Source: Eledone cirrhosa (taxonomy: Eukaryota). Taken from it: a stretch of 64,000 nt of DNA. Shown here one piece after another: positions 1 to 64,000 of the stretch. The stretch is from positions 178,436,001 to 178,500,000 of the forward strand of contig OZ024740.1 of NCBI GenBank assembly GCA_964016885.1. Reading direction: 5' to 3'. Each line of letters opens with the position of its first letter. Within the stretch, counting starts at the first letter, position 1. Made by a program: the position numbers and the translations under genes. The notes beneath the pieces are model-generated. The model saw nothing but the letters and a program-made list of their open reading frames with translations. It did not search any database and had not been told where the DNA came from.

Positions 1-336
1 GTATGTGTCTCTCTAGTTCTTCGGGGTTGCACATGCAGGACACGTTTCTCAGCACCCATACCAAATCCGCAATCAGTATGTTGATTTTGGTATTGTTCGA
101 AACAGCTGAGTTTCGGTGGATCAGATATTTGGAAGTCATGGGTTTGGCATAATGGGAATGGAGGATTTGTTTTTTGTTATTAATGGTATTTAACCAGAGC
201 TCTGTGTCTAGTACAGGTAATCGATGGTTGGGGTGTTTGCTAGGGTAGTCTATAGTAACTCTAATACTCTGGTGGATGGAGTTAGCTATTTGCTGGATGC
301 TTTCCATTGTGTTTTTCTCTAATTCCTGACTGTTCT

Positions 337-1199
337 CTAGTGGGGTGTTTTAACTACGATGTTTATATCATCAACGTAGCGGTAGTATATTATCAGGGTT
401 AAGGGATCTTCTAATTGTTCTTTAAGTTTAAGTTTAAGTCTACTGTCCCACCATACCATGAATAAGTTAGCTATGTCGCCTGCAATGCTAACACCAATGG
501 CTGCTCCTTCCTCTTGGGCATATGTTTTTCCATTAAATTTGAACATATGTTCGTTAAGGGTTAATTTTATGCTGGCCCCCACCGCATGTGCAATCATTTT
601 CTTTAGTTCATCGTGGTTTTCGGGGGTCCGTATGACTCTGGTCCACCCGTTCCGTCTCTCTGTGTGGGTTTTCTTGGCCATTGAGGTAATGGTAGGTGGT
701 CTGCCTCTTGCTGGTCTTGTAGGGCACAGGTTGCTAAGGTCATATGTGTCTAGATAATTATTACTATAGGTAAGTTTAAGTAGGAGTCCCAGCTCACTGG
801 TATCAATCCCACGGAACTCAACATTGCTCTCACTCATCATTTCTACACAATTCTCCACAGCAAAATCCACGTCAATAGATGGATACAGGGCCACAACATC
901 CATACTACCTATTATGCAGTTTGTTAAGTCCCTAGATCGGTTACTCTCGCCGATTCTGCTGAGGAGGTCCTCCGTGCTGTCACATACATCTGGGGACATT
1001 TCAGTGATGGGCGTATGATCAGAGAGAGGAAGTAGGACAGTCTGTAGTTACTAGCAATGTTAGCTCCACAGACTGGCCGTGTTGGTGGTCCCGTGACAGG
1101 GTCACTGCTCGTTTTATTGTCTTTTCGAATCCCATACAACGCTGGCACGTCATTGTTCCAGGCCTGGAAGTTGTTGGCAGTCCTCTTGTTGGGCTGCAT
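337..1199 (-). pseudogene. Penelope-type reverse transcriptase fragment
   Basis: RT motifs DVxxLYPSI, GxAIG and RYVDD are split by frameshifts. Confidence 0.88.
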
Positions 1200-1209
1200 T
1201 ATATTTGTC

Positions 1210-1392
1210 GGTGGATTGGCAGTATCGGTAGAGAGTCGGACGCCATGCTTTCCAGCATAGTTACGTCCCTTTACGATCTGAGTTCAAATCCCGCCGAGGT
1301 TGACTTTGCCTTTCATCCTTACAGGGTCGATAAAATAAAGTACCAGTAATACACTGGGTAATTGCTGGCCTTGTGCCTAAAAGTAGAAACAA
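1210..1392 (+). mobile_element. tRNA-derived SINE (octopus OK/OR-like) with TSD ATTATATTTGTC
   Basis: A-box TGGCAGTATCGG, B-box GAGTTCAAATC, central CTTTCATCCTTACRGGGTCGATAAAATAAAGTACC, tail GTAGAAACAAT; 12-bp direct repeat on both sides. Confidence 0.9.
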
Positions 1393-1522
1393 TTATATTT
1401 GTCCACATCACCATATGGGCATTGAGGTTTCTTATTGGCAACATGACCCTCCCAAAGTATAACAATATCGGTTTCAACACACGTTTTCGGATAAAGAATC
1501 TTGCTAATCAAATTCAGAAACG

Positions 1523-1653
<131 letters not shown>

Positions 1654-1751
1654 TATATGTGTGTGTGTGTTTTGTGTGTGTGTTTTTGTATAATATGTGG
1701 TGATGTAACTTTATGTATGTGTGCGTGTATATATGTGTGTATATATGTATA

Positions 1752-2320
1752 TACAACCTGTCTTATGGTCGGATCGTTGGCGACTAAACTGGCAACCCGA
1801 CCAAGCTTTCTTGGTGAGGAGGGTGACTTTGGACATCCTGAAGGACTAAAAACAAAACCTGTCAAAGGGCAAAGGAGCTCTTAAAAGTCAATGGCCATCC
1901 AGAATCACCGTGAGAGATGACCCCTTAGCCTTTGTCAAGGCAGAATTCTAGGAGAAGGAAAACTCTGATATAACACCTGCAACTCTGATGGTATCCAATG
2001 ATGTTGACTTGTTCTTCTTTTTGGTAAATATCATCTTGGTTAAGAGGGTGGGACTGGCTTTGTGCAGTGCCTTTGCTCACTATAAAAGCTTCACGGCAAG
2101 GCATTGCTTTATATCTGGAGATCTCTCTGCACTTGTCGTCACATGGTATCATGGGCCCAGCACTATGTGTCAATAATTGTCACGAGTTTAGTGTTTGTAC
2201 CAAAGTTTTCAAGTCGCTGGCTCGACTAAAAAGTCACACTCGTTCAGCGCATCGGTAGGGGTTCTCCTACATGGATATAAAGTAGTGGCCGTACTCAAAA
2301 ACGAGTTGGCAGCCACCATA
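1752..2320 (+). mobile_element. Non-autonomous RTE-derived element (UTR-like head, C2H2 zinc-finger remnant, 3' stem-loop, TA tail)
   Basis: Second copy at 35024-35633 (-). It encodes VCTKVFKSLARLKSHTRSAHR* followed by a GTGGC...GCCAC stem-loop. Confidence 0.65.
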
Positions 2321-2925
2321 TATGTATATATATATATTATTTCTGAAGACAGCATATATATGTGTAGGTATGTATATTCCCTCTGATTGTTTGTAAAACT
2401 TTTACATAGATCTATATGATATACATACTAACACACACATCCTAGAAACGATCGTAAAATGATGAATTTTTTAATATAAGGAACTGTTTCTTTGTTTTTA
2501 TTCATTGTTTTTTATGAATTTTTTCTTTCTCTCGTCTACGATTTCACAGAACTCATATTTACCGAATTCGCAGACCAGACCCCTTCTTCCTCCCGTTAGA
2601 CCTGTGCGAAATTCCTTCCTTGCTCACATTTCAACCAGGTTTGATGGTCTTTATTCTCTCGTTCACGATTTCACCGAATTTAAATTCATAGAAATCTGGG
2701 ACTTGTCTCTTTCTTCCTCACTTTCTGTTGCTTCACCATTTTGTTTGTTTACCCTCGCGTCCCCTTTATTTACGTGTCCCAACGACTTTTTTTAGCCGTT
2801 GTTCGCACCAACCGGAGGTATATGGTCTTTAAAGCGATGAAATGCCTATAATGGTTGGAAGATCACTGATGAAGGATAAACTTTTTTCATATGTAACCCA
2901 TTTGCAACTCCGCAGCGCCCTTATT

Positions 2926-2996
<71 letters not shown>

Positions 2997-3524
2997 ATGT
3001 GTGTATGTATGTGTATTATATATATATATATAATTATATACAAAGATATTACATATTTAATATCATTTTACTCCAGGAACTTGTTGAGTGCTCTAAATCA
3101 GTTATAAATATTTATATTTTTATTTATATTTGTCGTATTTACAACCCTTTGAATACTGCCTCCACTTTTTTATATATATTTTTATTTATGTGAATGTATG
3201 TATGTGCGTGCGTATGTATGTGTACATATGCGTTGTGTGTATGTATGTATATTTTTCTATATAAGTAATTATTTATATATATATGTGTGTATGTGGTTGT
3301 ATGTATTTTTTCTCATGTATATGTGTGTGTGAGTGTATTTTTTAATATATGTATATACACCTTCATTTGTATATATGTACCTATACGTGTGGTTGAGAGT
3401 ATATGCGTGCGTACGAGTGTGTATGCACGTGAGTATGTATATGTGTGTATATGTTGTGTGTGTATATATATGTATATACATATGTATGTTTATATGTATA
3501 TATGTATATATATGTATATATATA

Positions 3525-4506
3525 TATCAACTAGAAATAGATTGACATATATATATATATAAAATAAACATATGAAACAATCTCAGGAAATAATTTGTAA
3601 AGTGTGTAAGCACACATAGCGAGGTAGGTAACTAATTAAAGTTTAACTAGAACTTCAAATATAGATACCCTTTAAAATGATTAATCTCCTTTGTAAATAT
3701 TTCTTTAAGTAAGAAATATATTTCACCTATTAATCCGTAAATCACAGCAGTTAAATTCTTGGATGTTCACCAAAGGAGAAGAAGATAACCATCTACGTTT
3801 ACAAAGCAAATGTGTGCTTACATTATTTACATATTATTCCCTGTGATTGTTTCATATGTTTATTTTATATATATAAATATGTCAATCTATTTCTAGTTGA
3901 TATGTAATGCTCGGATCTAATCTTTGAGCTTATTCTACGGTGGATATGGCGCATGTCTCTCAGACATGATAACCCTTAATTTTAATTTTGGATATATATA
4001 CGGCCCATTGATTGTTGAGCTAATTCAATTTAATAGGCTCTGCTGCTATATCTGGCTGTCGATGGTCCTATTCACGCCACTGGGATGACGTTGTGCAATG
4101 TGTGTATTTTTTTTAAAAATGCAACACGTGGTTCGAGTCATTCACAGATTTGCATTTGCTTTGTAAACGTAGATGGTTATCTTCTTCTCCTTTGGTGAAC
4201 ATCCAAGAATTTAACTGCTGTGATTTACGGATTAATAGGTGAAATATATTTCTTACTTAAAGAAATATATACAAAGGAGATTAATCATTTTAAAAAGGTA
4301 TCTATATTTGAAGTTTTAGTTAAACTTTAATTAGTTACCTACCTAGCTATGTGTGCTTACATTCGTTATAAATTATTCCCTGTGATTGTTTCATATGTTT
4401 ATTTTATATATATATATATATATGTCAATCTATTTCTAGTTGATATGTAATGCTCGGATCTAATCTTTGAGCTTATTCTACGGTGGATATGGGCAAATAA
4501 TTATCT

Positions 4507-4507
<1 letters not shown>
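3525..4507 (+). mobile_element. Retrozyme-like element B: terminally redundant 543-bp unit (3811-4490) plus inverted arm (3525-3812)
   Basis: Direct repeat 3811-3950/4350-4491; arm 3525-3812 is the reverse complement of ~4154-4445; TA flanks; no ORF. Confidence 0.75.
4186..4280 (+). ncRNA. Type I hammerhead ribozyme, G3-C8 core variant
   Basis: Stem I TCTCCTTTG/CAAAGGAGA, core GTGAACA, irregular stem II 4202-4240, GAA, stem III ATATATTTCT/AGAAATATAT, AUA cleavage triplet. Second copy at 3685-3779 (-). Confidence 0.8.
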
Positions 4508-4537
<30 letters not shown>

Positions 4538-4567
4538 TAAAATAACAGATTAAAGTTTAAGCAAAGA

Positions 4568-4617
<50 letters not shown>

Positions 4618-4747
4618 ACACGCACACACAATAGATAAAACAAGAACATTCACAAGCCAAATATATATATATCAAATACAAATAATAAAATAAAGAATGA
4701 AATTCCTCTTCTCGTCTAATACGTTATGTACCTTATTATTTTTACTG

Positions 4748-4935
4748 ATTGGCAGTATTGGTAGAAAGTCAGATGCCATGCTTGGCAGCATAGAATTACG
4801 GTCCTTTACGGTCTGAGTTCAAATCCCGCTGAAGTTAACTTTGCCATTCATCCTTACGGGGTCGACAAAAGTAAGTACCCATCACGCACTGGGGTCAATC
4901 TAATCGACTTACCCCTCCCCCAAAATTGCTGGCCT
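4748..4935 (+). mobile_element. tRNA-derived SINE
   Basis: Same head and core as the 1210 copy. Confidence 0.85.
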
Positions 4936-6208
4936 TTATTTTTACAGTTCTTGTTTTCACTTCGAAATGAAACATCAAACTTTCTTTTACCATAAATCTA
5001 TAAATTTCCTTACATACTAATGTCAGAAAGTAATTTGCTTTCTTAAAATTTCAGGCGTCTCTATTGAAAAAACCAAAACCAAATTGAAACTTGTTACAAT
5101 TAATTATCTTACTTACAATGTATTTATTTATTCATTCATTTAATTATTTATTTATTTATTTGAATGGCCAATGCAGTTCACTGCTTCCTATTCAATTTTA
5201 CTCAGTGGAAGAATTGATTACCTGCATTGAAATTAACTTCGATTTTCTTCATTTTATTTCATATATTTATCTGTCAATTTTACTACTATGCTGCGAAAAT
5301 TTCAATGACATTTATTTTATTTTTGCAATAATTTGGGGCTATCATACTTCTCGTTCTATTATATGGCTCTGATAATTGCTCCCCAAAATAAGAAATCTTT
5401 TTAAACAAGAACAATGTAATCTGTACAATATAAGTTTTACGAGTTCAATTAAAATCATATATGGCGTCCGCCTTATGCGATTTTATTATAGATTTAATAG
5501 TAACAATTTCAGCATATTTAGAAAGCATCGGCAGCATAGATATGTATTTTGTTCATAAAAAAATGGTAGCAGTACAGGCATCATTGTGTGGTTAAGAGAC
5601 CATAGGCATGTCCGTGAAAAAAATATTTCACTTTAGACATGTGTTTTTAGTTTTAATTTTATTGCGTGGGCAATTACGCGAATCTCATATTATAGCCTCG
5701 AGTCAAGCAATGACATTGAAAGACGGAAACTGTGTGGAAGCTTGCCGAAGGGGACGTATATATTCTTGCTGGTAGACTTAATCTGTTGTACAGTTCATCA
5801 GCACCATCTGACCAATGCATGCTTCTAGCAGAACCCACTATGGGCCAGGTAACCGGTCTGAGAATACATTCTTCCTGCTTAGCATCAATCACGAATGCTC
5901 CTTGTCTTCGTTACCTGAGTAAGCTATTAGAAATAGATTCACCCACCGACAGCAGGTTTATCACCCCATATGCTGTGTGTCTTTTGCCATGCTTCTAACT
6001 ATTAACACCCCGTTAAGATTAAGCCTGTCTATTGCAGCCATGTCTGTTTCGTCTACCATACTTACTCTCTCTTACATATTGAAAGCCTGATTTAAAAATT
6101 TAATTCAAAGCTTTCTTTCTAAATGTCAAAAAGCAAGTCGCTACTCCACTGTGCAGTGGCAGCCAAAACTAGACCCATAAAACTAAGATCACGCACATAT
6201 GTTAAATG

Positions 6209-6266
<58 letters not shown>

Positions 6267-6523
6267 AAAGATTGTACGGGAACAAAACAGAGAGGCAGTA
6301 CGAATATATATATATACAAATGAAAGTACAACATCATATTCGAAGTTCGAGACGCAGCTAAGCCGACGAATGCCTTCAGCAGTGCAGCCAAGCACTCGAC
6401 AAGGTATAGACCTCAGTGTAATAACATACAGTTTAAGGGGCTTTGCAAATTGAAGATAGCGACCGGTAATTCAGCTGTTGGGTCCGTAGCAACGAAAGAA
6501 GTGACTCGCGAGAAAAAATACAT

Positions 6524-6686
<163 letters not shown>

Positions 6687-6754
6687 GTATATATATATAT
6701 ACATACATATATTATATATATTTAACATATTATTCACATATCGAATATATATTC

Positions 6755-7140
6755 TTTTCCATTTATCGTTTTCGGTGTGCCCGGCCGACTGAACTCACTC
6801 GATATGCAAATTAGGCTGCTCAGCCGTTAATCTGCATAAGGAAAGTATATACTTTCTGACGTTCAAGCATCTGGCAGGAAGGTATACGATGCTGACGATA
6901 GCTAATAAGCTTGAAACTAGTACATCGTTCCTGTGTCAGTGTCGAACAAAAAGGCGACGATGGTTGCCTGAACACTGTACGGCGTAATTCGGGCTGTTTG
7001 TTTACAAACAAAGCGAACATTATAATAAATGTTCGGTAAACCCATACGTACATATATATATATATGCATGTATGTATATATATATATACATACTACTGTA
7101 CGTCTGTATACATATATGAATGTACGTGTACATACATACT
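6755..7140 (+). mobile_element. Retrozyme X (~430-bp non-coding unit with canonical HHR)
   Basis: Homologous to 19900-20420 (-) and the tandem dimer at 31405-32258. Confidence 0.8.
6875..6933 (+). ncRNA. Type I hammerhead ribozyme
   Basis: CAGGA-aggtat-ACGATG CTGACGA T AGCT aata AGCT T GAA ACTAGT A CATCGT TCCTG; GUA triplet, palindromic stem III. Confidence 0.88.
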
Positions 7141-7145
7141 TACGG

Positions 7146-7186
<41 letters not shown>

Positions 7187-7319
7187 TTATTATTATTATT
7201 ATTATTATAAAGCTGAGCTTCGTGTGTATTACATATGTATGTATGTATGTATCCTACACACTTCCCTATAGTTTCTTAGCTTTAATCTCTCCGTCGCTCT
7301 TCCCTCTCTCTATAATAGA

Positions 7320-7412
7320 TCATTCCCCCTCTCTATAATTTAACTGCATTATTCTCCCTATCGCTCTTCACTCTCTATATGGAAACACTGTTTTAGTTTC
7401 CGTATCTCCCTT

Positions 7413-7509
<97 letters not shown>

Positions 7510-7699
7510 AATAGAGAGGGAGAGGGAGAGAGAGAGAGAGAGAGAGAGAGGGACCAGCAAATGACCGTCCAATGACGTTAAATCAAGTATCGGCATTAAA
7601 ATAACTCTGAAATATACAATATGTATGATCAAATGTAGCGGTGATTGAAAAATAACGTTCATTTCCGTGGTATATCTTTCATCTGTCGTCGCTCGCTTA

Positions 7700-7743
<44 letters not shown>

Positions 7744-8012
7744 ACACACACACACAAATACACATGCTTTCACATCTGATTGCGTCAATTGCCGGATAAC
7801 ATCAAAACAAAACACACACAGACACACACATGCACATACACACATGCACAAACACACATACACATACACAAAGACACACACATACATATCTATACTTTAT
7901 ATGTATGTATGCAAGATCATTCCCCCCTCTCTATAATCTAACTGCTTTACGCTCTCTGTCGCTCTTCACTCTCTATATGATAACAGTTTTAGTTTCTGTA
8001 TCTCCCTTCAAT
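7320..8012 (+). repeat. ~95-bp direct repeat (7320-7416 / 7917-8012) around microsatellites
   Basis: CATTCCCCCTCTCTATAAT...GTATCTCCCTTCAATA occurs twice. Confidence 0.6.
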
Positions 8013-8038
8013 ACACACAAACATACACACACACACAC

Positions 8039-8076
<38 letters not shown>

Positions 8077-8087
8077 ATAATCACACA

Positions 8088-8345
8088 CAAGAAGAAACTG
8101 CTGAATAACAGAATTGAACGAACATTATTCTGCCGTCACAGAACTAAAACCCTTTTTTCCCACTACAAGCCGAATATTACATAAAAGAGGGACATCCCCC
8201 AACTATATAAACCTTAATCTAGTTAGAAAAATATAAAAACAATCTCTTTTCAACATATATTAATAACCTTAAATTACCATACTAATAATGAAAAGATATG
8301 CTGATGAGAATAGGTACAAATATGCGATAATGAATGTGTCTAAAA
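8088..8345 (+). mobile_element. Decayed Penelope 3' end (GIY-YIG C-terminus plus degenerate HHR)
   Basis: Translates KKLLNNRIERTLFCRHRTK, like the LLNxRxE...CRH motif; AGATATG-CTGATGA...TGTGTCT at ~8294-8341 without an intact GAAA. Confidence 0.45.
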
Positions 8346-8503
8346 ACGTCCATAAGTATGTATATATATGTGAAAATGTATATAAATAAGTAAATATATA
8401 TATATGTTTGATGTGTATAGTTAGATGTAAGTGTATTCATGTATTAAAGTGCTTATATATATATATATATATGGGTGTGTGTGTGTATATGTGTGTATAT
8501 ATG

Positions 8504-8556
<53 letters not shown>

Positions 8557-9044
8557 GTATATGTATATATGTATATATATATGTGTATGTATGTATGTGT
8601 ATATGGATGTGTATGTATGTGTATGTGTGTACACATGGACTAGAGTATGTATGTATATATGTGTGTGTCTATACGTGTGTATATATAAAGATAAGTTGAG
8701 TATGAAAATGTATACACATGAGCGCGTATGTATGTACATGAATACATGTGTGTATATATATGTGTATGCATGTGTATATATATGTAAGTATGAATATGTG
8801 AATTGTGAGTATATGTATTTTGTAGAGGTGTGCAAATATATTTGTGTGTGAATGCGTGGGTGAAAGAATACGTACACTTGAAAGAAAAATTTAAGTCTGA
8901 ATGTTAAGTGCAAACACAAAACCAACCACGCATATCTTTACTATCTCTAATCCTTCTATAGATTTAGAAAAATAACCAATAATATATTCTATAAAAAATG
9001 TCAAAACAACAGATGGGAATCTAATTAATCACTGCCACCAAGAA

Positions 9045-9302
9045 TTCTCACTGCTATCGAAAAACCACTCCTTCAACTATTCTTCTAACAACTTCACCCC
9101 TTCCTCCTAATATTCTCTATAAAAACTAAATAGGTCCTCAGTAATATTATTCTGATGAAATGACAGTAAACAATAACATTGAAATATTGAATGTCTGCAT
9201 AACTAAAAGTTTGTAGATAGCTGTTTTAGGTTATGTAACTGTTATAGAAACACGTGTCAATAAATTCCTTTCAACTAAACTGTATCCATTCAAATCTTTC
9301 TA
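9045..9302 (+). mobile_element. Family F TA-terminated repeat (probable PLE 3' end) with HHR-like core at ~9145-9193
   Basis: Near-identical to 28897-29150 (-) and 29149-29320 (+); CTGATGA AATG..CATT GAAA, but stem I and the triplet are imperfect. Confidence 0.55.
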
Positions 9303-9609
9303 TATATATATATATATATATGTGTGTGTATATATATATAGAGAGAGAAAGAGAGAGATTTAGAGAAAGTTTATGAAAACTACACACACACATCTACAGA
9401 GAGAGAGAGAAACAGAGGGAGGGGAAAAAGAGAGAGATAGGCCGTTAGACAGAGAGACATACAATTAAAGTGTTAGTTATTCAGAGAGAGAGCGAGAGAG
9501 AGAAAGAAAGAGTCGGAAGGACGATGTGACACAGGAGGGTGTGTGGTATCTTTGCAGTGGAATGGTGGGGGCAGGTATACCTCCCGGGCACCAGCCGGAC
9601 GGGCCATGG

Positions 9610-9640
<31 letters not shown>

Positions 9641-9922
9641 ATATATATTGTTTATACTTTGGGAGGGTCATGTTGCCAATAAGAAAAACACGCACCAAGT
9701 TGCTTTCACTTCAATTTATTATATATTTATAAATTTATAAATTTACAAATCTACAAACTTATAAATTTCTGGTTGGTTGGTTGGTTCCACAACCAGATAG
9801 TTGTTTATATATAGTCATAGTCCTTTCGTCACACACTCTGTGACCTCTTCAGTGACTGGGGATTCCTTTCTTTGTTTCTGTGCCTTTCCTTTCTTCTGTC
9901 CTACGCCATTTTGTTTCTGTGT

Positions 9923-11220
9923 GTTCAAATTTAATGGAAAAACATATGCCCAAGAGGAAGGAGCAGCCATTGGTGTTAGCATTGCAGGCGACATAGCTAA
10001 CTTATTCATGGTATGGTGGGACAGTAGACTTAAACTTAAACTTAAAGAACAATTAGAAGACAGCTTAACCCTGATAATGTACTCCCGCTACGTAGATGAT
10101 ATAAACATCGTAGTTAAGACACCCCCACTAGAGAACAGTCAGGAACTAGAGAAAAACACAATGGAAAGCATCCAGCAAAATAGCAAACTCCATCCACCAC
10201 AGCATTAGAGTCACTATAGACTACCCAAGTAGACACCCCAACCATCGATTACCTGTACTAGACACAGAGCTCTGGTTAGATACCATTAACAACCAAAAAC
10301 AAATCCTCCATTCCCATTATGCCAAACCCATGACTTCCAAACATCTGATCCACCGAAACTCGGCCATTTCGGACCATACCGAAATCAACATACTGATTGC
10401 GGATTTGGTACGGGTGATGAGAAATGTGTCCCGCATATGCAACCCCGAAGAACTAGAGAGACACATACAACACTTCATCCACCGTATGCAGTTCTCTGGC
10501 TACAATCAGAGAGATAGAATCAGAGTGTATAAAGGAGCCAGAACCAAATGGGAAAAAATGGTAAATAATGACATAAATGGGACCTGCCCCTTGTATAGGA
10601 GCAAATTTGGGAATAGAATAGAAAGAACTAGGAACAAGGCCAATAAAATAAACTCATGGTATGATAGCAATAAATACCAGAGTGTAATGTTCATCAATAC
10701 AACCCCTAGAGGCGAACTAGCCTACAAATTTAGAAGGGCCCTAAATAAACATAAACTCAATATTAAGATAGTAGAAAGACCAGGTACCTCCGTAAAAACA
10801 CTTATTAGCAAGACATACCCGTTCCAAAGACCCTCATGTATAGATAAGAAATGTATAACCTGTAAAATAAGCCACCATATTAACTGTATAACTAGAAATG
10901 TAGTGTATAGCATAAGATGTACTGATGGATAATGTAGAAACAAAAATATAGTGTACATAGGTGAGACAGCTCGTAGTATAGGGGAACGGATAAATGAACA
11001 CTGGCGAGACCTTCAAGATAATAAAGAATCATCTGTACTCTACCAACATGCTAAGATAGAACACAAGGGTAAATTAGAGAACATAGAAATAAAAATAGAA
11101 TCCACACACAGAAAAGATGCAATGTTTAGGCAAATTACAGAGGCAGTAAGCATAAAAGAATTACAACCAAAATTAAATAGAAAATATGAGTGGAACAGCA
11201 ACATCACAACTTACAATTAA
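9923..11220 (+). pseudogene. PLE RT/GIY-YIG endonuclease ORF, disrupted
   Basis: Frameshift near 10177 and a premature TAA at 10930 relative to the 62687-63964 copy. Confidence 0.88.
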
Positions 11221-11424
11221 GGACAGAATGAAAACACACACACACATAGAACAAACAACCAACCAACAACATGTAAATAAATAAACAAATAGATAAATGA
11301 ACACAAACACATACAGACACTCGGATGTGGCGCATGCGCAAACTGAGCACACACCACACACACAGAAACAAAATGGCGTAGGACAGAAGAAAGGAAAGGC
11401 ACAGAAACAAAGAAAGGAATCCCC

Positions 11425-11469
11425 AGTCACTGAAGAGGTCACAGAGTGTGTGACGAAAGGACTATGACT
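11425..11469 (+). ncRNA. Minimal type I hammerhead in the Naiad-like 3' UTR
   Basis: AGTCA CTGAAGA g GTCACA gagtg TGTGAC GAA AG ga CT A TGACT. Copies at 9813-9857(-), 40700-40744(-), 41795-41838(+), ~44027-44070(-), 45287-45331(+), 62345-62389(-). Confidence 0.78.
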
Positions 11470-11711
11470 ATATATAAACAACTATCTGGTTGTGGAACCA
11501 ACCAACCAACCAGAAATTTATAAGTTTGTAGATTTGTAAATTTATAAATTTATAAATATATAATAAATTGAAGTGAAAGCAACTGGTGCGTGTTTTTCTT
11601 ATTGGCAACATGACCCTCCCAAAGTATAACAATATCGGTTTCAACACACGATTTCAGATAAAGAATCTTGCTAAACAAATTCAGAAACGAAATATATATA
11701 TATATATATAT

Positions 11712-13692
11712 GTAGGAGGTGAGTTTTATTGTAGTACAATAAAGCAATGCAGATATCGGATAAGAAGCACTCTACAGTTTGTAGGACTGGAGTATACATA
11801 ATATAAGATCAAAAGATAGTTAAAGGAGTTCCATGTATTTTATTATGCGCATTTCAAAAACAAACATCATCATGCAATAATATTTGTGTTTTCATCAGAT
11901 AAAACAGGAGAACATGATATGAAGGCTAAAAAACACTTGTGGATAGTGCAGTTTTAAATCAACATATGAAAAGTGGTTTTAGATTGATGTGTGATATTGG
12001 GAAAAATATTTTATTTAGAGAGGGGGGGGGGGTGGAAAGGATGAAAAAGGGGAGGAGATGAGAGGGAGAGATGGGTGATAGAGAGAAAGAGATAGTTTTT
12101 ATAACTGAGAGGAGATATATTGTTTTACATAGAGAGTTTGAAAACCGTTGGAAGATAATGTATAAATTAAAGGAATTTGAAAATTAACGAAGGGAATTTA
12201 TGTATGAAGATAGAGAGAAGAAATAATAATTGTGGATGAATATTCTAACGTCAAAAAAAGGGTATGTTGATAAGTATTGTGGCAATTTCAAAATTAACGA
12301 AGAGAAAAATTATTAAGGTTTGTGTGTAGAAGGATTTGAGAAAAATAATGTGAAGTTAAAGTTTGTATATTGGAGGAATTGATAATATATGCGAATAAGG
12401 AGTTAATATGTATTAAGAATGAGTTCGTTGATGGGGAGAAAAAAATAATAAATTAAGGATGAAATTGAGATTAAAAAGATTTATGATAGAGAGAAAAAAA
12501 AAATGATTGCGGATGAATATTCTAACGTCAAAAAACAGATGCATATGTTATGAAGGATTTTACAAGGTGAAGATAGAATGAGGGTAATGAGTAAACAAGT
12601 ATTATAGAGTGTATAATGCCCTTTAAAGTATGGTAGGAAGATGGGTATATTTTAAAGAGGTGTATGTATATGTGCCTTTGAGAAAAGATTCTAAATTGAT
12701 AAAGAATTGAATATTAACTGTATACTTTGTGAAAAGTTCTATGGAATTTATGCAGGCAGATAGAAAACAAATCTGTACGTCTATTTATTATAGAATCTAG
12801 GTTAGAGATAATGGTAAATTTTTCATTTAGGCAGAGATTACAGATTTTAGATAGAGAGCTGTTCAAGTATGAGGATGCAGAAGAAACCTTCTTCCAAAAG
12901 ATGGTATATTTAATGTTTTTGTCGTTTAAGGACCATATGAGTTCTGAGAGAGCAGTGTTGGTTCTTTTAAGTTCTTCGTTAATTTTGAAATTGCCACAAT
13001 ACTTATCAACATACCCTTTTTTTGACGTTAGAATATTCATCCACAATTATTATTTCTTCTCTCTATCTTCATACATAAATTCCCTTCGTTAATTTTCAAA
13101 TTCCTTTAATTTATACATTATCTTCCAACGGTTCTCAACCTCTCTATGTTAAACAATATATCTTTCTCTCAGTTATAAAAACTATCTCTTTCTCTCTATC
13201 ACCCATCTCTCCCTCTCCACCTTCACTCTCATCTCCTCCCCCTTTTTTTCATCCTTTCCACCCCCCTCCCTAAATAAAATGCTTTTTCCTCGCACATATC
13301 CTCCTTTCGTTAATTTTCAAATTTTTTTAATTTATACATTATCTTCCAACGGTTTTCAACCTCTCTATGTAAAACAATATATCTCCTCTCAGTTATAAAA
13401 ACTATCTCTTTCTCTCTATCACCCATCTCTCCCTCTCATCTCCTCCTCTTTTTCATCCTTTCCACCCCCCCTCTCTAAATAAAATATTTTTCCCAATATC
13501 ACACATCAATCTAAAACCACTTTTCATATGTTGATTTAAAACTGCACTATCCACAAGTGTTTTTTAGCCTTCATGTCATGTTCTCCTGTTTTATCTGATG
13601 AAAACACAAATATTATTGCATGATGATGTTTGTTTTTGAAATGCGCATAATAAAATACATGGAACTCCTTTAACCATCTTTTGATCTTATAT
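11712..13692. mobile_element. PLE family 2: head-to-head inverted pair of 3' ends (GIY-YIG C-terminus at ~12714-12975 on -)
   Basis: TALSELIWSL..KICNLCLNEKFTI..IINRRTDLFSICLH; arms 11795-12300 and 12978-13690 are reverse complements; homologous to 36272-39990. Confidence 0.85.
13588..13656 (+). ncRNA. Type I hammerhead, palindromic stem III ATGCGCAT
   Basis: GTTTTAT CTGATGA [stem II] GAA ATGCGCAT A ATAAAAT. Copies at 11837-11905(-), 39887-39957(+), 60695-60765(-), 60804-60874(+). Confidence 0.85.
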
Positions 13693-13914
13693 TATATATA
13701 TATATATATATTCGATATGTGAATAATCACAGCTGCAAATTGTTTTACTTCTGTTTAGAAGAATTTCATTTTGCCAAATATCAATCATGGTGAATTTGTA
13801 CATATAACCATGCTAAGGATTGTTGACAAACATAAACACATTAAATTACAGAGATATGGAGGTTATATAGACCTGCTTCCACACAGTTTTGTCTACTAAA
13901 TTCTTCTCAAAAGA

Positions 13915-14096
13915 TAATTGTTTCTACTTTTGGCTCAAGGCCAGCAAATACCCACTGTATTACTGGTACTTTATTTTATCGATCCGGTAAGGATGAAAGT
14001 CAAAGTTAACCTTGGCGGGATTTGAACTCAGAATGGCAAGGGCCGTAACTCTACGCGTCAAAGCATGGCGTCCGACCCTCTACCGATACTGCCAAT
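13915..14096 (-). mobile_element. tRNA-derived SINE
   Basis: Reverse complement of the SINE consensus. Confidence 0.88.
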
Positions 14097-14115
14097 AGAA
14101 GATAATATCGGCCAA

Positions 14116-17100
14116 TCAGACGTTATGAGTAGAAACACAGAGAGTAATCGAATCCGGAACGACGTACTTGTGGAATGAACCTCTCAACCCCGGGATCATG
14201 CTTGTATTCATTATACAGATACTCACAATATTGTTTATAGCTCCAAATGCAACAGCTTCTTCCACCTCTCTTGCGTCAAACTCACAAGGCGCATGTCGGA
14301 CTCCTGCACCGGTGGCACTGCCCATCATGCTTAACTACCCTGACACCGCAGGTGGTCACGGGCGCCCAACCCAACGGAGACCTGAAACCACTCGACTCGG
14401 AGGATGTCTGGTAGCGATCTCCCTCCTCAGGCAGTCGCGGAGAGTCATCACCAGGATCTCCAAGTCTGCCCGCACTCTCGTGGCTGAAACACAATCGACT
14501 TCAATCGACCGAGCGCTTGACTCGGGCGATCCACGGGACTGGACCGAACTATTCAGTTTTGCTACTCTCGTACTCGGGATCCCGTTGATAGGGAATCCGA
14601 TGAGGAGAGACAGGTCTGACCCTCCCTGGCTTCGAGGCTCAAGGGCAATGTCGCCTCTTCCTGCGACCCTTCATCCGCGAACCTCTCGGCACACTCGTGC
14701 TGCCCACCAGTGCCAACTCAATGCCCCCAATTCACCCCGACAGCACGAAACATCTCAAACTAATTGAGGGCGACGTTCGTGTGCTGGCCTCAAGCGACGC
14801 TGAGCTCAGACCAACAAAAGATGTTTTGTCAGCGTTTCGGCTCAAACATCCGGACTCTTTTGCCGACATCCGGGACGCTCCAGACCCGGCCAGCAATCTC
14901 TCCCCAGCAGCGTCCAGCGAGGACGTGGTAGCCGTCCTAAGATCTTTTCCTGCTTGAGCCCAAGTCACCTCCGAGACCTCATCTCGTCTTACGCGGCGGA
15001 AGCAGGGGCCCGACTGCTCCAGTCATTAACAGCCCTCTCTAACTGTCTCCACTGCACCAGCTTGCCCAGCCATGCCAGCAATCATTTCTTCTCAGCCAGC
15101 CTGACGACCCTGAGGAAGAATGAAGGAGGAGTCCGCCCCATTGTGGTGGATAACGTCATCCGACGACTTGCAGTCAAGAGAGCTTGCAAGTCAGTCAAAG
15201 ACGACTTGAGAGAGGTACTAAGCCCTGTCCAACTCGGAGTGGGAATCAAGTGCGGTTGTGAGGCCGCAGCTCATGTGGGCAGACACTGCATGGAACATGC
15301 GCCTCCCCAGTGACCCCACCTTGTAAAGCTGGACATGACTAACGGCTTCAACAGCGTTTGACAGGATCACGTCCTAGAGACATGTCTCAGACGAACCCGC
15401 TCCATATACCCCACCTTCACTTTTCGCACAGAGAACCAAGCTCACTCATGGCTGCTGACAACAGAGTTACTTCCACCAGAAGTGTCCAGTAGGGGGCCCC
15501 ATTCGGCACGCTCCTATTCGCGCTGGCAATCGATGATGTAGCGCGATGGGTCTGGTCACCACTCAACGTTCTGTACCTCGTCGACGCGATCCTGAGCAGT
15601 CCGGCTGAGATAGTAGTTGAGTACCTTCGACAAATCATCCCAGCTCTAAAGCTCCTTGGACTTGATATCAACCCAACCAAGTCTGAGGTGACCAACATCA
15701 GCTACGGAGAAGCTGAATTCCGCAATGTCGTAATATGCTCCCGTCCCATCCCGGCCGGGTCTGCAAGGGCGCTGCATTCATTCTCAGTTCCCACATTCTC
15801 CCGAAAGCCATAAGAGAATGCCTGGAGACCAAGCATGCGGATTCGACCCGATTAGCCAAGCGGCTGTTCCTCATTGACGCTCATCCTGCGCTCTTCCTCT
15901 TGAGGAACTGTTTCACCCTCGCCAAATTCACATTCACCCTGTTCGGTGCACCTTGCCACCCCCACAATGATCTTCTTGTGGAACTTAATTTCACCATTCG
16001 ACGCTGTGCGGAACTCATCTGCAATGTCAGTTTCGAGAGCGCAGGCTGGCAACAGGCGACACTCCCAGCGAGGTTTGGGGGCCTCAGCCTCCGGTCATCT
16101 TCGGATCTAGCTATACCTGCCTACCCTTCCTCTATCTCCTACTGTCACGCTCTCGTCAGCGAGGTTCTCAGCCAGACGGCTGAATCTGACCTGGCCCCTG
16201 AGATGGAACAAACTCTGGCCTACTGGACAGGTGAAGACCTCTCTATCCCACAGTATACTACGGTCCAACGTAACTGGGACAACATCAATTGCAGGTCTTC
16301 TGTCAGGCGGATCAAGTTGGCTTGGACCAACACCACCTCGCCTGCCTCCGTTCCACTTCTCAGCCCAACAGCGGCGCGCGGCTCAATTCGGTGCCCTCCT
16401 TATCAACTGGTACCCTTCTTGATGATGAGTGCACTCGCATTGAATTAGCCCAACGCCTTGGCCCCTCGTATGTGAGCCTCATAAATGCCGCTGCGAGGCG
16501 GTTGTTGACAAGTTCGGCTTGCATCCTCTGTCTTGCCGCCAAGCGGAGGCTGGTTCCCCCGACACGCCGCTCTCAATGACATAATAACAAGGAGCCTGGA
16601 CGCAGCTGGCTTTCCATCTCAACTGTAGCCAGCAGGCCGAGACCACGGAGATGGCAAGCGCCTCGACGGAATCAAGCTCTTCCTATTTGAAGGGGGTAGA
16701 TCCCTCATCTGGGATGCCACCTGTTGCAAAACTTTCTTCGCCTCTAACTTAGTTGCTTCGGCCACAAACCACGGCATCGCGGCCTGCCTCGCAGAGGTAT
16801 GTAAAATAAACAAATATCGGGGTTTCTCCAGAAGATTCCTTGTCGCACCGGTCGCCGTCGAGAGCTCAGGCGTACTTGGACCCCATACTGCCGAGCTCCT
16901 CCTTAAGATCGGAACGTCGGTAGCCTGTCTGAGGAGGGAGGCCCGTGAGGCTGGTTGGCAGTTGCAGCGGTTGTCACTAGCTATCGCGGGGCGCAGCACT
17001 TCTTCCCCCTTGCCCTAGGCGCAAAGTCCAATCACCCTCCCCTTCACTCCTCCCTTTTTCTACGATACCAGAGCTCTTGCCTTTCCACCCCTTCCCTTCC

Positions 17101-17190
17101 CGTTCTTTTTCTTCTTTCTTTTTCTCTTTTTTCTCTATATTTCCATATTCATTTTTCCTTTTGTTTTTTTTTCTTTTTATATTATTGCCG
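14116..17190 (+). mobile_element. CRE-clade non-LTR retrotransposon (RT + restriction-like endonuclease), decayed
   Basis: GC-rich block translating GGVRPIVV..IRRL, LSPVQLGVGIKCGCEAAAH, KLDMTNGFNSV, WQQATLPARFGGL, RHAALNDII, DGKRLDG, LIWDATC and PVAVE; many stops and frameshifts; pyrimidine-rich 3' end. Confidence 0.85.
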
Positions 17191-17195
17191 TTATT

Positions 17196-17376
17196 ATTGG
17201 CAGTATCGGTAGAAGGTCGGACGCCATGCTTTGCAACATAGAATTACGGTCCTTTATGGTCTGAGTTCAAATCCCGCCGGGGTTAACTTTGCCTTTCATC
17301 CTTGCGTGGTCGATAAAATAAAGTACCAGTAATGTACTGGAATAATTGGTGACCTTGAGCCAAAAGTAGAAACAAT
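17196..17376 (+). mobile_element. tRNA-derived SINE
   Basis: Matches the SINE consensus. Confidence 0.88.
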
Positions 17377-17599
17377 TATTATTATTATTATTTTTACTGT
17401 AAATAAAAAGTTATAAAGTTTACATTGTTATACATCAACTTATTTCCCCTCTCTCTTCTTTCTCTTCTCTTTCTCTCTTAATGTCAACAATGAATAACAC
17501 TTATAATATGAAAACAGAAAACATCCATACACACATATAGACATACACATATATACATATATACACACACTCATGTTTTTATATGTGTATGTCTATACC

Positions 17600-17641
<42 letters not shown>

Positions 17642-18771
17642 TATAGAAATACACAAACACATACGTACACATATAAAGTGTGTGTGTATATATATATATA
17701 TATGCACACACACACACACACACTCACACACATATATAAATATATTCATAGTAATATATGTATTATCGCAAAACCTAAATGCATAGCAGGTGTTACCGTT
17801 TTCCATTTAACTACTAACAACATAAAAATAAAGTGCACTTGCTTGAGCGACGTCAAATGTCAACTAACCATCAAACGAAGTTAACACTCCATGCCTGAAG
17901 CTGATGAGTTTAGAATTGGCACCAACCTGACTAGCAATTCTTTTGAAAACATGTTTCGCAAATCGTATGAAAAGAACCTGAAAGAAAGAAAATAGTTTTC
18001 AATAGTTTCGTTTCTATATTCTCGTATGCCTCACAGTTGACATGTATAAACCTAAAAGATCGATTAGCTGTGTTTAAACATTTTCAGATAATAGTTCGAG
18101 AAAAAAATCCACTAACTATAGATTCTGTGTTATATCAATTACGTATACAAGCACAAGGTCTTAGAGTTAACCCATCAATATATTTTGCGTATTCTTTGAA
18201 ATATTTCAAAGGAGAAATGAAGATGTACATACCTGATAGATCAATTTTGACATCAACTTTATGAAACGTTTTCCTAAACACAACTCGTTGCTGGTCACAT
18301 GATCTTGCCACCTGGTTTCTAATATCCTACCAATGGATTTTCTCATGATTTTACCTCTCAATTCCTTATATCCCAAGTTAGGAAATTTGCGTTAGATATA
18401 GTAGTGGTACTGTTACATAAAGCAATATTGATCTTCCCAAGAATATGCACATTTTACCAGGGTATGTGATAAGAGTTAGACATCTGTAAACAGTTTATAT
18501 TTATGTCAGGTGCTTGTTTCACCTTATTACATCTGACAATTAACAGCAAAGTGTTCGAATGGCAGCTATTATAAGCTGATAAGAGATTTTTTAAACCTAT
18601 AAGGATAAGTAAATTCATAAAACCTAGAAAATTCATATTGCCAATATATCAGTAGTTTGTTAAAATTGTCATCAATTGTGCGGTACGAAATATTATAGAG
18701 GAATTTAATTAATACTGTAGAGGCAATCGCTTTGGCACAAAGAAAAAATATTGCATATGTATCATGAGTAA

Positions 18772-18960
18772 ATAATTGTTTCTACTTTTGGCACAAGGCC
18801 AGCAATTACCCAGTACATTGCTGGTACTTTATTTTATCGACCCCGTAAGGATGAAAAGAAAAGTTAACGTCGACGGGATTTGAACTCAGACCGTAGAGGG
18901 ACGTAACTATGCTGGAAAGCATGGCGTCTGACCCTCTACCGATACTGACAATTTACCGCG
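18772..18960 (-). mobile_element. tRNA-derived SINE
   Basis: Matches the SINE consensus. Confidence 0.88.
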
Positions 18961-19040
18961 CAAGCAATAACCTACTTATTGTTTTAACGTCTAGGATCTT
19001 AGTTTTAATGAACAAAGTGAAATACATACAATTCAAATAC

Positions 19041-19252
19041 GTTGGTGAATTGGTAGTATCGGTAGAGCGTCGACATGCTTTGCGGTATAGAATTAACGGC
19101 CTTTTATGCTCTGGGTTCAAATACTGTCGAGGTTAGCGTTACTTTTCATCCTTACTGAATCGATAAAATAAACTACCAGTAATGCACTGGGGTAGATTTA
19201 ATCGACATTCCCCTCCCCCTAATTGCTGGCCTAGTGCCTAAATCAGAAATTA
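19041..19252 (+). mobile_element. tRNA-derived SINE (longer, more diverged variant)
   Basis: Consensus plus the GGGGTAGATTTAATCGAC..CCCCTCCCC segment. Confidence 0.8.
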
Positions 19253-19512
19253 TTATTAGAAGAGCATAAAGCTTGTATGCTAGACGAACTACTAATCATA
19301 ATTCACTTGCCCATTTCAATAAATAAATATAAAAACAGTACAGAATAATATCTTAGTTTTGGAAAATGGCTTCAGATATATCCTCTATGTTTCTATTTCT
19401 ATTTCTCTTTCACACACACACAAACACATATATATATACATATATATATATAAATATATATAAATATATATACATATATATACATATACATATATATATA
19501 TAAATATATATA

Positions 19513-19878
19513 TAACGTGATATTCCTTGTTCGATCGTTATACACAAAGCTTATATTTTTAAGCAGACTGTATTTTGATTTAGGTGTCACAGGAACTCTA
19601 CATCGGATTTTAACAGCAATTCCGGGAGTCCAGGTCTGGTTATCACTTATTTTTTATCATTTATTTTGTTTTGACCTGTTTAGCTTGATTTGGTTTTTGG
19701 CTTGGGTGGTTAATGCTTTCTTGACCACCTTTTCAGTTTTGTATGGCTTCTTAACACATTGTTTAGCTCTGGTTTTTAACTATTGAGCACTTTGCCAGTA
19801 TCATTTCTGATTTTTTGCGTTTCGCTTCGCTTTTCCTGCCCGCCGAAAATGCGATTCTCGCTGAATCTTTATTTGTAT
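19513..19878. repeat. Unclassified dispersed repeat Y
   Basis: Homologous to 32258-32428, 32678-33030, 34022-34243 and, diverged on the opposite strand, 35688-36270. Confidence 0.7.
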
Positions 19879-19899
19879 ATATAAATATATATACATACA

Positions 19900-20420
19900 T
19901 AAATGGAATAGAATCAAACGAAATTTCATTTCTCACACTTAGTACGGCACTTACTTAAATGTAAGTATGTATGTATACGTACATACATATATGTATACAG
20001 ACGTACAGTAGCATGTATATATATATATATATATACATACAGGCACACCTATATATATGCACGTATCAGTTTACCGAACATTTATTATAATGTTCGCTTT
20101 GTTCGTTTGTAAACAAACGAACAGCCTGATTTACGCCGTACAGTGTTTAGGCAACCACGTCACCTTTTTGTTCAACACTGACACAGGAATGATGTACTAG
20201 TTTCAAGCTTGTTAGCTATCGTCAGCACCGTATACCTTTCTGCCAGATGGTTGAACGTCCGAAAGTTTATACTTTCCTTATGAAAATTAACGGCTGAGCA
20301 GCCTAATTTGCATATCGAGTGAGTTCAGTCGGCCAGGCGCACCGAAAACGATAAATGGAATAGAATGAAACGAAATTTCATTTCTCACTCTTAGGGCGGC
20401 ACTTACTTAAATGTAAGTAT
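19900..20420 (-). mobile_element. Retrozyme X, more than one unit (HHR at ~20184-20242)
   Basis: Terminal redundancy 19901-19975/20353-20425; CTGACGA..GAAACTAGTA on the minus strand. Confidence 0.8.
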
Positions 20421-20481
20421 GTATGTATCGAAACGGTTTGAGCTCTGCCGTCGGGGTCATATATTTTCCCATATACAGTAT

Positions 20482-20956
20482 ATATATGTATTTCAATTCA
20501 TTGATATCAATATAGTAATAATATCGATGTAAACATACACAGGTTTGTAGGTTTCTACGTGTTTCTGTGTGTATGTCCGTGTGTGAGAGTGTGTGGTGAG
20601 TAAGAGGATGAGGGGGAAAGAAAGAGAAAGCGAGAGAGAGACTATGTATATATATGTATAAGTGCACATCAAGACACGTGTATGAAATTAGATTCTGTAT
20701 AATGTGAATATAATTGTTTCTACTTTTGGCACACGGCCAGCTATATCCCAGTGTATTACTGGTACTTTATTTTATCGACCCCATAAGGATGAAAGGCAAA
20801 GTTAACCTCGGCGGGATTTGAACTGAGACAATAAAGGTCCGTAACTCTTTGCTTGCAAAACATGGCGTCTGACCCTCTACCGATAATGTGAATATAATGA
20901 ATATAAGAGTGTTTAAACAGCCTGTAATTTCATATGCATACATCCATATATATGTA

Positions 20957-21028
<72 letters not shown>

Positions 21029-21295
21029 TGTGTCTGTGAGTTAGTTTGTATATATATATATATATATATACACATATATATATGTATTTCAATTCATTGA
21101 TATCAATATAGTAATAATATCGATGTAAACATACACAGGTTTGTAGGTTTCTACGTGTTTCTGTGTGTATGTCCGTGTGTGTGGGTGTGTGGTTAGTAAG
21201 AGGAGGAGGAGGAAAGAAAGAGAAAGCGAGAGAGAGGGGTTGAAAGAAAGAGAGAACGAAAGGGAGACTATATATATATATATGTATAAGTGCAT
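20482..21295 (+). repeat. ~200-bp direct duplication (20482-20667 / 21078-21295)
   Basis: GTATTTCAATTCATTGATATC...GTATAAGTGCA occurs twice. Confidence 0.7.
20713..20884 (-). mobile_element. tRNA-derived SINE with TSD ATAATGTGAATATAAT
   Basis: Consensus match with a flanking 16-bp direct repeat. Confidence 0.88.
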
Positions 21296-21785
21296 ATATA
21301 TATATAAAATGTATATATATATGTGTACAGAAACACACATATACATACACACACACATATATATATATATACACACATATATATTTGCACATATTTACAT
21401 CAACACATATATTATGCACATATAAATCAGCTACCAAAATGATCTAAATTCGCGGTGTGTTGTTCAGCATTCGTAAACATCATCAGAGAATACTGCAGAA
21501 GTTTGTGATTAATATCATTTGTCAGCTTTTGTATTGGAAATATAGGCCAAGTAATAACTGTCCTCTGTCGGTTGCCCTTTTTAAACACTTTATACTCAGG
21601 TATATCGTACTTTACGTGAAGAAAATTCACAACGTTTCATAACATTTGAGCTTTCAGTAGACAAAACATATAGAAAATAAATAAATAAAATGTTGCTTAT
21701 GACAGCCGTATCCCCCCCCCCCCCAACCGCACAAACATACACACATACACGCACACACATATTTATATATACATAGTTACAAATA

Positions 21786-21818
<33 letters not shown>

Positions 21819-21821
<3 letters not shown>

Positions 21822-22492
21822 TAATCAATGTTTAGCAAATAAGAAAAAGTTTTTAAATAAATTTTAAAAGGTTCACTGTACCTGCTGTAATTACCCTTAC
21901 CGTACGGTTTCAAGTCCAAAAATAAATGGATAATCCATGCGGATATCCATTGAAAAAGAAGACTCGCGTCAGAGGGTTCTTTTCACTCGGAGAATATAAA
22001 ATTCCCGAGTTCAAATCACGAACTGGCGCTATTCAAAATTGTTCCCGAGATGAGAGTGAATGATATAGAAGCAATTCTGTCCAGTGCCGTGTGCAAAGAT
22101 AGAAGGCAGAGGCGGATAGATCAATCCACTGCCACTAGAAATAGCAGAAGTTAAAACGACCAAAATGTTATCTCTACCAGGGGAGGTTAATAATAATAAA
22201 GTATGTATCCCTAGATGCAAAATACATATAGGGACACATGTATTATCCAACCGTATGCCAATGTGGTTCTATGGCAGGTTAATAAATTAACGAGCCAGAA
22301 CATATATAATCAAGGTTTAGCAAATAAGAAAAAGTTTTAAAATAAATTTTAAAAAGTTCATTGTACTTGCTGTAATTACCCTTACCGTACGGTTTCAAGT
22401 CTCAAAATAAATGGATAATCCATGCGGATATCCATTGGCATACGGTTGGATAATACATATGTATTTTGCATGTAGGGATACATACTTTATAT
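21819..22492 (-). mobile_element. Retrozyme-like element D: 485-bp terminally redundant unit plus short inverted arm (22433-22490)
   Basis: Direct repeat 21830-21952/22315-22436; arm is the reverse complement of 22197-22263; TA flanks. Confidence 0.72.
21893..21977 (-). ncRNA. Type I hammerhead with extended stem II (A9->C)
   Basis: ACCCT CTGACGC GAGTC..hairpin..GACTT GAA ACCGTACGGT A AGGGT. Confidence 0.72.
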
Positions 22493-22609
22493 ATATAAGC
22501 AAAGAGATATTATATTTGTTGGTAATTCCACAAATATATTTATAACAGATTCTAAGCACTCGTTAAGGACCGATACCTAGGTATGTCACTATTTATAAAA
22601 CAAATTTTG

Positions 22610-22670
22610 TATTTTATCTGATGGGAGGGTACCAAAGTTTTGGTACCCTTGAAATATATATAATAGAATA
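22610..22670 (+). ncRNA. Type I hammerhead (family H; A9->G)
   Basis: TATTTTAT CTGATGG GAGGGTACCAA..TTGGTACCCTT GAA ATATATAT A ATAGAATA. Confidence 0.75.
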
Positions 22671-22734
22671 AATATGGTTTTATAAATATAGTTTTCATTT
22701 ATTAATATCATTGATATATATATATATATATAGT

Positions 22735-23950
22735 GTCTGTGCAGTATACTTCGTAAGAAAAGCTTTTTAGCCCAATTTGCAGAACGCTTAATTTAAGGGA
22801 GGTCTATACAAAATTCAATTAAATGCACATGTTCATCAATCGAATACGTGCGTTTCGCTGTGGTATTATCTCCGCAGTGCGTCTGTTTTACAACTTTGAA
22901 ATGTATATTGACAAGGTTTGAATTCTACTAGAGAGTTCTTTTGGAAGAGGAGAGGTTTTGTGGTGTTCGTTTGAATGTTATATAAGTTGGTAAATATTTA
23001 TTTAGGCTTTAGGTAAAATAGGAAGAAGTAATTTAGAATCGGGGAACGTTTTATGTAGGCTGGAAAGATATAGCGAGGTATTTACCTAAAAGGTTTCTTG
23101 GGTGCTAGATAGATGTTATAGAGGTTAGAACATTAATTGAGGAGTCATCTTTGTCTTATTTAGTGTGTGAGAAAGCTTCTACAGGGGTGTACATTTTACT
23201 ATAACCAGTGGGAATAAGCACGGAGTGCGAGGTTGTGGCTGTTCAGTGATATTCGGGGTTCTTCAAATTATGTGGGATGTATTTCAACGCATGGAGGCAA
23301 ATGTTGAAAAAATTGGATCTCTTATTAAGGCATGTTATCGTGGCATGCAACCATCTTAAGATGGTCTATCATTATCGTCGATCGTTCCACAATTTACGTA
23401 TTCGTCCTGTTTAGGTAAGAACTTAATTTTCCAAGGATATTTTATTTAATGGAGAAGTCCGCGCCTGCATCATTGATGGACCTGACGTGACATGCTAGCT
23501 CCATACCTGTTTGCCTAAATGTCATCTCATAGTTGAGGAAGCGGCAATTGAAGTGGTCCTCACACATAACCACATGATCTAATATCGGGCTGCTGATTCG
23601 GTTGGATGGAAGTTACCTCAGCTTCATAATCGATCGCGAGTGTGTTACACTGCTGATCCAGAGGGCATGATTCCGGCTTTCTACAAGAGCATCCCGGTGC
23701 GGGAGCGTTTTGTGTTTGTTGGTGATCTGCTCTTTCATGATTTTCTCACAGGGGTAGCCATTTTCCCTGTACATGTATATCGTTTAAACATTGGTCTAGC
23801 GGTACCCATCTTTTTCCTAGAAATAGATATGTAAAGGTATTTAATTATAGAATATATAAATGTTATAAGAACTCCCAAGTTATCCCAGCAAAAGTAATTC
23901 TTTAGACATTGGATACATAACACAATCTGGAAAAAACTCCGGAGAATCTT
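22735..23950 (-). mobile_element. Decayed PLE (GIY-YIG region + 3' UTR with degenerate HHR at ~22838-22895)
   Basis: Minus strand gives GCSCRKPESCPLDQQCNTLAIDYEAEVT and NKRSNFFNICLH. Confidence 0.65.
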
Positions 23951-24561
23951 ACATACATACATACACACATACATACACACATACATACACACATACATAC
24001 ACACACACACACACGGGCACATATAGACATACACACATGCTCACACGTACATACGCACACACAAGCACTCACTTATATATACATGTAATGTATGCATCCA
24101 TTCTGACATCCACACAGACACACAAACAACTATACATGCATAGTTATGTATTTCGAACGCTATAAAAAAATCTGTCATTTTAATATATTTTCATTGCTTT
24201 TACAAGTCTAACTCTCCGTCTCCACGTGTTATTATTATTAATGTACATACAGAATTAGTAGATGTCTAAAGTCGTTGGTGCTGGTATATAGTTATCTCAT
24301 TTTAAAAGAGCACTTAGTGTTTTTAATATATAGTAAATATATAGATCAATAAATACGAGTCATTTAAACTAGTAAAAAAAGCAGTAAATTTAATTTCATA
24401 TTTATCATTTTTTTCTTGGTGTCAAAGTTTTCGTTGCTTTATATGTCACAAGGTCGCCGTAAGTGTTACAAAAATGTTCATACCAAGAAATGAATTTAAA
24501 ACTGTTTGTAAGTTTCTGAATGACGCACAATTTGAGATCAAGTCACTTTCAAAATAAGTAC

Positions 24562-24707
24562 ATGTTTAGAAGATTTTCTTTAGTCAAAGATCTCACGTGT
24601 ACATATGCTTTTGAGAATATATATCTCTGAAAAAACTTACACTGCTCTAGTTTAATCTTCTGTTGCATTTACATAAGATCTTTGATTAACGAAAATCTTC
24701 TAAACAT
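24562..24707. repeat. ~32-bp inverted repeat with ~80-bp spacer
   Basis: ATGTTTAGAAGATTTTCTTTAGTCAAAGATCT / AGATCTTTGATTAACGAAAATCTTCTAAACAT. Confidence 0.6.
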
Positions 24708-24879
24708 TTTCAAATCTTTCTATGATAAATAACGAAACGAACTGCCATATGTTCTATAAGAAATTTTTTTTGCCAAACCATGCTATAACCAATTAACAGA
24801 TTTAACATATGTCAACATGCTTGTTGCAGAACACTGATAAACCACAATGAAACGCCCGTAGCGATGTATATATAAATAA

Positions 24880-24968
24880 TAATTGTTTCTACTTTTGGCA
24901 CAAGGCCAGCAATTACCCAGTACATTACTGGTACTTTATTTTATCGGCCCCGTAATGATGAAAGGCAA
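24880..24968 (-). mobile_element. SINE 3' fragment
   Basis: Matches the SINE tail. Confidence 0.8.
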
Positions 24969-25050
24969 TATATAAATAATAATGATACACATCCTTGGTC
25001 CTTTTGAATTTTGTATTGAATTCTGAATTGCATACACACGCACATACACA

Positions 25051-25143
<93 letters not shown>

Positions 25144-26330
25144 CTGTGTGTGTGTGTGTGTGTGTGTGTTTATTTGTGTAAACTTTAGAAAAATATTAAT
25201 GAGAGGACAAGACGAGAAACGAAAAAGTTTTTTTAAGGGTAACCTTAAAGAATTATTTAAAAAAAATAAAAATACAAACCCAAGGACACATAACTACCGG
25301 GTCATCGGCCGTTCATGTGGACTTTGGCAATTTCGACCCCTGGCAACGGTACTGCTAGTCTACCCGGAGTCACAGCGTCTGACACAAGCCAAACTCTATC
25401 CAGTGGAGTAAGAGACGATAAACAAAACATTAATTTAAAGCAATTAAGCTACAACAAATACACATAGAATTTTATGTGACGCCAGGGAAAACGCGTGGTG
25501 CCTCTTATAGCATGAAGGTCATAAATGAAAAAAAGAAAAAGGAAAGAAGATAGTAAAATATCGGGAAGTTGGGGAACAAAAATTATCAAGATTGCAAACT
25601 AAATCTCTCTACCATGTATGTATTCATTCCTGCAAATGTCGATTTTGGCTTCCATACTTCTGCCACCAATAGAATAATTTGGTAGTCAAGTACTGGTGCC
25701 AGTATAATTGGCAACTTTCTCTGTATGGCCTTGTGCTCATATTAGAATCTCTCAAGAGAACGGTGAATTGACAGAAATGTTGGCCAACAAAGCGAGCCTT
25801 TCTATTGAGAATGTCATTTTTAGTAACAGAAATAGTTGAGCCAACATTCGAATACCTATAGTCTCGTTTGCGTCAATAGGTATAGCAGCGTATTCTCGCT
25901 CAAATCTCATTGAATACTGTCTCTGAAAGGAGAACACCGTAAGCATTAATTCTCCTAGCGTCAGTATTTTAATTTGCGGTCAAATACTTCTACATCTTCC
26001 ATTCCTTCCATAAATCCGCCTTCATGTACCTATATTAGAAATCATTTTAATTATCAATCCATTTTTTTATACACCTTTTCTAGTGTATATTTTTTTATAC
26101 ACCTTTTCTAGTGTGCAAGAGCTAGTGTCATTTTGAAATGTAACATATGAGAATAAATAGATCTACAACTAACATTGTATGTATATTTACATCTCGAAAG
26201 TGGGTCATACTAAGAAACATTTATAAACCTTGTAAAGAAAGTGAATAAAAAAAAAGAGCGAAATTATAGAGAATAAAAAACACAGTAAACAATGTTTGTA
26301 ATGTATGCGACATCATTAGTTTTATTTAAC

Positions 26331-27238
26331 AACTAGCAGTAAAGCCCGGCGTAGTTCGGGGCTGCTTAGTAGCTGTGTTAAAGTTAAAATGTTAAGTTCC
26401 TTTCTTGGCTTAAAAACTGTAGAGTCTACAGTGTAGACTTTCATGTGGTACTTTTGATTAATATTTCTTCAACCAACAGTATGCCTTATGAAAACATAAC
26501 CATAACCCGAATGTTAAAACAAAAGAGGATGCTGGAGATTAAAACTGCACTGGTAATCTATTAACAAATCGAAAATGTAAACACTGCAACACTTGTCTCA
26601 GAGAAAAACACCAGCGTAACCAAACTATCAGTTATTTTGAAACAAAGATATTGGATGGACATGAAAAAAAAAAAAAAAATGCGTTATCTGTCTGTCGTTT
26701 AAAATCATTGCATCTAAATGAAAATCTCATAAGGCTTTATTCGAGATGAATGCTTTTTTTTACAAAATATTTGCTTGTTTTACGGTGTATACAAATAGGC
26801 TTGTTTTCAAGTAAAAATATTGTTTTAAAAGACTTTTTAATGGAAATGAAGCAAAATGGAAGCTTAATGTTGACATTTTGAACTCATGAATTTTGCAGGT
26901 TAAAATTTGGCTCGCCCGAAAGTTGTTTGTATTTTTTGTACTTTTGCACTCGTCGTTTATACGTAACATAAATAGATAAGCAAATGACGCCATAAAAAGG
27001 AAATAACTCGTCTTTCATCTCTATTTATACATTGAACTGAAAAATCAATGCATTACACATTTGATTTTTGCACTTGGCGTGGGTCGATTTTAAATTTTTT
27101 TTGACCGATGTCTCCGCCGGACCTTCATCTATCAGTGTAGCAATTTCACCGAAATTTAAACATACGGTTTAGGAGGAGATGTATGTCGACCGTTTTAGTA
27201 GACAGACAGACAGACAACCTCAGTTTTATATATATAGA
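26331..27238 (+). mobile_element. Non-autonomous Helitron-like element
   Basis: 5' ACTAG..GCCCGGCG..CGGG hairpin; 3' (GACA)n..TTTTATATATATAGA. Confidence 0.55.
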
Positions 27239-27764
27239 CTAGCAGAAAACCACCCGATGGGCGGTTTTCTGCTAGCAAATCTAGTGTATATAGTGATATT
27301 GTTGAGATTTGGATGAGAAATGTTTTCGGCACCACATGTTCACCGTCTCTCGGTGTGTCTTTTATGCATGTATAAATATATATGTTATCTATACGGTGAA
27401 ATCTTTGAAATAAATATATGTTAAAACGAAAAAGGAGAAAAAGAGATTAGTGACGGAAATATAAACGTTATGATACATAAACGTTATGATATAACGATGG
27501 CAATATATCTTCAAATGGTCCTTGGCATGGTGTCAAGTCAGAACCGCCTCGAACTGGTTACTTCTGGCTTGTGCAAGGTGTCTCTATAGCAACCAGCGAT
27601 TCCCTCGGCCTCAGTGACCAAAGTCAGTGGAGAGGGGAAGGTAATGTTTCTATAGCGACAGTGTTTCCTTGGTAGTACCAAAGTGGAGAAAGGAAGGAGA
27701 AGGTAATATTTCTGTAGCACCTACATTTGAGTTTTAGGGAAGGCCAGACAGACAAACAGAGAAA

Positions 27765-27829
27765 TGCCCATATATTTCTGTGTGTGTGTATATATATATA
27801 TTACACACACAGAAATGTATATATATTTC

Positions 27830-27862
<33 letters not shown>

Positions 27863-28020
27863 TACACACACAGAAATGTATATATATTTCTGTGTGTATA
27901 TATATATATATATATTACACACACAGAAATGTATATATATTTCTGTGTGTATATATATATATTTCTGTGTGTGTATATATATATATATATTACACACACA
28001 GAAATGTATATATATTTCTT
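27765..28020. repeat. Palindromic minisatellite (ACACACAGAAATGTATATATATTTCTGTGTGT + TA runs)
   Basis: About five tandem units, directly visible. Confidence 0.8.
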
Positions 28021-28139
28021 AGAACAAAATTATTATTAATGTTTTGCTGTTCATAACAATTGGAATTGAAAAATTACTTTTAAAATTATTAGTTATTTTA
28101 CTAATGCTTAGATATGTAAAAATGAAGCAATGTTTCTAA

Positions 28140-28330
28140 TAATTGTTTCTCCTTTTGGCACAAGGCCAGCAATACACCAGTACATTACTGGTACTTTATT
28201 TTATCGACCCCATGAGGATGAAAGGCAAAATTAACCTCGGCGGTATTTGAACTCAGGCCGTAAACGGACGTAACTCCATGTTATGAAGCATGGTGTCCGA
28301 CTCTCTACAGATTCTTCCAATCCACCGCCC
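28140..28330 (-). mobile_element. tRNA-derived SINE
   Basis: Matches the SINE consensus. Confidence 0.85.
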
Positions 28331-28732
28331 TAATGTCTGTACGTAATGAGGGAGTGAGAGGGGAGAGAAAGAAAGGCAGAGGTGAAGTGACGAAGTGATT
28401 CTCTCCTCCTCCTCCTCCATCTCCCCATTCGTCACAGCGATAGAGGGGAGGAATGTTAGTGTGTTACAAAGAGAAAGAGTGAGAGTGAGAGAAACATACA
28501 GACTAAAAGAGGGGGATAGCTGGAGAGAGAGAGAGAGAGATACAACCACGCGCGCACGTGTTTCCACTGTCGGACAGACAGACAGAGAAATTGCTGGTTA
28601 TATATTATAAGGAGATAATATAAATTTTGGTAGACAGTGGAATTGAGCTAAAGACATTAAAAAAGCACACATACACACGCGCACACATGTACGTTTAATG
28701 TAACTTCATACATAGGCAGGTATAATATTGAT

Positions 28733-28838
28733 TAATTGTTTCTACTTTTGGCACAAGGCCAGCAATTACCCAGTATATTACTGGTACTTTATTTTATCGA
28801 CCCCATAAGGATGAAAGGCAAAGTTAACCTCGGCGGTA
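28733..28838 (-). mobile_element. SINE, 5'-truncated
   Basis: Matches the consensus 3' half. Confidence 0.82.
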
Positions 28839-28851
28839 TTGATTAATGAAT

Positions 28852-28896
<45 letters not shown>

Positions 28897-28899
<3 letters not shown>

Positions 28900-29427
28900 A
28901 GATTTGAATGGATACAGTTTAGTTGAAAGGAATTTATTGACACGTGTTTCTATAACAGTTACATAACCTAAAACAGCTATCTACAAACTTTTAGTTATGC
29001 AGACATTCAATATTTCAATGTTATTATTTACTGTCATTTCATCAGAATAATATTACTGAGGACCTATTTAGTTTTTATAGAGAATATTAGGAGGGAGGGG
29101 TGAAGTTGTTAGAAGAATAGTTGAAGGAGTGGTTTTTCGATAGCAGTGAGGTCCTCAGTAATATTATTCTGATGAAATGACAGTAAATAATAACATTGAA
29201 ATATTGAATGTCTGCATAACTAAAAGTTTGTAGATAGCTGTTTTAGGTTATGTAACTGTTATAGAAACACGTGTCAATAAATTCCTTTCAACTAAACTGT
29301 ATCCATTCAAATCTTTCTATTTTTCTCCGGATTACTTTTGGAACTACAACTGGAACCGTCGAGCAAACTCTACGTGAGCTGATAATCTACTGTGTGTAAT
29401 ATTTATATTACAACACAACGGAAAATA

Positions 29428-29430
<3 letters not shown>
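28897..29430. mobile_element. Family F head-to-head inverted pair
   Basis: 28897-29064 is the reverse complement of 29149-29320; TA tracts on both sides. Confidence 0.75.
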
Positions 29431-29503
<73 letters not shown>

Positions 29504-29539
29504 ATATACACGGGTGTGTATGATTGTGTATAGAAGATT

Positions 29540-30957
29540 ATATTAATAAGAGGAATTCCAACTTTGTCTGATTTACTCGTTTTATTTACAATGCTTTAAA
29601 ATTTATAATGGTATTATAATGAAATAGTATGATAGAATATCAAATGTTAAGTGTTAATTGAACAAGTACTTTCATGCTTTCTCAATCTTCATGTTCATAA
29701 TGTGTGGTGACAGTCAAGTTTGCAATTTTCAACTGTAATGAGATGGGTAAATTTTGTACCTTATATGCAGTGAAAAGTGGCTCCAAAATGCTAAATCTTG
29801 CAAACTGTATTTCGACCAATCGGTGTGTAGTTTCACTGAATTACTAAAGCTGATTGGTTTAAGCATCACGGTTGGTTGAGCATGTCTAACGAGCAATAAT
29901 TGATCCTATCCAAAGCATCAATTGTTTTGCTATTTTTAGAAATGATGAAAATAGCATTTTCTAGTAAGCATCACCATCAACATCACTTTTATTATTATTA
30001 TTATTATTATTGTTGTAGTTGTTGTTGTTAGTGGTCGTAGTCGACATGGTCGTAGTCATAGTGATAGTAGAAGTAATACCCCTAAGCGTTATTATTGTTC
30101 ATTTAGCTTGGGTTTGAATTTATCAATAAAATTCTTTTCTTTGATTTTTCTCTTGATTTCACTTGGGCTGTGTAATTTATAGTATGGGAATATTATAAAT
30201 ATTCCCTGACCACATGTTGCTAGATGGTTACTTAGGGGTATCTGACGGACATTTGGGTCTCTGATTTGCTGACGTCAGATACCCCTAAGTAACCATCTAG
30301 CAACATGTGGTCAGGGAATATTTATAATATTTCCATTCTACAAATTACACAGCCCAAGTGAAATCAAGAGAAAAATCAAAGAAAAGAATTTTATTGATAA
30401 ATTCAAACCCAAGCTAAATGAACAATAATAACACTTAGGGGTATTACTTCTACTATGACTATGGCTACGACCATGTCGACTACGACCACTAACAACAAAA
30501 ACAACAATAATAATAATAATAATAATAAAAGTGATGTTGATGGTGATGATTACTAGAAAATGCTATTTTCATCATTTCTAAAAATAGCAAAACAATTGAT
30601 GCTCTGGAAAGGATCAATTATTGTTCGTTAGACATGCTCAACCAACCGTGACGCTTAAACCAATCGGCTTTAGTAATTCAGTGAAACTACACACCGATTG
30701 GTTGAAATACAGTGTGCAAGATTTAGCAATCTGGAGCCACTTTTCACTGTATATAAGGTACAAAATTTACCCATCTCATTACAGTTGAAAATTGCAAACT
30801 TGACTGTCACCACACATTATGAACCTGAAGATTGCGAAAGCATGAAAGTACTTGTTCAATTAACACTTAACATTTAATATTCTATCTTACTATTTCATTA
30901 TAATACCATTATAAATTTTAAAGGATTGTAAATAAAACAAAGTTAGAATTCCTCTTA

Positions 30958-30962
<5 letters not shown>
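29540..30962. mobile_element. PLE family G: ~700-bp near-perfect inverted repeat of a GIY-YIG C-terminus + 3' UTR
   Basis: 30276-30428 (+) translates QIPLSNHLATCGQGIFIIFPFYKLHSPSEIKRKIKEKNFIDKFKPKLNEQ*; spacer ~30248-30272. Confidence 0.82.
30820..30858 (+). ncRNA. Minimal hammerhead (39 nt)
   Basis: TGAAC CTGAAGA T TGC gaaa GCA T GAA AGTACT T GTTCA; mutated copy at ~29659-29697 (-). Confidence 0.75.
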
Positions 30963-31000
<38 letters not shown>

Positions 31001-31404
31001 AGAAAGAAGAGTGACATGGTTTGCTATAGAATAAGGACTTTATTCCATTGCTGACAATTGTTTCTCTGAACTGGTAGGTCTAGAGATCGCTACCCGCCTA
31101 TTTTTGCGCCAATCGATCACCAATACTTTGTTATAACCAGTCAATTCATCAGGGAATGCGTGAATGAAGGAAATACACAGGCATGGCTTCTATATATAGT
31201 AGTGGCATTAAATCAGAACAGTAATAACAATACTAACAATACTAAAAATACTCGAATAAATTATCTAGACCGTAAATAGTTAAAATAATCACAACATCAA
31301 TCTAAGTAAGACATAGAGTATACTGACGACTTTAGCATGTAAAACGAGCTGATACGAAGCAGATGTATGAAATTGATATGTAAAAGCTGTCATTATATAT
31401 AGTG

Positions 31405-32258
31405 TACGTATACATACTTATATTTAAGTAAGAGCCGTACTAAGAGTGAGAAATGAAATTTCGTTTCATTTTGCCCGTTTAGCGTTTTCGGTGCGTTCGG
31501 CCGATTAACTCACTCGATATACAAATTAGGCTGCTCAGCCGTTAATATACATAAGGAAAGTATATACTTTCATACGTTCAATCATCTGTCAGGAAGGTAT
31601 ACGTTGCTGACGATAGGTAATAAGCTTGAAACTAGTAGAGTGTTCCTTTGTCAGTATTGAACAAATGAGCAACGATGGTTGCTAGTCACTGTACGGCTTA
31701 ATTCGGGATGTTTGTTTACAAACACACCGAGCATTATAATAAATGTTCGGTGAATCCAGACGTACATATATATGTGTGCATGTATGTATATATATATACA
31801 TACTACTGTACGTCTGTATACATATATGTATGTATGTATACATACTTATATTTAAGTAACAGCCGTACTAAGAGTGAGAAATGAAATTTCGTTTTATTTT
31901 TTCCGTTTATCGTTTTCGGTGCGCCCGGCCGATTAACCCACTCTATATGCAAGTTAGGCTGCTCATCCATTAATATGCATAAGGAAAGTATATACTTTCA
32001 GACGTTCAATCATCTGGCAGGAAGGTATACGTTGCTGAAGATAGCTAATAAACTTCAAACTAGTACAGCGTTCCTTTGTCAGTGTTGAACAAATGAGCAA
32101 CGATGGTTGCTAGACACTCTACAGCTTAATTCGGGATGTTTGTTTACAAACACACCGAGCATTATAATAAATGTTCGGTGAATCCATACGTGCATATATA
32201 TATGTGTGCATGTATGTATATATATATACATACTATTGTACGTCTGTATACATATATG
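31405..32258 (+). mobile_element. Retrozyme X tandem dimer (period 428 bp; HHRs at ~31590-31648 and ~32018-32075, partly decayed)
   Basis: TAAGAGTGAGAAATG at 31441 and 31869. Confidence 0.82.
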
Positions 32259-32748
32259 TGTTTTTGGCTTAGGTGGTTAATGCCTTCTTGACTGCCTTCT
32301 CACATTGTATCGCGTTTATAGCTCTGTTTTTTTAGCCATTGGAACGCTTGCCAGCATGACTCTGAATTTGCGTTACGTTTCGCTTTTTCTACCCGCCGAA
32401 ATGCGATTCTCGGTGAATTTATATTTGTATTAATCTCCCGAGTCTTACAATTAACCTGTTAATAATTCTATTGACAGATTAATTGCATAAGTTATATTTT
32501 AAAAACTACCTGGTTGAGTGCTTATTCGATTTGTGCTATTTATTTAATTTTTTGCATGATTTACACATACTGAATTCATTTGCCAAATTCTGGGTTTTTC
32601 CCCTTTTGAGTTACACATGTGCTTTTACAAAACACTTCGTCACCCACAATACTGGTCCAGAACAAAATAGCTGTTGATAACGTGATATTCCTCGTTCGAT
32701 GATTATTACAAAAGCTTATGGTTTTAAGCAGACAGTATTATTGATTTA

Positions 32749-32960
32749 GCTGTGGATTGGCCGTATCGGTAGAGGGCGGTGGATTGGCAGTATCGGTAGA
32801 GGGTCGGACGCCATGCTTTCCAGCATAGTTACGTCCCTTTACGATCTGGGTTCAAATCCCGCCGAGGTTGACTTTGCCTTTCATCCTTACGGGGTCGATA
32901 AAATAAAGTACCAGTAATGCACTGGATAATTGCTGGCCTTGTGCCTAAAGTAGAAACAAT
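32749..32960 (+). mobile_element. tRNA-derived SINE with duplicated head; TSD ATTAYTGATTTAGCTGT
   Basis: Head GTGGATTGGCMGTATCGGTAGAGG occurs twice; inserted into repeat Y. Confidence 0.88.
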
Positions 32961-33044
32961 TACTGATTTAGCTGTCACACAATCCGTAGGTTTTGATTTT
33001 ACCATCGATTCCAAGGGTCCAGGTTAGTTATATATATATATATA

Positions 33045-34024
<980 letters not shown>

Positions 34025-34238
34025 TTATATGATTTATTTTGTCGGATCTGTTTAGATTGACTTGTTCTTTTGGCTTAGGTGGTTAATGCCTTCTTGACCG
34101 CCTTCTCAGTTTGTATGGCGTTTATAACCTATGTTTATAGCTCTGGTATTTTAGCCATTGGAGCGCTTACCAGCATGACTCTGAATTTGCGTTACGTTTC
34201 GCTTTTTCTACCCGCCGGAATGCGATTCTCGCTGAATT

Positions 34239-34430
<192 letters not shown>

Positions 34431-34940
34431 AGTTTATATATATATATATATATATAAACTTACATACACAAATTCACAGAAACATTCACACAAATACACA
34501 CATACACACACATACATATATATGGTCTCTATCTCTTTCTTTCCTTATTCTTACACATACAGGAAGAACACACAGACATGTCTATGTGCGACTCTGTATT
34601 CACTCATGATAATAAACAGCGTGTGTCTTTATATTTATATATTCTCTATATATATATTTCTGTCTGCAATTTATACAGTGAGCTACATTGTCATATGTTA
34701 CATGACATAAAGTAACAAAACAAACCCAAACATATACTGACATACACGCACATACGCCCAACCACACATGAAGACAATACAGTTCTGCTCACAGGCGTGT
34801 AGCTACAATAAGCTCAGAATTAACGTCATAAAAACAACCAATAAGAAAGTAAAAAAAACAAAAACGATTGGGTTTTGATGAATTAATGTATCATACTACT
34901 TTTGGAGAAAACACGAATGAATTATGTCGCGACTCTAGAG

Positions 34941-35023
<83 letters not shown>

Positions 35024-35027
<4 letters not shown>

Positions 35028-35633
35028 TGGCTGCCAACTCGTTTTCGAGTACGGCCACTACTTTATATCCATGTAGGAAAACACCTACCGATGCGCTGAA
35101 CCAGTGTGACTGTTTAGTCCAGCCAGCGACTTGAAAACTCTGGTACAAACACTACACCTGTGACAATTATTGACACATAGTGCTGGGCTCATGGTACCGT
35201 GTGACGACAAGTGCAGAGAGATCTCCAGATACAAAGCAATGCCTGTGCCGTGAAGCTTTTATAGTGAGCAAAGGCACTGCACAAAGCCAGTCCCACTCTC
35301 TTAACCAAGATGATATTTACCAAAAAGAAGAACAAGTCAACATCATTGGATACCATCAGGGTTGCAGGTGTTATATCAGAGTTTTCCTTCTCCTATAATT
35401 CTGCCTTGATAAAGGCTAAGGGGTCATCTCTCCCAGTGATTTTGGATGGCCATTGACTCTTAAGAGCTCCTTTGCTCTTTGACAGGTTTTGTTTTTAGTC
35501 CTGCAGGATGTCCAAAGTCACCCTCCTCACCAAGAAACCTTGGTGGGGTTGCCAGTTTAGTCGCCAACGACCCGACCATGAGACAGGTTGTACTGGGATA
35601 CATGTTACCAGTAGCACCAAGTGGTGACCTGAC
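35024..35633 (-). mobile_element. Non-autonomous RTE-derived element, second copy
   Basis: Reverse complement of 1752-2320 with ~40 extra 5' bases; TA flanks. Confidence 0.65.
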
Positions 35634-35685
<52 letters not shown>

Positions 35686-36271
35686 AAACATAAATTATCG
35701 AGATTCGCATTTCGGCCTACGATATAACGAAAAACAACCTCCGAGATGTGCGGCAAGTGCTCAATGATTCAGAAGAACCAGACCTATAACAAACGTTAAA
35801 GGCCAAACACACTGAGACGATGGTTAAACAATCATTCGCATAGCCCCAAAAAAACGATCGAGTAATTCGGGTATTGAAAATTTACCCGGACCCCTGGAAG
35901 GTTGGTAAAATCCAGTATATGGGTTTCTGCGGCTCCTAAATCAAGTAGCGTCCGCTTACATATATAATGTCAGGCTTCTGGTAAGATGATTGAACAAGGA
36001 AGCCACTTTCTCAACAGGTTTTAGTTCAATGTTAATACAAGGACTGACCATTGCTGACCCCACGTGGGGATCGGCAAGGGAGACAACCCCTATATATGGC
36101 GAATGTATTCAGTTGTGTATATTCTTGCAAGAATGCAAAAACATCACAAATCGAATAGAGTTCTCAGCAGAAGGGTTAAAATAAACATAAGCTATTCATC
36201 AGTTAATAGAATCAACTAAAAAATCAAGAAAATTAACTGGTCAATAGCTAGAGTCTGGAGAATAATACAAA

Positions 36272-39200
36272 CATCAGATAAAATAGGGATACATGATATG
36301 AAGCTTAAAAAACACTTGTGAATAGTGAAGTTTTAAATCAACATATGAAAAATAATTTAAGATTGATGTATGAGATTGGGAAAAAGTGAGGGGGGTTGGA
36401 AAAGGTAAGGAAGAGGAGAAGATGAGAGTAAAGAATGGTGGGGGAGGAGTATAAGAAGGAAGGATGAGAGAGGAGGAGAGATGGGTGATAGAGAGAGAGA
36501 GATAGCCTTTACAATTGAGAAAAAATATATATTGTCCCACAGAGAGAAGTTAAAAAGCCGTTGGAAGATAATAGATAATTTAAAAGAATTTGAAATTAAA
36601 AGTTAATGAGGTTTATGCATGAAAAGAAAAAGCGATTAAGAATAATTTAAATTAAGGTTTGTATATTGAAGGGTTTAATAATATGTGCGAGGAAAAGAAA
36701 TTATTAATATGTATTATTAAAATTAAAATAATAATGTTATTAAGGATATAATGTGAAAAGAAGTAGAAGAATGAATGAGTTATGAATTTAGAGGAATTAG
36801 TTAGGGTTTAAGTTTGTTTTTATGTAATGTAATATGTGTGCGTAATATGTGTACGTAATTAGTTTGTTTAAAAATGAGCGCAGAAGGCAAAGAAGAAAAT
36901 AATCTTTAAGGAAGAAAATATCTAACATCAAAAAATATATATGTTTACGAAATATTTTCTAATGGTAATAATATAATATATTAAAAGAAATTAGTCGGGA
37001 TTTAAGTTTGTTTTTATGTATTGTAATATGTAAAAGTCAAACGAGCATGAAAGGATGAGATAAGGAATTTAAGGAAGAAAAATCTAACGTAAAAAAAAAT
37101 GTTTATGTTTACGAAGGATTATTAAAGGTAATTAAAAAAATAATAATAAGTACAGATTAGAGGTTAGAAATTAAAAGAAAAGAGGAAGAAAGGAAAGTGA
37201 TAAAGAGGAATGATATAGAACGAGTAACTTGTATTATATAATATATAATAAATAATATTGAAATAAGGTAGAAAGATGGGTATATTTTTAAAGGTTATAT
37301 AAGCCTTTGAGAAAAAGGATTTTAAACTAGTAAGGTATTAGATATTAGCTGTATACTTTATGGAATGTTATGTGGAATTTATGCAAGCAGAGAGGAAATA
37401 AATCCGTGCGTCTATTTATTATAGAATTAAAATTAGATATAATGGTAAATTTCTCAGCTGGGGAAATATTACATGTTCTGGATAGGGAGGCATTCAAGTA
37501 GGGAGAGGCAGAACAAACTTTTCTCCAAGAAAAGTTATAGTTAATATTTATGTCTTTCAAGGACCATATGAGTTCTGAGAGTGCCGTGTTAGTTCTTTTA
37601 AGTTGGTATATAAAAGACGAATTGTGATTATAAAATCTAGCTTTGAAGGAGGTGGAAGTGGTACCGAAATAAGCGAGGGAATAAAAATATCTTCGATGCT
37701 AACGCCAATTACTATAATAATGCGCTTTCTAAAGCCGGTTATCCTGATAAAATTAAATACAGTAAAGAACCCAATCCTAGAAGGTCTTACAGTAAAATAA
37801 TTAATTAGGATCATTCCAATAACTTAAATAAAAGACCTAGATACAAAAATATAATCTGGTATAATGCTCCTTTTTCTATTTCTATTAATAATAATATTCC
37901 TAAACTATTCTTTAGGGCCTTAGATAAATGCTTCCCTCCCTCACATATCTATAGTAAAATCTTTAACAAACATACAATAACATTTTCCTATTCCACTTCC
38001 TCCAACATCTCTAACATTATCTCTAAACACAACAATAAAATATTAAATATTAAATCACATCCTTCCAACACTGAGCGTCATAATAATAGCAGTAGTACTC
38101 CCGACGTCATTGTTAACTCTAGGCTAGATTCTGTAAATTCAAATACGACGTCAAACGTAACTTCGTTGAATGTTCATAATACCAATCTAAATCAGGAAAC
38201 TATTATTCCTATCGTAAATAACTTCTCCAATCCAATTCCTACTATAAATAACAATAGATCACTTGTTAATAACTCTGTTAATTTCTCTAATCGCAATTGT
38301 AATTGCCCTGTTAGAACTAAATGTCCTCTCAATAACCATTGTCTTGATAAAAAACTTAGTCTATGAATGTAAGGTTATAACTGATACCAATTCCTTTACC
38401 TATTTCGGTTCCAGCTTCACCTCTTTCAAAGCTAGATTTTATAATCACAATTCGTCTTTTAGATACCAACTTAAAAGAACTAACACGGCACTCTCAGAAC
38501 TCATATGGTCCTTGAAAGAGAAAAATATTAACTATAACATCTCTTGGAGAAAGGTTTGTTCTGCCTCTCCCTACTTGAATGCCTCCCTATCCAGAACATG
38601 TAATCTTTGCCTAGCTGAGAAATGTACCATTATATCTAATTTCAATTCTATAATAAATAGACGCACGGATTTATTTTCTCTCTGCTTGCATAAATCCCAC
38701 ATAACATTCCATAAAGTATAGAGCTAATATCTTTACTAGTTTAAAATCCTTTTTCTCAAAGGCTTATATATCTTTAAAAAATATACCCATCTTTCTACCT
38801 TATTTCAATATTATTTATTATATATTATATAATACAAGTTACTCATTCTATATCATTCCTCTTTATCACTTTCCTTTCTTCCTATTTTCTTTTTAATTTC
38901 TAACCTCTAATCTGTACTTTTTCTTCCTAACTACTTCACAATTCTTATTTTTACTCACCACAACATTATCCATTCTTCCATCTTTCCTTATATCATTGGC
39001 CATAAAAATTATTATTATATTTTTAATACATTATAGTATTACCTTTAATAGTCCTTCGTAAACATAAACATTTTTTTTTGACGTTAGATTTTTCTTCCTT
39101 AAATTCCTTATCTCATCCTTTCATGCTCGTTTGACTTTTACATATTACAATACATAAAAACAAACTTAATCCCTAACTAATTTCTTTTAATATATTATAT

Positions 39201-39990
39201 TATTACCATTAGAAAATATTTTGTAAACATATATATTTTTTGATGTTAGATATTTTCTTCCTTAAACATTCTTTTCTTCTTTGCCTTCTGCGCTCATTTT
39301 TAAACAAACTAATTACGTACACATATTACGCACACATATTACATTACCTAAAAACAAACTTAAACCCTAACTAATTCCTCTAAATTCATAACTCGTTCAT
39401 TCTTCTACTTCTTTTCATATTATATCCTTAATAACATTATTATTTTAATTTTAATAATACATATTAATAATTTCTTTTCCTCGCACATATTATTAAACCT
39501 TTCAATATACAAACCTTAATTTAATATTATTCTTAATCCCTTTTTCTCTTCATGAATAAACCTCATTAACTTTTAATGTCAAATTCTATTAAATTATCTA
39601 TTATCTTCCAACGGCTTTTTAACTTCTCTCTGTGAGACAATATATATTTTTTTCTCAGTTGTAAAGGTTATCCCTATCCTTCTATCACCCATCTCTCCTC
39701 CTCTCTCATCCTTCCTTCTTATACTCCTCCCCCACCATTCTTTACTCTCATCTCCTCCTCTTCCTTACCTTTTCCACCCCCCTCACTTTTTCCCAATCTC
39801 ATACATCAATCTTAAATTATTTTTCATATGTTGATTTAAAACTTCACTATTCACAAGTGTTCTTTAAGCTTCATATCATGCATCCCTATTTTATCTGATG
39901 AAAACGCAGATATCAACCCATGATGATATTTGTTTTTGAAATGCGCATAATAAAATACTTGGAACTCTTTTAACCATCTTTTGATCTTAT
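36272..39990 (+). mobile_element. PLE family 2: 5'-truncated copy (37660-39990) with ~1.4-kb inverted arm (36272-37650)
   Basis: IIWYNAPFS..FFRALDKCFPPSHIYSKIFNK, CNCPVRTKCPLNNHCL, LVYECKV..YFGS..FKARFYNH (GIY-YIG); long AT-rich 3' UTR ending in an HHR and a TA tract. Confidence 0.88.
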
Positions 39991-39992
39991 AT

Positions 39993-40079
<87 letters not shown>

Positions 40080-40490
40080 GTATATGTTGGTTGTTTACCG
40101 ACACCTCAGTATGCAGATTGGAGTATTCAACGAAGTACGCAGGTTGGTTTGTTTATTCCGGAGTAATGTAAAATAAGTAAGTCACACATGTAAAATTTGG
40201 CTTCGTTTATTATAAATTATAATTTTCTGCTATATATATTTCGGTGACAGCTATTATTAGCTGTGAACTAATCAGGCTGTCCGAATTGGGGTGGAAAAGA
40301 CAGCTACACATGTTGTTCAAATGTGTTCCACGCTGTTAATTCATCGATATATCCAGGTCCTAGGTGTGGAACTGGAAAAATATGTATATATGTGTGTGTG
40401 TGTGTGTGTGTGTTTGCGTATGTATTTGCAGATTAGTGTGTCTATACACTTGTGTCTATGCCATGTATATATATATATATGAATATATGC

Positions 40491-40549
<59 letters not shown>

Positions 40550-40556
<7 letters not shown>

Positions 40557-42044
40557 ATACTTTGGGAGGGTCATGTTGCCAATAAGAAACACACGCACCA
40601 GTGTTTCACTTCAATTTATTATAATAAATTTATAAATTTAGGAATTTATAAATTTCTGGTTGGTTGGTTGGTTCCACAACCAGATGGTTGTTTATATATT
40701 GTCAAAGTTCTTTCGTCACACATTCTGTGACTTCTTCAGTGACTGGGGATTCTTTTCTTTGTTTTTGTGCCTCTCCTTTGTTCTGTCCTACGCCATTTTG
40801 TTTCTGTGTGTGTGTTGTATGCTCAGTCTGCGCATGCGTCATATCCGGGTGTCTGTGTGTGTTTATATTCGTTTATTTATTTGTTCATTTACATGTTACC
40901 GGTTGGTTGTTTGTTCTATGTGCGTGTGTGTTTTCATTTTGTCCTTAATTGTAAGTTGTGATGTTGCTGTTCCACTAATATTTTCTATTTAATTTTGGTT
41001 GTAATTCTTTTATGTTTATTGCCTCTGTGATTTGTCTAAACATTGCGTCTTTTCTGTGTGTAGATTCTATTTTTATTTCTATGTACTCTAATTTACCCTT
41101 ATGTTCTATTTTAGCATGTTGGTAGAGTACAGATGATTCTTTACTATCTTGAAGGTCTCGCCAGTCTTCATTTATCCGTTCCCCTACACTACGAGCTGTC
41201 TCACCTATGTACACTATATTTTTGTCTCTACATTGTCCTTCAGTACATCTTATGCTATATACTACATTTCTAGTTTTACAGTTAATATGGGGGCTTATTT
41301 TACAGGGTATACATTTCTTATCTATACAGGGGAGTCTTTGAAAAGGGTATGTCTTGCTAATAAGTGTTTTTACGGAGGTACCTGGTCTTTCCACTATCTT
41401 AATATTGAGTTTATGTTTGTCTAGGGCCCTTCTAAATCTGTAAGCTAATTCACCTGTAGGGGTTGTATCGATGAACATTACACTCTGGTATTTATTGCTA
41501 TCATACCATGAGTTTATTCTATTAGCCTTATTCCTAGTTCTTTCTATTCTATTCCAAAATTTGCTCGGTTACTCTCGCCGATTCTGCTGAGGAGGTCCTC
41601 CGTGCTGTCACATACATTTCAATGATGGGGCGTATGATCAGGGAGAGGAAGTAGGACAGTCTGTAGTTACTAGCAATGTTAGCTCCACAGACTGGCCGTG
41701 TTGGTGGCGCAGACTGAGCACACAAACACACACAGAAAGAAAATGGCGTAGGACAGAACAAAGGAGAGGCACAAAAACAAAGAAAAGAATCCCCAGTCAC
41801 TGAAGAGGTCACAGAATGTGTGACGAAAGAACTTTGACAATATATAAACAAGCATCTGGTTTTGGAACCAACCAACCAACCAGAAATTTATAAATTCCTA
41901 AATTTATAAATTTATTATGATAAATTGAAGTGAAACACTGGTGCGTATGTTTCTTATTGGCAACATGACCCTCCCAAAGTATAACAATATCGGTTTCAAC
42001 ACACGTTTTCAGATAAAGAATCTTGCTAAACAAATTCAGAAACG

Positions 42045-42050
<6 letters not shown>
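40550..42050 (-). mobile_element. Naiad-like PLE: 3' part (40550-41563 -), internal N-terminal fragment (41565-41706 -), inverted arm (41707-42050 +)
   Basis: ORF 40975-41478 is the GIY-YIG domain; termini match the other copies. Confidence 0.9.
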
Positions 42051-42082
<32 letters not shown>

Positions 42083-42647
42083 TATGTGTGTATATGCCTG
42101 TATATATGTATTTATGTGTGTGTGTGTGTGTATGTGTATGTCAGTGTACATGTATGTTTGTTTATATATATATATATATATATACTGTACATGTATATAT
42201 ATATACATATATATGAATGTGTGTGTATATATATGATTGTCTGTGTATATATATGCACACATATGTCTTTTTCTATATTTCTATATATTTTATATATTTT
42301 TTCTTACCCTTCTTTTCTTATGTATATTTCCCGTTATTTTTCCAGTCTCACTTCCAAGTTTTAACAGATTTTAAATCACATTTCATATCTTTTATCCCTC
42401 AGATTTCTGTTTGACGACCGATCCAGGCCTATATTATTTTTGTCTGTGATCCAGAAAACTTTGGTAATGGAGTAGTTATATTTTGTGTTGTTCACTTTCT
42501 AATTAAATATATATATACTATTAAATTAATATATAAGGGAACAAAGAATCAGTGTTGCATCATAAACGTATTAAATTACATATTACATATGTTTATACAT
42601 ACATATGTATATATATATATATAAACACACACACACATACATATACA

Positions 42648-43550
42648 ATAAAATAGACACCAAATACAATTAATACATTAAATGCCGATTTACGAACGTG
42701 TCACCACTTCTTGGGACTTTTCAAAACCAGTTTTCTTGATAATGGTTTCTTATATAGCCACCAGGCCAACGATTTGGGGGGAGGGGAAAGTCGATTAAAT
42801 CTACCCCAGTGCGTGACAGGTACTTTATTTTATCGACCCCGTAAGGATGAAAGGCAAAGTTAACCTCGGCGGGATTTGAACTCAGATCATAACTTCATAA
42901 CTCTATTCTGCAAAGAATGTTGTCCGACGCCATGCCGATACTGCCAATCCACTGCCCGTTGTTATTTTATAATAAATCCTCATTATAATCTCACCAAAGC
43001 AATCAACAGCCACCAGTTACAGAAAATGTTTACATTTGTGCATGTAGTTAGAGGTGAATGAATGTGTTTATTTATATGTGTATTTATATGTATGTAGACA
43101 TCTATATTTGTTTATGTATGTGTATTTATCTATACGTTTATGTCTTTATTTCTTCCTTCTTATCTTTTATAACATTTTTTATCAATTCTTATCTAGTTTA
43201 TATATATATATATATATATACTGTATATATATACTGTATATATATACTGTATATATATTCTTCTTATATTTATCATATAAATAATAACAAAATGTCTATA
43301 GTAATGTGCTAGGGTGGTTTAACATTGTTCTTTTCTGTAGTTGAACATCGCCTTTCTATACATAATGGCGTCATTTCCAATTTTATAAAAAAATGCAAAC
43401 ATTTTCTGTAACTACTGGCTGTTGATCACTTTGGTGAGATTATAATGAGGATTTATTATTAAATAACTGGTTTTGAAAAGTCTCAGGAAGGTGATGAAAC
43501 GTTCGTAAATCACCATTTAATGTATTGATTGTGTTTGGTGTCTATTTTAA
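42648..43550. repeat. Diverged inverted repeat (42648-43040, SINE-interrupted, versus 43395-43550)
   Basis: Reverse-complement similarity, e.g. ATTTACGAACG/CGTTCGTAAAT and AATCTCACCAAAG/CTTTGGTGAGATT. Confidence 0.55.
42757..42957 (-). mobile_element. tRNA-derived SINE
   Basis: Matches the SINE consensus. Confidence 0.82.
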
Positions 43551-43756
43551 TGAATAATTCGCTTCTAGTGTAATTGTTATTTTTAGCACGATAAGATTTT
43601 CTATACATGCCTTTTTGGAAAATTCTTTCAAAGAGGTATGATACATAGCCTATTGTATTGCTTTTAAGATAAATTACTCTATTTTGAGCTGTGTTTAACT
43701 TCTCCACCTAGCTTTATAATTTTAATATTGTTTTTGTAACAAACGATATTTATTTT

Positions 43757-43792
<36 letters not shown>

Positions 43793-43794
<2 letters not shown>

Positions 43795-45500
43795 TTTCGT
43801 TTCTGAATTTCTTTAGCAAGATTCTTTATCTGAAAACGTGTGTTGAAACCGATATTGTTATATATTTGGGAGGGTGATGTTGCCAATAAGAAACACACGC
43901 ACCAGTGCACTCCAATTTATTATAAATAAAAAAATCTTTCTAAAATTTTTTCAAAAGTTTTTTTCAATAAATTTATAAATTTCCGGTTGGTTGGTTGGTT
44001 CCACAACCGGATGGTTGTTCATATATTCTCAAAGTTCTTTCGTCACACATTCTGTGACCTCTCAGTGACTGGAATTTTTTTCTTTGTTTTGTGCCTCATC
44101 TTGTTTTTGTGTGTGTTGTGTGCTTAGTTTGCGCATGTGTTACATCCGGGTGTCTGTGTGTGTTTTATTTGTTTATTTATTTGTTTATTTACATGTTACA
44201 GGTTGGTTGCTTGTTCTATGTGTGTGTGTTTTCATTTTGCCCTTAATTGTAAGTTGTGATGTTGCTATTCCATTCATGTTTTCTATTTAATTTTGGTTGG
44301 AGTTCATTTATGTTTATTGCCTCTGTGATTTGTCTAAACATTGCGTCTTTTCTGTGTGTAAATTTGATTTTTATTTCTATGTTCTCTAATTTGCCCTTAT
44401 GTTCTAGTTTCGCATATTGGTGGAGTATTGATGACTCTTTTCTATCTTGAAACTCGCGCCAGTGTTCATTTCACCGTTCTCCTATACTACGAGCTGTCTC
44501 ACCTATGTACACTATATTCATATCTTTACATTCTCCTTCAGTACATCTTATGCTATATACTATGCTTCCAGTTTTTCAGTTAATATGGGGGCTTAGTTTA
44601 CTGATTATGCATTTTTATCTATACAGGGAGGTCTTTGAAAAGGGTATGTATTACTAATAAGTGTTTTTATGGAGCTACCTGATCTTTCTACTATCTTAAT
44701 ATTAAGTTTAAGTTTATCTAGGGCCCTTTTAAATTTGTAAGCTAATTCACCTCTAGGGGTTGTATTGATGAACATTACACTCTGGTATTTATTGCTATCA
44801 TACCATGAGCTCTGTGTTTAGCACAGGTACCTGTATTAGACACTGATCTCTGGTCAGAAACCATTAATAACAAAAAAAAATCCTCCATTCCCATTATGCC
44901 AAACCCATGACTTTCAAATATACTAAAATAGAACATAAGGGTAAATTAGAGAACATAGAAATAAAAATAGAAACACAGAAAAGACGCAATGTTTAGACAA
45001 ATCACAGAATCAATAAACATAAATGAACTCCAACCAAAATTAAATAGAAAACCTAAGTGGAACAGCAACATCACAACTTACAATTAAGGACAAAATGAAA
45101 ACACAAACGCACATAGAACAAACAACCAACCAGTAACATGTAAATAAACAAATAAATAAACGAATATAAACACACACAGACACCAGGATGTAACACATGC
45201 GCAAACTAAGCACACAACACACACACAAAAACAAGATGGCGTAGGACAGAACAAAGGAGAGGCACAAAAACAAAGAAAAGAATCCCCAGTCACTGAAGAG
45301 GTCACAGAAAGTTTGACGAAAGAACTTTGACAATATATGAACAACCGCCCGGTTGTGGAACCAACCGGAAATTTATAAATTTTTGAAAAGATTTTTTGAA
45401 TAAATTTTTTAGAAACATTTTTTAATTCATAATAACTTAGAGTGAAACGACTGGTGCGTGTGTTTCTTATTGGCAACATGACCCTCCCAAAGTATAACAA
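43793..45500. mobile_element. Naiad-like PLE head-to-head pair, more diverged
   Basis: 43793-44810 (-) and 44820-45500 (+) both end at family termini in TA. Confidence 0.88.
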
Positions 45501-46288
45501 TATATATATATATATTTATATATATATATGAACTTTAAATTACGTGTTTAGTCGAAAATCATTCGAAGAGGTAAAAATGTTTCTTGTATTTTTTTTTTTT
45601 TTAATTAATTCTGATGAATCAAGTCATTTGTTCATATAATTAATGAAGTAAAAATGAAATATCTTTTATGAAATATCTTTTATGAAATGGAAGAAACGCG
45701 CGCTAATTAATCTTATTTTCAATATCTTATATATATATTTATCACTTTCGTATTTTGGCTCATATATAAGTATACACAGACTGATGTGGATGCTTACGTT
45801 AATCTAAAATATAGGGAATGATAATTATACACACATATACACATATATATATATGCACATATGCAAATGCATATCAACGTGTATATACAGATACATATGT
45901 ATACGAATACATACAGATACACACACACACACACACGCCCATATACATATACACACACACACATATATATATATATCAGTTTCAGGAGATCCCGCTTAGG
46001 GTGAAAGCAGAAATGTATTGCTTAAATTTTTATTCTTTACTAATAATACATATTTGCTCAACAAATTTATATATACTTATATACGTATACATATACAACC
46101 CTTATCGAGTTCTCTCTGGATTTAGGTTCTTATTTTTATTATTACTATATATACACATACATTATTATTTTTAAAAATGTAGGAATAATAAAGCATGCAG
46201 AAAAGTCGGAAGACACAAACACAAGGACAATTCCCGCCCATCGGCTGTCTTTTGGGGACTATTATAGTTTCGGATCTTTTAATGCATG

Positions 46289-47190
46289 TACAGAGTTGTG
46301 CATAATGTAGAGACCACCTGCATTTTAGCTGTCAAATTATTAGCAACCTTAGTATACACAACAGAAACGCGCAAATATCATCACACTTAATTTTAAAAAA
46401 AATCATTTTACATAAGTCGACCATATTTTCATATACATTGCACACCGAGTCAGCATTTTAATACATTTTTGAGTACTATCATGGCTGCCATGTCAAGCGA
46501 AAAACGTGCAAATATCATTCTTCTTCATGAGGAAGGGTATTCTCAACGACAAATATCTGTAGGACTGGGTGCATTTAAGACTGGTGTTCAAATAACATGG
46601 AAGACCATGCAAGATAATTGTTCAAACAGATCACATGATACGCCAATTTGCAGTGTTAAATCCAACTGCTTCTAGCTCATATATCCAAGCTCAACTTCCT
46701 CAGGACACAAACATATCATCTTCTACCATCCGATGACACTGTGTTAAGGAATCTAACCTTCAGTCTTTTGAGCTAGCTGCCAGGCTACAACTTTCAAATA
46801 AAATCATCAAGGACCATCTATTGTTCTACAACACTTATCGTCAATCAATAGGGTGAAGTAATGTTTAGTGATGAAACATTAATTAGACAATTTGCCCCTT
46901 ATAATCACAATGTAAGAAACCTCCTGGACAGATAAACCAACAGATAAACATTCACCATCATTGATGGTCTGGCGATAAATAAGCATAAAGCGACGAGCTG
47001 CACTGACTATAATTCCAGCAGGGAAGACTGTAAATGCAAACATGTATTTGGAAATCATACGAGAAAAGGTCTCATTATGGATGGAGAGGCATTGTTGCAA
47101 TATATATCAACAAAGAGCATTTCTTGCCATAGGGCAAACGCTATTAAGATATGTTTTCGAGAAGCTGATATTGATGAGCTGGCACCACAG
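46289..47190 (+). mobile_element. Tc1/mariner transposase relic
   Basis: TA-CAG..GACCACC end; SSEKRANIILLHEEGYSQRQIS (HTH), VMFSDET, KHSPSLMVW, TVNANMYLEII. Confidence 0.75.
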
Positions 47191-47229
47191 TTAAAGTTAC
47201 TCAATATATTGTTAGAGTATAGGCATCTT

Positions 47230-47710
47230 TATTTTATATAGAAATGACTACTATATGACTAGGGTCTTTTCATTCATATGAAATGGGAGTCGGGAAGGAG
47301 CTTCTGCATGATAATCAAAAGTGTAAACCCAGGGAAATTCCACAGCATTACAGTAATGAATCTATGGCTGAAAAACTGCATCCTTATCAGCAAAAGCCAT
47401 GCATAATAATGATGCCAGGAAGCTCCAATGTGCGAGTAATAAACTGAAATCAAACAAACCAGATATAATGATATGGGACAGAGAGAAGAAGGCACGCACA
47501 GCAGTAGATCTCATCTGTCCGGCAGATGTCAATAGAATGCTAAAGATCAGTGAAAAGTAGATTTATGCTGCAAAGATTTATGAGGAATCTGGATATATTA
47601 CTGAGAGTCTCATTACAAATCTTGAGTAGCTGAGCTTCATATCTAGAAAGAGCAGAGCTAGTTAGGAAGCTGCAAGTGCAGTCCAAAGAATATGTAAAAC
47701 GTTTAAAATA
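47230..47710 (+). mobile_element. RLE-type non-LTR (R4/Dong-like) endonuclease fragment
   Basis: SNKPDIMIWDREKKARTAVDLICPADVNRMLKISEK, a PD..D motif. Confidence 0.55.
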
Positions 47711-48946
47711 TTCTGTATGTAATAACACATGTATAAACGCAAAACATGTGGCAGATCAAATGATGCAGATCCACACACTAAATAACATCCATACCTTCAC
47801 ACACACACACACACAGTTGATGTCTGAATTCCAATGAAAGGATTTTGTATCAATGATAGAAACCGGCTCTCTTTCTATCGGTGAACATTTATGAAATCAG
47901 AATAATATAATTACACATACATACATACATAATATATGCATTCATACATACATACATGCATGGATGCTTGCAAGCATACGTACATGAGCGCATACATACA
48001 TATCAATACATATGCATATGTGTGCGTGCGTGTCTGTGTATGTGCCTGCCATCTCTGCGATTGTTTTTAATCTCAGTTAACTCATTACTGTTCTTCTTTC
48101 CATTGCACGATTCTTGGCTCATGCCACTGATATTAAAACCTGTTTCATCCCTTTCTCTTCATTCTTATCTCTTCCTCGTTACCAGTAAATATTTCAAACC
48201 TATATTAGCAATGCCTCCATGAATAATTATAAATCAATATTTTCGCTTTCGATGAAGGGTTTTCTTGGGAACTTTCCGTATCCACGTCAATACACATCTT
48301 ACAAACTTTACAGTATGCATGTTTACCGAGCAGCAGATAATAGCTATCCGATTTTCAGGCGATGACATATGAGTCAAATTCGTATCTTATGCATGAAGAA
48401 AATTTTCTTCATCAGTATCAGGCTACAAAACGACATTTTGACATTTTTCACCATTCACTTAGATCCTTCTGTATTAAGGGAGAACAGATTTACTAAACTA
48501 ACGGCTCAACAAGCTGCGAATATTTTATGCAAATAAGAAGCTATTAAAATTAACGCTCTATACTATCATGATTTTCTCTCAATCTGGCAATCAGTCAATT
48601 AGAAAATATTTGTAGCACATTGAAAGTTTTAAGTATTAGACGTAGTTTGATGGAAGCAATGAAGTGTAAACTACGGTGCAATGGTGTGTAAAGGAAATCA
48701 ATTTATGGAAGATAAGAAAGATAGTTTAGATTCATTGTATTTGATCACAGTTCAAATATTATTTCATACAGAGATCACAAGCGGATGTATACGAGGTTTT
48801 TTTTCTATATTTTGTTCAGTGCATTTTTGTGTTTTATTTGTTTGATGGTGGAGTTTGATATTTGTTTTTTAGTTTGTCATCGTCCATGTTTACATATGTA
48901 TTTTCCTTTTTTCAGACGTGCATTCATACTTACAAAAATACATGTG

Positions 48947-49066
<120 letters not shown>

Positions 49067-49140
49067 TATACATAACTAATAAGCTCTGTAACCTACATAG
49101 AGCACTCTTTTTTCCTGGACCTTTCCGACGGAATTACTTC

Positions 49141-49182
<42 letters not shown>

Positions 49183-49302
49183 GTGTGTGTGTGTGTGGGT
49201 GTGTGTATGCGTACCGGTCAGATATCCTTAGATAATGAAATGATTAAACGTGATTCTATAATTAAAGGAAATATGTTTGAACGGAACACTTATGTAACAT
49301 CG

Positions 49303-49414
<112 letters not shown>

Positions 49415-49781
49415 ATATATATATATGCAATTGCGTTGCAGTAACATAGCGTTTTTCGCTATAAGGTTCTAAGTAGAAGCATATACGATATGTTTATCTG
49501 TAATAACCATACGAGAATCTCACTATGGATTTTTCTGAAAAGCGGCGATCATGTCACAGATATCTTAGTAACGTTGAGAATGAGATATTTCTGGATTTTT
49601 ATCCTTCATCAGTTACATACTCACTCACTACTGAGACAAAATAGGCTAAACACTATATGGTCTTGTGTATGAAACATTGACTGGGGATGCTAATTTGGAT
49701 CATGTGAGAATTTGAATGATGGAAGGGAGATAATAATGTTGCACTAACATAGCGTTGTTCGTCTTTTGAAGGCATATACAA

Positions 49782-49993
49782 TCAATAAGTTTATTTATAA
49801 TAAAAGAAAATAGCCTTCATAGATAGAAAGTAAACCTACTCCCAAATTTCAGTACTTCAACCTATGCTATAAATATTATAATATTGCATATGAAAGCATA
49901 TACTATCAGTAAGTTTATTTATAATAAACAATTTAGCCTTCATAGATACAAACTAAAACCTACTCCCAAATTTCCGTACTTCAACCTATGCTA
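49782..49993 (+). repeat. ~90-bp tandem duplication
   Basis: TAAGTTTATTTATAATAAA..ACTTCAACCTATGCTA occurs twice. Confidence 0.7.
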
Positions 49994-50158
49994 GAAATGT
50001 AGGATTTCTAGCATAAATTGCAAACACCATAACTTATCGATTGTATCCTCATGTGAAATATATTGTCTTAGAACAACGAAAAAATAAATAAAAATAGTGT
50101 ATATCTCTCAAGAGCAGTAATGGTTGATTTTGTTTTTATGGCTCACACCTGCAGAGGT

Positions 50159-50387
50159 TTAACCCTTTAGCATTCACATTACTCTATATATACTATTGTA
50201 TTTTCATGGTAAAGGTTTTATCTCACATACTTTATCTCACATAATATCGAATCTATGAGATTTTGAAAGTATTTATTTTGAGAACAATACCTTAACATCA
50301 CTTTCAGCGACCAGTTACAGCAGTTTCAACAGAAAAAGGTAGAGAATTCTCGCCGGTTTTGGCCGGTGTTGAACATTAAAGGGTTAA
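50159..50387. mobile_element. piggyBac-type MITE
   Basis: TTAA-CCCTTTA ... TAAAGGG-TTAA termini. Confidence 0.65.
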
Positions 50388-51276
50388 CCAACCTTCTATC
50401 ATGCTACATCGCATTACAATGATTTTTGTTTATGGGCGAAAATCCAGTACTATCATGTCATTATTTTCTTGGTAGCAGAAAGTAGAATTTATTTCAGAAT
50501 GGTCTCATATCCCTTTAACAATTATGTTAATCACCCACCCTAGAGTGAAACTACAACGATATTGACACTGACTGCATAGAAGGCAAAGATGAATTCTACA
50601 AGATTTTAATTCAGACCGCAGAGAGCAGTAAGTATCGCAAATAATTAAATCGGAGACTCTATCGATTCTGCCAATTTTCCGCTGGCGAATTTGACAGTAA
50701 ACATTCTGCACAGAAAACAATGCCTTATGGTGTGTAATTTCGTACAGCTGCAACAATTAAAAACTTCAACGAGGTGAATGATTCTTACATAAGATTTCAG
50801 ATTTCATTGGAGTGAATGAATCTTACGTCAACTTTCAATGAAATAAGTACCGGTTGATTCAATTAACTATAAATCCCTTCTTTATTCAAAATTTCCTTGT
50901 TATATGAAGACATCAATAATACTTAAATATCAATGTGTTTCTAGATACTCCGATGTGTATATATGCAAATAGTCTCTTAATGGGATAACTTGTTTTCGAA
51001 AAGTAACGATAACATTTTTATAATCTTATAATACGTCCTGTAATGATTGATCGACGGGCTATATAATAGTAAGTTTCACACTTTATAATCTTCATTGATT
51101 TAAAAGCTAGAATGTTATTATTGTAATACATTCATCAGTCGAGAGACAATCAAAGAAGTTGCTTTCATATTGTAATTACCACATACGGTTTTACAGCATT
51201 TCAGAAATCAAAAGAACACGTTGATTTCAAACTACACTATCGAAATATAATGGATTACGATATTCTAAATAAAAGA

Positions 51277-51545
51277 GGTGTGTGACCTAGTGGTAAGGGC
51301 TTATGATCATAATGTCGTGGTTTCGATTCCTGGACTGGGTTGTGTGTTGTGTTCTTTAGGAAAATACTTCATTTCACGTTGCTCAAGTATACTTAGCTGA
51401 AAAGTGTACCAGTAATAACTAGGGGTTTAACCTTTCGATGGACTAGAGTCGTGTCCAGAGGTGTGTCATGTACTTCCCGTCGCTTCACGCAACGGAAACC
51501 AGAATAAACACTGGCCCGATGAGCTTTCGAGCTCGATACAGACTT
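51277..51545 (+). mobile_element. Second tRNA-derived SINE family, diverged
   Basis: A-box TGACCTAGTGG, B-box GTTTCGATTCC, then GTGTTCTT..AATACTT. Confidence 0.6.
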
Positions 51546-52725
51546 TAGATTTTGAAATATTGTCAATCGTGCTTATAGTTTTGAGACGATTCTAATTTCA
51601 GCTCTAAAACAACCCACACAGCTTTTAGTTAGTGGTTTCATTTCTAGAGTAATTGAGGAACAACAATAGTTATCTTTCCAAAGTAGGGAGAGAGAGAGGG
51701 GGGGGGGGGGCACTTATATTTTACACACGCTGAATCTTTATTAAGCAGAGATGGGGGAGTGGTGAAGTTAGCAGGTGACCGGTCCGTCATCTGTGGGGTT
51801 GAGAATCGCATCAGTTCATTGGAACAACCTTTTACACACGCCTCAACAGAGTTTCTTAACACTATCAAGATCCTTCTAAGTATCCTTGCGTAAATTTTAT
51901 ACACAGCTCTAAACAAGTTCAAAACTGCACACATTACCGCTCCTCATGACAGATATTCTACCTGCGATAATCTATCAATCTCTCCAAGGTGAATAAATAT
52001 ATTTCACTCATACCCCGAACTATACCAAAACCTAGATTCGGTTAATATTCTTTATTATTTCCGTGGTCAGAAGTAGAAAATATCATTTGCCAAGCAGTCG
52101 TCTAAGTAATTGCTGCTTCATATAAATGTACGCTAACGAGAAGAATGGAATGAAAGCACTTAATTTCTAATCCCTTCATAAATCCTTATCTCCAACATAT
52201 ATCGAACAAACTTCTGCGGAACACACAGACGCAACGAGTCAGGTTTTTCTGTGTACGGAGAATTTAGCAAAAAGTGTGTTTACAATTGTTCCTTTTTACA
52301 ACCCGGCATGCAATTAAACTGACGTTATATTCTCAGTACATATATATGCCGAGTTTTGCATGAATATCTATTTTTAATTGATTATTTTGTAACATGTTGG
52401 CGCATTATACAATTTAGACTGACTGTCAGATAAGATATACATTCCTTTGTACACATAGACAACTGTACGTTCTTTCCGAAGGCAGAAATGTTAGAGTATT
52501 TGTCGTTTGATAAAGAGACAAATATTTGTTAAACGTGTAAAATAATCTTGTGCTTTAATGTGTATGGAGAACATAACAAAATTATAGTAGCGCTTGTTTG
52601 TTTTTAAAATGAGGTTTATATTTTAATAAAAGTTATATCTACATTAAATTTATCTCAGATCCTTTAGCAGGTATTTTGTTATGCCTATATATTTGTTAAT
52701 AATACTATAGTTATATATTATTCAG

Positions 52726-52940
52726 GGGAGTATGGCAGTATCGGTGGAGCGTCGGACAATATGCTTTATGATACAGAGTTACGTCCCTTACAATCGGAGT
52801 TCAAATACTGCCGAGGGTAGCTTTGCCAGTCAACATTACGGGGTCGATAAAATAAAGTACCAGTAATGCACTGGAGTCGATTTAGTTGACATTTCCCGCC
52901 CCCAAAATTGTTGGCCTTGTGCCTAAATCAGAAACCAATA
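52726..52940 (+). mobile_element. tRNA-derived SINE
   Basis: Diverged match to the SINE consensus. Confidence 0.8.
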
Positions 52941-53495
52941 TTATAGTTATATTATAGCGTTAGCCAATCAAGACGGACTTCAATCAATTTTCCCGTGATT
53001 CGAAACAGAGTAAATAAATTAGATTCCGAACGCACGTAGTGATACTGGTTCTTTTAACAGCAGACATTTCATTAATTACGATACTAAAAATGTCTACAGT
53101 TCTTATTAAAACCAAGCTAATATTATTATGCGTTTGGTTGTGTCTCTGATGGTTAATTGGACGAAAATCTTGATTTATTATTTTCAGTGTAATCATCATT
53201 CGTTACACAGAAGAAAACAAGAAAGATCCAAAATAATTTTATAATCGATGTTTTTACATTTAAGCAAATTAAAATGAATAAAATATGCTCAGCATGAAAA
53301 TCATTATTATTTTTGAAATGATTTCAAACATAACAATTTACCTTGTTAACTTCCGTTTCAACACCTATAATTTCGAAATTTAGCGAAGGAAAATAAAAGC
53401 AAATATATATATATATATATATATACACATACATATATGCCTCTGTGTGTATATACACATACATACTCACAAATATATATATACATATATATATA

Positions 53496-53581
<86 letters not shown>

Positions 53582-53584
53582 GAC

Positions 53585-53624
<40 letters not shown>

Positions 53625-53646
53625 GTATATATATATAGACATACAC

Positions 53647-53690
<44 letters not shown>

Positions 53691-54479
53691 TTACTCAAGT
53701 TAAACAGTTCAAGAGATTTTTGAATTATATATTTAAACCAATAATCTCTAAAGGGAAGCACTAATTTTAGGGAAAAAATCGACAAAATAAAATTGACAAC
53801 GATGTAACGTTTGTTTAGATTACTGGCACCAAGTTATCGTTAATTTCTTTGAACATTAAACAAGTCGACTACGAAGCGCCAATAATACCTCGCTAAATAC
53901 AAATAGACTGAGCTTTATCAAAGTTATTTTTCATATGTTTTCCTCTTAATAAACAAAAAGTAAAACAACGAAGAAAAAAATATTAAAATGCATGTTTGTA
54001 ACAAAAGAAAAACTTTTGAAATTGCTATTTTGATCCAAGAATACGAACTTAATAATTATTGTTAAAATGATTTTCAATTTGCTACGATTAGTTCGCTTTG
54101 CAGTTGCAAATATCAAACAATGTCGTTAATGAAATAGTTGCTATATTTATTTTTCTCCTCATCACCCTTTTCATATTCCTATATCTTTATCCGATTGTTC
54201 GCATTATTATTATTATTTGGCTTTGCCTTGCTACACAGGAACGACTCAGCTCCAGTAAGTTTGTTATTCTTCAATTGTTTAAAAAACCGTTATTGTTTAT
54301 GTTTGTTACAAATTTTGAATAGGGTATCCTCAAGAACAGTGACCCTATAATGTATGGGATTTGGGCCCAAATATCATAAATGAGGCCCAGAAGATCTTAA
54401 AACCCAAATGTTGGTTATAACACCCTCTATAGTGAGTCAAAATCGTTTGTGCAAGAAAAACGTTCATCATGACAACGAT

Positions 54480-55470
54480 GCAAACTTAATTCTGTAGAGT
54501 ACTAATAGCAACGCCATCACTATCACCACTAGCACTGTCAATATCACCAGTACAGTCAATACCAACAAGGCCAGAGTCACCACGAAAAACATAAACACCA
54601 TCAACAACAATAGCAACAACAGCAACAACAGTAACAGTGACAACACCAAAAGTGCAAATGCAGCTAGCCAACCAATAAACCTGTTAAGCACAGGTTTAAC
54701 AAGTCAGCCAGCAAGCCAGTCAACCAATCACGGTACAGGTTCTAGGAGAACGGAAACAGTTACCAGTAATATGAAGATAACTTCCACATATGCAGCCGCC
54801 TCCATCGCAGTGGCAGAAAAATATGTAGAAAAGTTAATCGGTAAACAGGAAGTATTAACGGAAGCGAAGAAAATTGAAGAAAACATAGGCCACATGGAGA
54901 ACCTCAAACCCCTATGTGACGGGGGTAGAAAATCAGCTTCGTTATCTGGTGATATACCGTAAATTAGAGCTAAATCCTATCGGTTTGAGTGGGCCATCGA
55001 GGTCCAAATCCTCAAAACCGTGGGTGGCGTGTGGGCACACAGACTGCACATCACTTCAGGCAAACAATTTGGGTCGGTGAATGTTTTATTTGTCACCCAT
55101 CAGGAAGAATACTTTCACTCCATATCTCCCCTTAGAAGTAACGAATTCGCTCTCGTTCTGTCCTATTGCGGCAAGAGATTGATGAAAGTGAGGCTCACAC
55201 AGGTGCTGCCCGCGATAGCCATTCCTCGGCTAATCACAGCTAGAAGCCAAGGAATTCTGCCCGCAACAAACCATAAAGAAGGAAAGCGTCCCGCTCCTTC
55301 CAACACCAAATCTTCTACTGCGAACAGAATAAGCACAAACATAGACGGTAACAAAGGACAGACCATCACACGCAACTAAAAAGGCCAAATCAACAACAGC
55401 AACAAAACGAGAAGGGGGATTTCGGATATATGAGGTTCCTAATCTACCCCTGGGTGATGCTCCCACCTTT
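54480..55470 (+). mobile_element. Possible LINE ORF1-like fragment
   Basis: Coding-like, A/C-rich and broken; no diagnostic catalytic motif seen. Confidence 0.3.
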
Positions 55471-55571
55471 TAGGGAAATCTGTTGTTTTAATTCATTGTT
55501 TTGTAACCTGTTTTCTTTATTCATACGATTAATTATATGCAAATCCCCGATGTCCTATTATTACTAATACT

Positions 55572-57035
55572 AACTTTGCCTTTCATCCTTACGGGGTCTA
55601 TAAAATAAAGTACCAGTAATGCACTGGGTAATTGCTGGCCTTGTGCCAAAAGTAGAAACAATTATTAATACTAACAATAGTAGCATCACCACAAATAGCA
55701 ACAACAGCAATGATAATAATAATAAGGGTTTCAGATTTAGGCATAAGGCTAGCGTAGGGGAAAGTCGATTAAATCGACCTCAGTATATTACTGGTGCTTT
55801 AGTTTATCGACCCCGTAAGGATGAAAGGGAAACCTAACCTCGGCGGGATAAATAATAATTGTTTCTACTTTTGGCACAAGGCCAGCAATTATCTCAGTGT
55901 ATTACTGGTACTTTATTTTATCGACCCATGATGGATGAAAGGCAAAGTTAACCTCGGCGGGATTTGAACTCAGAATGGCAAGGGCCGTAACTCTAAGCTG
56001 CAAAGCATAGCGTCCGACCCTCTGCCGATACTGCCAATCTATAAATAATAATACTCTCCTATACATAATATTCACAAAACTGCATACGCGGCATAACACA
56101 CAAATTACGCAGAGTATTTCTAATACAATCGAAAATTTGATATATTAAAGAAGCTTCTGCAAAAAGCCAAGACATTGAGACTGGCGCTCTGTAATGCAGT
56201 GAAACAACGTAATGAAAATTTATAATAATAATCCTCGTTTCTGAAAGAGTGACATGATCAGAAATCTCATGGAGAGATCTAATAGCTTGTATCAAACAAT
56301 AACGATACTAACAATGATTTCTAATTTAGGTATATTGCCTAACAATTTTTATGCCAACTCCCGTAATAGTACATTGCATTCATTGTCTCCTAACTCCCGG
56401 GAAAGTCGTCGGAACGCCATATTGACATACGACGTTCTTGGGCATTTTGAAACCTGGTTGAGCTCTTCTCTTCTCCATGTTTGAACACAGCAGATTTCTT
56501 CCAAAGAACTATAGAGAGTGAGAGAATAGATGTGAGAAATAGATACAGAGGAAGAATCGATCCCACTACTAGACTGGTATTATTTCTATCGACCTTAGCG
56601 CGGTGGATTGGCAGTATTGGTAGAGGGTCGGACGCCATGCTTTGAAGCATAGAGTTACCTCCCTTTATGATCTGAGTTCAAATCCCGCCGAGGTTAACTT
56701 TGCCTTTACAGGGTCGATAAAATAAAGTACCAGTAATACACTGGGATAATTGCTGGCCTTGTGTCAAAAGTAGAAACAATTATTTCTATCGACCTTGATT
56801 TGATAAAAGGCAAAATTGACCTTGGTGGATTTGAACTCAGAGAGCAGAAAGCCGAAATGAAAGTCGCAAACGATTTTATTCGACGTTTTAACGACTCTGC
56901 CAATTTACAGCCTACTAGAATATTACTGATACTAATTTATACCAACAACGGAAGAATGAAATGTAAAGTGACTTCGGCAGGATTTGAAATCAGAATGTGG
57001 AGGTCCGACACTGACGATTCTACCGAACGCACTGC
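55572..57035. mobile_element. SINE cluster: 55572-55662(+), 55725-55848(-), 55856-56039(-), 56598-56780(+, TSD ATTATTTCTATCGACCTT, nested in an older - SINE ~56545-56905), 56935-57035(-)
   Basis: Consensus matches. Confidence 0.82.
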
Positions 57036-57842
57036 CCTAATAATAACACTAATAAAACAAAGGATGATGGACATGATCATCATCCAATCATTTATCTCAC
57101 TAATTGTTCCACTGTTTCTGTTCTGTCACCAATTGTTCTCCAGCGTTTACCAGAAAAATATCTTTTATATAACAGCAATTTGTAAACGCAAATGATGTGA
57201 AACTAATAAGATAATACTTTTAACACTTTAGTCTATATGTGTGTATGTATGCATGCATGCATGTATATGTTTGTATATGTATGTATGTACGTATGTATGT
57301 ATGTATGTATGTATGTATGTATGTATGTATGTATGTATGTATGTATGTATGCATGTATGTATGTATCTATGTATGTATGAATGTATGTATATATGTATGT
57401 TTGAACATCTCTCTCTCTCTCTCTACATACACACATATATACACATATATATATATACATGTATGTACACATACACATACACACAGTGACACGCCCCCCC
57501 CCCCACACACACACATACATATATATATATCTACTGAAAATTACATATGCATATACATACATACAGGTATACATATATACATATATGTGTGCATATATAT
57601 ATTAATTCTCCAGCAGCTTTTGTCTTCATTAGCGACTGATGAATGTCTTTGGCTAAACAATACCGCGCTGAAATGATAGACGATTTAATATAGAGTTATA
57701 GTGTCACATTCAATATATCCTCGTCTGTGATTTTAATAACATCCATTTATTATCGTATTAACGTCGTGTCCAATCAATCTATTTTTTAGTCTTTCGTTAG
57801 TTCTCATTACATACATACATCTGTCCATACGCACACGCATAG

Positions 57843-57965
<123 letters not shown>

Positions 57966-58147
57966 ATGTATATATATATTCATACATACATTCATACACG
58001 CACGTATGTACACATATATATATATATTCATGCATACACTCATACACGCACGTATGTACATGTACATATATATATATATATATATATATTACATATATAT
58101 GTATATATATATCGCTGAGCTGAGAAAATATACTTCATATATATATG

Positions 58148-58265
<118 letters not shown>

Positions 58266-58331
58266 GTATATATATACATATATATGAAGTATATTCTTAT
58301 ATTTTCTCAGCTATATATATATGTATATTTA

Positions 58332-58420
<89 letters not shown>

Positions 58421-58852
58421 TATATATATAATATATATACATATATATGAAGTATATTCTTATATTTTCTCAGCTCAGATTTCCAAACGATTTTTTTCTC
58501 GACTAGCTATTTAGCGGAGAAAAAAAATATATAAAATGCAATATGATAATAATAAAAATTGGACATTATTATTATATCCGTCTAGTCGATGTATTTGTAA
58601 GTTAATATCAACAAGTCTCTGTGGTGAACCAGTTGAGCAATTTTGCTGTTCTCAAATCATCTGCACATTCATCATTTTCGATTGGCAGTTCAAAAATCCT
58701 TAAATTACATACGTAACTACGTAGCTTGATAAGCTATAATGTGAACATCGAACAAATCAATGTAATTACAATCAATCTATAGAGGGGGCAGCCAGCTTAT
58801 CTTAGACGCGGCCACCAATCTGCTAACATGAATTACAACACACACATACACA

Positions 58853-58894
<42 letters not shown>

Positions 58895-58948
58895 TATATG
58901 TGTATTTGTATATTTGTATATATAGAAACATATATATATTTGTATATA

Positions 58949-59043
<95 letters not shown>

Positions 59044-59130
59044 AAAGTTCTATTTAAATAGTTGGGATGCAACAAGCAAATATTTTATAACTGATATAAA
59101 GCACTCAACAAATAATTGGAGTAAAAATAC

Positions 59131-59421
59131 GATATTAACAAATGGAAATTATATTTATAAAACCATATTTATTTCATTATACATATTTCAAGGACACCAA
59201 GTTAAATTATGGTGTGCTTTCATCAGATAAAATATAATATAGAGCAGTTTTATAAATAAATATTGACATACCCTTAAAGAATGCAACCATTACTGTTGGA
59301 AGCTCCCGGATATTATATTATATTATATTTTATCTGATGAAAGCACACCATAATTTAACTTGAAATATGTATAATGAAATAAATATGGTTTTATAAATAT
59401 ATTTTCCATTTGTTAATATCG
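59131..59421. mobile_element. Family H head-to-head pair with HHRs at 59171-59233(-) and 59327-59380(+)
   Basis: ATTTTAT CTGATGA AAG-C-ACACCA..TGGTGT-C-CTT GAA ATATGTAT A ATGAAAT; the + copy lacks 9 nt of stem II. Confidence 0.78.
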
Positions 59422-59459
<38 letters not shown>

Positions 59460-59593
59460 TGCATACAAATATTGGTTTGTGTGTTTGTTGTGTGCGTATT
59501 GTGTGTATGTGTTGTGTGTGTCTGTATATGTGCGTGATGTGAGAGTGTATACACGCACATATATATATATACAAGAATACATTATATCTATCA

Positions 59594-59710
<117 letters not shown>

Positions 59711-59740
59711 TCTCTCTCCCTCTATATATATATATATATA

Positions 59741-60551
59741 TATATTATATTATATTTGGAGTTTAAACTCAAAAAGTCATTTACAATTAATTAGCTCAAA
59801 GAAAGAAGCATTTCTGAGCCGTGAAATATAAGGTAATATAAATTAATATATGAAAAACACATAAGTGTTTGTATTGCAAAAGACGAAGTTAGCTAGAATG
59901 AAATAAACTAATTAAAATAAATATAGTTTGTCTGTCTCGATATAAATCAATAAAAACAAACCTATATTGGCAAAATTGGCAGTGATTCCTGGACAAATTT
60001 AAATTTCAAAATCCAAACCTGCTCCATAGATGAATTTGAACTTCAAAACCTAAATATGTTTCGCAACGATGGTATAAAAAGTGAAATAATCAAATCTTCT
60101 GTGCTTATCAACAGGAATCCAGAAAAATTAGGACATTTCACCTCCAAAAAATTTTGTAGGACTGGTTCACAAGTACAAACGCACGAGGTACACAGCTCAC
60201 TAGCTATCTCATACTCACAGTGCTAGAAATAACAGCCGTTTATATGGGATTAAAAATTACCTCAACACGCAAGGAGCCGTAATATTATATTATATTTAGT
60301 GTTTTAAATTCAAAAGTTCATTTACGAATTAATTAGCTCAAAGAAAGAAGCATTTCTGAGCCGTGAAATACAAGTTAATATAAATTAATATATGAAAAAC
60401 ATATTGCCAATATAGGTTTGTTTTTATTGATTTATATCGAGATAGACAAACTATATTTATTTTAATTAGTTTATTTCATTCTAGCTAACTTCGTCTTTTA
60501 CAATACACACACTTATGTGTTTTTCATATATTAATTTATATTAACTTGTAT
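59741..60551 (-). mobile_element. Retrozyme-like element C: 542-bp terminally redundant unit (59741-60400) plus inverted arm (60404-60551)
   Basis: TTAGCTCAAAGAAAGAAG at 59791 and 60333; arm is the reverse complement of ~59828-59973. Confidence 0.75.
59984..60119 (-). ncRNA. Type I hammerhead, U3-A8 core variant with very long stem III
   Basis: GATTCCTG TTGATAA GCA..TGC GAA AC[long hairpin]GT C CAGGAATC; GUC triplet. Confidence 0.78.
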
Positions 60552-60568
60552 ATATATAAATATATAAT

Positions 60569-60912
60569 GTAGGAGGTGAGTTTTATTGTAGTACAATAAA
60601 GCAATGCAGATATCGGATAAGAAGCACTCTACAGTTTGTAGGACTGGAGTATACATAATATATAAGATCAAAAGATGGTTAAATGAGTTCCATGTATTTT
60701 ATTATGCGCATTTCAAAAACAAATATCATCATGCAATAACATTTGTGTTTTCATCAGATAAAATAGGAGGACATGATATGAAGGTTAAAAACACTTGTCC
60801 TCCTATTTTATCTGATGAAAACACAAATGTTATTGCATGATGATCTTTGTTTTTGAAATGCGCATAATAAAATACATGGAACTCATTTAACCATCTTTTG
60901 ATCTTATATATT
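60569..60912. mobile_element. PLE family 2 short head-to-head pair (two HHRs)
   Basis: 60657-60773 is the reverse complement of 60796-60912. Confidence 0.85.
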
Positions 60913-61547
60913 ATATAAATATATATATATATATATAATATATATATATGTGTGGGTGTGAGTAATATATATATGCACATATATATAATAACTTTTATTT
61001 TATTTTATTTTATTTAATCGAACGGATGCCCTACCCCAGCATTATATCTCAAAATTTTGTCGCTACTCTATAGTATTTATCTGATATTTAAATATATGTA
61101 TAGTTTCATATGGGTGTTTTTGCTTGATAAAACTTTTAGGAAAAAATAGGATATCACGCTCATGAAATTGGCAGGTTTTGCTGGACAGGTTTTCTTGATA
61201 AATGTAGAGGTGAAAGAGTTCAATTTGATTATCTGAAAATCTGTGTGAGTAGAACGATTGTAGACAAACAAGTTGTTATTTATCTCTAGGTCAGCCCTGA
61301 TTAAGCGACTATCACTGTATTGTTTTGCGTCTAGTATTTCGTTTAAAACTTGTCCGTTTTTCGACAATATTAAGTTGCTGATTGTGGCAGATCTTGTCAC
61401 CGAGTACACCGGCATTCTCGTGGCTTTCAAACTTCGAATTCTTTATACCATGCACAATGCTTCAAGTAAACTACAAATTCTTTCTATAAATATATATATA
61501 TACATGTATGCATGTATACGTACATACATATATTCATACATATATAC

Positions 61548-61683
<136 letters not shown>

Positions 61684-61727
61684 TATATAAGTAAGAGTGA
61701 GAAATGAAATTTCGTTTCATTTTTTCC

Positions 61728-61788
<61 letters not shown>

Positions 61789-61799
61789 TGTGTATATAC

Positions 61800-61903
<104 letters not shown>

Positions 61904-61939
61904 GTATATATACATATATATATATACATATATATATAC

Positions 61940-62014
<75 letters not shown>

Positions 62015-62047
62015 CATATATATATACATATATATATACATATATAC

Positions 62048-62127
<80 letters not shown>

Positions 62128-62131
<4 letters not shown>

Positions 62132-64000
62132 CGTTTCTGAATTTGTTTAGCAAGATTCTTTATCTGAAATCGTGTGTTGAAACCGATATTGTTATACTTT
62201 GGGAGGGTCATGTTGCCAATAAGAAACACACGCACCAGTTGCTTTCACTTCAATTTAATTTAATATATATTTATAAATTTACAAATTTATAAATTTCTGG
62301 TTGGTTGGTTGGTTCCACAACCAGATAGTTGTTTATATATATATAGTCATAGTTCTTTCGTCACACACTCTGTGACCTCTTCAGTGACTGGGGATTTCTT
62401 TCTTCGTTTCTGTGCCTTTCCTTTCTTCTATCCTACGCCAATTTGTTTGTGTGTGGGTTGCGTGCTCAGTTTGCGCATGCGCCACATCCGGGTGTCTGTG
62501 TGTGTTTGTGTTCATTTTTCTATTTTTCTATTTATATTTGTTTGTTTATTTATTTATTTATTGTTGGTTGGTTGTTTGTTCTATGTGTGTGTGTGTTTTC
62601 ATTTTGTCTTGTGTGTGTTTTCATTTTGTGTGTGTTTTCAATTGTAAGTTGTTTGTTCTATGTGTGTGTGTGTTTTCATTTTGTCCTTAATTGTAAGTTG
62701 TGATGTTGCTGTTCCACTCATATTTTCTATTTAATTTTGGTTTTAATTCTTTTATGCTTACTGCCTCTGTAATTTGCCTAAACATTGCGTCTTTCTTGTG
62801 TGTGGATTCTATTTTTATTTCTATGCTCTCTAATTTACCCCTGTGTTCTATCTTAGCATGTTGGTAGAGCACAGATGATTCTTTACTATCTTGGAGGTCT
62901 CGCCAGTGTTCATTTATTCGTTCCCCTATACTACGAGCTGTCTCACCTATGTACACTATATTTTTGTTTCTACATTGTCCTTCAGTACATCTTATGCTAT
63001 ATACTACATTTCTAGTTTTACAGTTAATATGGGGGCTTATTTTACAGGTTATACATTTCTTATCTATACATGAGGGTCTTTGGAACGGGTATGTCTTGCT
63101 AATAAGTGTTTTTACGGAGGTACCAGGTCTTTCTACTATCTTAATATTGAGATTATGTTTCTTTAGGGCCCTTCTAAATTTGTAGGCTAGTTCGCCTCTA
63201 GGGGTTGTATTGATGAACATTACACTCTGGTATTTATTGCTATCATACCATGAGTTTATTCTATTGGCCTTGTTCTTAGTTCTTTCTATTCTATTCCAAA
63301 ATTTGCTCCTATACAAGGGGCAGGTCCCATTTATGTCATTATTTACCATTTTTTCCCATTTGGTTCTGGCTCCTTTATACACTCTGATTCTATCTCTCTG
63401 ATTGTAGCCAGAGAACTGCATACGGTGGATGAAGTGTTGTATGTGTCTCTCTAGTTCTTCGGGGTTGCACATGCGGGACACATTTCTCATCACCCGTACC
63501 AAATTCGCAATCAGTATGTTGATTTTGGTATGGTCCGAAATGGCCGAGTTTCGGTGGATCAGATGTTTGGAAGTCATGGGTTTGGCATAATGGGAATGGA
63601 GGATTTGTTTTTGGTTGTTAATAGTATCTAACCAGAGCTCTGTGTTTATATCATCAACGTAGCGGTAGTATATTATCAGGGTTAAGGGATCTTCTAATTG
63701 TTCTTTAAGTTTAAGTTTAAGTCTACTGTCCCACCATACCATGAATAAGTTAGCTATGTCGCCTGCAATGCTAACACCAATGGCTGCTCCTTCCTCTTGG
63801 GCATATGTTTTACCATTAAATTTGAACATATGTTCCTTAAGGGTTAATTTTATGCTGGCCCCTACCGCATGTGCAATCATTTTCTTCAGTTCATCGTGGT
63901 TTTCGGGTGTCCGTATGGCTCTGGTCCACCCGTTCCATCTATCTGTGTGGGTTTTCTTGGCCATTGAGGTAATGGTAGGTGGTCTGCCTCTTGCTGGTCT
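62128..64000 (-). mobile_element. Naiad-like PLE (runs off the window end)
   Basis: Same termini, HHR and ORF as the other copies. Confidence 0.92.
62687..64000 (-). CDS. PLE RT + GIY-YIG endonuclease, partial, open frame with an internal in-frame deletion
   Basis: More than 425 aa open; RYVDDIN joins directly to TELWL, about 52 codons missing versus other copies. Confidence 0.8.
   Translation of the reverse strand, partial: RPARGRPPTITSMAKKTHTDRWNGWTRAIRTPENHDELKKMIAHAVGASIKLTLKEHMFKFNGKTYAQEEGAAIGVSIAGDIANLFMVWWDSRLKLKLKEQLEDPLTLIIYYRYVDDINTELWLDTINNQKQILHSHYAKPMTSKHLIHRNSAISDHTKINILIANLVRVMRNVSRMCNPEELERHIQHFIHRMQFSGYNQRDRIRVYKGARTKWEKMVNNDINGTCPLYRSKFWNRIERTKNKANRINSWYDSNKYQSVMFINTTPRGELAYKFRRALKKHNLNIKIVERPGTSVKTLISKTYPFQRPSCIDKKCITCKISPHINCKTRNVVYSIRCTEGQCRNKNIVYIGETARSIGERINEHWRDLQDSKESSVLYQHAKIEHRGKLESIEIKIESTHKKDAMFRQITEAVSIKELKPKLNRKYEWNSNITTYN

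Follow-up and report, generated by a model that had tools for sequence, protein, structure and literature searches.

The window analyzed here is a 64,000-nucleotide stretch of the Eledone cirrhosa genome (GCA_964016885.1, contig OZ024740.1, positions 178,436,001 to 178,500,000 of the forward strand). Near its start lies an insertion made up of a protein-less monomer, a partial tandem copy and an inverted arm, the whole of it surrounded by (TA)n. The monomer contains a predicted hammerhead ribozyme whose 3–8 core pair is G–C in place of C–G. The features are as follows.

3521–3812, minus strand: inverted 5′-truncated copy ending in (TA)n, with a second hammerhead at 3685–3779
3810–3949, plus strand: 5′-truncated end of the preceding monomer, 140 bases, head to tail, 94% like 4349–4492
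3950–4492, plus strand: full monomer, 543 bases, 32% G+C, longest stop-free frame 55 codons
4168–4185, plus strand: predicted 5′ strand of a pseudoknot, pairing with the first half of loop II
4186–4194, plus strand: 5′ strand of stem I, 9 bp
4195–4201, plus strand: core box GUGAACA, with G3 (4195) and C8 (4200) replacing C3 and G8
4202–4204, plus strand: 5′ strand of stem II (U10.1, C, C)
4205–4237, plus strand: loop II, 33 bases, with the predicted 3′ strand of the pseudoknot at 4206–4222
4238–4240, plus strand: 3′ strand of stem II (G, G, U11.1)
4241–4244, plus strand: core box GAAA (G12, A13, A14, A15.1)
4244–4270, plus strand: stem III, 11 bp, with a 5-base loop at 4255–4259
4269–4271, plus strand: AUA triplet, with cleavage predicted from the register to fall 3′ of A4271 (position 17)
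4272–4280, plus strand: 3′ strand of stem I
33044–33805, minus strand: copy of family B (a protein-less repeat of ~548 bases, alike in build and predicted pseudoknot but with a canonical C3–G8 core); 7 bases of the core are lost from this copy

At 4186–4280, three helices surround the core in type I order with stem I open, and stem I, GUGAACA, GAAA, stem III and AUA are all in exact hammerhead register, as had been claimed in an earlier note made from the sequence alone. A descriptor that allowed any Watson–Crick 3–8 pair and required stems of 8 + 8 pairs matched at this site only in the window and nowhere in 40 dinucleotide shuffles; when it was relaxed to 6 + 5 pairs, shuffles gave 0.05 matches per window. 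All nine pairs of stem I (4186–4194 with 4272–4280) are Watson–Crick. Stem III, which the note had put at 10–11 bp, pairs at 11 of 11 positions (4244–4254 with 4260–4270, A15.1–U16.1 included) and is stable and non-palindromic, which would fit action as a monomer. The core reads G3 U4 G5 A6 A7 C8 A9 (4195–4201) and G12 A13 A14 (4241–4243). U4, G5, A6, A9, G12, A13, A14, the A15.1–U16.1 pair and H17 agree with the hammerhead consensus; C3 and G8 are exchanged for G3 and C8, which keeps the 3–8 pair Watson–Crick. The 39 bases between A9 and G12 consist of U-C-C, the 33-base loop and G-G-U, such that stem II is a U10.1·U11.1 mismatch plus two C–G pairs. In place of the R10.1–Y11.1 pair usual at the base of stem II, U·U stands in all families, a feature that our search pattern fixes, although families A and B had shown it before that pattern was in use. 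The folding z-score of the 95-base motif is −3.45 (1 of 200 shuffles was as stable). By ViennaRNA, which cannot model a pseudoknot, stem II forms in the hammerhead register with a probability no higher than 0.01, and in the window copy a rival helix that ties up A9 is favored; the partner of that helix is present in only 2 of 15 representatives.

How might so short a stem II be held in place? The first half of loop II (4206–4222) is complementary to the 18 bases before stem I (4168–4185), and in the window copy the two would pair as 5 + 6 + 4 with a one-base bulge and a 2 × 2 internal loop; sister families have up to 16 pairs. The flank paired better with its own loop than with shuffles of that loop (p ≤ 0.05) in 16 of 22 hand-picked representatives, and p was 0.92 in family C, which served as control. 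Across 12 families, own pairs averaged −10.9 kcal/mol and foreign pairs −5.4 kcal/mol (permutation p = 5 × 10⁻⁵), with the own pair best in 6 of 12 rows and several losing to close kin. The pseudoknot of the window copy is among the weaker ones (−8.8 kcal/mol, p = 0.05). In an alignment of 13 representatives, 94% of cells pair, versus 35–55% in slid controls, figures inflated by the picking of these 13 to show the states of the 3–8 pair (C–G 4, G–C 4, U–A 4, other 1). The predicted pseudoknot changes sequence in step across families and probably braces a weak core. Folding may begin with the flank–loop II pairing; stem I, which is less than one turn, and stem II could then form inside the loop without a true knot. 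We also considered a nested fold, in which stem I is extended by pairing of the flank with the 3′ flank, and rejected it as weaker than the pseudoknot in 15 of 15 cases. In the account of Perreault et al. (2011; PMC3088659), pseudoknots stabilize ~40% of natural hammerheads and are needed for fast cleavage when stem II has one or two pairs, and U3–A8 and U10.1·U11.1 are natural variants.

Of 30 copies sampled by the stretch 3′ of the predicted cut alone, regardless of core, 23 reach the core, and these have G3 in 23/23, C8 in 22/23 and A9 in 21/23; the GAAA box has 0 changes in 116 letters. The swap is a natural family-level state and not decay, as the earlier note proposed, and the family consensus in these copies (G3–C8 in 22/23) is not the CTGANGA that would have spoken against it. 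Neither of the note's two arguments against decay is supported. The inverted arm at 3685–3779 (minus) does have the same core, with an A-to-U change at 16.2 that makes the triplet UUA and places U·U in stem III, but it lends no independent support because it is part of the same insertion as 4186–4280. The other, a GTGAACA in an "element A" read as a second G3–C8 hammerhead, falls away. We take element A to be 33319 (minus), a guess based on the lack of any further GTGAACA in the Penelope-like repeats of the window. That site lacks a stem I and belongs to the pseudoknot strand of the family B copy, whose true core, canonical in this family, lay 17–20 bases further on and is deleted there. Family B has 827 candidates in the genome and is also found at loci L032–L055; 26 of the 27 copies aligned have the core CUGAGGA, flanked by stems I and III of 8 and 5 bp, respectively.

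To count states of the 3–8 pair across the genome, the exact pattern N3-UGA-N-N8-A-UCC-(15–45)-GGU-GAAA was used, with the reversed pattern as control. UCC...GGU was chosen since family B shares that stem II; the pattern fixes the remaining core letters, and the counts inform on positions 3 and 8 alone. Matches were as follows, each followed by its control where there was one.

C3–G8: 941 versus 11
C3 with another base: 149 versus 18
G3–C8 with G before the core: 493 versus 2, the 100 listed matches all belonging to this clade
G3–C8 with another base before the core: 39 versus 8, including damaged copies, 8 of family C and chance matches
G3 with another base: 90 versus 131
A or U at 3 with non-G at 8: 3,083 versus 101
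A3 with any base at 8: 1,206 versus 59, nearly all family C
U3 with a base other than A: 135 versus 58
U3–A8: at least 1,742 (3,083 − 1,206 − 135)

Small C3·A8 and U3·G8 subfamilies have multiplied slightly. Six G3–C8 matches (L057, L058, L062, L065, L071 and L084) have no stems (0/6 intact) and were set aside as chance. The U3–A8 and many of the C3–G8 matches are homologous to the window monomer over hundreds of bases at 65–87% identity. An older group whose loop II sequences are nearly identical gave 60 matches, of which 49 are Watson–Crick at 3–8, versus ~21 expected under independence, in a hand count of copies that are related to one another (U–A 25, C–G 14, G–C 10, G·A 3, A·A 2, C·A 2 and A·C, U·C, C·U and U·G 1 each). 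With at least 7/8 pairs in stem I and 4/5 in stem III counted as intact, stems are intact in 39/52 G–C, 15/23 C–G and 17/23 U–A copies of the clade, and in 32/32 copies of family B, 4/4 of family D and 0/10 of family E, which has short stems. Stems I and III stay paired through differing sequences in families A, B and D. Three Watson–Crick forms of pair 3–8 have expanded in one lineage, and unpaired states are rare. This pattern of letters suggests that nature selects the 3–8 pair, and likely cutting itself.

Several other families touch on this search. Families D, E and F (L089–L092, L094, L096–L098, L100, L103 and L106–L110) carry the UCC...GGU stem II signature with canonical cores; in family E, stem I is short, stem II is longer and stem III, of 3 pairs, is palindrome-like. 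Family C (L118, L128 and L131–L136) matches the core pattern as A3·C8 in ~1,100 copies; we considered it as a mismatched ribozyme that nonetheless thrives and rejected this, as it has intact stems in 0/16, a pseudoknot no better than its loop shuffles (the p of 0.92 given above) and no likeness to the monomer. Its 5′ end is, we presume, Helitron-like. The units of a 35-base tandem array (G000:C3:354881690-354882343) hold core boxes of this hammerhead type in U3·G8 and C3–G8 spellings.

For the history of the swap, a tree was built from 51 copies (61 passed a coverage filter and 10 near-copies of the window subfamily were dropped) with positions 3, 7 and 8 masked. Seventeen of 19 G–C copies fall on one branch (support 89/94, not starred), together with three decayed copies; the two other G–C copies and two G·A copies lie in an unresolved basal spray beside C–G and U–A copies. 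A C–G group (100/99) is nested among U–A copies. A single origin of G3–C8 is not rejected (AU p = 0.325), and independent 3–8 changes on the tree amount to 1–3 pairs (sign test p = 1), too few for a proof of co-evolution. The series of spellings UUGAAAA, GUGAAAA, GUGAACA and GUGACCA, the last of which marks a commoner subfamily than that of the window copy, suggests a route from U–A through G·A to G–C. Four sequencing runs hold the element in their DNA reads and contigs, and in the matches listed (40 of 73), a set too incomplete to carry weight, neither 4195 nor 4200 shows a different letter; no RNA run was listed among those holding the element.

How does the repeat move? A first look gave 1,275 candidates in the 3.0 Gb genome, and the 40 that were scored are 96–100% identical. 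Among the 30 sampled copies, 3′ ends fall at monomer place 496–500 in 13 and at place 51 of the next monomer in 11; 5′ ends are scattered, and 7 of the 30 exceed one monomer in length. Same-strand cores are spaced 544–560 apart in 4 of 6 distinct values and 654–656 in 2 of 6. The 5′ truncation, inverted truncated arm, two alternative 3′ ends and (TA)n target are insertion marks given for Penelope-like elements (PMC8557442; PMC11167929), although the two 3′ ends described there are 30–40 bases apart and ours are 94 apart. As in retrozymes, no protein is coded, the monomer has one type I hammerhead and copies lie head to tail. None of the 30 copies starts at the predicted cut, and 5′ ends do not pile up there; every core-holding copy results from copying across the cut site, as would be expected of uncut RNA and of circles alike. 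A search for an autonomous partner, over 186 loci of ~3 kb each, found no reverse-transcriptase frame joined at a fixed place to this hammerhead, and Pfam, run on 7 frames of the window, named only one reverse-transcriptase fragment.

We put at about two in three the probability that 4186–4280 is a type I hammerhead with a natural G3–C8 pair, in a protein-less, Penelope-type (non-LTR retrozyme-like) repeat, and that it would cut its own RNA after A4271 as a monomer. In the mechanism we propose, the flank–loop II helix would be the stem I–stem II tertiary contact that holds the core in its active shape, compensating for the two-pair stem II, the U10.1·U11.1 mismatch and the swapped pair. G3–C8 would stand in isosterically for C3–G8. 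Because position 8 works through its 2′-OH (PMC8495972), any isosteric 3–8 pair could serve, at some cost in rate. The long stem III would permit cutting as a monomer, and a tandem transcript would be cut into ~543-base units that are then closed to circles. Copying of the circles into (TA)n would fall to an autonomous Penelope-like element, whose reverse transcriptase and endonuclease would prime at two internal sites, located 178 and 272 bases beyond the cut; synthesis would pass the re-ligated junction and sometimes go round more than once. Weighing against the proposal are the low predicted probability of stem II, the weak pseudoknot of the window copy, the absence of copies that start at the cut, the continued insertion of Anolis hammerhead mutants in vitro (PMC11167929) and the failure of 8 of 9 predicted Xenopus retrozymes to cleave in a 2026 preprint (bioRxiv 10.64898/2026.07.22.740005).

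A bolder version of this proposal goes further. Here a long-pseudoknot, monomer-active hammerhead would let the core walk among C3–G8, U3–A8 and G3–C8, with G3·A8, C3·A8 and U3·G8 as half-way states, all cutting fast enough to yield circles; thousands of such ribozymes would be invisible to CUGANGA and Rfam searches, and the paired swaps would show that catalysis is under selection in Penelope-type mobility. We hold this version tentatively, at slightly less than even odds.

One rival deserves serious attention, even if we think it unlikely. The motif may be a real hammerhead by descent whose G3–C8 form is a very slow cutter or inactive; the repeat would then have spread from uncut tandem transcripts, and the pair would be kept since the folded shape, through binding of a partner protein or protein-aided cutting, outweighs speed. 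The passage of all core-holding copies through the cut site, with 0/30 starting there, would fit this, and stem II is very weak. An Anolis element inserts in vitro without hammerhead cleavage and its hammerhead needs added protein, and C3G/G8C gives only partial rescue of a Penelope hammerhead (PMC11167929). Yet stem III is long and non-palindromic, unlike that of slow dimer-type motifs (PMC4209133). A difficulty for slow cutting is that three Watson–Crick pairs expanded and mismatches are rare, which is hard to explain without selection on the active conformation. It is in the active conformation of the hammerhead that the 3–8 pair forms.

A neutral accident, in which a master copy with a dead ribozyme gained two complementary changes and multiplied by luck, strikes us as improbable. 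Independent changes are few, a single origin is not rejected by the AU test and G3·A8, a possible half-way state, is present in 3 of 60 copies of the older group, all of which such an accident could accommodate. However, C–G, U–A and G–C forms require at least two such events, with both letters changed each time, and the G3–C8 branch went on to split into several subfamilies in which N7, loop II and the flank differ while G3, C8, stems and predicted pseudoknot are all retained. That the motif is a chance look-alike in an A+T-rich repeat is scarcely credible: Rfam has no hammerhead in the window among the matches listed (150 of 252) and the stemless, unrelated family C matches the same short pattern ~1,100 times, such that the pattern by itself proves little, but Rfam also misses three canonical C3–G8 sisters, family C has no intact stems, the stems, triplet and pseudoknot persist across families of differing sequence, the descriptor matched in none of the 40 shuffles, and the existence of canonical-core sisters largely refutes this reading.

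How does our proposed hammerhead compare with known ones? The type I hammerheads of Penelope-like elements (Cervera and de la Pena, 2014; PMC4209133) share its order and Penelope-style insertions, and the natural 3–8 change described there is U3–A8, with ~1,300 matches in Schistosoma; G3–C8 is not reported in the parts of that paper covered. Its fungal and protist variants have a long stem III as here and cut as monomers. The animal motifs are minimal, with stem III absent or palindromic, a G10.1–C11.1 pair and a long stem II, whereas ours has an 11-bp stem III, U10.1·U11.1, a two-pair stem II, a 33-base loop II and a long pseudoknot. Hammerheads in Perreault et al. (2011; PMC3088659) likewise use a Watson–Crick pseudoknot as the stem I–II contact with a stem II of one or two pairs; those pseudoknots have few pairs (six in the tested case) and ours 11–16, and here a single motif, belonging to an animal repeat of high copy number, unites all these deviations.

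Non-LTR retrozymes (Cervera and de la Pena, 2020, PMC7229834; bioRxiv 10.64898/2026.07.22.740005) resemble the repeat in their protein-less monomer, single type I hammerhead, head-to-tail copies and low G+C. They are thought to be moved by Penelope-like elements (same sources), and the preprint derives them from Penelope pseudo-LTRs. Our monomer has 543 bases, against 170–400 in invertebrates (PMC7229834) and 51–972 in the preprint. Retrozymes form long arrays, whereas this repeat occurs mostly as dispersed, 5′-truncated insertions of a single unit or 1–1.5 units with inverted arms; it also has a non-canonical core, unlike them.

Exchanges of the hammerhead 3–8 pair were reportedly treated by Przybilski and Hammann in 2007, and Penelope hammerhead variants by Lunse and colleagues in 2017. 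The literature searched, which those two papers lie outside, contains G3–C8 in the parts covered only as an engineered form. That C3G/G8C is an engineered compensatory mutant, as the earlier note stated, is confirmed there: the same two letters are changed, the single mutants are dead and the double mutant partly rescues (PMC11167929; PMC8495972; PMC3884650). What is a laboratory mutant in those studies is here fixed in ~500 genomic copies and several subfamilies. G3–C8 was found neither in the text parts of PMC3088659 nor by four GUGANCA words in its supplements, and a motif search in the partially covered supplements of three papers gave no G3–C8 core. A natural G3–C8 swap seems to be unpublished. 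The chemistry is not new, since tolerance of the swap in the laboratory was already known; the present case is distinguished by a series of three states within one lineage and by the long pseudoknot.

Why might this matter? The Anolis element inserts in vitro without hammerhead cutting, which brings into question whether Penelope-like elements need it; the spread in sister repeats of three Watson–Crick forms of a pair within the active core argues for selection on activity. The genome also offers a ready natural series of C–G, U–A, G–C and half-way states on a near-identical scaffold, and the motif adds a long-pseudoknot type I architecture. A standard CUGANGA search misses most clade members in this genome (~500 G–C and more than 1,700 U–A versus 941 C–G). 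The predicted pseudoknot, the U·U base of stem II and the C–G and U–A sister subfamilies are all absent from the earlier note, and the 4180–4290 transcript that it proposed for cleavage in vitro could give a false negative because most of the pseudoknot strand is removed.

Other elements are present in the window. Canonical CUGAUGA hammerheads of another Penelope-like family lie at 11898 (minus), 13595 (plus), 39895 (plus), 59226 (minus), 59334 (plus), 60757 (minus) and 60812 (plus). They are of the dimer type, in which stem III is short and palindromic, and have a stem I of 8 bp and a long stem II; protein fragments of the same family, with a GIY-YIG-like end, are at 37809–38721. Fragments of a Penelope-like element at 337–1047 (minus), 9801–11714 (plus), 40549–41568 (minus), 43746–45529 and 62060–64000 hold a reverse transcriptase (weak Pfam RVT_1) and a Cys-rich linker, followed by what we assume to be a GIY-YIG-like end; in the 3′ part of this element the only hammerhead-like match is a doubtful U3–A8 one at 45327. 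A repeat with CUGAUGA and GAAA boxes but weak stems is found at 9152 (plus), 29045 (minus) and 29169 (plus), with inverted arms at 28857–29320. A SINE-like repeat of ~190 bases has more than 10 copies (1209–1400, 4747–4935, 13914–14096, 17196–17380 and others). Finally, the stretch at 14129–17018 is G+C-rich with broken frames, 0 of 2 of which matched Pfam, and presumably resembles a non-LTR reverse transcriptase element.

Follow-up and report, generated by a model that had tools for sequence, protein, structure and literature searches.

The window analysed here, a 64-kb stretch of AT-rich, microsatellite-packed eukaryotic DNA, holds many copies of a tRNA-derived SINE that we take to be of octopus type, and self-BLAST shows that many insertions in it consist of an inverted piece beside a partial tandem. 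Several of these are ordinary Penelope-like elements (PLEs), with remnants of the reverse transcriptase (RT) or the GIY-YIG endonuclease and with type I hammerheads; hammerhead cores occur in families F and J and in other families of the window. Family F is a Hydra-clade PLE, with a CxCX5C linker, 38% identity to a protein carrying the RWK and DKT motifs, and scores of 94-102 bits against a Hydra profile built from 45 of the 883 homologues of that protein; P0001 carries all three Hydra motifs (RWK, DKT and CxCX5C). The F ORF has a long asparagine-rich insert before the endonuclease linker, as in rotifer Penelope ORFs (PMC3846280). Family S, in which a SINE and one of the elements described below (B) are nested, has no visible ORF or hammerhead core. 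A young Neptune-like family, a head-to-head palindrome of PLE 3' ends, a retrozyme-like repeat (R) and an old endonuclease remnant complete the picture (Table 1).

Table 1. Elements, hairpins and boxes in the 64-kb window
Feature	Position	Strand	Remarks
Element A	3524-4495	+	Inverted 5'-truncated copy to ~3812, then partial tandem X-body-X'; monomer ~540 nt
Element B	33044-33897	-	Monomer 33044-33606 (-), inverted tailed copy 33607-33897 (+)
Element C	59742-60551	-	Inverted copy 60401-60551, partial tandem; monomer ~541 nt
Element D	21815-22495	-	Anatomy as in A-C; hairpins degenerate
Motif 1, exact matches	3909, 4452, 33808	+	
Motif 1, exact matches	59790-59819, 60332-60361	-	
A hairpin 1	3909-3933	+	GCUC/GAGC, UU bulge, G-U in upper stem, UUAU flank
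A hairpin 1, second copy	4452-4476	+	In tail of 3' end
A hairpin 2	4003-4024	+	GCCC/GAGC, one mismatch, weak upper stem, UAAU flank
B hairpin 1	33808-33844	+	In tailed inverted copy; 7-bp upper stem; damaged twin starts 33577 (-)
B hairpin 2	33462-33482	-	Basal stem only, UAAU flank
C hairpin 1	60332-60361	-	UAAU flank
C hairpin 1, tail copy	59790-59819	-	
C hairpin 2	60256-60277	-	UAAU flank; family form GCUC/GAGC
D hairpin 1	from 22295	-	Degenerate
D hairpin 2	22186-22171	-	Degenerate
F tail hairpin	11769-11793	-	ACUC/GAGU, UA bulge, GCU flank; opens tail of hammerhead-bearing family F
F tail hairpin, second copy	60626-60650	-	107 nt after hammerhead core
J hairpin	59103-59122	-	ACUC/GAGU, UU bulge; opens tail of hammerhead family J
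Hairpin in J-like stub	3070-3089	+	Adjoins TA repeats
S hairpin	19766-19788	+	ACU flank
Hairpin in tail-only stub	49083-49103	+	Between microsatellites
A box	4043-4055	+	Ends GG, not AG
B box	33432-33444	-	
C box	60223-60235	-	
D box	22135-22147	-	
Family S	32250-34240; 19500-19880		
Family F ORF	37900-38270		Asparagine-rich insert
Neptune-like PLE family	9652-11691; 40549-42046; 43796-45503; 62130-64000		425-aa ORF remnant with RT, cysteine linker, GIY-YIG; hammerhead
PLE palindrome	29539-30965		1.4 kb, near-perfect (93%); two head-to-head 3' ends of canonical PLE; GIY-YIG C-terminus; hammerhead at 30825
R repeat	6767-7049; 20059-20424; 31394-32189		Tandem unit ~430 nt, Hydra-type hammerhead
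Endonuclease remnant	23400-23730	-	Decayed, Hydra-like (22.8 bits)

Results

Two motifs, described in a preliminary account as a longer motif 1 and a shorter motif 2 followed by a CTG..TCTRG box, were located in four elements, A-D, with monomers of 485-546 nt. All coordinates of the motifs and the box in that account were correct on re-examination, the four positions of the box being exact, and motif 1 lies well above its background frequency, with five exact matches where 100 dinucleotide shuffles give an expectation of 0.00. The core TTGAGSTWAT has ten matches in the window against 1.15 expected, two of which (681 and 63964) are incidental and lie within an RT ORF. A damaged motif 1 copy at 33577 (-) had been overlooked, and the motif 2 copy at 22167-22188, already regarded as weak, is indeed degenerate. 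The motifs are a real feature of this DNA.

Short elements without an ORF or a hammerhead

Elements A, B, C and D all show the insertion anatomy of PLEs in the self-BLAST, namely a partial tandem (pLTR) with an adjacent inverted 5'-truncated copy. Each has a tail at one end only, of about 45-110 nt, longer than the 30-40 nt described for PLE tails (PMC8557442), and the ends run into TA repeats, which flank A on both sides; between the tailed end of A and the repeat there are 14 other nt. Six-frame translation and the Hydra profile search found no ORF for RT and GIY-YIG in any of them, so that they are non-autonomous, and the four monomers contain no CTGANGR hammerhead core. They thus lack the type I hammerhead that Hydra-clade elements carry in the pLTR and non-LTR retrozymes in each tandem unit; nor do they show the A and B boxes, tRNA fold and freedom from internal T runs of tRNA-derived SINEs, and ARAGORN found no tRNA in them. 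BLAST gave no link to the SINE of the window apart from a 12-nt match in D. The motifs are not a known SINE fragment. Because the hammerhead is missing and no protein is encoded, we call A-D Hydra-type riders rather than members of that clade.

The four monomers align with each other essentially only at the motifs, the best match (E = 0.003) covering 41 nt at motif 2. Single common k-mers are only modestly significant: the best 13-mer common to A-C was reached in 3 of 100 shuffles and 3 of 100 real segments, the best 13-mer common to A-D in 1 of 100 and 9 of 100, and the best 10-mer common to A-C in 0 of 100 and 2 of 100, respectively. The strength of the case comes from the order and position of the motifs and from loci outside the window.

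Family C was surveyed in public DNA contigs, of which 531, 565 and 508 in three runs of one sample matched the C monomer. It is very abundant, with a summed contig depth above 40,000 (which is not a copy number), and occurs in head-to-tail junctions; the junction from 60401 to 59863 was found in contigs of two of the three runs, with near-identical junctions in the third. No variant reaching at least 8% was present in motif 1 or in the stretch around the box (60200-60243), and variants were present in the loop of hairpin 2. The G at 60260 is private to the window copy; all covering contigs of the three runs read C, so that motif 2 of this family is GCUC..GAGC-UAAU, like motif 1. Among the loose contig ends listed, none had TA at the expected places. 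A CACGTG palindrome, possibly a transcription-factor site, lies 40-80 nt downstream of the box in A (~4123, +), B (~33385, -) and a C subfamily, in the last case at a loose end of the family C contigs (60199).

One hairpin fold, used twice

With its UUU redrawn, motif 1 becomes an upper stem set on a 4-bp base (GCUC/GAGC), with two bulged nt on the 3' side. Motif 2, previously treated as a different motif, is a copy of the same fold, which can be written as RCUC, a variable paired upper stem, a 2-nt 3' bulge (UU, UA or UC) and GAGY; we refer to the two copies as hairpins 1 and 2. A G-U pair that had been assigned to B belongs to the copies at 3909 and 4452 in element A. Measured from hairpin to hairpin, the spacing is 94, 95, 84 and 109 nt, which corrects the earlier figure of about 80-100 nt. 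The tails of F and J open with this fold as well, with A-U replacing G-C at the base, and the window contains 11 strict hairpins, those of family S and of two stubs among them, against 0.93 in block shuffles (maximum 3). A relaxed scan detected no such hairpin in the Neptune-like tail (~55 nt; 11620-11691) and only weak candidates in K and L among the tails of families G, K and L; the R repeat has none despite its Hydra-type hammerhead.

Covariation was assessed on 26 hairpins, one per family and position, leaving out D, L087 (one of the outside loci described below), the damaged copy in B and repeat copies; a script counted the pairs, MAFFT alignments having lost the register of the 5' arm. 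The upper pairs, which take many forms yet still pair, were formed in 24, 21 and 22 of the 26 hairpins, far above the 14.9, 12.2 and 10.6 of shuffled columns, counts that related families inflate. Base pair 1 is G-C in 22 hairpins and A-U in 3, and six G-U pairs against two C-A mismatches favour the sense strand. When candidates from the window and the outside loci were collected by sequence only and pairing was scored later, at least three upper pairs were present in 19 of 24 RCU-flanked and 5 of 6 UWAU-flanked copies, compared with 1 of 27 others. In A-C the upper stem of hairpin 2 is poorly developed, the 5' arm of this hairpin is often paired with other sequence in minimum-energy folds, and the folding z-scores of the hairpin regions are unremarkable (-2.0 to +2.2).

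An Rfam scan gave no match at the gathering threshold in the 64 kb, and at the level of E-values only unrelated matches in A, B and C (E 2.1-3.6). The three-part pattern of two motifs and box was absent from the viral and the metagenome contigs searched. Motif 1 alone gave 77 metagenome and 4 viral matches, which we attribute to chance given that none of these 81 had a box within 170 nt or a TA repeat; they later served as control sequence.

The hairpin in Hydra-clade elements outside the window

The hairpin descriptor was fixed before 12 Hydra-PLE loci (60 kb), fetched by profile from five prokaryote-labelled assemblies, were read. These loci (L082-L093) are intact animal Hydra-clade PLEs and presumably represent host contamination. 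Strict matches numbered 14 and fell in 8 of the 12 loci, where 1.03 would be expected; the control loci (281 kb) had 6. The match at L089:1415, counted among the 14, has no RCU flank and is likely to be incidental, and since five of the loci come from one assembly and have families in common, the counts overstate independence. The search by sequence only returned 18 RCU-flanked copies in 10 of the 12 loci; the sequence of L082 stops within the hammerhead, and the pair in L087 is a variant one, of which one hairpin has a compensated GCAC/GUGC base.

Over these loci and the window, hairpin 1 is located 72-107 nt after the hammerhead core and, where the tandem junction is present, hairpin 2 comes 62-68 nt after hairpin 1. 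In L083, L084, L089 and L091 the pair stands just ahead of the ORF, hairpin 2 starting 38-48 nt before the ATG, and L087 has it there in variant form. Judged by eye, the hairpin is also present in four of the six Hydra consensus sequences in file S7 of PMC8557442 (coral, two sea cucumber, and a copepod variant), twice before the ORF in Hydra-1_Ajap; in the Hydra-1_Obim and Hydra-1_Amil consensus sequences of that file it was not seen. No relatives of the F endonuclease or of the Hydra alignment were found in the viral contigs, and no autonomous element with the UAAU flank or the box came to light.

Insertion ends follow the hairpins

Insertion ends were mapped by comparing terminal with internal copies, each position being blurred by a few nt where TA repeats adjoin it. 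The untailed end lies 0-6 nt 5' of hairpin 1 in all 11 comparisons: about 5 nt in A, 2 in B, 6 in C, 6 in D, 0-5 in F and 4 in J (six of six window families), and 6, 5, 5, 5 and 6 nt in five of five comparisons from four families outside. The tailed end lies 2-8 nt 5' of hairpin 2 in seven of nine comparisons, at 8, 4 and 6 nt in B, C and D and at 4, 2, 5 and 8 nt in the outside loci, where the L091 value comes from within one element and the other three from cross-copy alignments of low score (26-38); the uninformative alignment of L087 was left out of the count. The exceptions are A, whose tailed end stops about 50 nt short of the position of hairpin 2, and S, where an intact hairpin 2 is missing from the tailed end and the box is absent. 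A TCTC-CC-GAGT remnant 3 nt after the tailed end of S may be a collapsed hairpin 2.

Tailed ends track hairpin 2 at a spacing of about 62 nt and at 84-109 nt alike, and the tail from hairpin 1 to the TA repeat measures 53-61 nt in the outside loci and about 78-110 nt in B-D. The position of the end follows the hairpin, not a fixed length. At L091:2880-2950 a full-length Hydra insertion starts at hairpin 1 itself, directly after a TA repeat, which may mark the 5' end of the RNA or an RT stop.

The box

Measured from the start of hairpin 2, the box of A-D lies at 38-42 nt and shows 0-3 mismatches. Five autonomous leaders contain nothing equivalent (5-7 mismatches); the box is restricted to the riders. 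A fifth match to its pattern, at 47643-47655 (-), has no surrounding element. This look-alike (47643-47670, -) is preceded by TTCCTAAC and may belong to the host, as a 3' splice site whose branch point is U12-like.

Two readings of the box seem about equally tenable to us, the first being our leading guess, and each falls short of an even chance. The box could be a 3' splice site and the UAAY after hairpin 2 its branch point, with an intron in the 5' leader that would be kept because splicing processes or stabilises the rider RNA. The branch point consensus is yUnAy, and a 5-mer of this type occurs 31-34 nt before the end of the box in all four elements; B, C and D have a YAG with no AG in between, elements with a box have UAAY where the flank is otherwise RCU, and the look-alike at 47643 resembles an ordinary 3' splice site. 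Leader introns have moreover been described in PLEs, in Penelope and Chlamys-3 (PMC8557442). However, in A the box ends in GG and an AG intervenes, leaving three of four elements that fit the geometry, hairpin 1 has the same flank with no box, no 5' splice site is conserved in position, and the 13-mer of the box is more specific than a pyrimidine tract.

Just as likely, the box might be a promoter or another protein-binding element, including an extra contact for the protein of a particular Hydra subfamily. Its fixed distance from hairpin 2 (38-42 nt), matching the place of the ATG in autonomous elements (38-48 nt), would suit such a site, as would the 12 nt after the box in D (22122-22133, -), which match the 5' start of the local tRNA-derived SINE, and a sequence in A near 4130, GGTTCGAGTCA, that we take to be B-box-like. 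The 12-nt sequence has five other matches in the window, all of them SINE copies. PLE promoters are internal (PMC8557442), which fits as well; on the other side, ARAGORN detects no tRNA, each of the four monomers has T runs of 5-8 at which Pol III would stop, and A and B boxes are inconsistent across A-D. For the first two of these reasons, Pol III transcription of whole monomers is unlikely.

Discussion

For a Poseidon PLE it has been shown that reverse transcription begins at two internal sites within a stem-loop, that these sites delimit the tail, and that the genomic ends fall on them; the RNA 3' of the start sites is required, the hammerhead need not cleave, and the protein has been modelled as a dimer (PMC11167929). 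Since the ends of Poseidon mark the starts of reverse transcription, the hairpin pair described here most likely serves the Hydra RT-endonuclease as a twin landing pad; that is, hairpins 1 and 2 are probably cis-acting RNA hairpins recognised by the RT-endonuclease of Hydra-clade PLEs. By this analogy the ends would equal RT starts in the Hydra clade too, and the protein would bind the hairpin as RNA. Each hairpin would anchor the RT-endonuclease, and cDNA synthesis would begin about 5 nt to its 5' side, in AU-rich sequence able to pair with a nicked (TA)n target. A start at hairpin 1 would give the untailed end and a start at hairpin 2 the tailed end, in which case the tail would hold hairpin 1 and its length would equal the hairpin spacing. 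A dimer would suit two pads, one per target strand. From the hairpin and target that they have in common with Hydra elements, we infer that A-D are non-autonomous elements mobilised in trans by a Hydra enzyme, having kept only the hairpin pair, with UAAU in place of the RCU flank, and a box of their own.

What this model draws on is directly observed: the fold, its covariation, the enrichment in Hydra loci, the fixed distance to both ends, and riders that have neither ORF nor hammerhead. Of the functions suggested in the preliminary description, an RT or protein recognition signal is the one that gains support, since both insertion ends have a hairpin immediately 3' of them, within the window as well as in the outside Hydra-PLE loci; an internal promoter could apply to the box only. 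Against the landing-pad model stand the two tailed-end misses (A and S), the weak hairpin 2 of the riders and the degenerate hairpins of D, the unremarkable folding energies, the R repeat and the Hydra-1_Obim and Hydra-1_Amil consensus sequences, in which no hairpin was seen, and the lack of an autonomous partner with UAAU; nor does the model explain the box.

Its main rival, which we consider unlikely, is that the hairpins act as DNA, in the cDNA or as extruded hairpins, where the endonuclease would recognise and resolve them and so trim both ends of an intermediate. A fixed distance to both ends fits this equally well, endonuclease-mediated resolution has been proposed for the tail (PMC8557442), and the Drosophila virilis endonuclease needed the tail to cleave plasmid DNA (PMC11167929). 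Yet the G-U (or G-T) wobbles and variable loop length fit a single strand, and RNA more readily, and the one full-length PLE assayed makes its ends by RT initiation (PMC11167929). It is more doubtful still that the motifs have no present function and are undecayed remains of a single Hydra leader from which A-D descend. The modest k-mer statistics and the degenerate state of hairpin 2 and of element D are what such common ancestry would leave; everything outside the motifs is unalignable, however, pairing has been kept through substitutions, the ends track the motifs despite differing spacing, and family C has no common variant in hairpin 1 or the box while having variants in the hairpin 2 loop. 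Least probable of all is the second ribozyme that had been envisaged, a new self-cleaving motif replacing the hammerhead in A-D. The riders do lack hammerhead cores, and for A, B and C a longer stem enclosing hairpin 2 and the box can be drawn, but the hairpin coexists with intact hammerheads, 72-107 nt downstream of them, in F, J and the outside loci, and therefore does not replace them. The longer stems also differ between families, Rfam gives no match, no HDV-type pseudoknot can be drawn, and by-eye attempts at pistol and SECIS folds were dropped, in agreement with the preliminary description, which had found no fit to HDV, pistol or SECIS.

Naiad as the partner of A-D is unsupported beyond a by-eye resemblance in octopus leaders. 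Three octopus Naiad consensus sequences (PMC8557442, file S5) show, by eye, GCTY..TTTGAGC with poor upper pairing just before the ORF, which may be a distant form of the hairpin. Three 9-mers from the ACU-flanked hairpin end have four matches in the Hydra file of the same supplement, against two in its far larger Naiad and Chlamys files.

Returning to the landing-pad model, it can be extended, with considerable speculation and little confidence on our part, into a two-pad code. A dimer would bind both hairpins and prime cDNA about 5 nt to the 5' side of each, one for each target strand, the spacing would set the tail length, and any RNA with the pair would be insertable into (TA)n. A-D would then be hidden, very abundant, ribozyme-free PLE parasites, whose monomer RNAs might be cut from tandem transcripts by the spliceosome, not a hammerhead, through the branch-point-like flank and the box. 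A GT occurs within 6 nt after the box in all four riders, as GTGAGT in C.

RNA structures bound by an RT that set where copying starts or stops, and that license parasites, occur as the 3' stem-loops of SINEs and LINEs, in the R2 3' UTR and as telomerase template-boundary elements. These are single and lie near the RNA 3' end or 5' of the template, unlike the two internal copies 3' of template starts in the present case. RT-binding RNA structures and the two-start origin of the PLE tail are already known. Like A-D, the Hydra-clade PLEs (Craig et al., 2021, PMC8557442) have (TA)n targets, a partial tandem with an inverted 5'-truncated copy, a tail at one end, and the same hairpin in tails and leaders; A-D differ in lacking the ORF and hammerhead, in the UAAU flank and the box, and in a hairpin spacing of 84-109 nt as opposed to 62-68 nt. 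The Poseidon PLE of Anolis (PAc; Frangieh et al., 2024, PMC11167929) is alike in that two internal RT start sites bound the tail, and in needing a stem-loop and the RNA 3' of the start but not the hammerhead in vitro. It has one AC-rich stem-loop inside the ORF, in a single element of another clade, whereas the hairpin reported here is a repeated, covarying leader hairpin 3' of each end that recurs across several phyla. Non-LTR retrozymes (bioRxiv 10.64898/2026.07.22.740005) are likewise short, non-coding, head-to-tail and PLE-dependent, but are defined by a type I hammerhead in each unit, which A-D lack, so that hammerhead-based searches would miss them. Non-autonomous Chlamys elements of green algae such as MRC1 (PMC8557442) are also ORF-less PLE riders with pLTRs, in a mostly hammerhead-free clade; these resemble the 3' end of their partner by sequence, whereas A-D, from a cephalopod-like genome, share only the fold.

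In the open literature searched, we found no description of a repeated, covarying hairpin that predicts both ends. The words 'hairpin', 'stem-loop' and 'stem loop' do not occur in the main text of PMC8557442, and look-ups by term in PMC8557442, PMC4209133, PMC8967140, PMC3846280 and bioRxiv 10.64898/2026.07.22.740005 gave no account of the hairpin pair.

The RTs of PLEs are the closest relatives of telomerase RT, and how they choose their RNA and why they leave a tail are questions addressed by one in vitro study. A hairpin of about 25 nt, present in Hydra-clade elements of several animal groups, predicts both insertion ends within a few nt, which turns the choice of start site in PLEs into a simple question of mutagenesis and suggests a minimal cargo tag. 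It also provides a handle by which to recognise repeats with neither ORF nor hammerhead that annotation based on proteins and ribozymes leaves unclassified. Short protein-less parasites in this octopus-like genome seem to have borrowed the hairpin pair in order to spread.

Follow-up and report, generated by a model that had tools for sequence, protein, structure and literature searches.

A probable non-LTR retrozyme with a type I hammerhead motif in the cephalopod Eledone cirrhosa

Retrozymes, a class of hammerhead-bearing repeats, have already been described for coral, mussel, axolotl, frogs, and many other animals. In the mussel Mytilus galloprovincialis, units of 350-390 bp combine a type I hammerhead with head-to-tail arrangement, low GC content, lack of coding capacity and extensive self-pairing, in a genome that also contains Penelope-like elements (PLEs) (Cervera and de la Pena 2020, PMC7229834). 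The same study reports efficient cleavage for most of its invertebrate motifs and shows circle closure by an RtcB-type ligase for the axolotl and mussel elements. Two of its axolotl motifs, HHR_Amex1, whose helix III is a single base pair with a palindromic tetraloop, and HHR_Amex2, which has a U.U mismatch at the base of helix II, gave 6% and 22% cleavage in monomeric form and performed much better when dimeric, and the U.U mismatch accompanied weak monomer cleavage (PMC7229834). The canonical metazoan hammerhead is given as a helix I of 6 bp, a helix II of 4 bp and a helix III of 1-2 bp closed by a palindromic loop (PMC4209133).

PLEs themselves carry minimal hammerheads of type I in their pseudo-LTRs, with a palindromic loop III, dimer-type cleavage, a long helix II, a short helix I, an additional base at the 5' end of helix II and a flanking ORF (Cervera and de la Pena 2014, PMC4209133). 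Among PLEs, a CX4CxxC linker characterises Neptune and Nematis, and a role in steering Neptune to microsatellites has been proposed for it (10.1101/2021.04.23.441226). A recent survey by Li, Clavereau, and Pollet drew on 31 vertebrates, 3 insects, and 1 coral, and only one of nine predicted Xenopus dimers cleaved (10.64898/2026.07.22.740005). According to a 2020 review, animal retrozymes have no conserved motif that points to their mobiliser (PMC7761336). No cephalopod hammerhead or retrozyme was found in the literature searched, including passages of PMC5680766 and PMC7761336, and the supplementary lists of PMC7229834, the 2026 preprint, and Lunse et al. may contain some; similarly, the consulted parts of a 2026 repeat annotation of O. 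vulgaris (PMC13282606) and its supplement present no retrozyme case.

The window analysed here is the whole 64,000-nucleotide stretch of E. cirrhosa contig OZ024740.1 (GCA_964016885.1, positions 178,436,001 to 178,500,000 of the forward strand), numbered from its first letter. A BLAST search of the window with one unit located four copies, A to D, and a fragment, E (Table 1), which together occupy about 1827 bp, or 2.9% of the window. An earlier reading of the letters alone (the sequence-only reading) had proposed a monomer, a more-than-unit copy and a dimer; all three were recovered by BLAST and TRF, and fragment E had been missed. For the dimer (31403-32259), TRF gave a period of 428, 2.0 copies, and 92% matches. 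The unit measures 428-452 bp, at the top of the range of about 150-450 bp stated for metazoan retrozymes (PMC7229834), has a GC content of 36-38% and is non-coding, the longest ATG frames in its copies being 77, 47, and 58 aa; a tRNA search of the window found none. Pairwise identity was 91.9% for A and B, 92.1% for C and D, and 85-89% between the AB and CD copies, which are divided at 18 alignment columns, so that two subfamilies are represented in the window. The predicted circular unit has 65-70% of its bases paired, at -133 to -137 kcal/mol, and its z-scores (-7.2 for B and -8.6 for C-D, equalled in none of 60 shuffles each) are partly inflated by the TA-rich palindromic segment. In addition, the octamer ATGCAAAT at 6804-6811 (plus strand) is found in A and B, is altered in C and D, and occurs at eight other places in the window; it offers a weak lead to a putative snRNA-type promoter element. 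A newt precedent for such a promoter was looked for in the literature and not found.

Table 1. Copies of the repeat in the window and parts of the hammerhead motif in copy A.
Feature	Position	Strand	Remark
Copy A, near-monomer	6751-7142	+	lacks about 55 nt of unit; (TA)n on either side
Copy B	20428-19899	-	452-nt unit plus 66-78 nt repeated (1.15 units); core 20225-20195 intact
Copy C, first unit of dimer	31403-31830	+	core intact, 31607-31637; one G.G mismatch each in helix I and helix II
Copy D, second unit of dimer	31831-32259	+	G12C at 32056 breaks catalytic core; helix I fully paired
Fragment E	61684-61732	+	within long (TA)n; same unit end position as copy B
TA/TATG-rich self-paired segment of unit	7046-7142	+	copy ends concentrated on its 3' side and over the following 70 nt; putative priming region
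Core type I hammerhead, copy A	6886-6928	+	sequence motif and pairing
Copy A helix I, ACGAUG/CAUCGU	6886-6891/6923-6928	+	6 bp
Copy A CUGACGA	6892-6898	+	core strand
Copy A U.U, base of helix II	6899/6912	+	mismatch
Copy A helix II, AGCU-AAUA-AGCU	6900-6911	+	4 bp, AAUA loop
Copy A GAAA	6913-6916	+	core strand
Copy A palindromic ACUAGU helix III (loop CUAG)	6916-6921	+	one base pair
Copy A GUA, predicted cleavage 3' of A6922	6922	+	sequence motif
Copy A extended hammerhead	6861-6947	+	distal helices 6861-6866/6942-6947, 6871-6879/6929-6939
Copy A AGGUAU bulge in helix I extension	6880-6885	+	three further helices prolong helix I

Copy A contains a perfect canonical type I hammerhead, including the extended and bulged stem I, the AAUA loop 2 and the GUA triplet that the sequence-only reading had described. 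Its claim of a full hammerhead holds for this copy and has to be narrowed for the others: B retains an intact core with a single C.A mismatch in helix I, whereas C and D are damaged, the former by two G.G mismatches (one per helix) and the latter by the core substitution (giving CAAA) together with a C.A mismatch in helix II. Because the core of D is broken, the dimer present here should be unable to release a monomer. The U.U mismatch at the base of helix II, which the sequence-only reading had not mentioned, is found in all four copies, and the two stem I variants noticed earlier, ACGATG/CATCGT and ACGTTG/CAGCGT, are real and correspond to A and D, respectively. A strict descriptor (helix I of at least 6, helix II of at least 4, palindromic loop III) found the motif in none of 200 block-shuffled windows, and a loose descriptor returned 16 motifs in the real window versus a mean of 0.025 in shuffled windows. 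Rfam returned no hammerhead for 6740-7040 at E<=10 and, on the whole window, only microsatellite-driven miRNA matches among the best 150 of 252. Exact-pattern scans gave no match in metagenome contigs, prokaryote genomes or viral contigs, and a looser scan of viral contigs gave 18 loci, none with both helices and none similar to the unit.

Folding costs were calculated as nearest-neighbour energies, tertiary contacts being left out. For copy A, the cost of adopting the active fold is +6.8 kcal/mol in the monomer and +0.4 per ribozyme in the double hammerhead, and B, C, and D are worse than A; for the genomic dimer, the double-hammerhead fold lies 26 kcal/mol above the free fold. This modelling favours cleavage as a double hammerhead over cleavage as a monomer, and dimer dependence is likewise predicted from the palindromic helix III of one base pair. 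The idea that the ACTAGT stem III suits dimeric cleavage is therefore backed by the calculated energies for the motif, while the dimer actually found in the window is itself defective. The AGGUAU bulge and loop 2 (AAUA or AACA) appear to be suitably positioned for loop 1-loop 2 contacts.

The motif shares its helix III with HHR_Amex1 and its U.U mismatch with HHR_Amex2, so that one motif, in an invertebrate, combines both weak features; in this it differs from the axolotl motifs and newt satellite 2 as they are described. Dimer dependence as predicted here also differs from the efficient cleavage of most invertebrate motifs in PMC7229834. The minimal hammerheads of PLEs are likewise of type I with a palindromic loop III and dimer-type cleavage (predicted in our case), but the motif here has helices of 6 bp and 4 bp and no ORF. 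The hammerhead repeats of Schistosoma mansoni, to which the architecture had been compared, are also short and of type I, and in them loop 2 lies opposite a bulge in helix I. However, in the Schistosoma hammerhead the base of helix II is a G-C pair and helix III is firmer, unlike in the motif here; the resemblance is confined at most to the helix I bulge and loop 2, and helix III and the U.U mismatch are amphibian-like, as in axolotl.

Public contigs were examined on a 1171-nt stretch around copy B, on which lay 11189 contigs of run X1 and 9924 of run X2, which represent one sample, possibly the window's own source, and are not independent of the window; 38 and 155 contigs came from runs X4 and X5, which are labelled as other organisms. 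A search of the public runs with copy A listed none of RNA, which carries no information about expression. Summed depth reached 0.5-1.8 million over the unit and 20-50 thousand over an adjoining repeat, Y. Over most of the far flank it was 65-485, and a difference-free contig there had a depth of 8.9. A copy-number survey had been suggested earlier: summed depth and contig counts show a very large family, but summed contig depth is no copy number, the contigs are of unrecorded kind, and 19864-20049 was skipped as repeat. The head-to-tail junction was detected in 26 (X1) and 21 (X2) loose ends. No invariant core base was hit among the 26 of 59 variable places listed for X1, and contig 19 of run X4, with 12 differences, has an intact core except at the variable N7. 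The helix I pair 20228:20192 varies but stays paired throughout: copy A has A-U, B has G.U, D has U.G, and contig 28 of run X5 has U-A; covariation among the four window copies was not significant (73 of 500 shuffles were as high).

Broken copies of a Neptune/Nematis-type PLE are present in the window (9620-11693, 40549-42048, 43794-45390, 62128-64000, and 1-1526), with reverse transcriptase (RT), CX4CxxC linker and GIY-YIG parts whose Pfam domain scores fall below curated cut-offs, inverted 5' pieces, and a 3' tail leading to (AT)n. The RT fragment 337-1047 has its best protein match, at 69% identity, in Octopus vulgaris. Six minimal hammerheads (9852-, 11430+, 40739-, 41800+, 45293+, and 62384-, signs giving the strand) belong to these PLEs, and five PLE termini adjoin (AT)n. 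The retrozyme unit co-occurs with autonomous-type PLEs in the window, and no RT/GIY-YIG ORF lies beside it at any of the four window loci, contrary to the possibility, raised earlier, that it is always fused to a coding PLE. Local alignments of the unit with PLE terminal repeats scored within the shuffled range for all seven repeat termini of the window. The 10-mer GAAACGAAAT has eight occurrences in the window, five at PLE termini and three, inverted, in a hairpin of the unit; this is a post hoc observation and may have a chance origin.

Additional hammerhead families, in which helix I has 8 bp and helix II is long, were found at 11898-, 13595+, 39895+, 60757-, and 60812+, and at 59226- and 59334+. 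The first of these has a palindromic AUGCGCAU helix III and terminates an inverted PLE-like structure (35672-39980), within which frames at 37809-38721 resemble a PLE C-terminus (two unnamed matches). A separate type I family, at 30825-30860 in the inverted repeat 29579-30938, has a 3-bp helix II capped by GAAA, with a U.U at its base, and a palindromic AGUACU helix III. A CUGAUGA...GAAA repeat (9152+, 29045-, and 29169+, the latter two in the inverted pair 28857-29320) failed the hammerhead descriptor. Other constituents of the window are a region at 14100-17020 with 45-54% GC and broken frames resembling a non-LTR retrotransposon (no Pfam match in the three frames scanned) and an abundant SINE-like repeat of about 190 bp (32776-32962, 18772-18959, 20710-20896, and about ten more places, some in inverted pairs).

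The ends of the retrozyme copies were numbered from the cut site on a 428-nt circle. Copy A starts at about 257 and ends at 193 or slightly past it, B has its ends at 200 and 273, fragment E at about 231 and 273 (the latter shared with B), and the dimer runs from 193 (C) to 194 (D). All eight ends fall within an arc of about 80 nt (about 193-273), at or just after the TA-rich segment, and none at the cut. Six of the eight lie no more than 6 nt from (TA)4+, compared with 10% of background positions within 25 nt, a comparison made less sharp by the TA-rich end of the unit itself, which obscures the boundaries and could seed the adjoining (TA)n; of the remaining two, one joins a 47-nt head and the other repeat Y. 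No target-site duplication was seen at the copy flanks, which share TA-type words only. As all long copies span the cut site with both flanks, the template was circular or uncut there, and from the position of the ends we infer that priming may occur at (TA)n through the TA-rich segment of the unit. The tie of the ends to (TA)n differs from the retrozymes described in PMC7229834, and circles are only predicted here. As in the elements of Li et al., monomers, dimers, and fragments occur together with PLEs, and the distance from cut to end is similar to that in a PLE terminal repeat; in contrast to that work, homology to PLE terminal repeats was not detected in the window, and none of the window loci (the whole family is a separate matter) is 'active', that is, has two consecutive units with complete hammerheads (10.64898/2026.07.22.740005).

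Repeat Y is part of a non-coding repeat of about 620 bp, WY (35672-36290, 19590-19880, 32260-32605, and 34030-34240), which ends at TA repeats, is arranged W-then-Y at one locus but circularly permuted, as Y-then-W, at another, and adjoins the retrozyme at two of its four loci; no hammerhead, tRNA or Rfam match was found for it, Rfam having included 35690-36300. A composite of retrozyme and repeat Y was ruled out because the two have opposite orientations to each other at B and at D, and because the summed depth of Y is far lower. The 47-nt head (20428-20475), upstream of copy B, equals the unit in summed contig depth; as a part of the unit it was ruled out, because 88 loose ends lead on into different sequence and none of the other loci has it. 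The head probably represents the terminus of a different, abundant repeat and possibly the 3' half of a plus-strand hammerhead.

The unit, the hammerhead motif, the tandem junction, the large family, the clustered ends, the (TA)n setting and the co-resident PLEs argue for a metazoan non-LTR retrozyme, a non-autonomous, ORF-less and PLE-dependent element that would spread through circles and PLE copying with (TA)n priming (probability about 0.74). Every feature of this class that can be tested in sequence is present (hammerhead, unit, GC below 45%, no ORF, self-pairing, PLEs), which supports the assignment made by the sequence-only reading. The repeat is probably moved by PLEs, and self-cleavage and circular RNA are predicted. 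In the proposed cycle, head-to-tail copies would be transcribed, and adjacent hammerheads would pair via ACUAGU into a double hammerhead that cuts after GUA and releases unit-length RNA; a lone monomer would misfold and so be protected. The circle might then be closed by an RtcB-type ligase of the host. A PLE GIY-YIG endonuclease would nick (TA)n, the DNA end would anneal at or near the TA-rich segment of the unit, and the PLE reverse transcriptase would copy one to two or more turns of the circle. The window copies themselves are decayed, three of four hammerheads being damaged and no locus having two intact ones in a row.

The same anatomy might also be produced by a linear non-autonomous PLE derivative (terminal-repeat-only and SINE-like) with no circular stage, in which copies longer than a unit would be partial tandems of the PLE type and the hammerhead would trim read-through transcripts or be a relic. 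Such an origin would agree with ends that are clustered rather than spread round the circle (B and E even share an end base), with window copies that are mostly about one unit long, and with a distance of 194-273 nt from the cut site to the 3' ends, comparable to that in a co-resident PLE (cut at 11464, terminus at 11693). However, all four long copies cross the cut site with both flanks, which implies a template that was joined or uncut, the exact dimer and the recurring junction fit multimeric or circular templates, and the anatomy matches families shown to form circles (PMC7229834), so that we regard a purely linear element as unlikely. If the units were instead pseudo-LTRs separated from an autonomous PLE family with its ORF outside the window, type I hammerheads with a short palindromic helix III would be expected, as reported for PLE terminal repeats (PMC4209133, PMC6765202), and 24 of 57 Xenopus retrozyme families do match known elements, nearly all of them PLE ends (10.64898/2026.07.22.740005). 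The ORF-free neighbourhood applies to the window loci rather than the whole genome; we consider this origin distinctly improbable. An inert repeat, satellite or dispersed, whose hammerhead-like motif is dead or a product of chance would agree with the lack of an Rfam match, the mostly damaged window copies and the non-significant covariation, but the strict motif is absent from all the shuffles, four pairing combinations occur at one helix I position, and the core is intact in a contig of another run, which leaves this explanation with hardly any likelihood.

The retrozyme reading can be extended to a specific partner. The TA-rich segment of the circle would prime at (TA)n tracts where the Neptune/Nematis-type PLE of the window has nicked them, and the GAAACGAAAT hairpin would serve as recognition signal in a very high-copy cephalopod retrozyme. 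This extension is doubtful, but it could be tested in the assembled genome, since the ends lie at the TA-rich segment and mostly by (TA)n, and a PLE that ends in (TA)n is present in the window. As a member of its class the element is unsurprising, and its value is that of a test case. If the extension were true, the GAAACGAAAT hairpin would be the missing cis-signal that ties animal retrozymes to a specific PLE partner, and the element, from an invertebrate, would have a dimer-only hammerhead of amphibian type. If the element is expressed like that of the mussel, it would provide an abundant structured circular RNA in a cephalopod.
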